Shown piece by piece: positions 1 through 64,000 of a stretch of 64,000 nt of DNA (position 1 is the stretch's first letter; every line of letters starts with the position of its first letter). The position numbers and the translations under genes are program-made. This stretch comes from Yuukianura sp. NJ FZ-2021 (taxonomy: Eukaryota), in assembly GCA_046563655.1 (NCBI GenBank), contig CM102283.1, positions 4,836,001 through 4,900,000 of the forward strand. The letters run 5' to 3'. The notes below the pieces were generated by a model. That model was not told where the DNA came from, ran no database searches, and saw nothing but the letters and a program-made list of their open reading frames with translations.

Positions 1-3000
1 TGAGACTTTTAATAAATTTTCAAATTTTACGCTATAGGGACACGCTAGTAACACAGGAGCATTTCTGTGGTTTCCTGATTTTTGTGCGGTTTTTTGAAAC
101 CAGTGTATGTAAAATAAAATTTAAAGAAAAGTTTCACCTAACATCTGACCCCAGAATCATCGTTGAAGGGATATGAGACTATTAATAAATTTTCAAATTT
201 TACGCTATAGGGACACGCTATTTACACAGAGACATTTCTGTGGTTTCCTAATTTTTGTGCGGTTTTTTGAAACCAGTGTATGTAAAATAAAATTTAAAGA
301 AAAGTTTCACCTAACATCTGACCCCAGAATCATCGTTGAAGGGATATGAGACTTTTAATAAATTTTCAAATTTTGCGCTATAGGGACACGCTAGTAACAC
401 AGGAGCATTTCTGTGGTTTCCTGATTTTTGTACGGTTTTTTGAAACCAGTGTATGTAAAAAAATTTAAAGAAAAGTTTCACGTCACATCTGACCCCAGAA
501 TCATCGTTGAAGAGATATGAGACTTTTAATAAATTTTCAAATTTTACGCTATAGGGACACGCTAGTAGTACAGGAGCATTTCTGTGGTTTCCTGACTTTT
601 GTACGGTTTTTTGAAACCAGTGTATGTAAAATGAAATTTAAAGAAAAGTTTCAATTAACATCTGACCCCAGAATCATCGTTGAAGGGATATAAGACCTTT
701 AATAAATTTTCGAATTTCACGCTATAGAGACACGCTAATTACACAGAAACATTTCTGTGGTTTCCTAATTTTTGTGCGGTTTTTTGAAACCAGTGTATGT
801 AAAATGAAATTTAAAGAAAAGTTTCACCTAACATCTGACCCCAGAATCATCGTTGAAGGGATATGAGACTTTTAATAAATTTTCAAATTTTACGCTATAG
901 GGACACGCTAGTTACACAGAGGCATTTCTGTGGTTTCCTGATTTTTGTACGGTTTTTTGAAACCAGTGTATGTAAAAAAAATTTAAAGAACAGTTTCACC
1001 TAACATCTGACCCCAGAATCATCGTTGAAAGGATATGAGACTTTTAATAAATTTTCAAATTTTACGCTATAGGGACACGCTAGTAACACAGGAGCATTTC
1101 TGTGGTTTCCTGATTTTTGTGCGGTTTTTTGAAACCAGTGTATGTAAAATAAAATTTAAAGAAAAGTTTCACCTAACATCTGACCCCAGAATCATCGTTG
1201 AAAGGATATGAGACTTTTAATAAATTTTCAAATTTTACGCTATAGGGACACGCTATTTACACAGGAGCATTTCTGTGGTTTCCTGATTTTTGTACGGTTT
1301 TTTGAAACCAGTGTATGTAAAAAAAATTTAAAGAACAGTTTTACCTAACATCTGACCCCAGAATCATCGTTGAAGGGATATGAGACCTTTAATAAATTTT
1401 CAAATATTACGCTATAGGGACACGCTAGTAACACAGGAGCATTTCTGTGGTTTCCTGATTTTTGTACGGTTTTTTGAAACCAGTGTATGTAAAAAAAAAT
1501 TTAATGAAAAGTTTCACCTAACATCTGACCCCAGAATCATCGTTGAAGGGATATGAGACCTTTAATAAATTTTCAAATTTTACGCTATAGGGACACGCTA
1601 GTAGCACAGGAGCATTTCTGTGGTTTCCTGATTTTTGTACGGTTTTTTGAAACCAGTGTATGTAAAATAAAATTTAAAGAAAAGTTTCACCTAACATCTG
1701 ACCCCAGAATCATCGTTGAAGGGATATGAGACTTTTAATAAATTTTCAAATTTTGCGCTATAGGGACACGCTAGTAACACAGGAGCATTTCTGTGGTTTC
1801 CTGATTTTTGTACGGTTTTTTGAAACCAGTGTATGTAAAAAAATTTAAAGAAAAGTTTCACGTCACATCTGACCCCAGAATCATCGTTGAAGAGATATGA
1901 GACTTTTAATAAATTTTCAAATTTTACGCTATAGGGACACGCTAGTAGTACAGGAGCATTTCTGTGGTTTCCTGATTTTTGTACGGTTTTTTGAAACCAG
2001 TGTATGTAAAAAAAATTTAAAGAAAAGTTTCAATTAACATCTGACCCCAGAATCATCGTTGAAGGGATATAAGACCTTTAATAAATTTTCGAATTTCACG
2101 CTATAGAGACACGCTAATTACACAGAAACATTTCTGTGGTTTCCTAATTTTTGTGCGGTTTTTTGAAACCAGTGTATGTAAAATGAAATTTAAAGAAAAG
2201 TTTCACCTAACATCTGACCCCAGAATCATCGTTGAAGGGATATGAGACTTTTAATAAATTTTCAAATTTTGCGCTATAGGGACACGCTAGTAACACAGGA
2301 GCATTTCTGTGGTTTCCTGATTTTTGTACGGTTTTTTGAAACCAGTGTATGTAAAAAAATTTAAAGAACAGTTTTACCTAACATCTGACCCCAGAATCAT
2401 CGTTGAAGGGATATGAGACCTTTAATAAATTTTCAAATATTACGCTATAGGGACACGCTAGTAACACAGGAGCATTTCTGTGGTTTCCTGATTTTTGTAC
2501 GGTTTTTTGAAACCAGTGTATGTAAAATAAAATTTTTAGAAAAGTTTCACCTAACATCTGACCCCAGAATCATCGTTGAAAGGATATGAGACTTTTAATA
2601 AATTTTCAAATTTTACGCTATAGGGACACGCTAGTAACACAGAGGCATTTCTGTGGTTTCCTGATTTTTGTACGGTTTTTTGAAACCAGTGTATGTAAAA
2701 AAAATTTAAAGAAAAGTTTCAATTAACATCTGACCCCAGAATCATCGTTGAAAGGATATGAGACTTTTAATAAATTTTCAAATTTTACGCTATAGGGACA
2801 CGCTAGTAACACAGGAGCATTTCTGTGGTTTCCTGATTTTTGTACGGTTTTTTGAAACCAGTGTATGTAAAATAAAATTTTTAGAAAAGTTTCACCTAAC
2901 ATCTGACCCCAGAATCATCGTTGAAGGGATATGAGACCTTTAATAAATTTTCAAATTTTACGCTATAGGGACACGCTAGTAACACAGGAGCATTTCTGTG

Positions 3001-6000
3001 GTTTCCTGATTTTTGTACGGTTTTTTGAAACCAGTGTATGTAAAAAAATTTAAAGAAAAGTTTCACGTCACATCTGACCCCAGAATCATCGTTGAAGGGA
3101 TATGAGACTTTTAATAAATTTTCAAATTTTACGCTATAGGGACACGCTAGTAACACAGGAGCATTTCTGTGGTTTCCTGATTTTTGTACGGTTTTTTGAA
3201 ACCAGTGTATGTAAAATAAAATTTAAAGAAAAGTTTCACCTAACATCTGACCCCAGAATCATCGTTGAAGGGATATGAGACTTTTAATAAATTTTCAAAT
3301 TTTACGCTATAGGGACACGCTAGTAACACAGGAGCATTTCTGTGGTTTCCTGATTTTTGTACGGTTTTTTGAAACCAGTGTATGTAAAAAAAATTTAAAG
3401 AACAGTTTTACCTAACATCTGACCCCAGAATCATCGTTGAAAGGATATGAGACTTTTAATAAATTTTCAAATTTTACGCTATAGGGACACGCTAGTAACA
3501 CAGGAGCATTTCTGTGGTTTCCTGATTTTTGTACGGTTTTTTGAAACCAGTGTATGTAAAATAAAATTTTTAGAAAAGTTTCACCTAACATCTGACCCCA
3601 GAATCATCGTTGAAAGGATATGAGACTTTTAATAAATTTTCAAATTTTACGCTATAGGGACACGCTAGTAACACAGGAGCATTTCTGTGGTTTCCTGATT
3701 TTTGTACGGTTTTTTGAAACCAGTGTATGTAAAATAAAATTTAAAGAAAAGTTTCACCTAACATCTGACCCCAGAATCATCGTTGAAGGGATATGAGACT
3801 TTTAATAAATTTTCAAATTTTACGCTATAGGGACACGCTAGTAACACAGGAGCATTTCTGTGGTTTCCTGATTTTTGTACGGTTTTTTGAAACCAGTGTA
3901 TGTAAAATAAAATTTTTAGAAAAGTTTCACCTAACATCTGACCCCAGAATCATCGTTGAAAGGATATGAGACTTTTAATAAATTTTCAAATTTTACGCTA
4001 TAGGGACACGCTAGTAACACAGGAGCATTTCTGTGGTTTCCTGATTTTTGTACGGTTTTTTGAAACCAGTGTATGTAAAATAAAATTTTTAGAAAAGTTT
4101 CACCTAACATCTGACCCCAGAATCATCGTTGAAGGGATATGAGACCTTTAATAAATTTTCAAATTTTACGCTATAGGGACACGCTAGTAACACAGGAGCA
4201 TTTCTGTGGTTTCCTGATTTTTGTACGGTTTTTTGAAACCAGTGTATGTAAAATAAAATTTAAAGAAAAGTTTCACCTAACATCTGACCCCAGAATCATC
4301 GTTGAAGGGATATGAGACCTTTAATAAATTTTCAAATTTTACGCTATAGGGACACGCTAGTAACACAGGAGCATTTCTGTGGTTTCCTGATTTTTGTACG
4401 GTTTTTTGAAACCAGTGTATGTAAAATAAAATTTAAAGAAAAGTTTCACCTAACATCTGACCCCAGAATCATCGTTGAAGGGATATGAGACCTTTAATAA
4501 ATTTTCAAATTTTACGCTATAGGGACACGCTAGTAACACAGGAGCATTTCTGTGGTTTCCTGATTTTTGTACGGTTTTTTGAAACCAGTGTATGTAAAAA
4601 GAAATTTAAAGAAAAGTTTCACCTAACATCTGACCCCAGAATCATCGTTGAAGGGATATGAGACCTTTAATAAATTTTCAAATTTTACGCTATAGGGACA
4701 CGCTAGTAACACAGGAGCATTTCTGTGGTTTCCTGATTTTTGTACGGTTTTTTGAAACCAGTGTATGTAAAATAAAATTTAAAGAAAAGTTTCACCTAAC
4801 ATCTGACCCCAGAATCATCGTTGAAGGGATATGAGACCTTTAATAAATTTTCAAATTTTACGCTATAGGGACACGCTAGTAACACAGGAGCATTTCTGTG
4901 GTTTCCTGACTTTTGTACGGTTTTTTGAAACCAGTGTATGTAAAAAGAAATTTAAAGAAAAGTTTCACCTAACATCTGACCCCAGAATCATCGTTGAAGG
5001 GATATGAGACTTTTAATAAATTTTCAAATTTTACGCTATAGGGACACGCTAGTAACACAGGAGCATTTCTGTGGTTTCCTGATTTTTGTACGGTTTTTTG
5101 AAACCAGTGTATGTAAAAAGAAATTTAAAGAAAAGTTTCACCTAACATCTGACCCCAGAATCATCGTTGAAGGGATATGAGACCTTTAATAAATTTTCAA
5201 ATTTTACGCTATAGGGACACGCTAGTAACACAGGAGCATTTCTGTGGTTTCCTGATTTTTGTACGGTTTTTTGAAACCAGTGTATGTAAAATAAAATTTA
5301 AAGAAAAGTTTCACCTAACATCTGACCCCAGAATCATCGTTGAAGGGATATGAGACCTTTAATAAATTTTCAAATTTTACGCTATAGGGACACGCTAGTA
5401 ACACAGGAGCATTTCTGTGGTTTCCTGATTTTTGTACGGTTTTTTGAAACCAGTGTATGTAAAAAGAAATTTAAAGAAAAGTTTCACCTAACATCTGACC
5501 CCAGAATCATCGTTGAAGGGATATGAGACCTTTAATAAATTTTCAAATTTTACGCTATAGGGACACGCTAGTAACACAGGAGCATTTCTGTGGTTTCCTG
5601 ATTTTTGTACGGTTTTTTGAAACCAGTGTATGTAAAAAAAAATTTAAAGAAAAGTTTCACCTAACATCTGACCCCAGAATCATCGTTGAAGGGATATGAG
5701 ACCTTTAATAAATTTTCAAATTTTACGCTATAGGGACACGCTAGTAACACAGGAGCATTTCTGTGGTTTCCTGATTTTTGTACGGTTTTTTGAAACCAGT
5801 GTATGTAAAATAAAATTTAAAGAAAAGTTTCACCTAACATCTGACCCCAGAATCATCGTTGAAGGGATATGAGACCTTTAATAAATTTTCAAATTTTACG
5901 CTATAGGGACACGCTAGTAACACAGGAGCATTTCTGTGGTTTCCTGATTTTTGTACGGTTTTTTGAAACCAGTGTATGTAAAATAAAATTTAAAGAAAAG

Positions 6001-9000
6001 TTTCACCTAACATCTGACCCCAGAATCATCGTTGAAGGGATATGAGACCTTTAATAAATTTTCAAATTTTACGCTATAGGGACACGCTAGTAACACAGGA
6101 GCATTTCTGTGGTTTCCTGATTTTTGTACGGTTTTTTGAAACCAGTGTATGTAAAATAAAATTTTTAGAAAAGTTTCACCTAACATCTGACCCCAGAATC
6201 ATCGTTGAAAGGATATGAGACTTTTAATAAATTTTCAAATTTTACGCTATAGGGACACGCTAGTAACACAGGAGCATTTCTGTGGTTTCCTGATTTTTGT
6301 ACGGTTTTTTGAAACCAGTGTATGTAAAAAAAATTTAAAGAACAGTTTTACCTAACATCTGACCCCAGAATCATCGTTGAAAGGATATGAGACTTTTAAT
6401 AAATTTTCAAATTTTACGCTATAGGGACACGCTAGTAACACAGGAGCATTTCTGTGGTTTCCTGATTTTTGTACGGTTTTTTGAAACCAGTGTATGTAAA
6501 AAAAAATTTAAAGAAAAGTTTCACCTAACATCTGACCCCAGAATCATCGTTGAAGGGATATGAGACCTTTAATAAATTTTCAAATTTTACGCTATAGGGA
6601 CACGCTAGTAACACAGGAGCATTTCTGTGGTTTCCTGATTTTTGTACGGTTTTTTGAAACCAGTGTATGTAAAATAAAATTTAAAGAAAAGTTTCACCTA
6701 ACATCTGACCCCAGAATCATCGTTGAAGGGATATGAGACCTTTAATAAATTTTCAAATTTTACGCTATAGGGACACGCTAGTAACACAGGAGCATTTCTG
6801 TGGTTTCCTGATTTTTGTACGGTTTTTTGAAACCAGTGTATGTAAAATAAAATTTTTAGAAAAGTTTCACCTAACATCTGACCCCAGAATCATCGTTGAA
6901 GGGATATGAGACCTTTAATAAATTTTCAAATTTTACGCTATAGGGACACGCTAGTAACACAGGAGCATTTCTGTGGTTTCCTGATTTTTGTACGGTTTTT
7001 TGAAACCAGTGTATGTAAAATAAAATTTAAAGAAAAGTTTCACCTAACATCTGACCCCAGAATCATCGTTGAAGGGATATGAGACTTTTAATAAATTTTC
7101 AAATTTTACGCTATAGGGACACGCTAGTAACACAGGAGCATTTCTGTGGTTTCCTGATTTTTGTACGGTTTTTTGAAACCAGTGTATGTAAAATAAAATT
7201 TAAAGAAAAGTTTCACCTAACATCTGACCCCAGAATCATCGTTGAAGGGACATGAGACTTTTAATAAATTTTCAAATTTTACGCTATAGGGACACGCTAG
7301 TTATACAGCGGCATTTCTGTGGTTTCCTGATTTTTATACGGTTTTTTGAAACAAGTGTATGTAAAAAGAAATTTAAAGAAAAGTTTCACCTAACATCTGA
7401 CCCCAGAATCATCGTTGAAGGGATATGAGACCTTTAATAAATTTTCAAATTTTACGCTATAGGGACACGCTAGTAACACAGGAGCATTTCTGTGGTTTCC
7501 TGATTTTTGTACGGTTTTTTGAAACCAGTGTATGTAAAAAAAATTTAATGAAAAGTTTCACCTAACATCTGACCCCAGAATCATCGTTGAAGGGATATGA
7601 GACCTTTAACAAATTTTCAAATTTTACGCTATAGGGACACGCTAGTAACACAGGAGCATTTCTGTGGTTTCCTGATTTTTGTACGGTTTTTTGAAACCAG
7701 TGTATGTAAAATAAAATTTTTAGAAAAGTTTCACCTAACATCTGACCCCAGAATCATCGTTGAAAGGATATGAGACTTTTAATAAATTTTCAAATTTTAC
7801 GCTATAGGGACACGCTAGTAACACAGGAGCATTTCTGTGGTTTCCTGATTTTTGTACGGTTTTTTGAAACCAGTGTATGTAAAATAAAATTTTTAGAAAA
7901 GTTTCACCTAACATCTGACCCCAGAATCATCGTTGAAAGGATATGAGACTTTTAATAAATTTTCAAATTTTACGCTATAGGGACACGCTAGTAACACAGG
8001 AGCATTTCTGTGGTTTCCTGATTTTTGTACGGTTTTTTGAAACCAGTGTATGTAAAATAAAATTTTTAGAAAAGTTTCACCTAACATCTGACCCCAGAAT
8101 CATCGTTGAAAGGATATGAGACTTTTAATAAATTTTCAAATTTTACGCTATAGGGACACGCTAGTAACACAGGAGCATTTCTGTGGTTTCCTGATTTTTG
8201 TACGGTTTTTTGAAACCAGTGTATGTAAAAAGGAATTTAAAGAAAAGTTTCACCTAACATCTGACCCCAGAATCATCGTTGAAGGGATATGAGACCTTTA
8301 ACAAATTTTCAAATTTTACGCTATAGGGACACGCTAGTAACACAGGAGCATTTCTGTGGTTTCCTGATTTTTGTACGGTTTTTTGAAACCAGTGTATGTA
8401 AAATAAAATTTAAAGAAAAGTTTCACCTAACATCTGACCCCAGAATCATCGTTGAAAGGATATGAGACTTTTAATAAATTTTCAAATTTTACGCTATAGG
8501 GACACGCTAGTTACACAGAGGCATTTCTGTGGTTTCCTGATTTTTATACGGCTTTTTGAAACAAGTGTATGTAAAAAGAGATTTAAAGAAAAGTTTCACG
8601 TAACATCTGACCCCAGAATCATCGTTGAAGGGATATGAGACTTTTAATAAATTTTCAAATTTTACGCTATAGGGACACGCTAGTTACACAGGGGCATTTC
8701 TGTGGTTTCCTGATTTTTGTACGGTTTTTTGAAACCAGTGTATGTAAAAAAAATTTAAAGAACAGTTTCACGTCACATCTGACCAGAGAATCATCGTTGA
8801 AGGGACATGAGACTTTTAATAAATTTTCAAATTTTACGCTATAGGGACACGCTAGTTATACAGCGGCATTTCTGTGGTTTCCTGACTTTTGTACGGTTTT
8901 TTGAAACCAGTGTATGTAAAAAAAATTTAAAGAAAAGTTTCAATTAACATCTGACCCCAGAATCATCGTTGAAGGGATATGAGACCTTTAATAAATTTTC

Positions 9001-9152
9001 AAATTTTACGCTATAGGGACACGCTAGTTACACAGAGGCATTTCTGTGGTTTCCTGATTTTTGTACGGTTTTTTGAAACCAGTGTATGTAAAAAAAATTT
9101 AAAGAACAGTTTCACGTCACATCTGACCCCAGAATCATCGTTGAAGGGATAT
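1..9152. repeat. Satellite array A, 171-173-bp AT-rich monomer, about 53 copies, truncated by the window start
   Basis: The unit tgagac(t/c)tttaataaattttcaaattttacgctatagggacacgctagt...ctgaccccagaatcatcgttgaagggata recurs at 1, 174, 347 and onward to ~9152. Length variation is confined to the A-tract after tatgt. Confidence 0.99.
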
Positions 9153-9163
9153 CAAGAGAATAT

Positions 9164-10199
9164 CTTAAAATCAAGAGATAAAACTGTTTTCCACTGAAAA
9201 AAAAGCCACATGAATATTTGTTCATATGTAAGCGGTTTTGAAGAAACCAATATTTTTGAAATTTATCTCACGTTTATTGAAATCACAAATCAGCCTTTTT
9301 AGAAGCCAAAAGTACCATAGCAACCACCACTGTTCACGCGCGGTAGTGTGGATTGACATGTTGTCTCTAAAGCCTTAAAATCAAGAGATAAAACTGTTTT
9401 CCACTGAAAAAAAAAGCTACATGAATATTTGTTCATATGTAAGCGGTTTTGAAGAAACCAATATTTTTGAAATTTATCCACAAATCAGCCTGTTTGGAAA
9501 CCAAAAGTAGCGTAGCAACCACCACTGTTCATGCGCCAGAGTATGGATTGAAATGTTGTCTCTAAAGCCTTAAAATCAAGAGATAAAACTGTTTTCCACT
9601 GAAAAAAAAGCAACATGAATATTTGTTCATATGTAAGCGGTTTTGAAGAAACCAATATTTTTGAAATTTATCTCACGTTTATTGAAATCACAAATCAGCC
9701 TTTTTAGAAGCCAAAAGTACCATAGCAACCACCACTGTTCATGCGCGGTAGTGTGGATTGACATGTTGTCTCTAAAGCCTTAAAATCAAGAGATAAAACT
9801 GTTTTCCACTGAAAAAAAAGCTACATGAATATTTGTTCATATGTAAGCGGTTTTGAAGAAACCAATATTTTTGAAATTTATCCACAAATCAGCCTGTTTG
9901 GAAACCAAAAGTAGCGTAGCAACCACCACTGTTCATGCGCCAGAGAATGGATTGAAATGTTGTCTCTAAAGCCTTAAAATCAAGAGATAAAACTGTTTTC
10001 CACTGAAAAAAAAAGCTACATGAATATTTGTTCATATGTAAGCGGTTTTGAAGAAACCAATATTTTTGAAATTTATCCACAAATCAGCCTGTTTGGAAAC
10101 CAAAAGTAGCGTAGCAACCACCACTGTTCATGCGCCAGAGAATGGATTGAAATGTTGTCTCTAAAGCCTTAAAATCAAGAGATAAAACTGTTTTCCACT
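9164..10199. repeat. Satellite array B, five monomers of 210/195/210/194/195 bp plus a partial unit
   Basis: The anchor tcaagagataaaactgttttccact is at 9171, 9381, 9576, 9786, 9980 and 10175. Long monomers carry an extra tcacgtttattgaaat segment. Confidence 0.97.
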
Positions 10200-10593
10200 A
10201 ACCACTTCCGGTAACAGATTTTTAAGTAGTAAGCTACATCAATTAATAAAATTAATATATTTTCGCTGAATTTATTAGGATTGGTTTAATGAAGTGCGTT
10301 TTAACTGAATTTTTCGAGAATTGGATTAAATCCGGCTTTTATCGCTGCTTTCATTACGTTTTGCGTATGTATATAATATAGTGTTTTGGTACTGTCGTGC
10401 GTTCCCCCCATAAATTTCCTGTGAGTATTTTCCTCCAGAGTTACCTCCAGCAGCAGCTTGACACGCGTCCTCGACCGAAGCGAGAAGTAACTTATGGATT
10501 CTTTCTGGGGATTAGTCAGCTCCTCCTATACTGAGGTAAAACCGCCGCCGCGCCGCCGTCCAAATTCAATTCACGGACAAATTCTGTTGTTTG

Positions 10594-10875
10594 CACTGGT
10601 GCTAATTGAGAGACGCCGCTCTTTTGAGAGCGATCGCTCTTTAGAAGAGCGGCCACAAAAATTTTCTGAAAGAGCGGGCGGGAGCGGAGCGAAGCTAAAA
10701 ATTGATGAAGAGCGGCGCTCTTCGCTCCGCCCGCTCCTATGTTAACTTATGAGAGAGCGGGCGGTCGTTAAAGTTTTTTGACCGCTCTGAGCAGAGCGGG
10801 AGCGATGCGGACGAGGGAGCGGAGCGGTAAAATTTGTTGCAGCAGTTGAGCGGCGCTCACTCAATTAGCACAGTG
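10594..10875. mobile_element. Non-autonomous DNA transposon (MITE) with ~28-bp TIRs and 8-bp TSD, in the 5' region of the NDUFB1 locus
   Basis: Left end cactggtgctaattgagagacgccgctc versus reverse complement of right end cactgtgctaattgagtgagcgccgctc. gttgtttg flanks both sides (10586-10593, 10876-10883). The interior is rich in gagcgg subrepeats. Confidence 0.9.
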
Positions 10876-10971
10876 GTTGTTTGCCTTCCAATTTTAAATT
10901 TTATAGGGTAATCAATAATTAAATCGTTGTGAAGTCATCCAATCGTTTTTCAGTTGAGGTCTTGTTCCTTG

Positions 10972-11218
10972 ATGGGTGGTGTAGCCACTTGGAAAAGATA
11001 TCGACCTTCCATCATCTTCCCAGTCATTTGCTTTGGTCTGATTATCGCAGATTGGAATCACACTCGGAAGTGTAAGTCTGGTCTATGTCTGGTCTAGGTG
11101 CTCAGTCAGTTCATATTTAGCAATCTAGATTTTAAAGTAAGTAAGGAATGTTTCTCTATTGGCAGGGAAACTTGGCAAGGCAGCTGAAGAACGGCGAGCG
11201 GGACAGGTTACTGCATAA
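10972..11218 (+). CDS. Spliced 50-aa single-pass membrane micropeptide, join(10972-11071,11166-11218); absent from the ORF track
   Basis: MGGVATWKRYRPSIIFPVICFGLIIADWNHTRKWKLGKAAEERRAGQVTA*. The gtaagt donor (11072) and cag acceptor (11165) join in frame. A hydrophobic segment is flanked by basic residues. Confidence 0.7.
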
Positions 11219-11322
11219 GTGCACCTCTTTGGTAATATTTACTATTAGTACTAGCTTTGATGCTGCAACTTTTAGTTCCGGAGAACTTAACTTATAAATT
11301 AATGATTTAATTTGCTAGAACC

Positions 11323-11532
11323 ATGGTAAAGGTCAACATCTTCGGCTTCAACATCAAGATGATCCCATTCTTCGGAATCATCGCAGCCTGTGGGTTGGTT
11401 GGCAAACAATTCGATAATCACGAAATGCTACGGTCTGCCAAGTACAGAGATAAATCTGCGCTTTTCGGAGGAAACAGGAAGCCTGGAGATCCGCCGTCCT
11501 GGGGCCCGCCAGATCCGAGAGAGCAGTTCTGA
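11323..11532 (+). CDS. NDUFB1: NADH:ubiquinone oxidoreductase subunit B1 (MNLL) homolog
   Basis: 69 aa with one TM segment followed by the RDKSALFG...PPSW motif typical of invertebrate MNLL. Strong aaccATGG context just after a ctag acceptor. Confidence 0.88.
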   Translation: MVKVNIFGFNIKMIPFFGIIAACGLVGKQFDNHEMLRSAKYRDKSALFGGNRKPGDPPSWGPPDPREQF

Positions 11533-12854
11533 TTTCTTTACATGGTTACTAATTAGTCAAAGCAACAAGATGAACGTAGTCGTCGAACTTAGCCAAGACC
11601 TTCTGTAGAATTTGTGCGAAGAGTAAGACTTTCCTTGTGTAAATTACACTATTCGCCGAGTTCGGAATGTTTTTTTTTATTCATTCAATTAATTTACCGT
11701 AGTAGTGCACACATCCTTGGGCTAGATACGCTGCTTTTAAAGTTGTAAGCAGTAAATAATCAGTGGTGAAACTATGAAAGTTATACTGTGATCCAAACGA
11801 TAACGTTAGCTTGGTTTATTCGCAACTCAGTCACCTTAAACGAAATGTCCAGGTCAATTTGGTCCGCAAACAGTTAACAATATCAACGTAGTTTATTAAA
11901 GTGCAATTTACTTTAATAGATACGCATTTACCTTACCATAGGTCTCTTACAATCTTGAGACTTTCGCTCTTGCGGTCGATTAAGGTTTTCTTCTGATTGG
12001 ACTACCCTGGTGATGGTGCTTGGCGACGACGACCGTGTGAAAGCGCAGCTTAAGAAGCAAGAGGACGAGGGCTGAATGTAGCAGAGCGGACTCGTAGTAG
12101 TTTCCGCTATGCCAACATCTTGCCTCTCCCTAATTGCTCAATTGATGATGCTGTTCTAAAACCTGAGAAGGTGAAACTAGAGTGGAACAAAAGGTTGAGC
12201 AGGAACTGAAGAACGATGAGATCACTTGGATCCCAACTGAAGAAGTTTTTCTTCTGACGCCTCACAATGACTTGGCCATGACAAGGGGAAGTGAACTTGC
12301 CCTGCAGCAGATCACTTGTCCAAAAATATCCGAGTCAATATTGACATTTCTCATCTTTCTACTCTTATCCCCATCTCAAATCAAACAAAACATAAAAACA
12401 CAGTTAAAAGTTGACCATACTTTTCACAGGCATCCTGTGAAGCTTGGGGCCGGGCATTTATGAACGTTACAACGTTTGTACCTAACTAATGGAAGTACAC
12501 GGATTGACTCATCCATACTTGTTGACATAGTTTCACATACATTCGTTTGTAGGTAAGTCCGCTATACCATACTAAAAGACATAAAGGTCCACACAGTTCC
12601 GTCCAGAAACCTCCTACATTCAGCACATGCTTAATTGAAATTCCTTAGCGTGAGAAGGAACAAGCAGAGTATTCATAATGTTGACGGTTTACTCATATTT
12701 AGTTTTGATATTAAAACAGCACAAGAAGGAAAGTATAAAAGCGTTTAGTTGATGCTCTCATCGATCTCAGCGGAGCGATCAAAATAATCGAAGAAAGTGG
12801 ACGAATATCGTCCTGATTGATTGGCTTGTCTTTGGTGACGATTAAGTCTTTGGT

Positions 12855-15800
12855 TTAGTCGGGAGACGAGGAGAGCGTTGATTGGCGCAGCAATCCCTTG
12901 GCCTTGTATTTCTCCAGCGCATTCTGAAGACGTGTCTCCGTTTCGAAAAATTCCACTAGTGGCTCCTGTGTCAGAATCGATGCCACGAACTGCTCAAAAC
13001 TGATTTCCCAGTCGTCACTTCCAGTACCAAGTGGAAGCTACGAACAAAAAAGTTTGAACTTGGTTAAAAATGTTTAATATCATAAAATATTTCAATTTGA
13101 TTCGTTTTCACCTCCAATTTGGACCTGTCGCCACCTTGACAGTCGGGAATCTTTTGAGTCGCTTCGGCGCCGGAAGCGGGATTCTTAAATCGGTTTCTGA
13201 CGTCTCCCAGCCGAATCAGCAGAGTTCCGACACTAACAATGGAATGATAGGCTTCTTGCTCATTCTTCTGCTGAATGAAAATGTCGTAAAAGGACTTCCA
13301 CATGGCAATGAAGTGCGGCTGATCCATCGGAGGTAGCGGTGAGCCAACACTGAGCATGGATTCTCTCAATCCACGAAGTGTAATCAGCCTCTCTTCTCTT
13401 CCCTTGCTGTCCTCATCTATTCAACACAGTTAACATGTTAATCGTTAGCAAATAATTGCTTTTGGTTCATAATGTTTTGTTACCGGGAGTTGGTCCTCTC
13501 AGAATGGACACTACCGATGATGAAGTTGATCTCTCTTCGCAAGCATCATCGGCCTGAAGATTGAAGAATTCGGAAGCCTCTGTCGCAATTTCAGCAGAAC
13601 TTTCTTCTAAAATTTTATAAGACACGTGAGAATGAGAAGGCAAGTGAAAAATTAAAAATAACTGTTTAAAACTATAAGTTACCGGGTGACGTCAAATCTT
13701 GTTCAGTCGTGTTCAGCAGAGGAGGGAGATGGAGGGAGTAGAACAGTCGCAGACGAAGCGTCGATTCTCCATGCGTCGTGATACCAAGGATATGAACAAG
13801 GTCACTAAATTTCATGTAGCCATCTCCATCATCATCGAAAAACTACAGATAAAAGTGTAGGTTAAATTCTTTTCGAGAAAAATGGGATGAAAAACTTACA
13901 GTGAATAGGCGCTGAATGAGCGGATGAAGGTTGGGATTTCCATTATTCGCCCAAGGACTGAATGCCATGAACGCTGCTCTGAATTGCTCCAGATCCAGCA
14001 GTTGGTATTGGAGATACCCATTGGCACCGTTGCCACTTCCCTTTTCTTCTGGCACGCCTAGCCCTGCCGCCACTTGCCAAATATGGTCGCACCGAACAAG
14101 CAAAAACAGTTCCTGGACTTCATCGGCACTAAACTTCGTCCTGTCCAACGACACCGTTCGAAGAGCATTCCGCATCGCAGTGTCTTCCAAGGTTTGAATG
14201 ACACGAAGACGATGTTTGAGACGGAGCGTAGCAATGTCCGTTGCTTGCAGAATAGTATCAAACCTGCGATATGATTCGAAGATCAGCGTGGAGATGGCAA
14301 TAGACCGCTTCTGGCTGCCTAGTCGTGTCTTGGGTCCCACAGGCAGTGATGAAGGAAGCATGTGCAGCACAATATCGTTTGGACTGGGTGCTTTTGTTAG
14401 ATCTTCTCCAATGTCAATGAGAGAGTCCTGCACAAGGTAGATTCCAGAAAGGTAGTCTGATAATAGCTGCATTGCTTCACCCTCATCCGAGCAACGAAGC
14501 AATGCATCTTCATTAAGCTCCAGAATTGTTAAGGCCACTTGAAAAATTACTTTGGCGCCTTCGTAGAAAAAACTGGAAAACAAAGAGTTTTGTAAGGTAA
14601 AATTCACAATTCCTTTGTAGTTAATTTCGATTCCATGAAATTGATAAATCAAATCTCTTACCAGTCCATGATGCAGACGGCGGCGTCAAACGACATGACA
14701 CTATAACAGAATCACCGACATTATTAACTTGACCTTTTCATTATTATTATTAATATTATTGCATATTTATGTGGCTAATCTAATAGTATAGAAAATTGAA
14801 ATGTTCTACTCGAGTCCTACCTTAGAAACAGTGTTAGGAACCAGGACAGACAAATCATTCCGATCATGTTGAGTTTAGAGAGGTGGGCGTGGACCTTGGG
14901 TAAATGCTTCTCCATAAGTTCATCCATCACATTTTGATCCACCATGGCACCGACCACCTTCCGATTGTAGTAGTCTGGCAGCAGTCTCTCACAAATCCCC
15001 ACCAAGAGCCAGAAAGATTCTTCTTCACTGCAGTAGAGCAGCAGCACGGAAGCAACCATGTTCATTGCCTAATTTTCAAACAGACTTTCATAAAAATGAG
15101 TTGATGTTGAGATTGATGTGATCGGTCAGACTCGTGAGTCTTATTACCTGGCAGTAGCCAATGTGTGGATTTCTGGAGGCGTACGCACACAAAACACGAC
15201 GTAGAGCACCTAGTCCAACTTCATGATGAAAAGCGGGGTGTTCTGGCAGAGAGCGATGAAGATCCCGCTCGATTTCTTCGTTCGCTTGACACTTCTTTCG
15301 AACTGCCCCTTCCACGAATTCTGCGTAGCGTCCGTGGTGAATGGCCAAGTCGTTTGAAGCACCCGAGAAAATTAGCCAGATTTCGGAACGGAGCTTGTCC
15401 GGTACACCTCGCAAAATCAGTTCAGTCGTCTCTGTTGTTCTGTAAATGGAAATCCCACGCCCAAACTCCTCAAAGTGCCGACTCCACTGACGCTCCGTCT
15501 CTTGCTCTCGCTCGAGAATGTCTCCATGAACTGGAAGCGGAAACAGTTCCATCAAGGGTTCATGGAGGATTCCATCTTCATCTTCAAAAATAAAAAAAAA
15601 CAGTAAAAGCGATGATTTCAAAAACGTAAATAAAAAAAATACAATCAGCACAAAAAAAACAACAAATCTATAAGAACGCAAATAAAAAAATGCCTCACAA
15701 TTTTTTCGTCGTTCGCCTTCTCCAGTTCCAGTTTCCAGCAGGATAAAACTGTTGACAGAGCTGGACAAACTGGAGGACACTCTGCGAAAAATATGCAAAA

Positions 15801-17613
15801 AGATAAACAAGTTAAACAAAATACTTAGAAATACATACAACCATATTATTTTTTGGCTGATAATTGTCATACGGAGATTTCGGTGTAGACGTTTTCCACA
15901 GAAGTTCGGACAGCTTCTGTGACAGGAAATCTCGGTCCTCGAGTTGTGTAAGGAGGAAGGACGATTTGTGTTTCATGGTGAAGAGGAGACTTGTGGCGTC
16001 TGATGTACTCTTTTCGATGACCTGGACTTCACGAAGTGGGATAACTAGGTCAACCAGTCTTGGAACCTGGGTGATAATCCAATGTTAGCAAGATTATTTT
16101 CATGACCAAGTTAAGTATTATAACAGTTTCGATAATTGATTTTTTGAAAGTTACTTTGCTTTTGAAGCAGACGTAATTGTTTGACAGGTAGAGTGTCCCC
16201 TTGGGCTCTCTTTTATTGTAAGGTGTCCAGAGAGCACACTGAGTCCGTCCATCCAGTTTTTCTTCAGCGGGTAATCTGAAAATGTTTCTGTAAGCCTCGG
16301 ACTCTGCACGCGCATCAATGTCCCGTTTCAGCACTGACGCTTTCTTTGGAACGTTTTTGCTGGATTTACATAACAAGTCTGGATCCTCACGAAAACTCCT
16401 CTCATCCATAAGCCTACATAATCAGAGAACTGTGTTGCATCGAATCTCTCAAGTAAATTCCAGGTTTTGGTGATTTCTTACTGTCTCATTGCGAGATTGG
16501 CAAGTTGTGTCATTAAGTTAAACGTTTCAGACTTTTTGACAAACATGGAAAAGTGAAACTGAAAATAGAAACAAATTGTTGATTAGATACAACAATTCTA
16601 AGTTCTCAGCATCTTTTATATTTTACTTCACCTGTCCTTCTCGTGTGGAAACTTGTATGGAATCTGGAAACACGAATGAGTTGATCGTGTCAAGTCCGGT
16701 GACGTCTGTCCATCGCAGTTTTATCTTGGTCTCCTTGCCAATCAGGTAGGAATAAAATGAAAGATGAGAAACACTCAGGTACAGCCACCCCTGCCTCGGA
16801 AGACTCCCTTTCCAGTAACTACAACGATAGCCAATACAATTTCGAATGTTGTGGGCTGGCCAACGTATTGCATAAACGTGAGCTGCTTACCTGCAGGAAT
16901 AAAAATTAACCAATTTCTCTTGTTCAGGAAAATTAAAAATCTTGCGAAATCGGTGAGAGCAGGCGCGAAACGATTCACTTTCGGCATCTACACAAATTAG
17001 AAAACAATTTTTTCGTTATAATTTGGTGCTAAATGGAAAATAGTCTGAATTTAATTGAATTAACCTTCAGCTAAATCAGATTTTGGCTTCAAATCTGCAA
17101 CAAGGGATTCAATTTTGCATTTGACAAATTCAGTAACTTGTTCTTCATTGTCGAAGTTGTAGAGAGTGTTCATTAAATTCTTTTCTATCCAGGCCCAGTC
17201 TTGTAAAATCTCTCTTTGTGTCAGAGAACACGCAATAACTAAAGTAAGAAAAGAGAGATTTTCAAGTGAAAAATAGTCTTGTTTTCATTCTTATTAGAAG
17301 GCGTACGGTAATAAACTTCGGAGTTTGGCGTTTGATGCAGGATTCGGTATGGGGGCGGTTTCGTATCAAGAACGGTGTCCAAAGTCCGGACCAGGATGGA
17401 ACCGATGTTCTTTTTCCGATTGCCATGACCTCTTCTCTGTTGTAACACGAAATAAGTATTGGCTTGTTCGGGAATCCTGTGTCATGAATACGAATATGAA
17501 TATCCATATAATTTTAAGGCAGAATAAAATAATTGTAGCTTATCATTTTAAAGAAATGTTTCACTTTACCAAAAAGTACCGGGCATAAGAATCTCTTCTG
17601 GCTTTACCCACAT
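12855..17613 (-). CDS. TBC1D9: TBC1D8/9-family Rab GAP (GRAM, GRAM, TBC, EF-hand), multi-exon
   Basis: Starts MWVKPEEIL. Contains [49 protein letters not shown], and C-terminal [23 protein letters not shown]. Canonical splice sites link the ORF pieces. Confidence 0.93.
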
Positions 17614-18339
17614 TTCGTCGTTTTATGGTACGGACGGACTCCACGGTAATGGGTCAGCACTTATCCCGAAGAAAATTCAATTCTCTAGCGGATTCTTGTT
17701 GGAACCCATTCCTGCACTGTTGAGTGTCACTAAACAATGATAGCGGAAAAGCATAATAGAGACCAACTAGGGAGATATTTTTTATTATATCATTGCCATA
17801 TTCCTTTCCTTACATGTTGATGTTACTGATAAGTGTGAAGCTGATGATGAGCCCAAAAAACTGAAATCAAATGGAAGTGGAGTGCAGCGACCTTTGAACT
17901 TTGGTTAAAAGCTAATGTCAATGTGGGAAGACGGAGATGATAACTTGGAACAGCCTCCTACCAAATCGCAATCGAATCATATGGGCAGCAATAGCAAATA
18001 GCAAATGTGTGAGTAAACAAAAGATAATTTGGAATGACGAAAACTGCTTTATAGCATAGGGTGGTTCGTGGTTCTTAGTATCGTCATTCTTTGGTGAGGG
18101 GTATTACCCTTTTATAAATACCAGCTTTTAAAAGCGTCGCTTGGAAAATGTTTTTCATGTTTTTTCATAAAAAAAAACGATTTGACAAGACGCATAGGCG
18201 AAAGTAATTAAAGTTCTTAATCTCAGATTCAGATTAGCTTTTATTAATGGAAATAAATCGTACATCGACACAAATTCAAAACAGTTGGTTGTGCTTTGTT
18301 TTGTGATATTAGTATTCTGCTGAATTCAATTGTGGCAAA

Positions 18340-18540
18340 AGGTAAGGATTAACGATTCGAATTGTAGCCGTGATGCAGGCATCTGGTAGTCTGTTGTGTC
18401 GGCTAATAGTGGCAACCTTTGTAGCCGCTTTAACGTAACTAAAGTGGTAACATAATTTGCGGCATAGTGTATCCACCCATTGTTGTAGCCTCGATGTGGC
18501 TACACCGGGCGGCTACAATGAAGATCGTTAAGCCTTACCT
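18340..18540. mobile_element. ~200-bp hairpin/MITE-like element between the divergent TBC1D9 and Sec61alpha starts
   Basis: aggtaaggattaacgattcgaattgtagccg versus reverse complement of right end aggtaaggcttaacgatcttcattgtagccg. Internal tgtagcc/ggctaca repeats. No clear TSD. Confidence 0.65.
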
Positions 18541-18665
18541 CAACCCTGAATTGAGTGGTTTGGTTCGTATGATTCGTATAGTTTTGGGTGGGGAGATTAT
18601 TTTGTTGATGTTTTTGAATTTGGCGCGTCTAGCTGAGACTTGACTAGTTGGCAAAGAGCAGAGGG

Positions 18666-18673
18666 TGACGTGT
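18666..18673 (+). promoter_or_regulatory. Candidate CREB3/CrebA/XBP1-type site (TGACGTGT) upstream of Sec61alpha
   Basis: The motif lies ~150 bp before a probable non-coding-exon donor near 18820. Sec61 genes are known CrebA/XBP1 targets, but this is a single short motif. Confidence 0.35.
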
Positions 18674-19031
18674 TGGGGCTGTGTGCCACAGAACTCACAT
18701 TCGCAGTGAATTGAGCCACGGAGTACCGGTACTCTTTGGCACATCACTTACTGCAAGTAGGCTTTCATCCACCCTGCCGTCTTCTGTCACTTCGTCAAAC
18801 GCTTGCAGCAGCAGCAGTTGTAAGTTAGTTGAAAACTTATTGAACTAATTGAAAAGTCAATTACTAAGGTTTCTGCTGGCAGTACGAGCAGAGGTTCACT
18901 CAACTGCGCCTTCCACTTTGAACTTCCAAGGTTAACTTGGAGTCACTTCCCGTCCCCGGTTGTTCTCAGTCCACCTGAGAACCCATTGGAATTGAGCATA
19001 CGGAACTACTGAATCAAATCACAAACACACC

Positions 19032-21105
<2,074 letters not shown>

Positions 21106-22112
21106 TTGAGTAAATTATGGATTCATCACTCACTTTAATTCGAAAAACAGTAAAAACCGTTGTTTGTCTATTTTTGATGATATTTTTGATTTTAAAGAGT
21201 TTAAAGTAGCGCTGATTCCTTTTTTTTATTTCGTCTTTTATGTCTATGTTGCTGTGATTTTGTAAGTTCTTGTGATAACTACTGGCTATCGAGTTGTGTA
21301 ACCGACTTATCTATTATTACAGTTCCACAACTCAATTAGCAAAACGGATTTATCTTTTAAAAAAACCTAAAGATTTGTTCGGGCATATCTTTCAAGAAGT
21401 GGCCAATCTATTACAACGATTCCTGCACATCTAGTACGTAAACGGAGTGAAGATTGAAGACAATAGAAAAGTAGTTTGATCAGAATTTCAGAACGTGCTG
21501 GTCGTTTTGGCACTTGTGCATGCAGAAACAATAGGATGAAGAGAAATGAGAGGAGAGATGTTCGAATGATGCTTAAAAAATGTGGGTACTTTGAGTTGAA
21601 CGTTGTTGCCAGAGGGAATGGGAAGAGTATGATGCTATTGTTCTGGTGGATTTCGTCGGTACGGAGTGTGTCCTCGTTTTTGTGGATCCAGAGAAGTGAG
21701 TCGATAGAAGACGAGTGAAGATGCAAGAAGAGGCACAGAAGAGGGTATCGGCTTCGGCTGACAAAAACTAATCCTAGAAACAGCAGAGGGAGAGAGGGAC
21801 GCCGCAACGTTTTGAGACACGTTTTCCCCCTCACGTCTAGGCATGGCCAACGCCAACTCCTCTCATCTCCACTCAAACCCCTATAACAATCGTATTCATA
21901 TCGTACCCACGTCGTCCCTCCCTGGATACCAAGTCAAGTAAGTACGAAATTCAACCTCAAACACCTCTTCTTCGCACGACTCATCCGTTTCCATTTTCCA
22001 ATTACTAATTATCTCGACGTAAAGTTGTCTCAATTTATAGTCGAACTAATCGATCATTTACTTAAAATAATTCACAGAAGACTCCCTGCTCCGTGCCAAG
22101 TACTAATCGAAT

Positions 22113-23439
22113 ATGGCGACCAGACGAACTCCTGCTGCTCACTTTCAGCCATTCATGAAGTACGAAGTGGGCGAGGTTGAGGAAGACGTGCAGGACTACG
22201 AGGATGAGGAACTGGATGACACAACGGCACAACTGCTAACTCCACAGGTAATCTCCAATTTCAAAGTTTAGCGGGGCCGCTTTCAGTGGTATGTTGGTGA
22301 CCAGTATCGGTGTATTTAGAGTAGATAAATAGGGTATAGTGTTTTATTACCTTCCATTTAAAACCCAAATTCAAACCATGGCGCATGGGCGTCGCTGTTG
22401 GTACTACTGTGGTGTCACCTCGTCTGTTCAATGTAACTATAGAAGGGGACATTACAGTCCAAGAGTACTTCCATGTGATGTACTAAGATGAATTTATTAA
22501 TTAATGCTTGTGCTTTAGGTGAGACTGGACGTCGCTCAAAGAAGGAAACCGAACTTACAACATCAGCGTGTTTACGACGATGCAGAAGCAGACGTTTATG
22601 ACACAGCAGACGGCTGCCAAGTGGACCTTGTATTCATGGAAGACAACGACGGAAGTTTTGATCAACACGAGATCAAGCCCAAGGTCATGCCATCCAGAGT
22701 GCGAAGTCATAAGCGTCAGTCGTCCCAAAGCAGTGGTAGTGGTGGATCCGGAGGTGGAGGAAGTAGACCAAAGAAAATGTACGAGCTAGATACAACGCTT
22801 TATCCGGAAGCAGCCGCTGCTCGAGCCTCCTACGAAAACCGGCTACGGAAAAAGGCCGAAAAGGAGGAGATGGTACGCCAGCTCAATTTCTACAGGGAAC
22901 GAAACAAAGTACTGGAAGAGGAAAATGAAGCACTTAAGGACAAATTGTTGGAGTACGAACTCAACGTGAGCAGGGGTAAGTCTTTAATTCAACACGATTG
23001 TTTGCTATTGATTGTATTGATAGTACTGTAGGAATTTCACTAAACCATGTACTTTCATATTTAGAAGACTGGATTCAATTCTTCCGAGCTGCTGGTATTC
23101 GTTCCGGACATGAGGAGAGATACGCAAATATCTTTGACGAAAATCGTATGAAGCCCAACATGCTGAATGAGTTGAACGATCAGTGGTTACGGAACATGGA
23201 CATCACTGCTGTGGGCGACATTCTTGCCATTCTGAGACATGCGCAACTAGTCTATGCCAAGGTTTTTCTTCAAACTTTTCTCTTAAACTCATAAATTGTA
23301 TGAAGAAGGTAAAATTGTTATGAATTTGCAGACAAACGGTCGAAAGCTTCACTACAAGTCTCCACCGCTACTCCAAAGGGCTCCAACAGCTCCCGCCGCC
23401 AAACCTACACTTCATTCCATCTCGGCAAATCTCGCTTGA
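22113..23439 (+). CDS. Acidic N-terminus, degenerate bZIP, then C19orf47-type SAM domain; 4 coding exons
   Basis: MATRRTPAAH...LLTPQ/VRLDV... splices in frame. Basic region and zipper: AARASYENRLRKKAEKEEMVRQLNFYRERNKVLEEENEALKDKL. Next exon EDWIQFFRAAGI...YANIFDENR...VGDILAILRHA resembles the C19orf47 SAM domain. Confidence 0.75.
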
Positions 23440-24798
23440 GTATTCTAGGAACAGGGGGAATTCAACATGGGAAAGCCAGCGAATCTTTAAAAATAATAAG
23501 GCGACGTAGTAGTGTGTGAAACTAATAAGTAGAACCCGCCCCTCGTCAACTGGAGTTGCGCAATCAAGTGAATCATCCAACGTTTTTCGTAGTGAACGAT
23601 TTTGGTACGATTCTTTCGTCAGATAAACTTTTAAAAACGAAAGGAATCAATTTCCAACCAAAACGTCCACTTCGGTTAAAAAAAAACCACTGAGAGGCTC
23701 AGTTTTACTTGCTTAATGATCAACTCCAGTTGCAACTTGAAAGTGCAACTGCAAGGATTCAGTTTACGGGCTTTGAAATCTGGCAGTACGTGTCCCACTA
23801 CTGCAACCTTGCGCTTCAATTGCACAATTCCAAGTTTGCTTCTCCACTTTGTAGAAGCACTCCTTTTAGTTGTTGTGTACTTTTTATATAAACAATTATG
23901 AATTTTCGTTTTCCTCAGAGTAATGCTGTTATAATTGATCCTCGTACAAAATTCAAATAATGTCTTGTCGAATACAATAGTGACCAATAAACAGGATCTG
24001 AAATATCATGAACCTATTTTCCTGGTTTCACTTTTCAATCAATTCTCCACTTTGTAACAGGTTTTTTTTCCTACAATTGTTGGGCAGACGCCACTGGCGT
24101 TATGGGGAAGTGAATTAATGGCGGAACATAGTCGAACAGTTTTTGCACTCTCGCATTAATCTAACAAGGATAATTTTTATTATGGGGTTTACAATAATGA
24201 GTCGCGTATTTCAATGTGAATTTCGCGACTTTCGTTGTTTCTTCGTAAGATGTTACTAACGTAGTTACTAATTCACAAACGATATCCATAAAGTCAGCCG
24301 AATCAGAGGTTTAGTGCAGCCATTCTTCCACATTTGACTTGTAGCGTGATTTCAAATTCAGGGACAGCACACGTTCCGGCCCCGACTACTACTTTTGTAA
24401 TTTACGAAAACGTGCTGGATTGGCAAACAAACGCTACTGTTATAACAGCAGTCTTCTCCAGCATACTCAACATTACGTATGCTAACCGGTTTTTCAAATA
24501 AATATCCTGTGCAAAAATTGAAAATAAAATGAAAGCGTCAGTGTTGCGTTGTGTGTTGCAGGTCAGTCATTGAACTTTTGGTTGTTATACTTAACAAACC
24601 ATTGGAATCCAGATAATTCTTGCCGTTATCTGTCGATTCGACTGACAATTGAAAACTCATGACTTTGCATGAAAAAATTTTGTAGAATAAATAAATTATT
24701 AACAAACAGCTCTGCTTCCAGGAAAATCAGCGACAAATGCGGAATTTAATTTCTTCATCAAATAGCTAATCCGTTACTGTTTAATTTCTGAATAAAAA

Positions 24799-25360
24799 CA
24801 GTGTTGCCGGATATCCACCTTCTTCGAGTTTCGTCCATGGCTGGATAAAATACGTACGTATTTTATTCATACGTGTGAAAGTGGACAAATTAGATGAAAC
24901 TGCACTGGGCAATTTTAGGATTAAACTAAAGTAGATTAGTTAGGGACTTTGCGTTATAGTAAATCCCACCAAATTAATTAAGTTAGTCAAAAAAATGAAG
25001 ATGAATAGCCTGGGATATTGATTGTGGAAAACCGGAATGAAATCGGGTTGAGGTAAGTAAATTGAGCACCGCAGACATAGCGACATGAATAGAATTATAA
25101 AGGAGCATTTTAAATAAGTTAAGTCTGATATTGATATATTACCTGCAAAACATAAACATACTTGATTATTATAACTGTAAGTAATTCGGTGCGTCTTAAC
25201 GTTAAATCCAGTATTTGCGTGCCAAAATTATCAAAAAATGTATGGTGTTTCTTCCATCTTTCAAATTATTCTGACAGATTACACTTGTTTCTCCCAGTGG
25301 ATATTCACTGGAAGTGGTAATTACTAATCCATTTCACTTTTTATCCATCCAGCAACACTG
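24799..25360. mobile_element. Degenerate CAGTGTT-ended MITE, same family as 58724-58914
   Basis: Ends cagtgttgccggat and atccagcaacactg. The left ~40 bp aligns with one end of the 58.7-kb copy. No intact TSD. Confidence 0.65.
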
Positions 25361-25460
25361 CATCAGAACTTCTGATTCAGAAGCAGGAACAGCATCAATC
25401 ACTTCGGAGAAGCACTGCGACGTACGATTTACTAATCACGGAATACGTCGCCAACACTGC

Positions 25461-25468
25461 TATAAAAG
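25461..25468 (+). promoter_or_regulatory. TATA box of the small secreted peptide gene
   Basis: tataaaag lies ~30 bp upstream of an Inr-like tcagac (~25490). There is a 5'UTR intron at 25600-25688 and aataaa at 25990. Confidence 0.55.
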
Positions 25469-25693
25469 AATTTAATTAAAGTAGCTTCCTCAGACTTGAA
25501 AAAGCAGTTGTGGAAAAAGTGCAAAAGAGGAAAGCAGAACTCAAAATCAGTCACGTAATAAGCTGTCCCATTAAACCAACCACTTCAAAATTTCAAGAGG
25601 TAAACTTTTGGCTTACGATTACGAATTTAATACAATATTGCATTCAGTCCAGCAGCGTTGTAATTAAATGACTTTTTTGAGATTATAGGAGAT

Positions 25694-25885
25694 ATGCAGT
25701 TCAAAACAGTGGGCCTAGGAATTTTGTTGCTGTTTGCTGTACTTGTGCTGGCTACTCCAGCGGATTCATGCTACGCTGGGATCGGCGGCTGCAATGACGG
25801 AAATTGTTACAAATCTGGAGGATATTGCACCAACCTTGGATCTCGCAAACGTCCAATCTGTAGATGCGTTCCGCGACCTGGGTAG
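25694..25885 (+). CDS. Secreted 6-Cys cationic peptide, defensin-like
   Basis: Hydrophobic signal peptide ending ...ATPADS, then CYAGIGGCNDGNCYKSGGYCTNLGSRKRPICRCVPRPG with GGYC and CxC motifs. TATA, UTR intron and polyA signal complete the gene. Confidence 0.82.
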   Translation: MQFKTVGLGILLLFAVLVLATPADSCYAGIGGCNDGNCYKSGGYCTNLGSRKRPICRCVPRPG

Positions 25886-26652
25886 AAATTTTGTAACTCA
25901 AAATGACATTGAGTAAGACTCGGTAGTTATAATTCAAAAGTCATAACTTATGACAATTAGTTGTTCAAAATACATTATACCAATTCTTAAATAAAACAAA
26001 GGCTGAGAAACGACGTTTTTGGAATTCCTTGATTCAACATTAGAGGTTATGTCATTTCCCCTGGGTCGGTGGAAGTATGGCAATACGAACACGATTGTGT
26101 GATACTATCTAATAAAAAAATGTGGTTGACTGGAATATGGTAATGAAATTGTGTGGTAAATGAAGAATTGAGTTTATGTGGAATTAAGGTAATGGGATTT
26201 CTTCCTTTTCGAATTTTTATTTTGCAAACGCCTTCTTTCTTTCGGCGAACGCTTGAATCTTAAAAAATCGAAGCGCCGTTTTGCCAAATATCAGCCTTAT
26301 TTTTAAATAAAGAATATTCTTAACTATATAGTAAAGAATATGACTGTATTTTTAAATTCAAAAAGTTTGCGTACGGTTGGGAGTGTTCCATAGTCAGTTT
26401 TGCGACTCCGTAGAATTTCCCACTCGCCAAGCCATCATTATTGGCATTTCTGAGGAATCAGCGGAATAGTAAGATCCAACTTCAAACAGCAAAATAAAGA
26501 GAGCCCACGTTCGAATTGTGTATGTGTTTATTTTAAGAACTTTCTAAATTGCCCTCCATTCCGTTCGGTTGTCATAATCAGCAATACAAAGAATGAACTT
26601 GGACTTGTGCTTTCGATTACTACTTACTTTGAACTAATTGCCAACAGCCATA

Positions 26653-29600
26653 ATGGAAGTGGATGAGCACGAAGACGAAGTTTGTCCAAGTAAGTCAATT
26701 TTCTTCAGTCAATCCTCAATCCTCCTTGGTTCCAAATGAATGTAAAATTCGCCACTCGCGTGCGCTATAATAACGGCGGGGACAGTTTGTCTCGAAGGTC
26801 GTTGCCGTTGGATTCAATTAGGAAGGATCATTTCCTCCTTTGAATCGGTACTTTTTGCAGTTAAGTTACCATATTTGTACTACAGTTGATGACTTCCGAG
26901 TTGAAGTCTCTGAAGGAAATGTAAAAGAATAAGTTGAGGACATAAAATTTTGAATTTATTTAAATAAAAGGCTGTACTCATTCTCAATACAGGACTAGAA
27001 AGTAATCTTGATGAGGACTCGGATGAAAATGACGAGGCAAGCAGCGGGGAAGCAGAAGAAGAAATGAATGGACACACGGACGTTGGCAACGAAAACTTTC
27101 ATGACACAGCAATGGATAGTCCTATTGCTGAAGAAGAAGAAGAAGAAGAAGATGAGGACCAACCAATGGATAACGATTTATCTGATTCAGGAGACAGTGA
27201 AAAGAGTTTTCGCATGGACTACAATTGTCAACTTTGTGGACGTGATTTCATAGACATCAACAATCTTTTTTCACACTTGGAAACACACAAATCAGGTACT
27301 ATTAGCACTTTGATCATGTGAGCTCTTGAAAATTAACAGTGAAACAATATTCATTATGTCCTTATAGTTTGTGATTGTTTGAGAGTACTCATTCGTTTCA
27401 TCGTTCGTGTCTGTTTTTTAGGAGATTATGCCAAGAGTGATGAAAATTCCTCTTCCGCACAAACTTGTTTCGGGGATCCGAAAGAAGCTAGAAGTGGGAA
27501 GAAATGGCCGCGTCGATTTCTCACACTACAATCTCCAGTATTCGAGCCTCAATTTCAAGATACAAGTATTACTTTAAATGGCACCGAAGTGGAGTCTGAA
27601 GAGGACACTTCAAATGACATTGAAGTTGACTCCAGCAGCAGCGACGCTGACATTAATGTAGCACCGCCGGAATCGAGTCACCTCGTTGTCAATGGTGCAT
27701 CAGATCAAACCAACAGTGCTCGATCCCAACAACCTAGGCGTCAGCGGTACACATGTCCCCAGTGCCTCAAACAATTTCGACGTTCTGACCACTTCCGCCA
27801 GCATCTCATCAACCATCAAGATGGGGGTAATGCCTTTTCCTGCGAAATTTGTGGCCAACACTTCAGTGTCGTAATCGCTCTCAGGAGACATATGATGACC
27901 CATGAAGGTGAGCTTCCAATTAATTAGGTAAATTGTACATAACTAATTTCTTAGTAGAATATTTATGCTAATTTATTTATCTAGAGTTCATGCCGTTCAA
28001 ATGTTCCGGATGTCCACGCCGCTTTCAAGACGCTCTCCTACTCAAGCAACACGAAGACTCTCACTTCAAACTCCCCGAGGATAGGGTGTCCTTTACGAGG
28101 AAAAAGTGTAGAGTTTGTCCCCAAATATGTAAGCGAATGAATCCGAGCAATGCCTTTTTTACATCTTTATCTGCTAAATTCCTGTGTTTGTATTTAACTT
28201 GTGTATGCTTTATACTTTCAGTTGGAAATGAGGCCAGTCGTGTGGAACATGAAAGACGAGTTCATGCCGCTCCCCAGACCAAGTTCATTCTTCGCTGTCG
28301 TTACATTGCTTGCCGTGAGGTGTGTCCTACGCTCAAACTCCTCATCCAGCATTACAAAGACAAACATGGAGCCGAGAGACTGTTGGAAGCTGCTAAAGCT
28401 CTTCAGAATCAATCCCAACCGCAAGTTCCTGTTCCTTCGGAGCCCGACGCTCCTGTTCCAGTGAATGTGAATGGATCTAATCATGTTGTAGATGAGGACG
28501 AAGAAGCGCCTGAGGAAGCAGAACCCGTTGTAGAGCCAGCCACGTCGTCCCTGGAGGATGGTTCTGTCGAGTGCCGAATGTGCTTCCAATTTTTGTCTTC
28601 GATTGCGGAGAGAAACTCACATGAGAGTGCAGTGCATGCCATCAACACTCCCGGAACGGTATTGCAGTGCAAGTACTCCGATTGTAGGAAGATCCTCGGT
28701 GCAAAGAACTGGCTGGCCAGACACATCCGAGAACATCGTGAGAGGATCAACCAAGGGCTGGAAATGGAATCTGAGGAAGATTTGCAGGCACTTTCAAAAG
28801 CACTTAACGGAGAAACTGTGCAGGAAAACGAAACAGAACATACTCTTTGTGATTCTGAACAAATGGAGGTTTCAGATGAGGATGAAGATTTATGGGAGTG
28901 CCGACTCTGTGGCCAGGTATGAATAAATTCTAATTAAATCCGGAGACGCGTTGTAATTGAGATGGGTTCAGCAAATACCAATCTAGAATTGCTATAGTAT
29001 TTGTTCTTTGTTTTGTATTCAGGGATTTGTGGAAGAGCAAGATCGAGCAGCACATGAAGACAGATTGCATGACACCGGGAACCCTACATCTGAATTCAGT
29101 TGCAGATTCTGCTCCAAAGAAGTTGTAAAATTTAGTGCTTTGCTCATTCACATGGACAGAACTCACGGGAAGGGAAAGGAGAAAATTGCTTCTCTGAAAC
29201 CACCCAAACTTACCAAGGAAAACAACAGCGGAACATTCGTATTTCCGTGTAGACACTGTGACCTTACGTTCGCTGAGCAGCATACCAGAGTTGTTCATGG
29301 TAAGCAATAAGCATAACGTGATTTCACTATTAATTAATTTGCTAATGCTATGTATTAAGCTCATGTCTTTCCCATATTTTGTACTACTGTCATGCGCTGC
29401 ATTGTACGTCCACTTTTACGTTTCTAGAGTACGATGTTCACGAGACAAGGGATGCAATTGACAGCCATTTCCCATGCAAAGTATGCCAGAAAGTGATGAC
29501 CCTGCGGAGCCTAAGAAACCACCTTCGCAAAATCCACGGTTTGAATTCCTATTTTGAGGCTGATCCTAAGAAAATCGCTGATGACAAGAAGCAAGAACTT

Positions 29601-30019
29601 CCTAAGAAAATTGTTCCAGAGAAAGAGAAAACGTCCTCGCCGTCACTTATGAACAAAAAGCCAAGTGAAGGGTCCACTGCTTCCTGGACGTGTCGTCTCT
29701 GCTTCGAACAATTTGATGAACAGCGACAACGAGAAACTCATGGTAAATTCTAATATGAAAAATTGACTAAGTTTGAGTAGAATTTCAAAACTGTTGAAAA
29801 CAATTTACAACCCGCCTTTTTTTAATTTCAGAGCATGCTGTTCATGGCACAAACTCCCCAAATGCTACCTACGTCTGCAAGTACTCGGATTGCGAACTGT
29901 CTTTTGACACCTTTCGAGCTCTCATCAAGCACCTCCGAGAACATGGCGAGACAACGTTCCCCAAGGGGCAGCAAAAACTCCCCACACCCTCACTCACTCA
30001 GTACAAACAACATATTTAA
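26653..30019 (+). CDS. Multi-C2H2 zinc-finger protein with acidic linkers, multi-exon
   Basis: More than 10 CxxC...HxxxH units (e.g. CPQCLKQFRRSDHFRQHLINH, CEICGQHF...RRHMMTH). Splice phases are consistent from ATG 26653 to TAA 30019. Confidence 0.9.
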
Positions 30020-30196
30020 CGTTTCAGATAACGTTCATCTATTGCGTTTCGGTGATGTCCATTTTTCAGAACATTTTTAGGTACTAAAAACAAAATGAAA
30101 TAAACTGTTTTTTTTTACAAATTGGTGCGGACTCGTTATGTTTTTAATGGAGCTTCAAAGGGGGTTTGACTAGTTGTTCTATCGAATTTCGGACGA

Positions 30197-33100
30197 CTAA
30201 GAAGCTTCAGCCCCACCCAACTTGGGATTCCGCCGTCTCCACCGCTTCATGCACCCGCCGTCATTCTTTGTACCCACCCCACTCTCGGTACCTGACAAAG
30301 TGCAAATAACTTTTTCGATTAAGTTAAACTAATTAAGTCGTCATCAATTAATTAATTAATTAACTAATTGTACCGCTTCTTGAGCCACAGGTCTCTGAAG
30401 ATTTTGAGCGGGGAGATGGAGCTCCGGGCGTAAATTGTTGCGATCCGACTCAGCAGAAATCTGTTCTCACCCATCAAACCCTAGAGTAAAAGTAAGTAAA
30501 CTTATTATTATTATTTAATACAATGTATTATATTATTACATTGATTGTTTTTCAATTTTAGAAGACGAATTCAAACTTACGGCTTGTTGCCTTCTGGATG
30601 GAGTGCTGCAGGACGCATGATCTTGAGAAGATCCATCACTTGTTCCTGCCTGTGGAGAACCTGCGCTCACTCCCTTGCTCTCTTCATACATTTCGTCCTC
30701 GTAGTCTTCTTCCAGCAGAGGCGGAAGTGGACCAAGTCTGGACACACCTTTTACAACATTATGAAACATTGAATTTTTATGAAATTAATTTTACTTAACT
30801 TTTTAATTGTAGATAAGTTAACTGGACTTGCTGTAGCTGTTGTCTGGTACTTGAGTGGGAAATCGGAAGTTAAAGTCCGACTCAAAGTCCTCTTCGAACA
30901 GATCTTCTTCTTCCAAAGCGCAGTCTCCTTCCAAGTCCTCATCTTCTTCATCATCAAATGCAAATCTCGCTCGTGACCTCGGCATCGCTCGGCAAAAGTC
31001 GGGGAGACCCGACAGTGTATCTTCGTTCTCCAGTTTCTCCAAGCTCTCGTATGTCCCATAACGAGTCATCGTTGCATGGCTGGCGCTCGAGAAGTCATCT
31101 TCGTCCTCAAAGTACTCCTCTGCTTCGTCTTCAAACGTTTGCGGGTGGCTGTCACTTCCACCTTCCTCTCCGCCCGAAGTAGGAGATTCTTTTGTGATGA
31201 GGATCTGGGGGTGGGGCGGATGCTGGGTGGGGCCACAGCTCAATTTTAATGACGAAGAAGTGCTGCGCAGAGATTCTTCCTTGCAGAGTGACGAGGACGA
31301 TGATGACCAAGATGGATCGGTAGTTCCGTTTTCATTGCTGGCGGGTGAGGCGGATGCTGCGTCGGAGGAGGTGGAGTCGTCTGACGATTCGACGCGTTCC
31401 AACTGCGCCACTTTTTCTTGCTCCAGCAGAGCATACTCTATTCCGACGCTCTTGCGTTTCCGAGTGTCTGCGTCACCTTGACGAGGGGAGTTTTTTGGGG
31501 GCGTCGTGACATGGAGGGGCTCGTTGGTGAAGATTTTGACGATAAGGGCCTCTGTGGCGGTTGTTTTTGGCGGCTGCGCAGACGTAGTTTGGCATTGACT
31601 AAAAAAAGCACGACGACGTTGATTGTTGAGAAGACGGATTTGGATGGGCGTGAGGATTTGTGGTGCGTCGTCCGTTTCCGTCGACTTGTCTGCTTTTCCT
31701 ACCCCCACAGATCTCGCCATTTGCCCTGTCAAATACAACAAAAACACAAAGCATGTCACATAGGCAGAAAAATACTAGTAGAGAACAGAACGCGCAAAAT
31801 ATTACAATTTGAAAAAAAATTGGTAGCGGTCAGTTTTTTTAAATTTGCGTTTATTTGCGTAAGTTACTACTATAAGTTTGTTTTGTTAAATCTTTTATTT
31901 GAAATATAAATCTCGCGCTTACGCGTTTCATTTTTTTTTACGAAAGTGTCAGTTTCTTTATTCTTGTTATGTAGGTATTCCTTAGAAAGTTGTGAAAATA
32001 TATTGGTGGTTTAAAGAAAATTGAAGATTGGACTGGTAGCTTTCTCCGCGTCGATTAGCTTGGACTGAGATACTGCTGCTCCCTCACATCCCATAAATAA
32101 TTCTGCTCAAACCCATGAATCTTTCTCTCCCTTCTCAACTAACTTTCCCCTCGCCTAACCTAGTAAAATCACTTTTTCCTTGAAACGGATTTTTTTCACC
32201 ACTCAAACAATTACATCTTGATGTAATGAAATCTTGAATTAAATCCGAAAAAATGGACAATTTTGTTCTTGAATTTAAATGCAACATTGATTCCGAAATT
32301 GGGCGTTGCCTATCCCGTATTGGTTGAAAACTCAGGAATTGTTATTGCGGAAACTTCTATGTCGAGATGTCACGCAACCCTTGTCAATGTGGAATCTATT
32401 GTTTATGCACTACGTCATCACAAATTCAAGTAATTTTCGTTACCTCTACTTTTAATTAGCACATCATTGTCAGATCTGTCAAAAATTATAGTTAAAAACC
32501 ATCGAAATACTCATTTGACAAGTAAATGACAAAATAAATAACAATTTTGTAAACAAGAAGCAAAAGAAAAAAAAAGAAAAAAAGAAAAATCCGAAAATGT
32601 GTAATACACTCTTCTCATTATTGTGAGAATGTAAACTAAATGGAAATTACCGATACTAAATATTATGTTAACAGGGCCGATAATGATGTGCTACAAAGTT
32701 CTATCCGGTGGATCCCGAAATTGGCGGGTATTTTCTGATGACGTAATGTTTGGAAAATGTGTTAGGGTGGAAAGGGGCGGGGGATGAAAGAGAAAGTACC
32801 TTGAGTGTCCGGTTGTTTGGTCTCAAGGACTCTGGGTAAAGCGGAAGTCGTAGTTACCTCGCTCCTTCGACCCACTCCCGCTTGCCCACCAATCACATTC
32901 GCAGCAGGCCGACTGCTCCAGCGCATGCGCACAGGCTCATCACTGATCCCGGAGTCATTCGACGACGATTCCTCTGGACTCCTTTCCCGCTCTTCCACAA
33001 CCAAATTCAGCGGAGACAGTTGCAGACTTTCTCTCCCCTTCAGGCCCATCCTCCCTCCAGACACACACTTGCTCAGTTGCTTCTGCTTCTGCGCAGGAAG

Positions 33101-36100
33101 TGGACTTGGGTGTGGAGAAATGTAGTAATAGGGAGTCACTAGTTCAGCTTCGTCTCCAGTGCGCAGGTCAACTTTGTGTCCCAGACTCTTGATGAAAGAG
33201 CGTCTGTCTCTCGGTGAGATTCCAAATAGTTCGGGGTAGTCACCTCTGACCTTGTAGTCTACCAGAATGCGTCTGCGCCGTCCCTCACTCCCTCCCCCGA
33301 TCATGGGGGAGTCCTTGTGGTCCACCTTCTTCTTATTCCGAACCCCCTCTGGCCCCTTCTCCCCTTCCACAACCTTCTCTGGACTCTTGTCTTTTGGCAC
33401 TACTGTCACAACCTCGTCTATTTCTTCAGTACTATGCGCAGGACTTGCTTCACAAGACTGCGCATGCTCATCAATTGGCCTCTCTTCTTCCTGGGACGGT
33501 ATCCTTGATTTGTCTGATGCATCCGGTGCCTCTTCAGGAACTTCACATTTCACTTCTTCCTTTTCGTCTTCCACAGGCACAGTCTCTGGAAACTTTTCAC
33601 AGAATTCGGAAATGGAGAAATTCGAGGACGATGACTTTGAGATTCGGGTGTTCAGTGTGATGCTATTCAACACAAAATTTAATATTCAAAGTTTTTAAAA
33701 AAAAATTTGTTAAGTTTTTGAAAAAACTTTGGACTCACATTTGTCTCTGGAGCAGCAGTTTCCAAATGTTTTTGAGTTCCCTATTGGGCGTTCTAAGGAT
33801 AAGCTGATTTGGCTTTTTCGTTTTCTTTAGCAGTCGATCGAGACGGGAGTGGGGTGGAGTCACTTCCGGACCAAACAGCAACCGGAATTCATTTTCTGAA
33901 ACATGGCGTTAATCCGTTATCAGTTCATAAGAAAAGTGGTTTAGAAGATGATTTATGATTGATTTGTAATCAATTGATGATACGCGAGAACAATGAAGGT
34001 GAGAAAAGCATTGTTTTGATGATTACCGTGTTTCTTAGGTACATTAAAGTGGAGGGTCGTGACGTCTTGGAGCTTGAGCGGCGCGTCTCTGACGAAGAAG
34101 ACGCGGTCACGCGTCGTATGATGCGAAGTCAGAACGAGGATGTCGGTAAACAGAAACGCCCAAACGGCAGAGAACGATCCGTCACTCTCCTTCCGAAACA
34201 GTCGACTTCCAAATAACCATTTACGGCCCTTTTCACAAACTTTGAACTCCTAAAATCCAATTCAAAATGTTACTTTAAAAAATTTAGAAAAAATATAAGG
34301 TCAAAGGTCAACTGACTTGAAACCGTGTAGAGACAATTCGTTTTTCGAGATGTCTGACGGATAGGAGCGGAGACTTTTTCATGCTCAGGTGAGAAATGGG
34401 TTCCATGAAATCCGTTTCACAAACGATGTCACCGTAACAATCCTGGAATCAAAATTTTGAAATGAAAATCCAAAAACCTTTTTGAATTTGGCACAATTTT
34501 GAGGTTTTTTGAAAGTGACCTTCAGTTCCTGGGCGATTGGACTCCATTCGGGGGAGGAATGCAAAATCTCTTCAGATATCTCACACAGGTTTCTCAGATG
34601 CTGTGAAAAACAGGTTAGATTTGGGAGATTCAAGTGTCAATTGCTTAACTGACTTCAGTTTGAGTTGTTAATTAAAAACTGACCTCCAGAGGAGCAAATA
34701 GGAGCGAGGTCATGTCCAAATGACCTTTGGGAACAGGAGTCTCCAGTACAAATTTGGCGAAAAGTTGAAAGGTCATCTTGTCCGCCAAGATTGTGGCAGA
34801 ACTTCCAAGATGCTTTGCGTAGGAACTGTATCCATCCAAGAGTTCAGGCATCTGCAAATGCAATACTCTCAAGGTTTAACGCTGACTTAACCTTTGACCT
34901 CTCATTTTACTGAATACTTACATCTGAGCAGCTATTATTTATACTTACATGGTCGGAATGCGTGCGCAGCAGTACTTCCCCCAGAGGTCCCCCTCCGTGG
35001 GACACACACTCCAGAATTCTCTTGGTAATCGTGATGATCTACCAATTCAAAAATGATTTATTTCATTTCAAATGCTTTGCCTAAAAGTGATTTCAAAATT
35101 TTAAAGTTTACCTTGATGACATGACCAAATATTCCGTTTAGTTCAACGTTTGACAACAAGCAGTTTGCCTGAGCTGGTATCAAGTACCTACATCCACGCA
35201 ATGTTAATTTTGGTTGGAAATTGTTTTTCCAAAAAAAGTTTTTTCTTGGAGGATAAATTATGATCACCTGTCGAGAGCAGCTACAACTTTTCTGAAAAAT
35301 TTGAGTTCAGTGATCACGAACTCCCTCACTACTTGTTCTTCTTTCTCCAAATACTAAAAAATGGAAAGTATTTTACATAACATGGTTAGTTTCGTACTTT
35401 TTCGCCGCTTTGTCTTCCTACGTCGGCATTCCCACAATTAATCATCGCCATTTCAGCCGAGTAAAGGTTTAAGTCTCACAGTGCCCCACGTACCTCAAGA
35501 TTGAATCGGATTTTCCAGGCCGTGCCGCCGGTCCCACCGACCTTCTTGATCTGGGGAGTGGAGAATGGTTGTGGTGGAGCCGATGGTTTCAAAATGGAAA
35601 CTGGCGGCAGACTTTTCATTCCTGGGTGGCACAACACTCCATTTGGCATCTGCGCATTCACCTCCTTCCCTTCCACCTTCTCGGTGCATTCCCTCGTAAC
35701 TTCCAGGTTGAGCGATGCTCCAGAGGCACTGAAACAATTTGTCAAAATGAACAAGTCTGACAGGAAGTCACTAACTTTTTGGTCAAAATAGAATTTGGTG
35801 CGCATGCGCTCTACTAAAAATAGTTGTTCAATTTATCGAGTTGTTTCTGGATTGGTTTGTACAAAAGGAAAGAAGTCACTCCACCCAACCAACTGAATAT
35901 CACGGGAGAAGCTTTCACTTTACTCTACAGAATGCAATTTTGAATCATGCGCTCAACCTTGGGCAAACATGTAGTGCATAACATGATCAATCACTTGTGA
36001 ACACGCTCCTGGTATTAATTATACAAATTGTTATTATAATGTGAAAAGTATACTTAACTTTGTAAAACGTATTCAAATGGCAGTGTTTTTGAAGAGTGAT

Positions 36101-37132
36101 AGAAGTGAGGGTGAAAGTGGAACCAAATGGAAGTTACTAAATGATGAGTGTACTTACTGCATGAGTGCGATGACTGTGTCTTTCGGAAGGTTGGATACGT
36201 CGTGTCCGTTGACTCGTGTCATGAGGTCTCCTCGCATCAACCCACCACGCTCTGCTGCCGTCCGTTCCACTACACGCCCAATCCTACGTACAACAAGACA
36301 ATAAGTACTTTCTCCACTTTCACTACTCTAGTACAACTCAATAAATACCTAATACAGTAAATATAATAATAAACTTAATAATTAATAATTTATAAACTAA
36401 AATATTAATAATAAGGAAAAAGGTAATTGCTGTCGACGGACAGGCAGACACGATAAATACTTAAAGTAGCTAACAGTGAATTCTAATACATTCATTTATC
36501 ACCGCAATAATAATAAAACCATTTTAACCGGAACTAATTTTAATAGTGGTTTTAACAACATTGTTTCATCAACGTTGCTTTTCGCAACAAAATGATAATA
36601 ACTTCTGTTTCGGTCTTTCCTTGAGTTGTGTTCGACTTTGACCTTTGACCCGGAAATTGTTTACATGAAAACCAGGAATAACCCGGTAAAGTTTATAGCA
36701 TGTGGAGTTGATTTGTGAAAACAAATTCAAAATTGGTCTTGTAATCCAGACTTATTGTGATCAGTAGACAGTCAGACAAAACAGACGGTTAAAAACCATA
36801 AAGTAGCAAAAATACTAATAATAATTAATACTTAATATAATATTAAGTAATAATAGTAGGAAATGAAATACTTACTGAGGTGGACATGACCAAATGACAG
36901 AAAAACCGAATCCCTCTTCCCCCACGCGCTTCTCTAAATGTAGGGCCAAGTTGCGAGGTGACCCTTGACCTCGAGTGCTGATTGGTTGTTGGAGAGAGTA
37001 ATCGTCCAATCCCACACCAGAGACGCCAGAGTCCACTGTGCCGGAGTTGATGAGTTTCCCAATGCCTTCGGAGGACTCGTTGTCCGGGGGGAAAGGGGTG
37101 TCTTCGGCCGTAGTTCCGTCCCGTGTTGGCAT
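30197..37132 (-). CDS. PDZ + DH (RhoGEF)-like + PH protein with a long disordered tail; 5' end uncertain
   Basis: PDZ: EGFGFSV.../IGRVVERTAAERGGLMRGDLMTRVNG. DH: VVREFVITELKF...LLFAPLEHL. PH: WAFLFTDILVLT. Low-complexity exons at 30.8-33.6 kb. Confidence 0.75.
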
Positions 37133-39346
37133 CCTCCACTCCAGTCACCAACTCCTGCTTTCTAAAAGGAGAAACCAAAGTGAATGGGCTTTCTACTTTC
37201 ACTCCCCACCCCCTAAAATCCACCACCCCACTGTAAGCACTGGGGACACAAGCGACTATGGCGGCACACCACTCTCACGAAAAACCACAGAAACAACTAG
37301 ACTCTCGTTTTTAATCAAATCCTCAGCGCCTATAGCCTTTTCCGTTTACTACTAAAAAATTCAAATCAAACTTAATTAAACCTCGCAATTTTGTTTGGTT
37401 TTCAAATTAAAGGGTCGCAGATATTTGATACAGATGCAGAATGAAACTGAACAGGAAATGGACGGTTTAAAGACTACATTACGTTCCTGTGCTTCCTTAT
37501 AAACGTTAGCAAGTCTTCTTTAAGCGCCGCAAAAATTGCTCTCTTGTCAAATGAAAACGAAGTGAACAATGTACAAAGTACAATGTACAAAGTGCTAAAA
37601 TTTTACAAAAAAAAAAAACGGTATTGCAAAGGTGAAAAAAATTAGCAGAAAACCTTCACTGTTAACAAAATCGTGTGCCTCTTTGTGAATAGAAACGTTT
37701 GATTATAAATGGGGTTATACTTATAGTACTTATAAATGAAATAGGATAGAATGTAACATATGTGAAAAAATTGTACGGAGTGAAAGTTTGTAAAATTAAG
37801 TAAAAATTAAAAAAAAACTAAAATAATAGAGTCTCCAGGTCGTTCGAGTGAAAACAATTAGCGCGAATTCAACAAGTTTTCAACTGCAACATCAACGTGA
37901 AACGTAATCTAAACGTTCTAAAAACCGAACTCGATGCTTTATCGTTAGTTTTGCCGTTGCGATGTTGAATAAACCTGTTCGGTTACAAACATGAATTGAA
38001 AATTCAAATTTTAAGGAGACTTTGCGTGGTCGTGGTTATCCGCCATAGAGTGGGGGCTGGTTTTATCGATTATGGGTGGGGAGACGTATAGAGATTCCAG
38101 ATTCTCCCTCTCGCCCATCACACAACTCAACTCAACCATCTCTCCACTTTCACTTCAATCTAACTACGACATCCCTCAAGCCAAATCAAACCACTCACCA
38201 CTCCACATGTCACAGGTCATTCCACTTTAAACTAACAAATCACAAATTAAACAGACCTTAGTCACCAAGTCCACTTTTCCTTTTGTCTTGCACTGAAAAA
38301 CTCAACTTTCTGCACAACTTTCTCCTTGAAAGTTGTAGCTCCACTGGGTAGAAGCCGAACAAATAAAGTAAAGTGGGGGAAAGTGGCGAAAGGTGTTTTT
38401 CCAAACACCTATCCTATGTTATTTGAAGAGGTCGTAGGTGAATAGTTGATGAATGAGTCACTTAGGGCGGATGAGGTTGAGCATTTGCGGAGAGTGGGAT
38501 TGGGACTGTAATGAGAGAGTGGTGAAAGTGGAATGGGAAGTCGTTGAGCCTCTTCTTTTCATTTCAGTCGCTCCAGCAGCGTCTGCGGACAAAAGCCACC
38601 CACCCACTACCCCCCACCCCTTCGCCAGACATCCACCCTCTCCTAAGCGAGTCTTCTAAATTCCTCCAATTCCATCACAATTCCTCCCGCAAGTCTTCAT
38701 TTCTTTACTGCTGCACCAGTAAAAAACTTTACTCCACTTGAGCCGAAAGCTTCTCAGAACTTTCTCTTGTCTTTCGTTCTCCAGCAGGCGCGTTTAGGAC
38801 AGAAACTTTGGCGCCAAAATCGGTAGCCACATTTTTTGTTTTTAAAATTTGAAAATTGGCGCCAGGCAAGTTGGAAGACCAGCCAGAGAGTGAAACACAA
38901 GGCTTTAGGTTCACTTTGCTCTTAAGGAGAGAAAGCCTCGAGAGCAGAATTGAAAGCAAAACTGCTTTTATGCTTTCTCTTGGGCCTCACTCCCCTTTAT
39001 AGTCACTTCGCAAAGTCACTCTTCCTTAAGCCTCCTTCACACCACTTTCTCCTCAACTTGGGGCCATTGCACTCTTATATTGTTTATATTATATTACTTT
39101 TTATTATTTACATTTTATATTTTTGACCTGGTTCGCCTTTTGGCAGAGATTGAATCGGCCAAATCAGTGGATCACCTCCTCCTGACGTCACTGGCGAAAT
39201 TCCTTTTCTGCGGATTCTGCACATTTGCGAAATATTGGCAACTCCACAAGCCAGTTGCCAAGAGAGACTCTTCAGTCTCCGTTTGGCAGTGTGGCTGTGG
39301 TCTCTCTTTGGTTTAGAACTAAAAACTGTGTCATTTGAACCTCTCT

Positions 39347-42300
39347 ATGTCATTTGTGTCTGGTGACCGAAGGGGAGCTCCTTGCCCCGCCGTCGCTACA
39401 ACTTCCAGCTCCGCCTCCAGCTCCACTCCCATCAATGGACTCGAATCCACCGTCTCCACTAGATCCACCGCTACTGGGCCAGAAGTCAGGTCAGGTCACA
39501 GGAAAAAACAAAAACCGAGAAAACGACATGCAGATCCAGACAAACCCAAGAAGACACACGCCCTATCGTCAGCACACTCAACATCTCTTATGTCGTTCCC
39601 CCAGGCACTCAAGTTGTCCATGCTCAACAGTGGATTAATCTCAATAAGTAAAGTGTTTTTGTTAAATTATGCCGAAATTCAACTTTTCTTGTTCAAAATT
39701 TTGGAATTTGAAAAAATGAATGGTGGTTGTCGTTTGTTTTGTGGTGTGAATTGCAGAAGATGAGGATGAGAAGGTGCTATCGTCGCTTCCCAAGGGCCCC
39801 GTGGACAAAGAGACTTTCCTCAAGGTCTGTGATGAACGCAGGAAGTTTCCCATACTGTACAGGGCAGAATTTCAGGTAAATTCCATAAACACCATCCGAA
39901 AACTACTATTTTTTTTTGCAAACAAGGCTTTGGCACATCCCAAATCCCATCCAGCTTCTGCACTCTTCTATTTTTGGTTTTTGCACAAGGCCACTCCACA
40001 TAAAAACCAAGCAACCAAGCTTTTACTTTTGTCTTCGGAATTTTCAGAACTTTCCTCAATTTCAAATTAATTTGCGTTATGATTTAAATCAGCCAAACGA
40101 TTTTTGAAAATTTGAGTGACGAGAAGTTGTCAATTTTTGGAACCTTTAATACAATTTGCGGAAGCTTCTAGAAAAATTTGGGTTGTTGATTGTTGGCTTT
40201 GAAAGGACTCAAGGTCAAGGTCATGACCTCGACCGCATGCCAAGAATTTTTTTAAATGTAGTGCGTTTCCCTCTGCTTCATTCAGCTACAATGATTCGAC
40301 CTTGAGAAATTCATAAAAATTTATTCGAAAAAGAATGTAAAAAAAAACTTTTGTTTTTAGATTGCGTCCAAGAGCGAATCTTCCTTCTCTTGTCGTCATG
40401 CTCTCAAGCCCTCCAACAAGGACAAGAACCAGAACTTCAAAGCCATTCCATGTACGTAAAACTCCGTTCAAGTGATAGCAAGAAGCTTGTAACGGTTTTT
40501 ATAAGTGTAATGTTTTAAGAAGCATTACAACCAGACGCTACATTCCGCGCTGTCTGTCTCATTTCAAACGTTGCTAATTCATAGAATGGAAAACGAACTA
40601 CAAATGATTGGATTTTAATTTTTAATTTGTGCAGATGACTACAATCGAGTGGTACTGGACTGTGACGGGGACAATACAGAGGACTACATCAACGCTTCAT
40701 ATGTCGATGTAATCAAAATATCTTTTTGAAGTGGTGTTTGGAGGGAGTAACTAGTTATCTCTAATATTTAGTAACCTAACTCTGCTCGGCTAGAGTAAAC
40801 CTAAGCTGCCTCTGTCGTAACCGCAATGTAAAGCGCGATTGTTTGTATCGACTAAGTGTGTTTACACTGCAAAAGTTAAACTCAAGCATATAAAAATTAG
40901 AACTTATATAAAACTTGTAACTATATCGAGTTGTAACATGGAAAATGACTTTCAAATTTGAGTTAGTAACCACCCAATGGTTACAATTTCAAGTGTATGA
41001 TTAGCAGCCTGTCTTCGCTGTGTGGTTACAACTGGTGCAGTTTTAGTTTACTCCACCCAAATATGATTGAGCTTGAAATTACGAAAAAATATTATAAAAG
41101 ATTACCTAATTATAGCCTATCAAAAGAAATGTTTTTCTGCAGAGTCTCCTTGAGCCGAACGCTTACATCGTGTCACAGGGTCCAATGGAAAATACGCTCA
41201 ACGACTTCTGGCGCCTCATTTGGCAAAGAGAGGTCACTTGCATTATAATGCTCACCAAGACATTCGACTTCATCAAGGTTATGTGCGTCCAGTACTGGCC
41301 AGAACCCGGCCAAGCCGCAACCTACGGCTCCATCCACGTAGAGGTCATGCAGGAGGTCAAGTTGGCCAGCTTCTACATTCGCACTTTTCGAATCAGGGAG
41401 AGGAAGGGAGGAGGAGTAAGTAATTTAGTTATAAGACCATTGACCTTTGTATTGACCTTTGACCTCTGTTTTTAGGAAAGTGACGAACGGTGGTTAGTTC
41501 AGTTTCACTACGTCGAGTGGCCCAGTCACTCTTGCCCTTTCCCAACAGCATTACTTGACTTCCGGCGTCGTGTGAGGCAGATTCTGCTTGAAAAGGAAGA
41601 AATCGGCAGAGGTCAAGTTCTCGTTCATTGCAAGTGAGTCGTACTGTTTGGATTTTCAATATAAAACATGGTGCATGAGGCGAAAAAAAATCAAATTTTC
41701 GAAATTCAAAAACGCCGCGCAATGAGATGAAAATTTTTGTTGAACCTGCTGCCTTTAGTGATGGCGGAGGGCGTTCTGGAGTGTACTGTCAGGTTGATGC
41801 CAACTTGGAACTGCTGGATGAGGATGGGATGGTGGATGTGTTTGGTTACTTGAAGAAGCAACGTAGCATGCGCAAAGGGCTTGTGAGCGACGTAGATCAA
41901 ATCAAGTTCGTTTACGACGTATTGGAGGAGTACGTAATTTGTCGCAAGACTTGGTTCCCGGTCGCAGAATTGTCACAGAGGCTCAAGCACAAGTCCACCA
42001 AAGACCCACAAACCAAGATCAACGAGTATCAGAGGGAGTTTTTAGTAAGCGAGAGAAAAGCAAGCGAAATGACGCAAATGACGCTTCTCATACATACATG
42101 CAACTTTTACTTTTTCAGCTAATCTGCAAACAAACACCAAGATTCACAATTGGGGATTGCGCAGGAGGTCATCGGGCGGACAACCGAGACAAGAACAGAG
42201 ACGTACTTGTCATTCCACGTAACAAACAAACTAAATAATATAAATAATAAAAATAAAATATTTATATTAATAATCTTATATATTGAACTTATTATTTCAG

Positions 42301-43545
42301 CTGACAACTTTCGACCGTACTTGACGTCTTTCCAAGGGAACACATTCACTGACTACATCAATGCTGTCTTTGTAGATGTAAGACATTTCATACTTCAACA
42401 ATCAATCATAAAAATTCCTTTTAACGCAATTTATAGCACCGAAAAATTGCGGTGAAATTCAAGTTTTCTTAATAATTTTTTGAATAGGGCTACCGCCAGT
42501 CGAGGGGCTACATCGTCACAGAGTGGCCTTTGGTCGAAACTTGCTCATACCTTTGGTCGCTCGTTTACGACTACGATGCAGCGGCCATTGTTGTTCTCAG
42601 TAACCCTGCTCCATCAACCGTAACCAATTTCATTTTTTTAATTATATAAATAATTTGAGTAATTTATTGATAAAAAATATTTTATGCAAAATGTATAGCA
42701 CTACCCTCAGTTCTGGCCAGATTCAAACAGAAGTAAGAAGTATGGACCAGTATTTACAATTGACCACCTCTCCCACGACTTTTATCCAAACATCAAGTCT
42801 TGGCTCTTTCGTATCAACAAGAAGGTAAAAAGAATCTGCTTACTCAAAACGCGGGAAAATGAAAGGCGTTGATTTTGTTCGACGATTTTAACTTTTAATT
42901 TGTTACAGATTGTCTCACTGACGGAATTGATGGCGGGAGTGAAGGCGGAGCCAAAGACGTGTAAGTTGTTTCAGTTGACATGTTGGCCAATGGAGCACAA
43001 AGTCCCCACATCCACCAATTCCCTGGTGGAGCTCATGAACATGGTGGAGAGATGGCGTCAGAAGAGAGCAGACAGTGGACCAATCGTCGTCGTTTCTCCG
43101 TAATCCAACCAATCACAACATTTAGTCATAGTTCGATAATTTAAAATACTTTTTTAAAAATACTTTTCCTTACGTAGTGATGGACGCAGTCGTGCAGGCG
43201 TTTACTGTGGTGCCAATGCTTGTATCGAGCAGGTCATCCAATACGGCGAAGTAGATGTATTCACTGCAGTCAAAACAGTCAGGAGACATCGACCGCAGCT
43301 CATCGACAACATGGTGAGGAAACCCAACCAGACTCGTTTTATATTAATACCTATTAATATAAATATATTTTATATTAATTATAAAATATAATGTAATGAT
43401 ATAATTATTATATCATTATTCAAATCACAATGCTTAGACGGAGTACAAGTACTGCTACGATGTCGTACTCCACTACGTACTGCATTACCTCAACAAAGAA
43501 ATCGAACCAAAACCATCCGAATCAGCTACGTACACCCAAGCGTAA
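39347..43545 (+). CDS. Non-membrane tandem-domain protein tyrosine phosphatase (Ptp36E-like), multi-exon
   Basis: D1: DYINASYV, YIVSQGP, FWRLIWQ, CVQYWP, VHCNDGGGRSG. D2: DYINAVFVD, VVSPDGRSRAG. No signal peptide or TM segment seen. Confidence 0.9.
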
Positions 43546-43892
43546 CCCAAATTGTCTCACAATTCCCCGAATTCCAATTAAGCGCCCAAACAAACAAAAG
43601 ACAACTTGCCTCCAGGTACGTCAGGATTTATTGAATTGGAACTTCATTTGTTTTAATTGAATAATTTACTAACATTTCTACCTCCAGAACCTGCCTTGCA
43701 TGACGTGTCATTTCCTTATTGTTTGAATATAGCAATTGATTTTAAAAGAAATGAGACGTGCATGCAGGGAATGGGCTGGACAAGGCATTTGATATGCACC
43801 TTACGTTGATGAAGTGTGGCAAATTTAGGAATATTGACATTTTTCACATGTTTCGTTTCAGGTCCCGATTGGCCCAGTGTGTCCCTGCGACC

Positions 43893-46800
43893 TTAAGTTA
43901 CTTCGAGTGCCTTCATTTTGCGCATGCTCTTCCCAGGTCCCTCAGCAGGCAGCGTCAACGCCTCCAGACGCAATGGTCTTCGAAAGGAACTCAACTGGGG
44001 CGACGTGAGAAAGCTATGTCCACTGTTTAGCCCTGCAAGAACTCTCATGTATTACATGCACTATCGTTGGCAATGGAGATAAAACAGACTCACCAAACGT
44101 CTGAACTGGCGACGACGCAGCCGCACCCCACGAATGGGCAGACTCGGGTGACTGAGATGTCACATGAGATTTGGAGATGACGTTGAAGTGATTGTTCCAG
44201 TTGGCCATGATCCCATTCGGCGTCTTTGGTTTTCCATCGGCAACTACTGCTGCGTTAGTGAGGGAGAGATGCAGTTAGGTTGAGTAAATTATGTTAAGGT
44301 TAAGTGGGCCTAACCAAGTCTAAACCTAACTTATTAGGTTATGGTTTTTAGGAGTTAGGTTTATACTTGTCCATAATTGTGTGCCGGTACCATTCCATTT
44401 GTTGAGGATGACGCGAGATGCATCTTCTTGTGCCTTCATCAAAAGTTCTGTGGCTCTTTTGGGCTTGAAGTAGTTTTCAGTAAACACTTCTGGATGGTTT
44501 GTTTCAAACTTCTGCAAAACAGTTTGTTACAAATTAGTTCAATTTATTATATTATAACTAATGTATTCAATTAAAATAAATTGTTATGAACAATTATGAT
44601 GAATACAAATACCTTGGAAAGAACACTTCTCTGGTTGTCGCCGTCTTCCTCCATCGCTTCGTCGTCTTGAAGGCGTCCTGGGGCAGTGCGAGACGACGCA
44701 CGCGTAGTACGTGTTTGGGCACCGCTTCCTGCCGGCGGCAGTTTGGTTTTGGAGCAGATGAGGTCAGGGATTTTCCACTTGAGCGTCTCCTCACTCCAGA
44801 CAGCCTCACTCTTCACTTTGTCCAAATTTCTAACAAACGCCATATTTTCAAAATTTTGAAAAATGATTTTTTTAAACTGATTTTGAAAAGCGAGAGTTTA
44901 CGAGTAGTTGGAGTCTCTTCGGATTGTTGGTTGGATTTTCTCTAGAATTGCTTGTAGCAGCTTGAGCTGTTGGTCTTGCTTCCGTATCGTTTCTAAGTAG
45001 TCGGCTCGATCATTCTGGAACTCGGCGTACAAGTCATGTACTTCACAGTTAAGAGCACGGATCTGTCAATTACAATTATTAATAGCAATTAATATTATGA
45101 AAAAGTAAAATATTTAAATCTGTCCTACTTTCTGTTTGAACTTTTTGACCGCCTCCGTTTTGACACGTAATTCTTCCTGAACAGAGTCGTAGGCTTTGAG
45201 CAGAATCTGATTTTCTTCGTCGTCGCTGCGACAAGAATCTGCAGCCACGCGTGAGCGTTTTTCCGCTGCACGACGCTTTTTCTGCCGTTTCTCCTTCAGT
45301 TCAGTATCATGCGCACGTTCGCCACCTACCATATTCTCTTCGATCTCATGCAACCTACAAGGATTGAAAAAAATATATCAAATAAAAATAAATGATATAA
45401 CAATAATAAATTAAATAAAATTATTTCTATGTGACCTTGCGAGCGTTTCCTGCTGGAGGGGGCTGAGGGGGTTATTGAGTCCGTCTTGCTTTGCTTCCAT
45501 GGCAACTCTCTCCATGTCCTTTTCATAGCGCCGACGCAGTTCTTCCACATCGGCCTGAAGACGCTGACAACTCTCCTGCTCAGCAGCATAGTTGACACGC
45601 AGACGCACAACTTCCGCCTCGTACTCTGCACGGATCTTGGCCTTTTCTTCCTCCATATCCAAGATGGAGTGGCGTCGAGAGATCGGGGCGTGGCCAGGGT
45701 CCGGTGCCAATGCTTTCTGCGACTCGAGCAGAGTGCGCAGTTGCTGGATTTCTGCCTGGTACTCAAGGAGCAGAGCGTCCTTTGGATCCTGGTTGATCGT
45801 CGGTTTGTTCTTGATGTTCTTGGCTCGATTGGCGTAACGCAGCGTACTCAACGTTTCGTCGTAGTTGTTATCTGAAGGACTGACGCAGGCAACCATAAGC
45901 GTTTTTGTATTTCCCCCCAGCGAGTCCTAAAACCACAACGCTTGACTTCAAATAAACATCAAGCGAAGTCTGCGTATGATTCGCTGTGTCAAACCTGTAG
46001 GAGTCGTGTTAATTTTGAGTCCCTGTATGGAATGTGCTTGGATTTTCCGTCTACGAGTGCTGAGATGACGTTACCCAAGGCGGAGAGCGATAGGTTGATC
46101 TTCGTGGCTTCCTTGAGACGGTCTCCAGTGGCACCTACAAGGTCAGGTCAAATATAAGATAAACGTCAAATTCAGGGGTCATGTGATATGCATACCAGTT
46201 TTGGCTTGTCGCTCTGACCCAGCGAGGTCCACCAGATTGAGCTTGCCCTTACGAATATGTTCGTCACCCGTCATCATCTCCACGTTAATTGTGAAAATTG
46301 AGTGGGAGCGAGAACTATCGGCGTTCATCAATGTAGCACCCACCGACCGATTCTTCCACCCACGTTCAACCAATTCCTCACACTCGGCAACATTGTGTAC
46401 AGCATGCTGTGACAAATCTAAAAAAAATTGAATCAAAATCAATTCATTTTCATCAATACGAAAAAGTTCCATTTTTGGTTCAGATTGTCAATTCGCGTTC
46501 TATGCTTTAAAAATACAAGGAGTAAAAGTTTTCTCCCAAACTTACTTTTATTACTTTCTCTTTTTTGTTAAAGTTTGAGCAATTTCTGCAGGAATGTTTT
46601 GATATAAAGGAATAGCATTGATGGGGAAGGGGGAGCATTGTTTGTTTTGTGGTGGCTTGCGTGAGTGTTATTTATGCTTCAGTGACAAGGTTTGCTTAGA
46701 GGGAAGAATGTTGCAAGAATGGAGGGATACGGGAGTGAGCGATGGATATGAAATATTTAGTTTCTTCGATTGACAGTTTTTGAAGGTGAGTGAAGTGGTT

Positions 46801-48366
46801 TTGAAGGTCAAGTCAATCATAAGCTTCTTAAAAGCGTCACGAGGAGAGGCGACGCAACAGCCTGGACAATGGACAAAACTGACTCATCATTCTTTTCAAA
46901 TTTCATTTCCAGAACTTTCCAAAAATTTTACGAAAATTGCTTCGAAAGTGACCTTCAAACCGCACGCTTTGCATGAAATCTTATATTAACTGAACTTTTC
47001 CAAGCGAAGTTCGCCTAAATCTAAAAACTAATTCTAACTTTAACCTAATTAAACTTAAATTGTTTACCTGCGACATAGACTCCGTTGTCTGGATGTTCCT
47101 TGAGATCTAGTTTTCGTTTGATGTCTGTTCCCAAAAGATCTCTGATTTCCTCATTGTAGATTTCGAGGTAGGAGGCATGGACGAGGAACTTGATGTCGTC
47201 TGAGCTGTCAATGCCCTCGAATAGTTGTTCAAATGCCCTTGGAATGATTCCCTTCTGCTGTACCGGTGTGGGAATGCCCTGCATAGTAAACGACTTCCCG
47301 CAGCCTGTTTGGCCATAACAGAAGATGGTCGCATTGTAACCTTCCAGCACGCCCTAACGGCATGTCAAAATCCAAACAAAACTGTTTTACTAAGTCATTA
47401 GGAATTCAACTTAAGTAACTGCGCCGGAAGTCCTTATGAGAAAAGCGTTTGCTCCGTGTTTTTTACAGCAAAAAAAAAAGAGAAAAACGTTGGTAGTAAA
47501 CCGTTTCTTTTCGGTTTCCATTGCAGCGGAGAAATACACGCAAAACGTGTTTTAAAAAGCTGTAAACCTCAAGACTATTTGGATTGTTAAATCGAAAGAC
47601 CTTGAGTTACCTCTACTAAGGGGTAAGTGATTTCGTTGTAGAGTGCTTCTGTAGTGGAATCTGTGAAGTAGACTCCGTCGAAACTGAACGTTTTGGGCGG
47701 GGCTGTTGGATCCTGTGGGTTCTGCAATGCACAGGAGCAATGACTCCCATCCATCGACACAATGCACTGAAATATGAATGAAAAGCATTAGTGCGACTTC
47801 CTGGAACTTAATGGCTAAAGTTAGCCACGTAATTACAACCTAAAAGCTCAACGAATTTAGTTTTGGATGAGTGTGGCTGGAGGGTGAATGACTCTACAGA
47901 CGCTGACCTTTGGCCCACTACCTTCCTTCTGTTTTCCAATTAACACTTGACTCATTTCTGGCTTTTTCCAAATAACACCTCTTATCCCACTCATCAAAAT
48001 TCGATTTCATATTTTTTTTCATTTTCTCCATAATTCCCTACAATGGAGCATCAAATTACAGTTGAATAGGTCATTCACAGGAGGAAATCGAAACCAAAAG
48101 TCAACGAATCCTTCTTCTCTTGTCTTTCTTTTCACAACTTTTCACAATTTCAATGCAGAAATTCAAATACTTTCACCACTTTCCCCTAAAAAAACTTTCA
48201 TTTGCATATGTTACACTTTTGTCAATGTATGAACAAAAAAAGATTCGACGACAGTTCCAATAACGTTCAACATTTCCCCCCACGATAGGCTTACCTTGGA
48301 GTTGAGAGCCGTTTCGCGTCCATTCATAGGGCGACATCGCACAACCACTTTCACGGATTCACTCAT
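43893..48366 (-). CDS. KIF17: Homodimeric kinesin-2 (KIF17/OSM-3-like), multi-exon
   Basis: [49 protein letters not shown], a coiled-coil stalk, and a tail RRPLRLE similar to the KIF17 C-terminus. Confidence 0.9.
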
Positions 48367-49388
48367 TTTGTATTTTGTAGACAGTTTTTGACTCCTCGTA
48401 ACCTTTAATAGCACTTTACTTCTTCAGACTGAATTATAGTTGGATCCAATGCCAGAGTCATCCTCTGAATCACAAATGCTGGGCCTACTTCAACTCTGTT
48501 TAACTTTGAGCGGAAATGTTTAAAAAATGAAGACGCGTCGTTGTCGTCTTAGGGTGTCTTGCGACGTGTGACTGGATAAGTGGGATGAAGGTTCTTACGT
48601 GAAATAGGCCAATGGCAGATCAATATCAGCAAACAAACACAGGACACTTGACGTGAGACAAATTGCCAATTCCACTTAAGACCCTCATCTACTCACGGCT
48701 TGGAGTGGTGCAATATTCCACACGACATCACGAACTACCAGCGTCCTCCACACCACAAACGCTACTGCTAACTTTCACCTTCTTTCTCCCCAGCTCCACT
48801 CTAAAGTCTACACGAATCCAACCAAACTCACCCTGTTTCAGAAACATGGGCACAGACTTGAATTGTCTTTTACTTTACAGTTGTCCGAACTTCGTCAAAC
48901 TTCAAACTTAATAAAAATGTATGCCCGCAAAATGTACTGTTTGAAAGTACTGTAAAAAAACATCGAACAAAAATCACCGGAGTGTCTGATCCGATGACTC
49001 TACAAAATTGCAATCGGTACTCCTGGCTTTCTTATTCCGGATAAAGAAATCCGAGGCACAGACGACGGTTGTGAGTGTGTGACCGTCAAAACTTTCAAAA
49101 GTTACCGAGGCATGTTTTTCTAGAGACATCTTTCCATGCTTGTAGTGGGAACGCTGCATTACAGCCATAAAATTGGTTTTATTATTTGACAGACTTGTTT
49201 GATTTTTATTTTTGAAATTCAAAAGAAAGAACCGTAAATTTTTATTTATAGCATAAAATATTTAACAGGAAAAACTTAACATGCTTTGGTTCCGAATCGA
49301 ATTTGAGAGTCCACTTAATTTTTTAAATAATTGTTTAAATCTTTTACTTTCTATACGTATTACCTAATTTTTTTTTCAGTTTTTCACC

Positions 49389-50100
49389 TTAACCAGCATA
49401 GCAGATTAGCTTGTGTTTCAAAATTTTCCAGTCGTTTTGTTCGCACGTCTTGTCACAGTAGCTTGCTCGTTTGCATCTTGCGCAACGTTTGGTAGCGTTG
49501 TCTGCACCACAGAAGCGGCATCTTGTTTTGACTCCTCCAGGACTATGCATGACCAGCGCAGAAGCATCGTCCACTCGAATGCCACATTTTCCGTCATAAG
49601 CCAACCGCATGTATGCATTTAGGATACTGAATTTTGCTCTAAATCCGAATTTTTCTAGTACAAGCTTTGGGTCCTAGTCTGGAAAGTTGTAAATAAACGC
49701 TCGCATCCCATGTCCATATTGTCATCTTCCAGACAGAGGAAAGTCGACGAAAGAACTGCGTGACTTAAAGCATCTTCAATACTAGTTACTTGAAGAAGTA
49801 GACTTTGTCTTCTAAGGGGTCCATTCGGCTGAAGGTGATCTGGTTGAAACCACTCCGTCGTAAAGGCGCATTGGGTGCACTGTATGGCGGCATGGTGTAC
49901 TCAACGACCACTTTATCTCTCCAGTGTGCCAAATCGCAGCGATGAATTATGATTCGACACACGTAATTAATATCCGTCAATTTCTCATAGGATCGTTTAC
50001 TGGGTTGTTAGTATTTTTGGATTGGATTGAGTTTATTGACTAATTGGGACCATGGACTTGACGTCCATGGAGCCGTAAATAATAACGTATTACAATTTTC
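49389..50100 (-). pseudogene. Disrupted 3' part of the HEPN-TPR-Sel1 gene, ending in a MYND zinc finger
   Basis: CRFCG...KRCARCKRASYCDKTCEQNDWKILKHKLIC is a MYND finger. Upstream there is an in-frame TAG at 49674-49676 and two apparent frameshifts (~49720, ~49795). Confidence 0.75.
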
Positions 50101-50144
50101 TAAGTCTAAAATCCCAATGGAGAGGAGAGAATGTTGAATCTAAT

Positions 50145-53126
50145 TTACTTAGTCATTTCATTACACGTACATCTTACATTAATTCCCTTGACGGGTTGTA
50201 GTATTATTGACATTGAAGAAGAAACGGGAGAAGAGGCGTCGTGTTCCTTTTCTTGATTATTGCCGCTGCTAGTTTTCAACTTGCCAATGATGACCAGGTT
50301 CACTTGTTCAAGAATCTCCTTCTGTTTGGAATCGTACGGAAGAAAGCATGGCAGTTGATTATGTTCAGCTCTCAAACCCATTTCGTAAAATTCTTCAACT
50401 TTGGCAAACCAGGAAAAGTCCAGCTTTATTTTTGAAGCATGGCCCATTTTACTTTCTTTCACGATCCCCTTCGTATAGTAGTTCTCCTTGAAATGCTGGT
50501 TTGCAATTGCATAGAATGATTCAGGAAGCCTCTTATGATCTTGCGGTGCCAGGTTAATAAATGTTTCATACGCAGAAATAACATCATCTGTACTTGAAGT
50601 CTCACCACATCTCATGTGTACTGCTTTGATGTAGGACAGCTCAACATCATTTGGAAATTGCTTCAATGATTTAACGGATTCACCTAGCCCTTCATCAAAT
50701 TTTTTCAGAAAACAAAGCAAACTTGAATAGAGATGGTGAAATGCAATCTCCTCAGGGTATTTTAGTTTTGAGCACTTAACAAAATGAGTGCATCGTACCA
50801 AATTGTCGAAGTTCATGTAAGCGTAACAGATTCTGGCGTTGCGGTCCAGATCCGAAGTTTCTGTTGGAGGAATTGACTTCAGAACGGTGTCTATAATTTC
50901 GCTTAAATGTTCCCTAAGCCTCAGTGGTAACCGCACCACCGTCTCTTCACGCCGGAAACTCTCGGCAAACTCATAAATCATTTGCTGTTGGAAATTTTGT
51001 GACGACCGTGAGCTCTGATCTACGAGTATGCGCGACCCTCTCCCAAAATGTTTCATTGTTCTTAAAATCGTTCTCGCCGTTTCAGAACGATTTGCAAAGC
51101 TTTCTATTTCGCGGTAATCAAACTTATTTCCTGTGGACGACTGCATTGGAGTTGAGCTGTCTTTTCGACAACGTGAGTAGATATTGTTGCTGGTATCGCT
51201 TAAACGGACGATGTCAGGAGCAATAGCAGCCATCATGTTAGTTGCTCTTTCCTTTAAGTTAAGGCCACGGGAATCGACTCCAGTGATGAACTCATGATTT
51301 GCCACTTCTTTTTCAAGTGCTAAACTATGCATCTCTAGTACTTTTAATTTTGCTTCAAAATCAGCAGCATTAAGTTGGGCGGGAAGGTATTCGTGTTTCA
51401 CTGCGAGGTTAAAGTACTCCCGAGCCTCTTCCGGATCCCCATGATTCAAAAAGCAATTTGCCAAGGTGTGCATTGCACGGACATTGCCTTGTGATGCTGC
51501 TAACTTCAAATAGTGTACTCCCTTTTCAGGATCCAATAAATCTCCCCGCCCAAATAGGTGCATTATCCCTAAATTATTGGACGAGGTATGACAACCAAGA
51601 TCGGATGCTTTCTTATACCAGATAGCAGCCTGATGCCAGTCTTCTTTTACTCCAGTTCCTTCTTGATAGGCTAGCCCAATAGCATGTTGGGCTTCCACAA
51701 CGCCAACGTTTGGAATGTCACCAATCCAAACAGGCTGTGAAGCAGCGTCATGCATCAGGTTGAGTGACATTTCAAAATTTTGTTTTACTCCGTTTCCATG
51801 CATATACATGACTGCTAAGTTATAAATTCCTTCGGCATTACCCAATGCAGCAGCTTTACGGAATAATAACGCTGCCCGATTATAGTCTCCACACTCCAGA
51901 CAGATCAAATGTGCCTGACGGACTTCACTTGTACCCGGTATTAATTTTTCCGTAAGTTTTGATTTGATTTCGGAGAATTGTTTGGCGGCAGCATCGTCTT
52001 TCAAGCCTTTCATAATTCTTATTTTTTGGAGAAACTCTTGTTCAGTAGGTAGCATTTTAAATGGATCAAGGTGCTCCTGCCTTTCATACTCACCAAACTT
52101 CACACGACAAATGTCTCTAGCTGTTATTAGATCTGGTCGAGCAGGACAGAAGCCAAGGGCTGAGTCGTAATATTCCAAGGCTTCGCTAAACTTTTCCAAA
52201 GCCATATACGCGTTTGCGGCGCGAAAGTAACCTCGGTACCAAGTTCTGTTTAAATTCACTGCTTCTTTTGCGTCTTGGAGGGCTAGGTATACGTACTCTA
52301 CATCAATCCGAGTCGTATCTACTTTTGACATTCCAAGATGAGCGGTCGACCGGTTGGAGTACAGAATAGCCAGCTCTGTTGCGGGTAATCCTGGCAGCGA
52401 TATGGCCTTTGTGTACATTTTTACAGCGTCAATGTGCTTACCTTCCCTGTAAGCCGCATTTCCATCCTCTTTTAATTTCTCCGCTTTAGCGATGCTCGCC
52501 ATTGCGTCTGGCTGTGACACATCTTCCACCAATTCGTTGACGTCAGCAATACAGCCTCCAAAAAATTCTAAAACTGGTACTGCTTTCTCCCACCAAGTTT
52601 GGAACAAGTCATCTTCAATGTGCATGGAAGGATGATGGTATAAGAAATTTCTGACTTGCTTTATGACCTCAAACATTTGGCGCTCCTCCTTGAGTCTTGA
52701 ATCGTTCGCCCACCTTTTAACACGTATGCGAAGTAATACATCAATTAACAGGGGTGTATCCCAGCGATTTACATCTCCTGAGTCAAGTGCCTCTTTCTGG
52801 ATGACCATTGAGTTCTTATAAAGTTTTTTTCCGCGTCCTTTGATGAATAGGGTTGCGGTTTGAGTGGTCCAATCTTGGCCAATCTCATCTCTCCATCGTT
52901 GCAAGAATAATGCTCGAAGATACTCATTCACTATGTGCAGCAAATTGCGGATCTTTGTGAAGTTTGACTGCTCGTTCTAACGTACACGAAGTAAGTACGG
53001 GTTAATCATTTTTATTTTTTTTAGTTGTGTTTTTATTTGACAATTTGGCAAGGTTTAAGAATTGATAAATTTACCATTTCTTTATGCTTCCACGTTTGAA
53101 AAATATGTAATTGAGAAGCTTACCAT
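50145..53126 (-). CDS. DZIP3-type HEPN domain + TPR + Sel1 repeats + TPR-like protein; ~2.8-kb exon after an ATG-only coding exon (ATG at 53126 or 53077)
   Basis: N-terminal WDTPLLIDVLL...IKQVRNFLYHH (R-x4-H). TPR: LKEDGNAAYREG...LYSNRS. Sel1: GNAEGIYNLAVMYMHGNGVKQN, AQHAIGLAYQEGTGVKED. The acceptor near 52978 extends the ORF in phase 0. Confidence 0.85.
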
Positions 53127-53859
53127 CGTTCCTTATTTCTGGTATGGTATACTCAAACTTCGATCAGGTTACTGTCGCTTTTCGTGTCCTTTCTTTCTGT
53201 CCGTGGCCGAAGACAATAATTCCAACAGAAAAACTAATTCGGAATATATATCGATGTTATGCTCGCAAATGCAATACGAAAAACACTCGAAACTCTATTT
53301 TTCTCCAATCGAAGTAATTTAGTTTGCTAAAAAGATAAAAAAAAGATTAGATAAAAGGTTGTGAACATGGGTTCTAATAGGATTCAATGTAATACGGTCG
53401 AAATCATTTGGTCGCAAGTAATAAGGTCGGAAATAAGGCTTAAATGTGAAAAGATCACAGGTAAATGGGTTAAAATGTAAAAAAAAATCGGAATATAAAA
53501 ATGCCGGAAAGTGTAGTAAAAGTAAATCTTTAGCCGAAATCTGAAGTAAAATGGTAGCAACAGTGTAGTAGCAGAAACATTTCAATGTATAGAAACAACA
53601 AAAATGCGATTCAGGAAAAAAGATTCAGGAATGTCAAAATTTGATAATTTTTGAAAAGCCTAACCATTATTGTTATTAAATTTAATAATCTAACCTGCGC
53701 GGAGACACAGCACATAATTCTTACTATAACTACTGATTATACAATGGAAATTCACATTGTTAATCTAATCACAACCTTAATTAACCCAATGTTAGGAAGG
53801 ACGGGTAACCCCCAAAAAGAGTTTCAGATTCGGAATCTACGCCAACGAATATATATGTA

Positions 53860-54989
53860 TCTACTTATATAAAATCGAGACCCTGTTTATCTGTGTGTGT
53901 GTGTGTTCCACTACTCCTCCAAAACTACTGAACCGATTTTGACAAATGAGGTGTCCTTTTCATCGTGAGGTCACCCCGAAGAGAATAGGCTATGTGCCAT
54001 CTTGACCTTTGACCTTTGACCTTTGACCCAGAGCGATAACCTCACAAAATCATACCAAACACAGGCAAGTGACATATCATTCGAAAGCAGAGGCCAAATG
54101 CAGTCGATTGATGCATGACACATTGACCTGTGACCTTTGACCCTTGACCCAGAACGGTGACCTCATATAGAATTAAGCGGAACATAGGCATGTTGTATAT
54201 CGTTCGAAAGAGGAGGTTCAAAGGAGTTGATTGCCGTAGTTCACGATGACCTGTGACCCTTGAACCTTGACCCATCTACTTATATAAAATCGAGACCCTG
54301 TTTAATTGTGTGTCTGTTCTTCTACTCCTCAAAAATTGCTAAACCGATTTGGACAAATGAGTTGTGATTTTTTTCGTGAGGTCACCCCGAAGACCCTAGG
54401 CTATGTCGCCCGTGACCTTTGACCCTTGACTCAGCGTCATCACCTCATAAAATCATACCAAACACAGGCAAGTGACATATCATTCGAAAGCAGAAGTCAA
54501 ATGCAGTCGATTGATGTATCGCATTATGACCTGTGACCTTTGACCTCTGACCTTTCGCGATGACCTCACATAAACTCAAACGAAAAATAGGCATGCCATT
54601 ATAATATCATTCGAATGAGGAATATCATTCGAATGGAGAGGTCCAATGCAGTCGATTCGTGTATGACACGATGACCTGTGGCCTTTCACCATCGGCATAT
54701 CGCGGTGACCTGACATAAACTCAAATAGGCGTGTGAGGCGCGGCATGGAGGGATGTGAACTTTGGGCTTTGACTTCCCCTGTAGCGGGTTCCCAAAGTGG
54801 TAGCGGGATCCCCAAATTGGTAGCAAGTTCCCAAAGTGGTAGGGGTGCCCAAAGTCATAGTGGGTTCCCAAAATTGGTAGCGGGTGCCCAAAGTGGTAGT
54901 GTGTTCCGTAAATTGATGTTTTCCTATGTGTGTTCTCATACACTACCACAAGAGCTAGCCCCGCTTTCAGAAGCGGGTATTCTACCTTG
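53860..54989 (+). mobile_element. Non-autonomous Helitron with a duplicated 5' module and an internal minisatellite
   Basis: A|TC start (tctacttatataaaatcgagaccc) followed by (gt)n. The 5' module repeats at 54275. A 3' hairpin cccgctt-tcag-aagcggg precedes cttg|t. No TSD. Confidence 0.8.
54780..54900. repeat. 19-bp minisatellite, about 6 copies, inside the Helitron
   Basis: Tandem ggtagcggg(t/a)(t/g)cccaaa(g/t)t-like units. Confidence 0.9.
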
Positions 54990-56367
54990 TATATACATAT
55001 AATTTAATACATACTAAAAACTCCCAGCGTCCTTTTTCGACCATTTTAATTCCAATCTATTCACTTTTCGTCCTTTTTATATTCCGATCTTTTTACATGG
55101 CCAATATTTTCCTTCCGATCTTTTCAATTTTCGGCATTTCTACTTCCGACGGTATTACATGTGACCTTACTACTTGCGACAATATTTCTACCATATTACG
55201 CGCTACGTTTAATACTAGGTAAAAACAAATAAAGTCGAAAAATAAACGTAATGAAAAAAAACGTGTGTCGAGTTGTTATGAACTTTTCCAGAAACGATGT
55301 TAACAAGAACGATAAGAGGTCATTAAACTCGTAAATCATGATTTAGACGAGAAACATAATGACCAAAAGGTAATCAGAAAAGGGCAATTAGCAAATCGAA
55401 TTGAATCAAGTATGATTATTTTTTCGGTTAGAACTGAAAATTTGGTGTTTCACGAAACGGACGAGTATTTTTGGTAATTTTTCAATTTCTTAAGCGTCCA
55501 GAATTCGTGGGAATCAACACGTACGACGCATGATTGAGGTTGGAATTAAAGGTTAGGTTAGTAGTAGAAATTACATCCTGAAAAGAAAATAGCGATAAGT
55601 TTAATAATATGCAATTCAAGGTTTCAAGTGTTAATCCTTCTTTCCGCTTCTATCTTTATTTAAAATTTTTTGATTTTTTTTTCTGTTTGTGTTGGAAATG
55701 ATTTATGCTTATGTACTAATTCATTTATGCGTAATCGTGTGTTCCAGAAGTCCGTTTTATGCTTCAGGTGAAATTTGAAAATGCAACCCAAATTAGAAAT
55801 TGATTTTTTGATGTTGCTGGTATGCTGGTTTTGTTTTGTGAGTCATGTGGATTATGAACTCCTATCTCCGGAAAAAATGCTTGCGTCGACAGGGCATGCA
55901 CAGATTCAAACTGTACACCGTTAACAATTAAGCAACATTATTTCAGTGCAGTGCCTTCGACCATCACAATTGCAAACATAATTTTAACTGTGGTGTAATA
56001 TGCATACAAAGAAAATGTGCAAGGATTTCTAAACAACAAATCTGTATGCTTTAAATCAGGTAAATTCCCGAACTATTAACCTTAGCTAAAAAATGATGCT
56101 TGACAATTCAGCATAGGAATGCCGTAGAAGAATGACACAGAATATATCAAAGTTGGGGTTAACTTGAACTTGGACTCTTACTAAAATTTAAGAAAAGTTC
56201 TTTTTCGTGTTGACGTATTTTGTAAAAGAAATAAATTTATTTGAAACTGTGAGTGGCATTGAATCATTAAATGGCATGCGCTACACTTTGCTGTTAATTA
56301 CCTAAATATTTTGACCGTAATCGAAACGATTAAAATTTTCGCGGAGCAACTATTTACTTTACTATCC

Positions 56368-57545
56368 TGGAGGGATATCGGTTGCAAAATTATTTTACAT
56401 TTTCGCGCTTTTAAAAACGTTCCGCCACTTCAAAATGACGCTATCCCCACATTAAAGTAATGCGCCAAACTTTTTTTTAATTGCACCAGCATTTATTGCA
56501 GAAAAGTTAACTGAAAAAAAATTTAAACAGGAAAAGGTCTAAACGAACAGTAAAATAAACGTGCGCTTAGAAAATCGTACGCTTAATACCTATTGGCAAC
56601 AAAAAACTAAGTGTACAGTAAAGCCAGTGTACGCTTAGGCTAAATGTTACTCTTAGAATATAGGGCAGTGTTAGCTTTCCCCCGAGAATTCGTTCATTAC
56701 TCCAAATGTTAGGGGTTATCCCGAAATTCCACGCGGGAAACTTCACTTTTAATTGGCGGAAATTTTTGGGTGCACGCCATTGCATCAATTGAATTGTGTC
56801 AACGACAATTGTATCAATTGAATTGTATCAATTTGAATTGCATCAACGGCTAATTGTATCAACGAGCCAATTGTATCAACTGGAGAATTGTGTCAACTGG
56901 CGAATTGTATCAACTATGAAATTGTATCAACTGGGCAATTGTATCAACTGGGCAATTGTATCAACTGGGAAATTGTGTCAACGGGTAAATTATGCTTCAA
57001 ATTTTTATTTAGTAAAAACAGACTTCATTAATTTTTTTTCTAGTCAACTAACTTAATACTCAAACTTTGTTCTATAAAAGAAAACTGTTTAATTTGATTT
57101 TTTTTCGGTTAGGTTTCTAATATTAAGGTAAAGTTTTTTAGGTTACAATTTAGTTTTGATTTAGTTTCAGTGCTTTCAAGTGGTTGAGGTATTACACTGT
57201 GCTACTGCAGCGTAAAATTTTTGTTTTATTTTATAGAAAAATGTTTGAGTTTGACTAGAAAAAAAATTAATGAAGTCTGTTTTACTAAATAAAAATTTGA
57301 AGCATAATTTACCCGTTGACACAATTTCCCAGTTGATACAATTGCCAAGTTGATACAATTTCATAGTTGATACAATTCACCAGTTGATACAATTGGCTCA
57401 TTGATACAATTAGCCGTTGATGCAATTCAAATTGATACAATTCAATTGATGCAATTGTCGTTGACACAATTCAATTGATGCAATGGCATGGAACCAAATT
57501 TTTAAAGCGCGAAAATGTAACAATTATGCAACCGAAATCCCTCCA
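56368..57545. mobile_element. Older MITE whose right TIR is split by the 56768-57495 element
   Basis: tggagggatatcggttgcaaaattattttacattttcgcgcttttaaaaacgttccgcca matches the reverse complement of 57496-57545 joined to 56748-56767. A third related end lies at ~57630-57695. Confidence 0.75.
56768..57495. mobile_element. 728-bp foldback element with ~300-bp modular TIRs and 8-bp TSD
   Basis: The arms are built of aattgtatcaac subrepeats and are near mirror images. aaattttt flanks both sides (56760-56767, 57496-57503). Termini start with GG. Confidence 0.92.
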
Positions 57546-58011
57546 CATATGCTTAGACTTTTTTCCGTTCAAAATTTGTCTGCAGTATACTGTAATTAAA
57601 AAAGTTTTAACGCATTACTATGTCGCGCGTTAATTGGCGGAACGTTTGTTAAGGTGCGGAAATGGAAAGTAGTTTTGCAAGTGATATTCTTCCATAGAGG
57701 ACCCCGTCGCGATTCAAGAGTGTAACGGTACCTTTAGCGGTACTTCAACTGCCATTCTTGGTCTATTCAAGAGTGCCTATGTTTTGTTCAAAAAACAAAG
57801 TTATCTGTCATCGCTAGAAAAGGATCTTAACGAATTTGTATAGCAAGGAAAGAAAAACAAGAAACTAAGGCTATGTAACTGTAATTTTGGACAGTCATAA
57901 TAAAAGCAGAGTCCTTGTTGTTCGTATCATTCAGGCTCACTTTAAATCTTTCTGTCCTTAGCGTCATCGAATTCTGGTTTGCGTATTTACACTCGGAGCT
58001 TCCGTATTACA

Positions 58012-59974
58012 ATGAGGGTGACTGTGATTTTGATTCTTAGCGCAGCAATGTGTCTTGGTGAAAGCCTACCTTATGGTGGGAATACAGATACAGAAAAAAG
58101 TTTGGAGAAAAGCGAATCAACTGAACACGAATTTATCGAATTGGGATACGGTGAACGAACTACCAGAATCCGAGCTGTAAGCAAAGGTGAGATTAATATT
58201 ATTATTTTTGCGTAGTATTTCATAATAGTTCAAGACATATGTGTGTCTCACTATTGCATGTAAGCTTATGATAAACTTATCCTTGAACTGGAGATTTTCA
58301 TGGAGAAACATAGCTAAGTAGCAAGTCGTAGCAAAACCCTATTATAAATTAGAACTGCCGTACCTCCGCTGTCGTTATGTTATGTTTTCGCTGTCCTCAA
58401 AACTCGAATTTCATCCGTAAACAGAAGTACAAACACGAGTCCAAAACTCCTAACTTTAGACGAGCATGAGGACGACGCCTACGACCGCGTCAAGACTATG
58501 ACATAAAAACTATTGTGTTTCCGCTGACAACGTATAGACTTCAGGAGAGCGGAAAAACGGCTACCGCTGCTTCCCGGCGAGTGTAATGAATTCGAGACTC
58601 ATCTAACCTATGACCTAACCTTAGGGAGCTGTCTTGAATAACCTCTAACTCTACGACAAGTTTGTGCTACTAGGGATATTGGAATATAATATCAGGAGCT
58701 TGTACATACTTGCATATTTTAAACAGTGTTGGTGTATGGATAAATTATTTCCTCTACCAACATCAAATGCGGTGGAAGTATCTGGAAATATCCGTTTATA
58801 TCCAATTTACCCATGATTTCTTCTGGATAAACCGGATGGAATATATTATCCACTGGATAACCGCTGGATATCCACTGGACGAAACGTCGAAATAGTGGAA
58901 ATCCACGAACACTGATTTTAAATATATGATTTACTCTTTATTCTTAGCTGGCCATGACGCTATTAAAGCGGAACTGGATGGGGGAACAAAACCCAAAATT
59001 GTGGGAAGACCAGAAGGTAAGTTTGAAAATTTTACCTTAATATTATGTGCAATTTGCTTGTGTAACAGAAATGTTACACGAAATTGTCACCCCTCATTAG
59101 TACCAGCATTAATATAGCGTAGGTTTACTCCACGTAATTTGAATTCGACACTATCGTCGAGCTGACAATAGAAAATAGTTTTCCGCCTTCTGGCGTGTAT
59201 CCATTGAATCGATGAACCAATCCCGTGCAGCCTATTCGGGTGTGTGCAGTACAGCCATGCCAAAGACTCCCAGTCAATGGCTACGCGTTTACCACCAGCT
59301 AATTTTTTAAATCTAAAATATTTCGCAGTATTATGATGTTCGTTTTTTAAATACAGCTGACATAAAGCTATACAATACAATCTACAATTATCGTACAGAT
59401 TTTCCAACTTTCACGCGACCTTTTTTTGCAATTGCTTTCAGATTGGCAAATAGCAGGAAATTCGTCAAAAAAGTTTAAGCTGTCTAGGGTCCCCTTTACC
59501 TATATTGAAGCTACTGCCGCCTTGTATCCAATTGAAGAGAAATGCTTTGATTCATTTGGCGTCTGTCCAGAAGGGTGTACTCGTACAGACAATAGTGAAA
59601 AGCAATATTGTTTTAGTTGCCAATGTTCTGGAGTAAAGGTGACGAACCACACTTGGACATGCCTACCGGAAGGATGTCCTGACAATTGCATTCAACTTGA
59701 GACTCAGCGCTACGCGAATTGTCCTTTCTGTAGTTGCAAGTCTCCGTTTACCAAGACCACGGAGAAATGTTGGAACGGTCCCGTTTGTCCTGACGCCTGT
59801 ATTTTGAGAACAGACGGAAGCCATAAACCAGGCTGTTGGTCCTGCCATTGTCTGGGATATAGTAAATCAAAAATAGTGGCCCAATGCGACGGGTGTATTT
59901 TTAGCGTAAACGCTTGGGCTGTGGTACTTCAGGAGAACGTTCGTGAACCATTGATATTTAAGTGGACAACATGA
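58012..59974 (+). CDS. Secreted Cys-rich protein, isoform A: join(58012-58186,58948-59016,59442-59974), antistasin-like repeats
   Basis: Signal peptide MRVTVILILSAAMCLG. Both introns are phase 1. Three C..C-P-xx-C...CxxCxC modules. Confidence 0.75.
58724..58914. mobile_element. hAT-like MITE with CAGTGTT termini and 8-bp TSD, in intron 1 of the Cys-rich gene
   Basis: cagtgtt...aacactg with attttaaa on both sides (58716-58723, 58915-58922). Internal tggata/tatcca repeats. Confidence 0.88.
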
Positions 59975-60477
59975 TCAAGCTACAATAAAACTGTTACGTT
60001 TCTTTTAAAACATGGCTTGCCATTCCCAGAGAAGTTTCCGTTTTCTCCCAATTTTCTCTTCCATATTATTACCCAGCACGGATGAGTAATCAGCCTGCCG
60101 GGGCAGGTAGATAGGCCAAACCCATGTACCCCCGCGTAATGCGTTTTTATAAGTAGGTTTAGATATGGAACCAATCAGGCTCTATGAGTCTGAATCCAAC
60201 AGCCAATCAAATCGTACGAGTCTGAGTCTGTATATCCCCATATATCAGGTGATGGCGGGAAGAGAAATCACTCCACATTACACCTAGGCTATATCAGTGA
60301 TCACCCCATATTCCAAAATCCCACTCCACTCGGTGAAACTCGTGAGGCCGAGTAAACATCGGAGAAGGGGGGGAGCTGAGGGGAAGAGAAAGTTTTCATT
60401 AACACCTTTCTCCACCCTTTGGCGGTTCAATGAGGATGCTTTCTTCAATGATTACCCAGAAGAGAAGTGTACGCCAT

Positions 60478-60623
60478 AGGCCATATGTGCTCAAATGAAT
60501 TGGTTCTAAAGGAGAATAGTTTCTAAAAAGTTTGTTTCTAAAATCTCAAAGCTAGGGTTTTAGAAGTAATTTTTAGAAACTTTTCGGTCAGAAACAATTC
60601 ATGTGAAACAATGGCATGGAACC
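60478..60623. mobile_element. Short degenerate palindromic MITE sharing its terminus with the 56768-57495 foldback
   Basis: Ends in caatggcatggaacc, identical to 57481-57495. tcaaatgaattggttct is an imperfect inverse of agaaacaattcatgtga. Confidence 0.5.
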
Positions 60624-61040
60624 ACCGAAAAGTAGCTGATTCCAGCATAACCTATGGTCGAAAGTTACCTAGTAATTTACTTAAGCTCTCTTATGCCTTA
60701 CATGTAGTTTTTTTTAAATTATTTTAAAGAACATTTGCAAAATCTCATCATATCAGCAATGAGGGAGGAAGACAACATACTCATGGCTCCAGCAACACGT
60801 AATAAAAAAAAATAGCTTACATATAAAATATTAAAACGAAAGTAAAAAAAAAAATAATGCTATCTGCATTTAAAGAATGTATCTCATTTCGGCAAACTGA
60901 AAGAGAAGGAGGATAGTTTACTTTTTTGTCTATTGCTTTATTTAGAAATGCCTCTTTCAATATATTTCTAACAATTTTTAATCAATTTAAATTAATTAAT
61001 TTAAACACTTAAATCAACTTTTCGTAATATTTATTTGCAG

Positions 61041-61525
61041 AACTGCAAATCTCAAACCGTCTTACAGAGAATTTGAAAGCTATTCCATTGCATTTTAGTG
61101 CAACTTCAAGCTATGTTTATCAAGCTCACGAAATAATTTGTTATCCCGGGTTTGGTGTTTGTCCAAATAACTGCATCGTGACGAACTATACTAATCCTGA
61201 CAACTGCTTTACTTGCAACTGCTCTGCAGTTGTTATTACGTACTCCGAGTTCCCAGGCGAAGACGGTAGCTGCGGGTTGAAGTGTAAATTGACTGACCGA
61301 ATTGAAGGAACTGGCGGCATGTGCCGCTGCACCGTTACTCTTGCTCGTGCATATGAAACAAGAAAATGCTTGCCAATGCTGTCATGTGCCAGTGGTTGTT
61401 GGCCAACAGAACCGGCGACACCAGGATGCCTCCGATGCACATGCAGGACAACGACGCTTGAAGTGGAAAGTCTCCCTGATGCTATTTACAGCATTGGTGC
61501 ATGGCGAATAACAGAAGTTGACTAA
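61041..61525 (+). CDS. Paralogous Cys-rich terminal exon, probable isoform B of the 58012 gene
   Basis: The ttgcag acceptor opens in phase 1. CYPGFGVCPNNC...CFTCNCS parallels CFDSFGVCPEGC...CFSCQCS, and IYSIGAW parallels IFSVNAW. No signal-peptide exon of its own was found. Confidence 0.72.
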
Positions 61526-62280
61526 TGTTTTAATTTGTAAAGTGGAATTTATATAAATTCAAAATTTCGAGATTGAGCTTTTTCAGTAAGCTGAAACTTT
61601 ATAGTGTCAAATTTAATATTAAATATTGGTCTCGCGCTTTCGTTTCTTATCTCTCGGAATAACAAAAGTTCTTTCAATGCATTTCAATCGACGATTTAAT
61701 AGAAGGTTTTGAGCATTGTTAATTTCAAAACTTTATGATCCACTAGCAATTTTATGTACTTCTATGTTAAAATATTTTTAGATATCACAAATTGAAATTC
61801 TCGAGTGACTTAGAACGCTCAAGAGTTACAGACCTTTGTTATTATAATTATTTGAGACTGGTATTATTATCTATATCTATCGATGAAAATTAAAAATCAA
61901 ACTTTCATCATAGTACTTCAGGAGCAATTTGGATAAACTAAAAAATGCTGGAACATAACTCATCAGTCGCAATCGCAAGATCAATCGCCGCTTGGTAGCT
62001 TGATACCGCGACCTTTCGCATGCGGCTGGGTTGAGTTAAGTTGCGACCACCATTTACTATCATTAGAAATTGTAACTCTTGACTTGACATTAAAACTTGT
62101 GTGCCAAATCAAAAAAACAACTAATTTTACTAACGAAACGGTACGACTCGACTTATATAGGTTTGACGTAGGACCATGGATGACGGTAGTTTCAGAATGT
62201 TTTAAGCAGGAAGATTGTTCTAATACCGGATTAATTATAACGTCCAGAGGATAGATTGCCAGCAGTGCCATCCAGTCTCA

Positions 62281-64000: not shown

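What the first reader, a model, noticed from the sequence alone, without database searches (positions are those of the whole stretch)
10954..11532. Hidden bicistronic locus: a spliced 50-aa membrane micropeptide 17 nt upstream of NDUFB1
Seen: ATG 10972 opens an ORF that crosses a canonical intron (11072-11165) in frame and gives MGGVATWKRYRPSIIFPVICFGLIIADWNHTRKWKLGKAAEERRAGQVTA*. A second intron (11232-11318) starts 13 nt after its stop and lands 4 nt before the NDUFB1 ATG. I see no polyA signal between the two ORFs. The first ATG has a weak -3 context (cttgATGG) and the second a strong one (aaccATGG). Known: bicistronic small-ORF pairs for respiratory-chain proteins exist in animals (Drosophila sloth1/sloth2). 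Inference: one mRNA yields complex I subunit B1 and an uncharacterised single-pass, probably mitochondrial, partner by leaky scanning or reinitiation. The ORF track misses it because it is split and short.
Basis: partly seen in the sequence, partly recalled or inferred. Interest (0 to 1): 0.78.

Follow-up and report, generated by a model that had tools for sequence, protein, structure and literature searches.

The report
Known upstream micropeptide ORF on NDUFB1 mRNA
The two-gene message is real: one spliced mRNA carries a conserved 50-residue membrane-helix peptide just ahead of complex I subunit NDUFB1, but this pairing was already described across arthropods in 2008 and the peptide's function is still unknown.

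Summary
Every coordinate checks. One error-free RNA contig lies on 10964-11071 | 11166-11230 | 11318-11377, so both introns are removed and the two ORFs sit on one RNA. A contig from a second study confirms intron 1.

ORF2 is NDUFB1/MNLL. ORF1 belongs to a conserved family of 44-73-residue proteins with the motif FP..(C)FG.I.ADWNHTRKWK. An exhaustive search gave 5 hits and a profile search 33. No Pfam family or solved structure matches.

A diverged metagenome relative, L002, keeps ORF1, the same phase-1 intron and NDUFB1 downstream. dN/dS for ORF1 is 0.23.

In both species no ATG in any frame lies between the two start codons. The first start has T at -3 and the second has A, which fits leaky scanning.

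It is not new. Hayden & Bosco 2008 (PMC2276209) list a 54-residue conserved-peptide uORF with this motif on Drosophila CG18624 (ND-MNLL). They found both ORFs on single ESTs from flies to ticks.

The peptide's role is open. It is not a modelled chain in the fly complex I structures.

The parts
10950..10955 (+). Initiator-like TCAGTT, a possible transcription start (A at 10952).
   Evidence: It is the only TCA[G/T]T[C/T] match in 10800-10975. The RNA contigs begin at 10960 and 10964. The start itself is inferred, not shown. An in-frame TGA at 10930 closes the ORF1 frame upstream.
10972..11071 (+). ORF1 exon 1: the start codon, 33 codons and 1 base. It encodes the basic N-terminus, the hydrophobic helix and the motif up to ADWNHTRK.
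   Evidence: RNA contigs from two studies cover it. Homologues were found with it.
11072..11165 (+). Intron 1: 94 nt, GTAAGT..CAG, phase 1, between the K and W of ..HTRK|WK..
   Evidence: Spliced out in contigs of X1 and X2. L002 has an intron at the same position and phase. Database proteins P0028 and P0037 were predicted straight through this point: P0028 reads ..HTRKCK.., as the unspliced window does.
11166..11218 (+). ORF1 exon 2 coding part (..WKLGKA.. tail) with the TAA stop at 11216-11218.
   Evidence: The WKL.KA tail matches L002 and family members.
11219..11231 (+). First 13 nt of the 17-nt intercistronic spacer.
11232..11318 (+). Intron 2: 87 nt, GTAAT..TAG, lying inside the intercistronic spacer.
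   Evidence: Spliced out in X1 record 1. L002 has no such intron: its spacer is 46 nt and colinear with the genome.
11319..11322 (+). Last 4 nt of the spacer (AACC), which give A at -3 of the NDUFB1 start codon.
11323..11532 (+). ORF2: NDUFB1 / MNLL subunit of complex I, 69 aa plus stop, in a single exon.
   Evidence: - Its two database relatives, at 58% identity, both carry PF08040.
- The L002 orthologue scores 41.2 bits against PF08040, whose cut-off is 27.
- A profile of the four sequences hits NDUFB1 chains of fly complex I (8ba0_f, 8b9z_f, 8esw, 8esz) at E about 2e-12, and mammalian ones too.
- The window's own protein alone reaches only 17.3 bits.
11533..11556 (+). Start of the 3' UTR, as far as RNA contigs reach.
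   Evidence: X2 record 4 reaches 11556. Candidate poly(A) signals lie at 11751 (AGTAAA) and 11895 (ATTAAA). The true RNA end is not shown.

Best explanation
This is the orthologue, in this unidentified arthropod-like genome, of the dicistronic ND-MNLL (NDUFB1) gene known from Drosophila to ticks.

One short mRNA is made and both introns are removed. It probably starts near the TCAGTT at 10950. The mature RNA has a leader of about 20 nt, then a 50-codon ORF1, a 17-nt spacer and the 69-codon NDUFB1 ORF.

ORF1 encodes one long helix. It has a basic N-terminus, a short hydrophobic core with a conserved Pro, and the near-invariant ADWNHTRKWK motif at the end of the core. The charged tail that follows varies between species.

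Ribosomes reach NDUFB1 mainly by leaky scanning:
- the first AUG sits close to the cap and has a pyrimidine at -3;
- no other AUG in any frame lies in the 170 nt before the NDUFB1 AUG;
- the NDUFB1 AUG has A at -3 and G at +4.

Both products are made, and the strength of the first AUG sets their ratio.

My odds for the separate steps:
- one mRNA carrying both ORFs, and orthology to the CG18624 uORF-mORF pair: 0.93 (shown);
- leaky scanning rather than reinitiation: 0.6 (inferred);
- the ORF1 peptide works as a membrane peptide in trans, not only as a translational brake: 0.6 (inferred);
- it acts in the mitochondrial inner membrane, in complex I biogenesis or a linked process, without being a stable subunit: 0.35 (inferred).

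The overall confidence of 0.8 is for the core statement: a dicistronic orthologue of the known pair, with both ORFs coding.
For: - One RNA: a single error-free RNA contig joins ORF1, both splice joints and the start of ORF2. A second study confirms intron 1.
- ORF2 identity: it is NDUFB1.
- ORF1 family: 5 hits at E 8e-6 to 3e-4 in an exhaustive search of 1.84 billion proteins. A profile search gave 33 proteins among 63 candidates. They include RefSeq 'uncharacterized protein LOC...' entries of Hemiptera, bees and a butterfly, and one nematode protein at E 3e-3.
- Conserved residues in the 32-row alignment: I, D and H are invariant, and P, W, N, T, R and K are present in at least 90% of rows.
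- Prior description: the fly CG18624 uORF printed by Hayden & Bosco carries ..FFPT..SIYADWSHTRQWK.. (Additional files 1 and 2). Their Bombyx uORF closely resembles my family member P0032 from Pararge. They report Ka/Ks of 0.11 for the uORF and 0.06 for the main ORF, with both ORFs on one EST as far out as Boophilus.
- Independent check in L002: ORF1, an intron at the same position and phase, and NDUFB1 downstream. ORF1 has dN 0.28, dS 1.22 and a ratio of 0.23. ORF2 has dN 0.29 with synonymous sites saturated.
- Leaky scanning: there is no ATG between the two starts over 170 nt in the window and 193 nt in L002. Shuffles give no ATG in 4.8% and 1.6% of trials. The -3 base is T at ORF1 and A at ORF2 in both species. 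Spacers are 17 and 46 nt. The same logic was tested by reporter assays for sloth1/sloth2 (passages of PMC9681215).
- Peptide features: the N-terminus is net positive in 30 of 32 rows. AlphaFold2 models a single helix over residues 10-66 at mean pLDDT 85. The tail after the motif varies from 3 to 25 residues, so the stop codon position is not conserved.
Against: - Nothing here shows translation of either ORF, or where the peptide goes.
- The RNA evidence is assembled contigs at low depth, not long reads. The 5' end is not mapped. A minor NDUFB1-only transcript cannot be excluded.
- The AUG-free stretch is only modestly improbable in each species.
- In L001 the homologous ORF has A at -3, and an ATG lies in its spacer, so the leaky-scanning layout is not universal.
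- 19 of 32 family rows contain an internal Met.
- The hydrophobic core is short, about 13-15 residues.
- The family profile matches no chain in any solved structure, the fly complex I entries included. That argues against a stable subunit.
- No Pfam family matches consistently among the 32 rows scanned, so no function can be transferred by homology.
Confidence: 0.8

Rival explanations
1. ORF1 is purely a cis-acting conserved-peptide uORF. Its nascent chain or its mere translation throttles NDUFB1 synthesis, and the released peptide has no job of its own. This is the framing of the 2008 paper.
For: - It sits upstream on the same mRNA.
- Peptide-level conservation is what defines such uORFs, and Hayden & Bosco file it as one (abstract and Table 1 of PMC2276209).
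- For sloth1, translation of the upstream ORF does lower the downstream one (passages).
Against: - Conservation is concentrated in a hydrophobic helix and a mid-peptide motif. The C-terminal tail varies from 3 to 25 residues and the stop position is not kept. From general knowledge of stalling uORFs, that is unlike peptides that stall at termination.
- Lengths of 44-73 residues and a membrane-helix look are typical of microproteins.
- RefSeq lists members as proteins in their own right.
- L001 shows a member followed by an ORF that is not recognisably NDUFB1.
Confidence: 0.2
2. ORF1 and NDUFB1 are ancient paralogues kept on one transcript, like sloth1/sloth2. ORF1 would then be a second MNLL-like single-helix protein.
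For: - By language-model features, a full-length family member (P0014) is nearest to two NDUFB1 (PF08040) clusters, at 0.91 and 0.90. The exon-1 peptide gave one such cluster at 0.83.
- Both proteins are short single-helix proteins with a Pro early in the helix and an Asp at its end (alignments).
Against: - The profile-profile comparison of the two families gave probability 0.3% with 1 aligned column.
- ORF1 lacks the RDKSxLF motif of NDUFB1.
- The atlas hits share 158-164 of 256 features, below the 170 typical of true family members. The tool itself says the family is 'probably wrong', because only 4 of the 10 best hits agree.
- No member of the 32 rows hits PF08040.
Confidence: 0.1
3. The mRNA is dicistronic, but NDUFB1 is reached by termination-reinitiation after ORF1 rather than by leaky scanning.
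For: ORF1 is short and ends just before the NDUFB1 start, 17 nt away in the window and 46 nt in L002. Hayden & Bosco discuss reinitiation for insect uORFs (passages).
Against: - Those same passages cite work showing that reinitiation falls off for uORFs longer than about 34 codons. ORF1 has 48-50.
- From general knowledge, a 17-nt spacer leaves little distance to reload initiation factors.
- The AUG-free interval and the weak-then-strong contexts in two diverged species are what leaky scanning predicts.
Confidence: 0.2
4. Two separate genes. NDUFB1 has its own promoter, and the bridging contig reflects rare read-through or an assembly join.
For: The evidence is assembled contigs at low depth. 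The tool warns that a contig across two genes does not show a single transcript.
Against: - The joint 11231|11319 lies 13 nt after the ORF1 stop and 4 nt before the NDUFB1 ATG, so any read across it carries parts of both.
- There is no room for a promoter and no AATAAA or ATTAAA between the ORFs.
- Single ESTs carry both ORFs in 8 arthropod species (Additional file 2 of PMC2276209).
- The linkage is kept in L002.
Confidence: 0.05

Closest known systems
Conserved-peptide uORF of Drosophila melanogaster CG18624 (ND-MNLL), transcript FBtr0071140 (Hayden & Bosco 2008, BMC Genomics 9:61, PMC2276209)
   Same: - Same peptide family: hydrophobic FFPT.. core followed by IYADW(S/N)HTR.WK, as printed in Additional files 1 and 2.
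- Similar size, 54 against 50 residues.
- Same place, upstream of NDUFB1 on one mature mRNA.
- Same sign of purifying selection: their Ka/Ks is 0.11, and mine is 0.23 against L002.
   Different: - This is another species.
- Here the ORF is split by a phase-1 intron, and a second intron lies in the spacer. I could not see the fly gene structure.
The match was read by eye and through the Bombyx/Pararge link.
sloth1/sloth2 bicistronic gene of Drosophila (Bosch et al. 2022, eLife 11:e82709, PMC9681215)
   Same: - Two single-helix small ORFs sit on one mRNA with a spacer of a few nucleotides.
- The upstream start has a poor context and the downstream start a good one.
- The downstream product belongs to the respiratory chain. 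Leaky scanning is supported there by reporter assays (passages).
   Different: - The sloth peptides are distant paralogues and act on complex III. Here the two cistrons show no detectable relation.
- The downstream product is a structural complex I subunit.
- The upstream peptide has no known function.
NDUFB1 / MNLL family (Pfam PF08040), for ORF2
   Same: A single helix followed by the ..(F/Y)RDKSALFGG.. motif and a PSW end. The profile hits NDUFB1 chains in solved fly and mammalian complex I.
   Different: The window's own protein alone scores below Pfam's cut-off, 17.3 against 27 bits. It has a longer N-terminus (MVKVNIFGFN..) and a short C-terminal extension, both shared with L002.
Small single-pass inner-membrane proteins such as SMIM20/MITRAC7, SMIM12 (UPF0767), SMIM4 (UPF0640), ATP synthase subunits j/k and COX6C
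   Same: Size and single-helix look. They appear among the nearest clusters by language-model features, at 0.78-0.87.
   Different: All are below 0.9, which the tool rates as leads only. No Pfam model of these families matches any of the 32 rows. I do not file ORF1 under any of them.

Membership tests
CG18624-type conserved-peptide uORF (Hayden & Bosco 2008) | Peptide with the hydrophobic F-P core followed by I.ADW(N/S)HTR.WK | tested here: met
   The window's exon 1 plus the junction gives ..IIFPVICFGLIIADWNHTRK|WK... The same motif runs through the 32-row alignment and appears in the fly, mosquito, silkworm, locust and tick uORFs printed in the paper's Additional file 2. The comparison with the paper's sequences was by eye.
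CG18624-type conserved-peptide uORF (Hayden & Bosco 2008) | Lies upstream of the NDUFB1 ORF on the same mature mRNA | tested here: met
   X1 record 1 spans ORF1, both splice joints and the start of ORF2. L002 keeps the same order.
CG18624-type conserved-peptide uORF (Hayden & Bosco 2008) | Amino-acid sequence under negative selection (Ka/Ks well below 1) | tested here: met
   Nei-Gojobori, window against L002: 47 codons, dN 0.277, dS 1.22, ratio 0.23. dS is near saturation, so the ratio is rough.
CG18624-type conserved-peptide uORF (Hayden & Bosco 2008) | ORF1 is translated | not testable with these tools
   No ribosome profiling or proteomics was on hand. Translation is inferred from conservation only.
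NDUFB1 / MNLL (PF08040), ORF2 | Match to the Pfam model above its gathering score | tested here: inconclusive
   The window protein scores 17.3 bits against the 27-bit cut-off, E 0.0038. Its L002 orthologue (43 of 68 residues identical) scores 41.2 bits. Both database relatives carry PF08040.
NDUFB1 / MNLL (PF08040), ORF2 | Sequence relation to NDUFB1 chains seen in solved complex I | tested here: met
   The profile of alignment A3 hits 13 distinct NDUFB1 sequences. The best are the fly chains 8ba0_f and 8b9z_f at E 2.3e-12 and 2.7e-12.
Paralogous bicistron of the sloth1/sloth2 kind | The two cistrons are related to each other | tested here: not met
   hhalign of the ORF1 family (32 rows) against NDUFB1 (4 rows) gave probability 0.3%. 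The NDUFB1 alignment is shallow, so a very distant relation is not excluded. The atlas lead scored 0.90-0.91.
Paralogous bicistron of the sloth1/sloth2 kind | Weak upstream and strong downstream start context, with a short spacer | tested here: met
   The -3 base is T then A in the window and in L002. Spacers are 17 and 46 nt, with no ATG in between.
Stable accessory subunit of complex I | Present as a chain in solved complex I of an organism that has the gene (Drosophila) | tested here: not met
   The ORF1-family profile found 0 chains at E up to 10 in the whole PDB copy. The same copy holds fly complex I with its NDUFB1 chain. An unmodelled or lost peptide is not excluded.

The most novel reading that the evidence does not exclude
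The ORF1 peptide is an ancient inner-membrane microprotein, found in arthropods and nematodes. It acts transiently with NDUFB1 during assembly of the distal membrane arm of complex I, and that is why it is absent from the finished enzyme. Its amount relative to NDUFB1 is fixed by leaky scanning on a shared, AUG-free mRNA. It would be an unrecognised complex I assembly factor. Every ND-MNLL knock-down in flies would then be a double knock-down.
Probability: 0.2. Interest if true: 0.6.

Novelty: already known. Interest (0 to 1): 0.3.

Why it matters
The gene arrangement is in print, so the value here is confirmation and some added detail:
- direct splice evidence in a further species;
- a conserved phase-1 intron;
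- the AUG-free interval that points to leaky scanning;
- a probable extension of the family to nematodes;
- the finding that the peptide is not a modelled chain of fly complex I.

Practical consequences, all inferred:
- RNAi or transcript-level perturbation of ND-MNLL removes two proteins at once.
- Annotation pipelines that allow one coding sequence per mRNA will list only one of the two. RefSeq lists ORF1 homologues as 'uncharacterized protein LOC...' in several insects. I could not check whether NDUFB1 is then missing in those species.

In the library I could search, a peptide kept from flies to ticks for hundreds of millions of years still has no assigned function.

Tried and rejected
- **Word-index search with exon 1.** The 40-residue stretch 10951-11070 found no candidate. 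The exhaustive search later did find relatives.
- **Pfam on ORF1.** Nothing for ORF1 itself or its first five homologues. Over all 32 alignment rows, only scattered single-member chance hits appeared; the commonest was TPR_21, in 2 of 32.
- **PDB profile searches with the ORF1 family.** One meaningless hit at E 0.46, then 0 hits.
- **SMIM12/UPF0767.** The idea came from an atlas lead at 0.81 and a resemblance by eye. I read passages of the MitoAtlas preprint. No Pfam support followed, so I dropped it.
- **Complex prediction of NDUFB1 with the exon-1 peptide.** Verdict 'no answer', score 0.00 in both runs. The alignments were not used and the controls were not run. This is neither for nor against binding.
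- **L001 downstream ORF (156 aa) as a divergent NDUFB1.**
  - hhalign aligns its helix region to the right part of NDUFB1, but at probability 0.25%.
  - BLASTP gave E 3.7.
  - The PDB and Pfam gave nothing.
  - Left open.
- **Metagenome loci.** 18 stretches matched the pattern and 5 passed tblastn. Only L001 and L002 are true members. L003, L004 and L005 lack the NHTRKWK motif. L004 lies beside a bacterial-type transposase ORF.
- **Insect OXPHOS 'NRG' element (TTAYRTAA).** 8 matches in the window against 6.3 expected, none near the locus (passages of PMC2241641).
- **Upstream coding exon.** ATG 10494 with a donor after 10535 would be in frame with 10954. There is no RNA cover. L002 and the window both begin MG.V at the proposed start. 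An Initiator-like TCAGTT explains the 'cag'. Not adopted.
- **Literature on the peptide.** The searches turned up only Hayden & Bosco 2008 for this uORF. They cover only the held library. FlyBase and UniProt could not be consulted, so a later gene name or study may exist.
- The search of earlier findings (closed), the listing of cluster members (switched off), the look-up of encoding contigs (closed, not called), and no whole genome is held. Hence I could not look downstream of the 31 other family members for NDUFB1.
Full report
**1. What is in the sequence**

Reading 10400-12400 and listing ORFs confirms every coordinate in the finding.
- ATG 10972 opens a frame that meets GTAAGT at 11072.
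- Intron 1 ends in CAG at 11165.
- The frame goes on from 11166 to TAA at 11216-11218.
- GTAAT at 11232 opens a second intron, which ends in TAG at 11318.
- Four bases later (AACC), ATG 11323 opens a 69-codon ORF that ends at 11532.

It also gave a 17-nt spacer in the mature RNA. No AATAAA or ATTAAA lies between the ORFs.

**2. Is it spliced and on one RNA?**

Laid on 10300-12100, they give the following.
- Run X1, record 1 (233 nt, no mismatches) lies on 10964-11071, 11166-11230 and 11318-11377. Its joints are GT..AG and skip 94 and 87 nt. One contig thus holds the ORF1 start, both splices and the first 55 nt of ORF2.
- Run X2, record 3 (158 nt, one mismatch) shows the 94-nt joint independently.
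- Two other contigs cover ORF2, to 11533 and 11556.

Limits:
- These are assembled contigs at low depth.
- Nothing covers the sequence upstream of 10960.

I think transcription starts there, which would give a leader of about 20 nt. This is inference.

**3. What ORF2 is**

- Alone, ORF2 scores below Pfam's cut-off for MNLL: 17.3 bits against 27.
- Its two database relatives, at 58% identity, both carry PF08040.
- Its orthologue in locus L002 scores 41.2 bits.
- A profile of the four sequences hits 13 distinct NDUFB1 sequences in the PDB. The best are the Drosophila complex I chains 8ba0_f and 8b9z_f, at E about 2e-12.

ORF2 is NDUFB1.

**4. What ORF1 is**

Because spliced sequence may not be typed into tools, I searched with exon 1 alone (33 residues, P0001).
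- The word-index search found nothing.
- The exhaustive HMMER search of 1.84 billion representatives found 5 proteins of 53-65 residues, at E 8e-6 to 3e-4 and 62-72% identity.
- All five read ..DWNHT(R/M)(K/E)(W/Y)K.. (four of them ..HTRKWK..) straight across the point where the window has intron 1. This independently supports the splice and the frame of exon 2.
- A profile of these found 33 proteins among 63 candidates. Most come from metagenome or transcriptome assemblies.
- The 33 also include RefSeq 'uncharacterized protein LOC...' entries of Lycorma, Homalodisca, Colletes, Osmia, Xylocopa and Megachile. A Habropoda hypothetical protein and a Pararge aegeria protein are there too.
- At E 3e-3 there is a protein of the nematode Rhabditophanes.

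I left P0028 and P0037 out of the alignment. They look like predictions made straight through the intron: P0028 reads ..HTRKCK.., just as the unspliced window does. The remaining 31 hits plus P0001 make the 32-row alignment A2.

In A2:
- I, D and H of the motif are invariant, and P, W, N, T, R and K are present in at least 90% of rows.
- The N-terminus is net positive in 30 of 32 rows.
- The tail after the motif varies from 3 to 25 residues.
- AlphaFold2 models one continuous helix over residues 10-66, at mean pLDDT 85.
- No Pfam family matches consistently.
- No solved chain matches.
- Language-model neighbours are small mitochondrial single-helix proteins, with NDUFB1 clusters on top at 0.90-0.91 for a full-length member. 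By the tool's own criteria these are leads only.
- A profile-profile comparison with NDUFB1 is negative, at probability 0.3%.

**5. Linkage elsewhere**

A pattern scan of metagenome contigs gave 5 loci from 18 pattern matches. Three are spurious.

L002 is a 15.5-kb genomic contig of a diverged relative. It has:
- an ORF1 of 48 codons, starting MG.V like the window's;
- an intron at the same position and phase, after ..RTRK;
- a colinear 46-nt spacer with no second intron;
- an NDUFB1 ORF of 68 codons.

Between the window and L002, ORF1 shares 29 of 47 aligned residues, with dN 0.28, dS 1.22 and a ratio of 0.23. ORF2 shares 43 of 68, with dN 0.29 and synonymous sites saturated.

L001 is a 1155-nt contig that holds an intronless ORF1 homologue. 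A 156-codon ORF follows 63 nt later, and I could not identify it.

**6. How ORF2 is probably reached**

- In the mature RNA of the window, the next ATG in any frame after 10972 is the NDUFB1 start, 170 nt on. In L002 the same holds over 193 nt.
- Base shuffles of these intervals lack an ATG in 4.8% and 1.6% of trials.
- The first start has T at -3 and the second has A at -3, in both species.
- With a probable short leader, a 48-50-codon first ORF and a 17-nt spacer, leaky scanning is the better fit. Reinitiation is the rival.
- This is the logic that reporter assays supported for sloth1/sloth2 (passages of PMC9681215).
- L001 does not follow the pattern. It has A at -3 of ORF1 and an ATG in its spacer.

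**7. What is already known**

A search for the fly gene number found Hayden & Bosco 2008, BMC Genomics 9:61 (PMC2276209). I read its abstract and outline, passages of the text with Tables 1, 2 and 4, and passages of Additional files 1 and 2.

The paper lists a 54-residue conserved-peptide uORF on transcript FBtr0071140 of CG18624, the MNLL subunit gene.
- Ka/Ks is 0.11 for the uORF and 0.06 for the main ORF.
- Both ORFs occur on one EST as far out as the tick Boophilus microplus.
- The printed uORF peptides are from D. melanogaster, D. willistoni, Anopheles, Aedes, Bombyx, Locusta, Boophilus and Amblyomma. They carry the same hydrophobic F-P core and the (Y/F)ADW(S/N)HTR.WK motif, or variants of it in mosquitoes, locust and ticks.
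- The Bombyx peptide is plainly the counterpart of my family member from Pararge.

The arrangement is therefore in print, under the label 'uORF', with no function given to the peptide. My searches of the held library found no later study of it. FlyBase and UniProt were not available to me.

**8. What the peptide does**

This is not shown. Three points argue for a peptide that works in trans:
- conservation sits in a membrane-type helix and a mid-chain motif, while the tail and the stop position drift;
- members are annotated as stand-alone proteins;
- in L001 one member sits before a different ORF.

One point argues against a stable complex I subunit: the family profile finds no chain in the fly complex I entries that do contain NDUFB1.

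My best guess, at about one in three, is an inner-membrane microprotein that acts in complex I biogenesis or a linked step. A purely cis-regulatory uORF remains a fair rival at 0.2.

**9. Verdict**

The novelty claim fails: this is another orthologue of a gene arrangement described in 2008.

- splice-level RNA evidence in a new species;
- the conserved intron;
- the AUG-free interval;
- a probable reach into nematodes;
- the absence of the peptide from solved fly complex I.

Noticed in passing
window 10599-10871: A 273-bp element bounded by 15-nt inverted ends (GTGCTAATTGAGAGA / TCACTCAATTAGCAC, 93% complementary). It has an inner 18-nt palindrome at 10677-10737 and repeated GAGCGG motifs, and looks like a miniature inverted-repeat transposon just upstream of the locus. 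Its end sequence occurs only once in the window.
   Followed up: partly
L001 46-231 and 295-765: An intronless ORF1-family gene (61 aa) is followed 63 nt later by a 156-aa ORF. That ORF has a presequence-like N-terminus, one hydrophobic helix and a charged coiled tail, with no Pfam or PDB match. hhalign places its helix region on the matching part of NDUFB1, but at probability 0.25%. It could be a very divergent, extended NDUFB1 or an unrelated second cistron.
   Followed up: partly
proteins P0028 (90 aa) and P0037 (91 aa): Both look like database predictions that run on past the conserved motif into unrelated sequence. P0028 reads ..HTRKCK.., as the unspliced window does. The phase-1 intron after ..HTRK therefore seems to be shared by further species.
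   Followed up: no
protein P0038 and the nematode cluster: The family seems to reach nematodes. A Rhabditophanes protein hits at E 3e-3 with a perfect DWNHTRKWK motif. An atlas cluster of 55 members of about 51 aa, mostly nematode, is the closest or second-closest neighbour. The 2008 paper reports the uORF only within Arthropoda. Whether it is linked to NDUFB1 in nematodes is unknown.
   Followed up: no
window 10494-10535: An ATG-led 14-codon stretch ends at a GAG|GTAAAA donor-like site. It would be in frame with 10954 if spliced there. There is no RNA cover, and the TCAGTT at 10950 gives a simpler reading. Probably chance.
   Followed up: partly
window 13846-15972 (-), 20515-21102 (+), 50148-52976 (-): The neighbouring open frames are ordinary eukaryotic genes: a RabGAP-TBC domain, a SecY/Sec61-alpha exon, and a 943-aa uninterrupted Sel1/TPR-repeat protein.
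   Followed up: no
fly literature: Published ND-MNLL RNAi experiments in Drosophila target an mRNA that, by the 2008 paper, also carries the uORF peptide. Their phenotypes may therefore reflect loss of both products. This is inference. The preprint does not mention the uORF in the passages I saw.
   Followed up: no

Follow-up and report, generated by a model that had tools for sequence, protein, structure and literature searches.

A predicted spliced gene of Yuukianura sp. NJ FZ-2021 joining a putative HEPN ribonuclease domain to TPR and Sel1 repeats, with a broken 3' part

The window, by which we mean the whole 64,000-nucleotide stretch of contig CM102283.1 that was analyzed, carries on its minus strand a single copy (by tblastn) of a gene whose long exon encodes an N-terminal helical domain followed by several blocks of helical repeats, with the remains of a further coding part downstream. 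The features of the locus, in the order of reading, are as follows.

53124..53126, minus strand: predicted start codon, an ATG with which exon 1 ends, directly abutting the donor GTAAGC
52977..53123, minus strand: predicted intron 1, 147 nt, GT..AG, with the acceptor ..GTTAG/AAC at 52977/52976
50148..52976, minus strand: long exon of 943 codons (P0001), with its stop codon at 50145-50147
52527..52976, minus strand: HEPN domain of DZIP3/hRUL138 type, residues 1-150, from homologues and an AF2 model
52746..52763, minus strand: WDTPLL (W72, D73), second conserved HEPN motif, residues 72-77
52635..52652, minus strand: RNFLYH, the R-N-x3-H motif (R109, N110, H114), residues 109-114
52107..52499, minus strand: first TPR module, three TPRs of Hsp70/Hsp90 co-chaperone type, residues about 160-290
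51342..51884, minus strand: Sel1 repeats (PF08238), residues about 365-545
50265..51137, minus strand: second TPR-like helical solenoid, residues about 614-904, from AF2 and Foldseek
49984..50177, minus strand: intron-like gap after the donor AAT/GTAAGA, candidate acceptors at 50000/49999 or 49984/49983
49712..49999, minus strand: relic of the beta-rich domain of the family, in two frames (49999-49798, then 49807-49712)
49674..49676, minus strand: in-frame TAG within the relic, as read by tblastn
49395..49703, minus strand: relic of the 3' coding part in a third frame, with a zf-MYND at its end and a stop at 49392-49394

The 943-codon frame is the longest stop-to-stop frame of the window, the runner-up reaching 318 aa, and it is open throughout from 52976 to 50148, in agreement with an earlier sequence-only reading that had described a single exon of about 2.8 kb. 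The intron-rich neighbors mentioned in that reading are also present, in that the adjacent KIF17/OSM-3-type kinesin gene is broken into many small exons. A neighboring kinesin exon shares 48-61% identity with named proteins among its best 120 matches, with springtails coming first. The gene had further been placed at the edge of a TE-rich block; repeats do occur at 53896-54595 and 56760-57503, but a scan of 14 large frames yielded no transposon domain, so that the description is only partly borne out. Upstream, the long frame is closed by a stop at 52979-52977, and its first in-frame ATG appears only at residue 57; residues 1-56 include positions conserved across the family in an alignment of 112 domains. 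Judging from the splice signals, splicing of intron 1 would be needed to reach the start codon, and the outer coordinate that the earlier reading gave to the gene corresponds to this codon, because the ATG at 53126-53124 is followed by GTAAGC and the matching acceptor lies at 52977/52976.

Comparison of the window with contigs assembled from public DNA runs bears on the constraint acting on the frame. The 12 best-supported indels include five in intron 1 and five just upstream, with none in the long frame. Among the best 40 of 454 differences, 26 are substitutions in the long frame, of which 12 are synonymous and 14 non-synonymous; third codon positions take 16 of the 26 (binomial p 0.003). 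Since 14 of 26 are non-synonymous, the constraint on the long frame is moderate. If expressed, this copy would encode a protein of about 944-1010 residues that lacks the MYND adaptor end.

The N-terminal domain is supported as a DZIP3-type HEPN domain with an intact R-N-x3-H motif that is conserved in homologues. The hallmark of the HEPN superfamily is R-x4-6-H, usually with a polar residue (N, D or H) directly after the arginine, and both the R-x4-H (RNFLYH at 52652-52635) and the WDxxLL preceding it that had been noticed from the sequence are present. By itself, R-x4-H is at chance level, occurring at least once in 84% of shuffles of the window protein, and its weight derives only from alignment with an RN-x3-H that hardly varies across the family. 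The conservation of R and H proposed earlier as a check was found: R109 is conserved in 105 of the 112 aligned domains, N110 in 106 and H114 in 104, the same positions being near-invariant in alignment A2, while W72 and D73 are conserved in 107/112 and 111/112. At the 25 HEPN positions conserved in at least 60% of domains, the window copy carries the consensus residue in 23 and isoleucine for leucine in the other two.

The assignment to the DZIP3 type comes from the homologues. A phmmer search with the first 165 residues returned 115 relatives at E<=1e-3, 23 of them at E<=1e-10. Within the best 40, HEPN_DZIP3 (PF18738) is matched at E<=1e-3 by 30, of which 20 reach at least 27 bits (top score 62.7), one further relative matches HEPN_Swt1 only and nine match neither; 5 of the 10 members of family alignment A1 also match PF18738. 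The Pfam check thus gave a divided outcome: Sel1 and TPR pass in the window protein, but HEPN_DZIP3, which passes in homologues, stays below threshold there, at 13.2 bits (E 0.077) and 15.5 bits (E 0.016) against 27, as does HEPN_Swt1 at 16.8 bits against 27.5.

To this may be added the structural model of the domain generated with AF2 (pLDDT 91.3, pTM 0.84). Its top VIA structure matches are Csm6 (4rgp; Z 8.7, 117 aligned, rmsd 3.5) and AbiF (8vz6; Z 8.3), and HEPN proteins account for at least 14 of the 50 VIA rows listed, scores to be read with VIA's own note that helical bundles can reach Z values under about 13 by chance. Foldseek retrieved nothing for this model at E<=1e-3, its top row being AbiF at E 0.66, and searching PDB sequences with a profile built from the N-domain alignment returned a designed coiled coil (E 0.0011) and otherwise only rows at chance level. 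Two copies of the N-domain predicted as a dimer scored 0.30 and 0.27, the mark being 0.32, an outcome that speaks neither for nor against pairing. Taken with the PF18738 matches of the homologues and the intact RN-x3-H, a model nearest to Csm6 and AbiF agrees with the HEPN head proposed in the earlier reading.

The HEPN domain is followed, as that reading had described, by TPRs, by Sel1 repeats and by more TPR-like helices, with only the number of Sel1 repeats needing correction. The protein passes Pfam with TPR_1 (PF00515, 41.3 against 27.8 bits) and TPR_2 (PF07719, 43.9 against 27 bits) at E 1e-10 to 1e-11, and phmmer against the PDB relates its first TPR module to Hop/STIP1 (2.4e-19), RPAP3 (7e-13) and PP5 (1.6e-11), with SGT, Tom70 and Sec72 also matched. 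TPR domains that bind Hsp70 or Hsp90 consist of three TPRs in which five residues, K, N, N, K and R, form a clamp around an EEVD-type C-terminus. We take K169, N173, N208, R248 and R252 to be the clamp positions of the window protein; in the same order they are conserved in 37, 40, 47, 48 (K or R) and 46 of 58 family members (64-83%). The module looks suited to grip an acidic C-terminal peptide, for example an Hsp70 or Hsp90 tail.

For the Sel1 block, Pfam gives E 1e-23 and 83.3 bits against a cut-off of 30.7, three stretches passing and a fourth being recognizable by eye, so that three to four repeats are counted and not about five. The C-terminal 400 residues are modelled as a TPR-like solenoid: the second solenoid comprises 16 helices (pLDDT 81.5), Foldseek ranks consensus TPR, MamA, OGT, APC3 and TTC5 highest for it, and the family motifs DHRKxPE and QLPCFLPY lie within it (alignments A1 and A3).

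Beyond the long exon, the reading frame of the family is broken. The family layout consists of HEPN, a three-TPR module of Hop/PP5 type, Sel1 repeats, a second TPR solenoid and, ancestrally, a beta-rich domain with MYND; in this copy the HEPN signature is intact, and the reading frame of the beta domain and MYND has been lost. An AATAAA lies at 50032-50037, inside the intron-like gap, and one contig each from runs X2 and X5 joins 50001 directly to 50193, from which it follows that other copies do not contain the intron-like stretch 50002-50192. Comparison by tblastn with P0003, P0004, P0005 and P0087 shows about 10 nt to be absent from the beta-domain relic near 49798, and two extra nucleotides stand at 49716, the same two letters being missing in one contig each of X2, X4 and X5. 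The TAG at 49676-49674 reads AAG in every covering contig of all four runs. These three lesions fall within about 130 bp, and an error in a single assembly does not account for the frame changes, since contigs of the public DNA runs (X2 record 9 and X4 record 16) span both sites gap-free. A short intron that would explain both frame changes was considered and rejected: its donor AA/GTAACT (49790/49789) has, among the in-phase AGs upstream of 49703, a sole fitting acceptor, at 49727-49726, that leads into TGA, and the stretch it would skip is homologous to the family.

The finger itself is intact (zf-MYND, PF01753, at 49401-49520; Pfam E 1.6e-9, 38.1 against 22.7 bits), the relic that bears it shares 46-53% identity with homologues by tblastn, and it is cut off from the long frame by the intron-like gap, the two frame changes and the TAG. 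The MYND suggested earlier for this protein does belong to the family, but in this copy it lies outside the long exon and its reading frame is broken. The beta domain of the homologues matches no Pfam family at E<=1 (three homologues) and has no PDB sequence relative (profile of 14 pieces), and in the Atlas it is a weak look-alike of TTC5_OB (score 0.80, rank 7).

The closest full-length relatives of the protein are eukaryotic, at 29-35% identity. Nine matches cover 46-94% of the query, all named ones being eukaryotic, and bacterial matches are limited to the Sel1 part, covering 10-26%. Named hosts comprise springtails, Bradysia (fungus gnat), bdelloid rotifers, Panagrolaimus (nematode) and Mortierella records. 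In a tree of 31 sequences, the window protein and proteins of Bradysia and Folsomia form one clade (support 99/98), and the rotifer, Orchesella and Mortierella-containing groups stand apart from it. Two homologues, P0006 (855 aa) and P0066 (800 aa), end soon after the second TPR and are possibly partial gene models. Run X2 contains 87 contig pieces of the gene, 51 of them less than 95% alike, and the source organism thus seems, as far as such pieces tell, to carry many diverged copies. The combination of HEPN, Sel1 and MYND had no match in the literature searched, from which the family is also absent; the protein is an architectural variant of known DZIP3-type HEPN-TPR proteins.

Considering all this, we read the locus, with a probability of about 0.6, as a spliced animal gene of a conserved multi-domain family in which a putative HEPN RNase would be held by repeat scaffolds; the locus itself is possibly a copy of very recent origin that has decayed in part. 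By analogy with other HEPN enzymes, the domain would act as a metal-independent endoribonuclease whose active site is formed by pairing with a second HEPN, and the repeat scaffolds would hold it on protein partners, thereby controlling where and when RNA is cut. For such a protein, RNase activity and a role in defense both stay at the level of inference.

Two alternatives, each unlikely, concern the activity of the domain and the state of the locus. In the first, the HEPN domain would be a non-catalytic RNA- or protein-binding module of a chaperone-linked adaptor, with the TPR clamp on Hsp70/90 and MYND on PxLxP-type partners. The Hop/PP5/RPAP3 type of the TPR module speaks for such an adaptor, as does human DZIP3 (hRUL138), which is an RNA-binding ubiquitin ligase and is not known as an RNase. 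In the literature searched, no RNase testing of any DZIP3-type HEPN was found, the only two papers that treat DZIP3, HEPN and RNase activity jointly offering computational predictions. Against it, the R-N-x3-H triad is conserved in 93-95% of the 112 domains, which is the pattern of catalytic HEPN families; according to a table in PMC3710099, inactive HEPN families usually lose residues of this kind.

In the second, the gene would be a dead or dying paralogue whose long frame is open only because decay is recent. The broken 3' part implies that the whole locus could be dying, and the three lesions, the frame changes common to contigs of the public DNA runs and the stretch 50002-50192 missing from other copies all fit this reading. 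A 943-codon open frame at about 40% G+C is, however, very unlikely without selection, and the excess of third-position substitutions, the 12 indels that spare the frame and the HEPN consensus (kept but for two I-for-L replacements) argue in the same direction; the homologues P0006 and P0066, which may be partial models, likewise stop near the end of the second TPR.

An innate-immunity sensor-effector, in which the HEPN RNase would be freed once the TPR/Sel1 solenoid detects a pathogen ligand, as the sequence-only reading had proposed, appears by analogy rather unlikely. In its favor, the accessible parts of PMC3710099 and PMC9646362 describe HEPN_DZIP3 at the head of NACHT/NLR-like proteins, with large expansions in oysters and cnidarians, and a table in PMC3710099 shows HEPN with Sel1 or TPR partners recurring in bacterial defense loci; the diverged pieces of run X2 suggest numerous gene copies here as well. 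Opposed to this, Pfam reveals no NTPase, death-fold or other signaling switch, and specifically no central NACHT/NB-ARC/STAND NTPase, in the window protein or in 10 members of A1 (the short relative P0069 has a sub-threshold nSTAND_NTPase5 match), and neither the window protein nor its N-domain matches any family in PADLOC. The first TPR module is closer to housekeeping co-chaperone TPRs than to receptor repeats, and among the 31 sequences sampled the tree groups mostly track taxa, unlike the turnover typical of immune expansions.

A more specific mechanism, which we regard as improbable, has the RNase docked on chaperones: through its Hop/PP5-like TPR module, the protein would keep its HEPN latent on the tails of Hsp70/Hsp90 until stress sets off pairing and RNA cutting. 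The Sel1/TPR/beta-domain/MYND end would then hold client or adaptor proteins, and proteotoxic or viral stress would redistribute chaperones such that two HEPN heads pair and cut RNA. If true, RNA decay would here be coupled to stress by a switch comparable to Ire1 and RNase L. Horizontal acquisition from bacteria or retroposition, raised earlier and compatible with the one long exon among intron-rich neighbors, the bacterial Sel1 proteins among the matches and the patchy named hosts, is very improbable and not supported, since bacterial matches cover just the Sel1 part, the long-coverage named relatives are all eukaryotic, the protein groups with fly and springtail proteins and the gene appears spliced, its start codon being accessible only through at least one predicted intron.

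For the preferred reading of a scaffold-held putative HEPN RNase, the interest lies in the family. Few putative effector modules have expanded as much in invertebrate genomes as HEPN domains of DZIP3 type, and this family represents a compact, NTPase-free form with a HEPN signature strongly conserved across springtail, fly, rotifer, nematode and Mortierella records, in which the co-chaperone-like TPR module points to a concrete candidate partner. The window copy, its tail having decayed, has limited value when taken alone, and the intact relatives (Bradysia and Folsomia proteins) are the better subjects.

Several known systems share parts of this architecture. TTC5 combines a TPR solenoid with a small beta domain (OB fold) in the same order as the window family, and Foldseek lists its structure 4abn for the second TPR; the TTC5_OB likeness of the beta domain is a lead only, as that domain has no Pfam or PDB sequence match and is broken in the window copy. 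Csm6 and AbiF, the nearest structures to the N-domain model (Z 8.7 and 8.3, a grey zone for helical bundles), share 6-11% identity with it, and the window protein has neither a CARF domain nor an ncRNA partner. With RNase L and Ire1, whose HEPN is of KEN type, it would share the logic of repeats or a sensor part coupled to a dimerization-dependent HEPN RNase; in those enzymes, however, a (pseudo)kinase precedes the C-terminal HEPN and drives dimerization, whereas the window protein has no kinase and no sequence relation to them was found. The clamp domains of Hop/STIP1, PP5, RPAP3, SGT and Tom70 are matched by the first TPR module at E 2.4e-19 to 1e-8, and the module has K, N, N, R and R at what we take to be the clamp positions, although the rest of the architecture is unrelated to the Hop/PP5 group.

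The closest parallel is the DZIP3/hRUL138-like HEPN family (PF18738), which the available part of Anantharaman et al. (2013, PMC3710099) assigns to the animal lineage and predicts to be an RNase. Its members, like the window protein, have an N-terminal all-helical domain with RN-x3-H followed by TPRs, and the window protein differs from them in scoring under the Pfam cut-off. The pearl oyster expansions, as far as the accessible part of PMC9646362 describes them, are of the same HEPN type, with Rx4H as the commonest motif, N after R and some members without NACHT. The oyster genes form clusters in non-syntenic immune regions, often with NACHT (PMC9646362, same part), whereas the window holds one copy beside a kinesin gene, in which the HEPN head is joined to co-chaperone-like TPRs and Sel1 repeats.

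The gene that the sequence-only reading placed at 53126-50145 on the minus strand is present as described, and its core is the longest stop-to-stop frame of the 64-kb window (943 codons, 52976..50148, minus strand; the runner-up has 318 aa). Counted from the first in-frame ATG, the protein has 887 aa; the 56 further open codons upstream of it contain no ATG and bear residues conserved in the family. Another ATG lies 147 nt further upstream (53126-53124, minus strand) with GTAAGC immediately after it, and ..GTTAG immediately precedes the 943-codon frame. We infer that this exon 1 ATG is spliced to the long frame, yielding a product M+NEQSNFTKIRNLL.. whose length agrees with the N-termini of the homologues. 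Motifs and neighbouring features are listed below; residues are numbered from the first codon of the long frame.

Features of the window
15091-15972, minus strand: frame with a RabGAP-TBC domain (Pfam)
20515-21102, plus strand: SecY/Sec61-alpha piece (Pfam)
27343-27924, plus strand: frame with C2H2 zinc fingers (Pfam)
45000-48430, minus strand: KIF17/OSM-3-type kinesin gene, at least 6 small exons
Residues 72-77, minus strand: WDTPLL (sequence)
52652-52635, minus strand: RNFLYH, residues 109-114 (sequence)
53896-54595: a unit about 405 nt long, present as two tandem copies (84% alike), with GGTCAAAGGTCA-type short repeats, directly upstream of the first exon of the HEPN-TPR-Sel1 gene
56760-57503: foldback-like element, inverted arms up to 198 nt and 89% complementary, made of a tandemly repeated 17-nt unit, AATTGTATCAACNNNNN (7 copies at 56835-57004); possibly a MITE or a foldback transposon

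Nine other frames of at least 150 aa in the window (e.g. 27972-28919, 30821-31774, 32765-33685) match no Pfam family at E≤1e-3.

An R-x4-H by itself occurs in 84% of shuffles of the window protein, so a lone motif carries little weight. The protein's Pfam scores are 13-15 bits for HEPN_DZIP3, where the cut-off is 27, and 16.8 bits for HEPN_Swt1; direct evidence for HEPN in the window protein itself is weak, and the putative assignment is carried by homology. Using the first 165 residues as query, phmmer against 1.84 billion representatives retrieved 115 relatives at E≤1e-3, including 23 at ≤1e-10. Among the best 40 of these 115, HEPN_DZIP3 is matched at E≤1e-3 by 30, with 20 reaching the cut-off, while one matches HEPN_Swt1 only and nine match neither model. 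A local alignment of 112 domains keeps R109 in 105, N110 in 106 and H114 in 104 of them, together with W72 (107/112) and D73 (111/112); of the 25 columns conserved to ≥60%, the window copy matches the consensus in 23 and carries I instead of L in the remaining two.

The AlphaFold2 model of the N-domain (49 sequences) is all-helical, with pLDDT 91.3 and pTM 0.84. Foldseek returned no match to it at E≤1e-3, the top row being AbiF at E 0.66. The exhaustive VIA search ranked Csm6 first (4rgp; Z 8.7, rmsd 3.5, 117 aligned) and AbiF second (8vz6; Z 8.3), and HEPN proteins fill at least 14 of its 50 listed rows, ten of them recognisable from their title or known identity (four Csm6, AbiF, sacsin HEPN, HepS, an AMPylated HEPN toxin and two RnlA) and four according to the table of PMC3710099 (3l0i and 6yx5, both DrrA; 1jog; 1ylm). 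Because helical bundles can reach such Z values by chance, a HEPN fold is consistent with these results rather than proven by them, and the predicted structure agrees with HEPN, not decisively.

Behind the head, the first TPR module (residues about 160-290) resembles the three-TPR domains of Hsp70/Hsp90 co-chaperones, matching Hop/STIP1 (2.4e-19), RPAP3 (7e-13) and PP5 (1.6e-11), and also SGT, Tom70 and Sec72. At the five positions of a putative 'carboxylate clamp', the window protein has K169, N173, N208, R248 and R252; of 58 family members, 37, 40, 47, 48 (K or R) and 46, respectively, retain these residues. Sel1 repeats follow (83 bits; three stretches pass, and a fourth is seen by eye), and the model of residues 545-943 shows 16 helices arranged as a solenoid (pLDDT 81.5), for which every top Foldseek match is a TPR protein (consensus TPR, MamA, OGT, APC3, TTC5; E 1e-3 to 1e-2).

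Beyond the second TPR, homologues carry a beta-rich domain, about 130 residues long, followed by a MYND finger. The long frame stops at 50145-50147 (minus strand), with a good donor (AAT/GTAAGA, 50178/50177) 30 nt ahead of the stop. Searching with four homologues (tblastn) recovered the missing 3' part in three frames:

50001-49798, minus strand: first piece
49807-49712, minus strand: second piece
49703-49395, minus strand: third piece, with an in-frame TAG at 49676-49674 and an intact MYND at its end (Pfam E 1.6e-9)

The MYND finger named in the sequence-only reading is thus present and intact downstream, but it is cut off from the long frame by the frame changes and the TAG. A short intron does not account for the frame changes: for a donor AA/GTAACT at 49790/49789 the only fitting acceptor (49727-49726) leads into a TGA, and the stretch it would skip is itself homologous to the family. 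The first junction has about 10 nt fewer than the homologues. The public DNA runs that supplied the comparison contigs derive from no more than two samples and two studies, one sample possibly being the assembly's own source; one contig each of runs X2, X4 and X5 lacks two letters at 49716, the second junction. X2 record 9 and X4 record 16 (one sample) cross both junctions with 10 substitutions and no gaps (49565-49827), so the frame changes exist outside this assembly. At the TAG site, 49676, every covering contig in all four runs carries the base giving AAG. One contig each of X2 and X5 joins 50001 to 50193, and other copies therefore lack the intron-like stretch. Within that gap, 108 nt past the stop, lies an AATAAA (50032-50037, minus strand) that could end the transcript before the relic exons; we estimate that its chance occurrence in A+T-rich DNA is not small. 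The kinesin gene shares its strand with the MYND relic and begins about 1 kb downstream from it.

In homologues the beta domain (e.g. residues 895-1035 of the homologue P0087) is conserved over about 130 residues between the second TPR and MYND. Its invariant positions, numbered by alignment column, include K33, D45, D73, P110-Y111, R113, I123-R124 and D126; it has no Pfam match and no PDB sequence match, and likeness to the TTC5 OB fold is a weak Atlas lead. The Didymodactylos carnosus homologue P0008 bears a DDE_Tnp_4 (Harbinger-type) transposase domain (E 3.2e-26) in place of the MYND end, perhaps the result of a fused gene model or of an inserted transposon.

Substitutions in the long frame (26, among the best 40 of 454 differences) comprise 12 synonymous and 14 non-synonymous changes; third codon positions account for 16 of the 26 (binomial p 0.003). 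The 12 best-supported insertions or deletions are all outside the long frame, namely at 49716, at 50050 and between 53015 and 53198. This pattern argues for moderate constraint on the frame, at least until recently. In X2, 87 contig pieces were aligned, 51 of them <95% alike; the many contigs 85-95% alike suggest that the organism has several paralogues or that its haplotypes diverge.

Our preferred reading, to which we give a probability of about 0.6, is that of a HEPN RNase head gated by a scaffold, in a truncated or decaying copy. Its architectural part is very probable; its catalytic part is tentative and falls slightly short of even odds. The head would be an endoribonuclease that has to pair with another head to be active, and partners bound to the TPR/Sel1 scaffold would position or gate it; the first TPR module would be a candidate dock for an acidic C-terminal tail, e.g. 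that of Hsp70 or Hsp90. Having lost the beta domain and the MYND finger, the window copy is either a shortened variant or an incipient pseudogene. The defence role proposed earlier, argued by analogy, appears unlikely.

Nine proteins from the full-length search align over 46-94% of the query, with 29-35% identity; every other match, bacterial ones included, covers ≤26% and only the Sel1/TPR part. Named members come from bdelloid rotifers (Rotaria, Didymodactylos, Adineta), the nematode Panagrolaimus superbus, Bradysia coprophila, B. odoriphaga, Orchesella dallaii (three proteins), Folsomia candida and Mortierella sp., whose records, on contigs of about 5 kb, may be contamination. A maximum-likelihood tree of 31 members, midpoint-rooted only and with two long-branched rows, places the window protein with Bradysia and Folsomia (ultrafast bootstrap 99, SH-aLRT 98), apart from rotifer (100/99), Orchesella (100/100) and Mortierella-containing (96/95) groups. 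The best named matches of the kinesin are 48-61% identical, springtails topping the list at 54-61%. The eukaryotic relatives, the tree, the neighbouring kinesin and the need for splicing speak against horizontal transfer from bacteria or retroposition, the origin first suggested as possible.

The family is of moderate interest, and intact relatives would suit biochemistry better than the window copy. Among described HEPN proteins, the DZIP3/hRUL138 family is listed in the table of Anantharaman et al. 2013 with a 'mostly conserved' motif and lineage-specific expansions in Nematostella, oyster and Capsaspora (PMC3710099). In the pearl-oyster genome, 194 of 202 HEPN_DZIP3-type proteins have Rx4-6H, and its authors propose RNA degradation of viruses and transposons (PMC9646362). 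Sel1 and MYND appear in neither paper. Our literature search found no paper with HEPN, Sel1 and MYND together, and DZIP3, HEPN and 'RNase activity' together only in these two, both computational. Databases already list members by automatically assigned names, e.g. 'MYND-type domain-containing protein', and the family is an undescribed architectural variant within the known DZIP3-type HEPN proteins.
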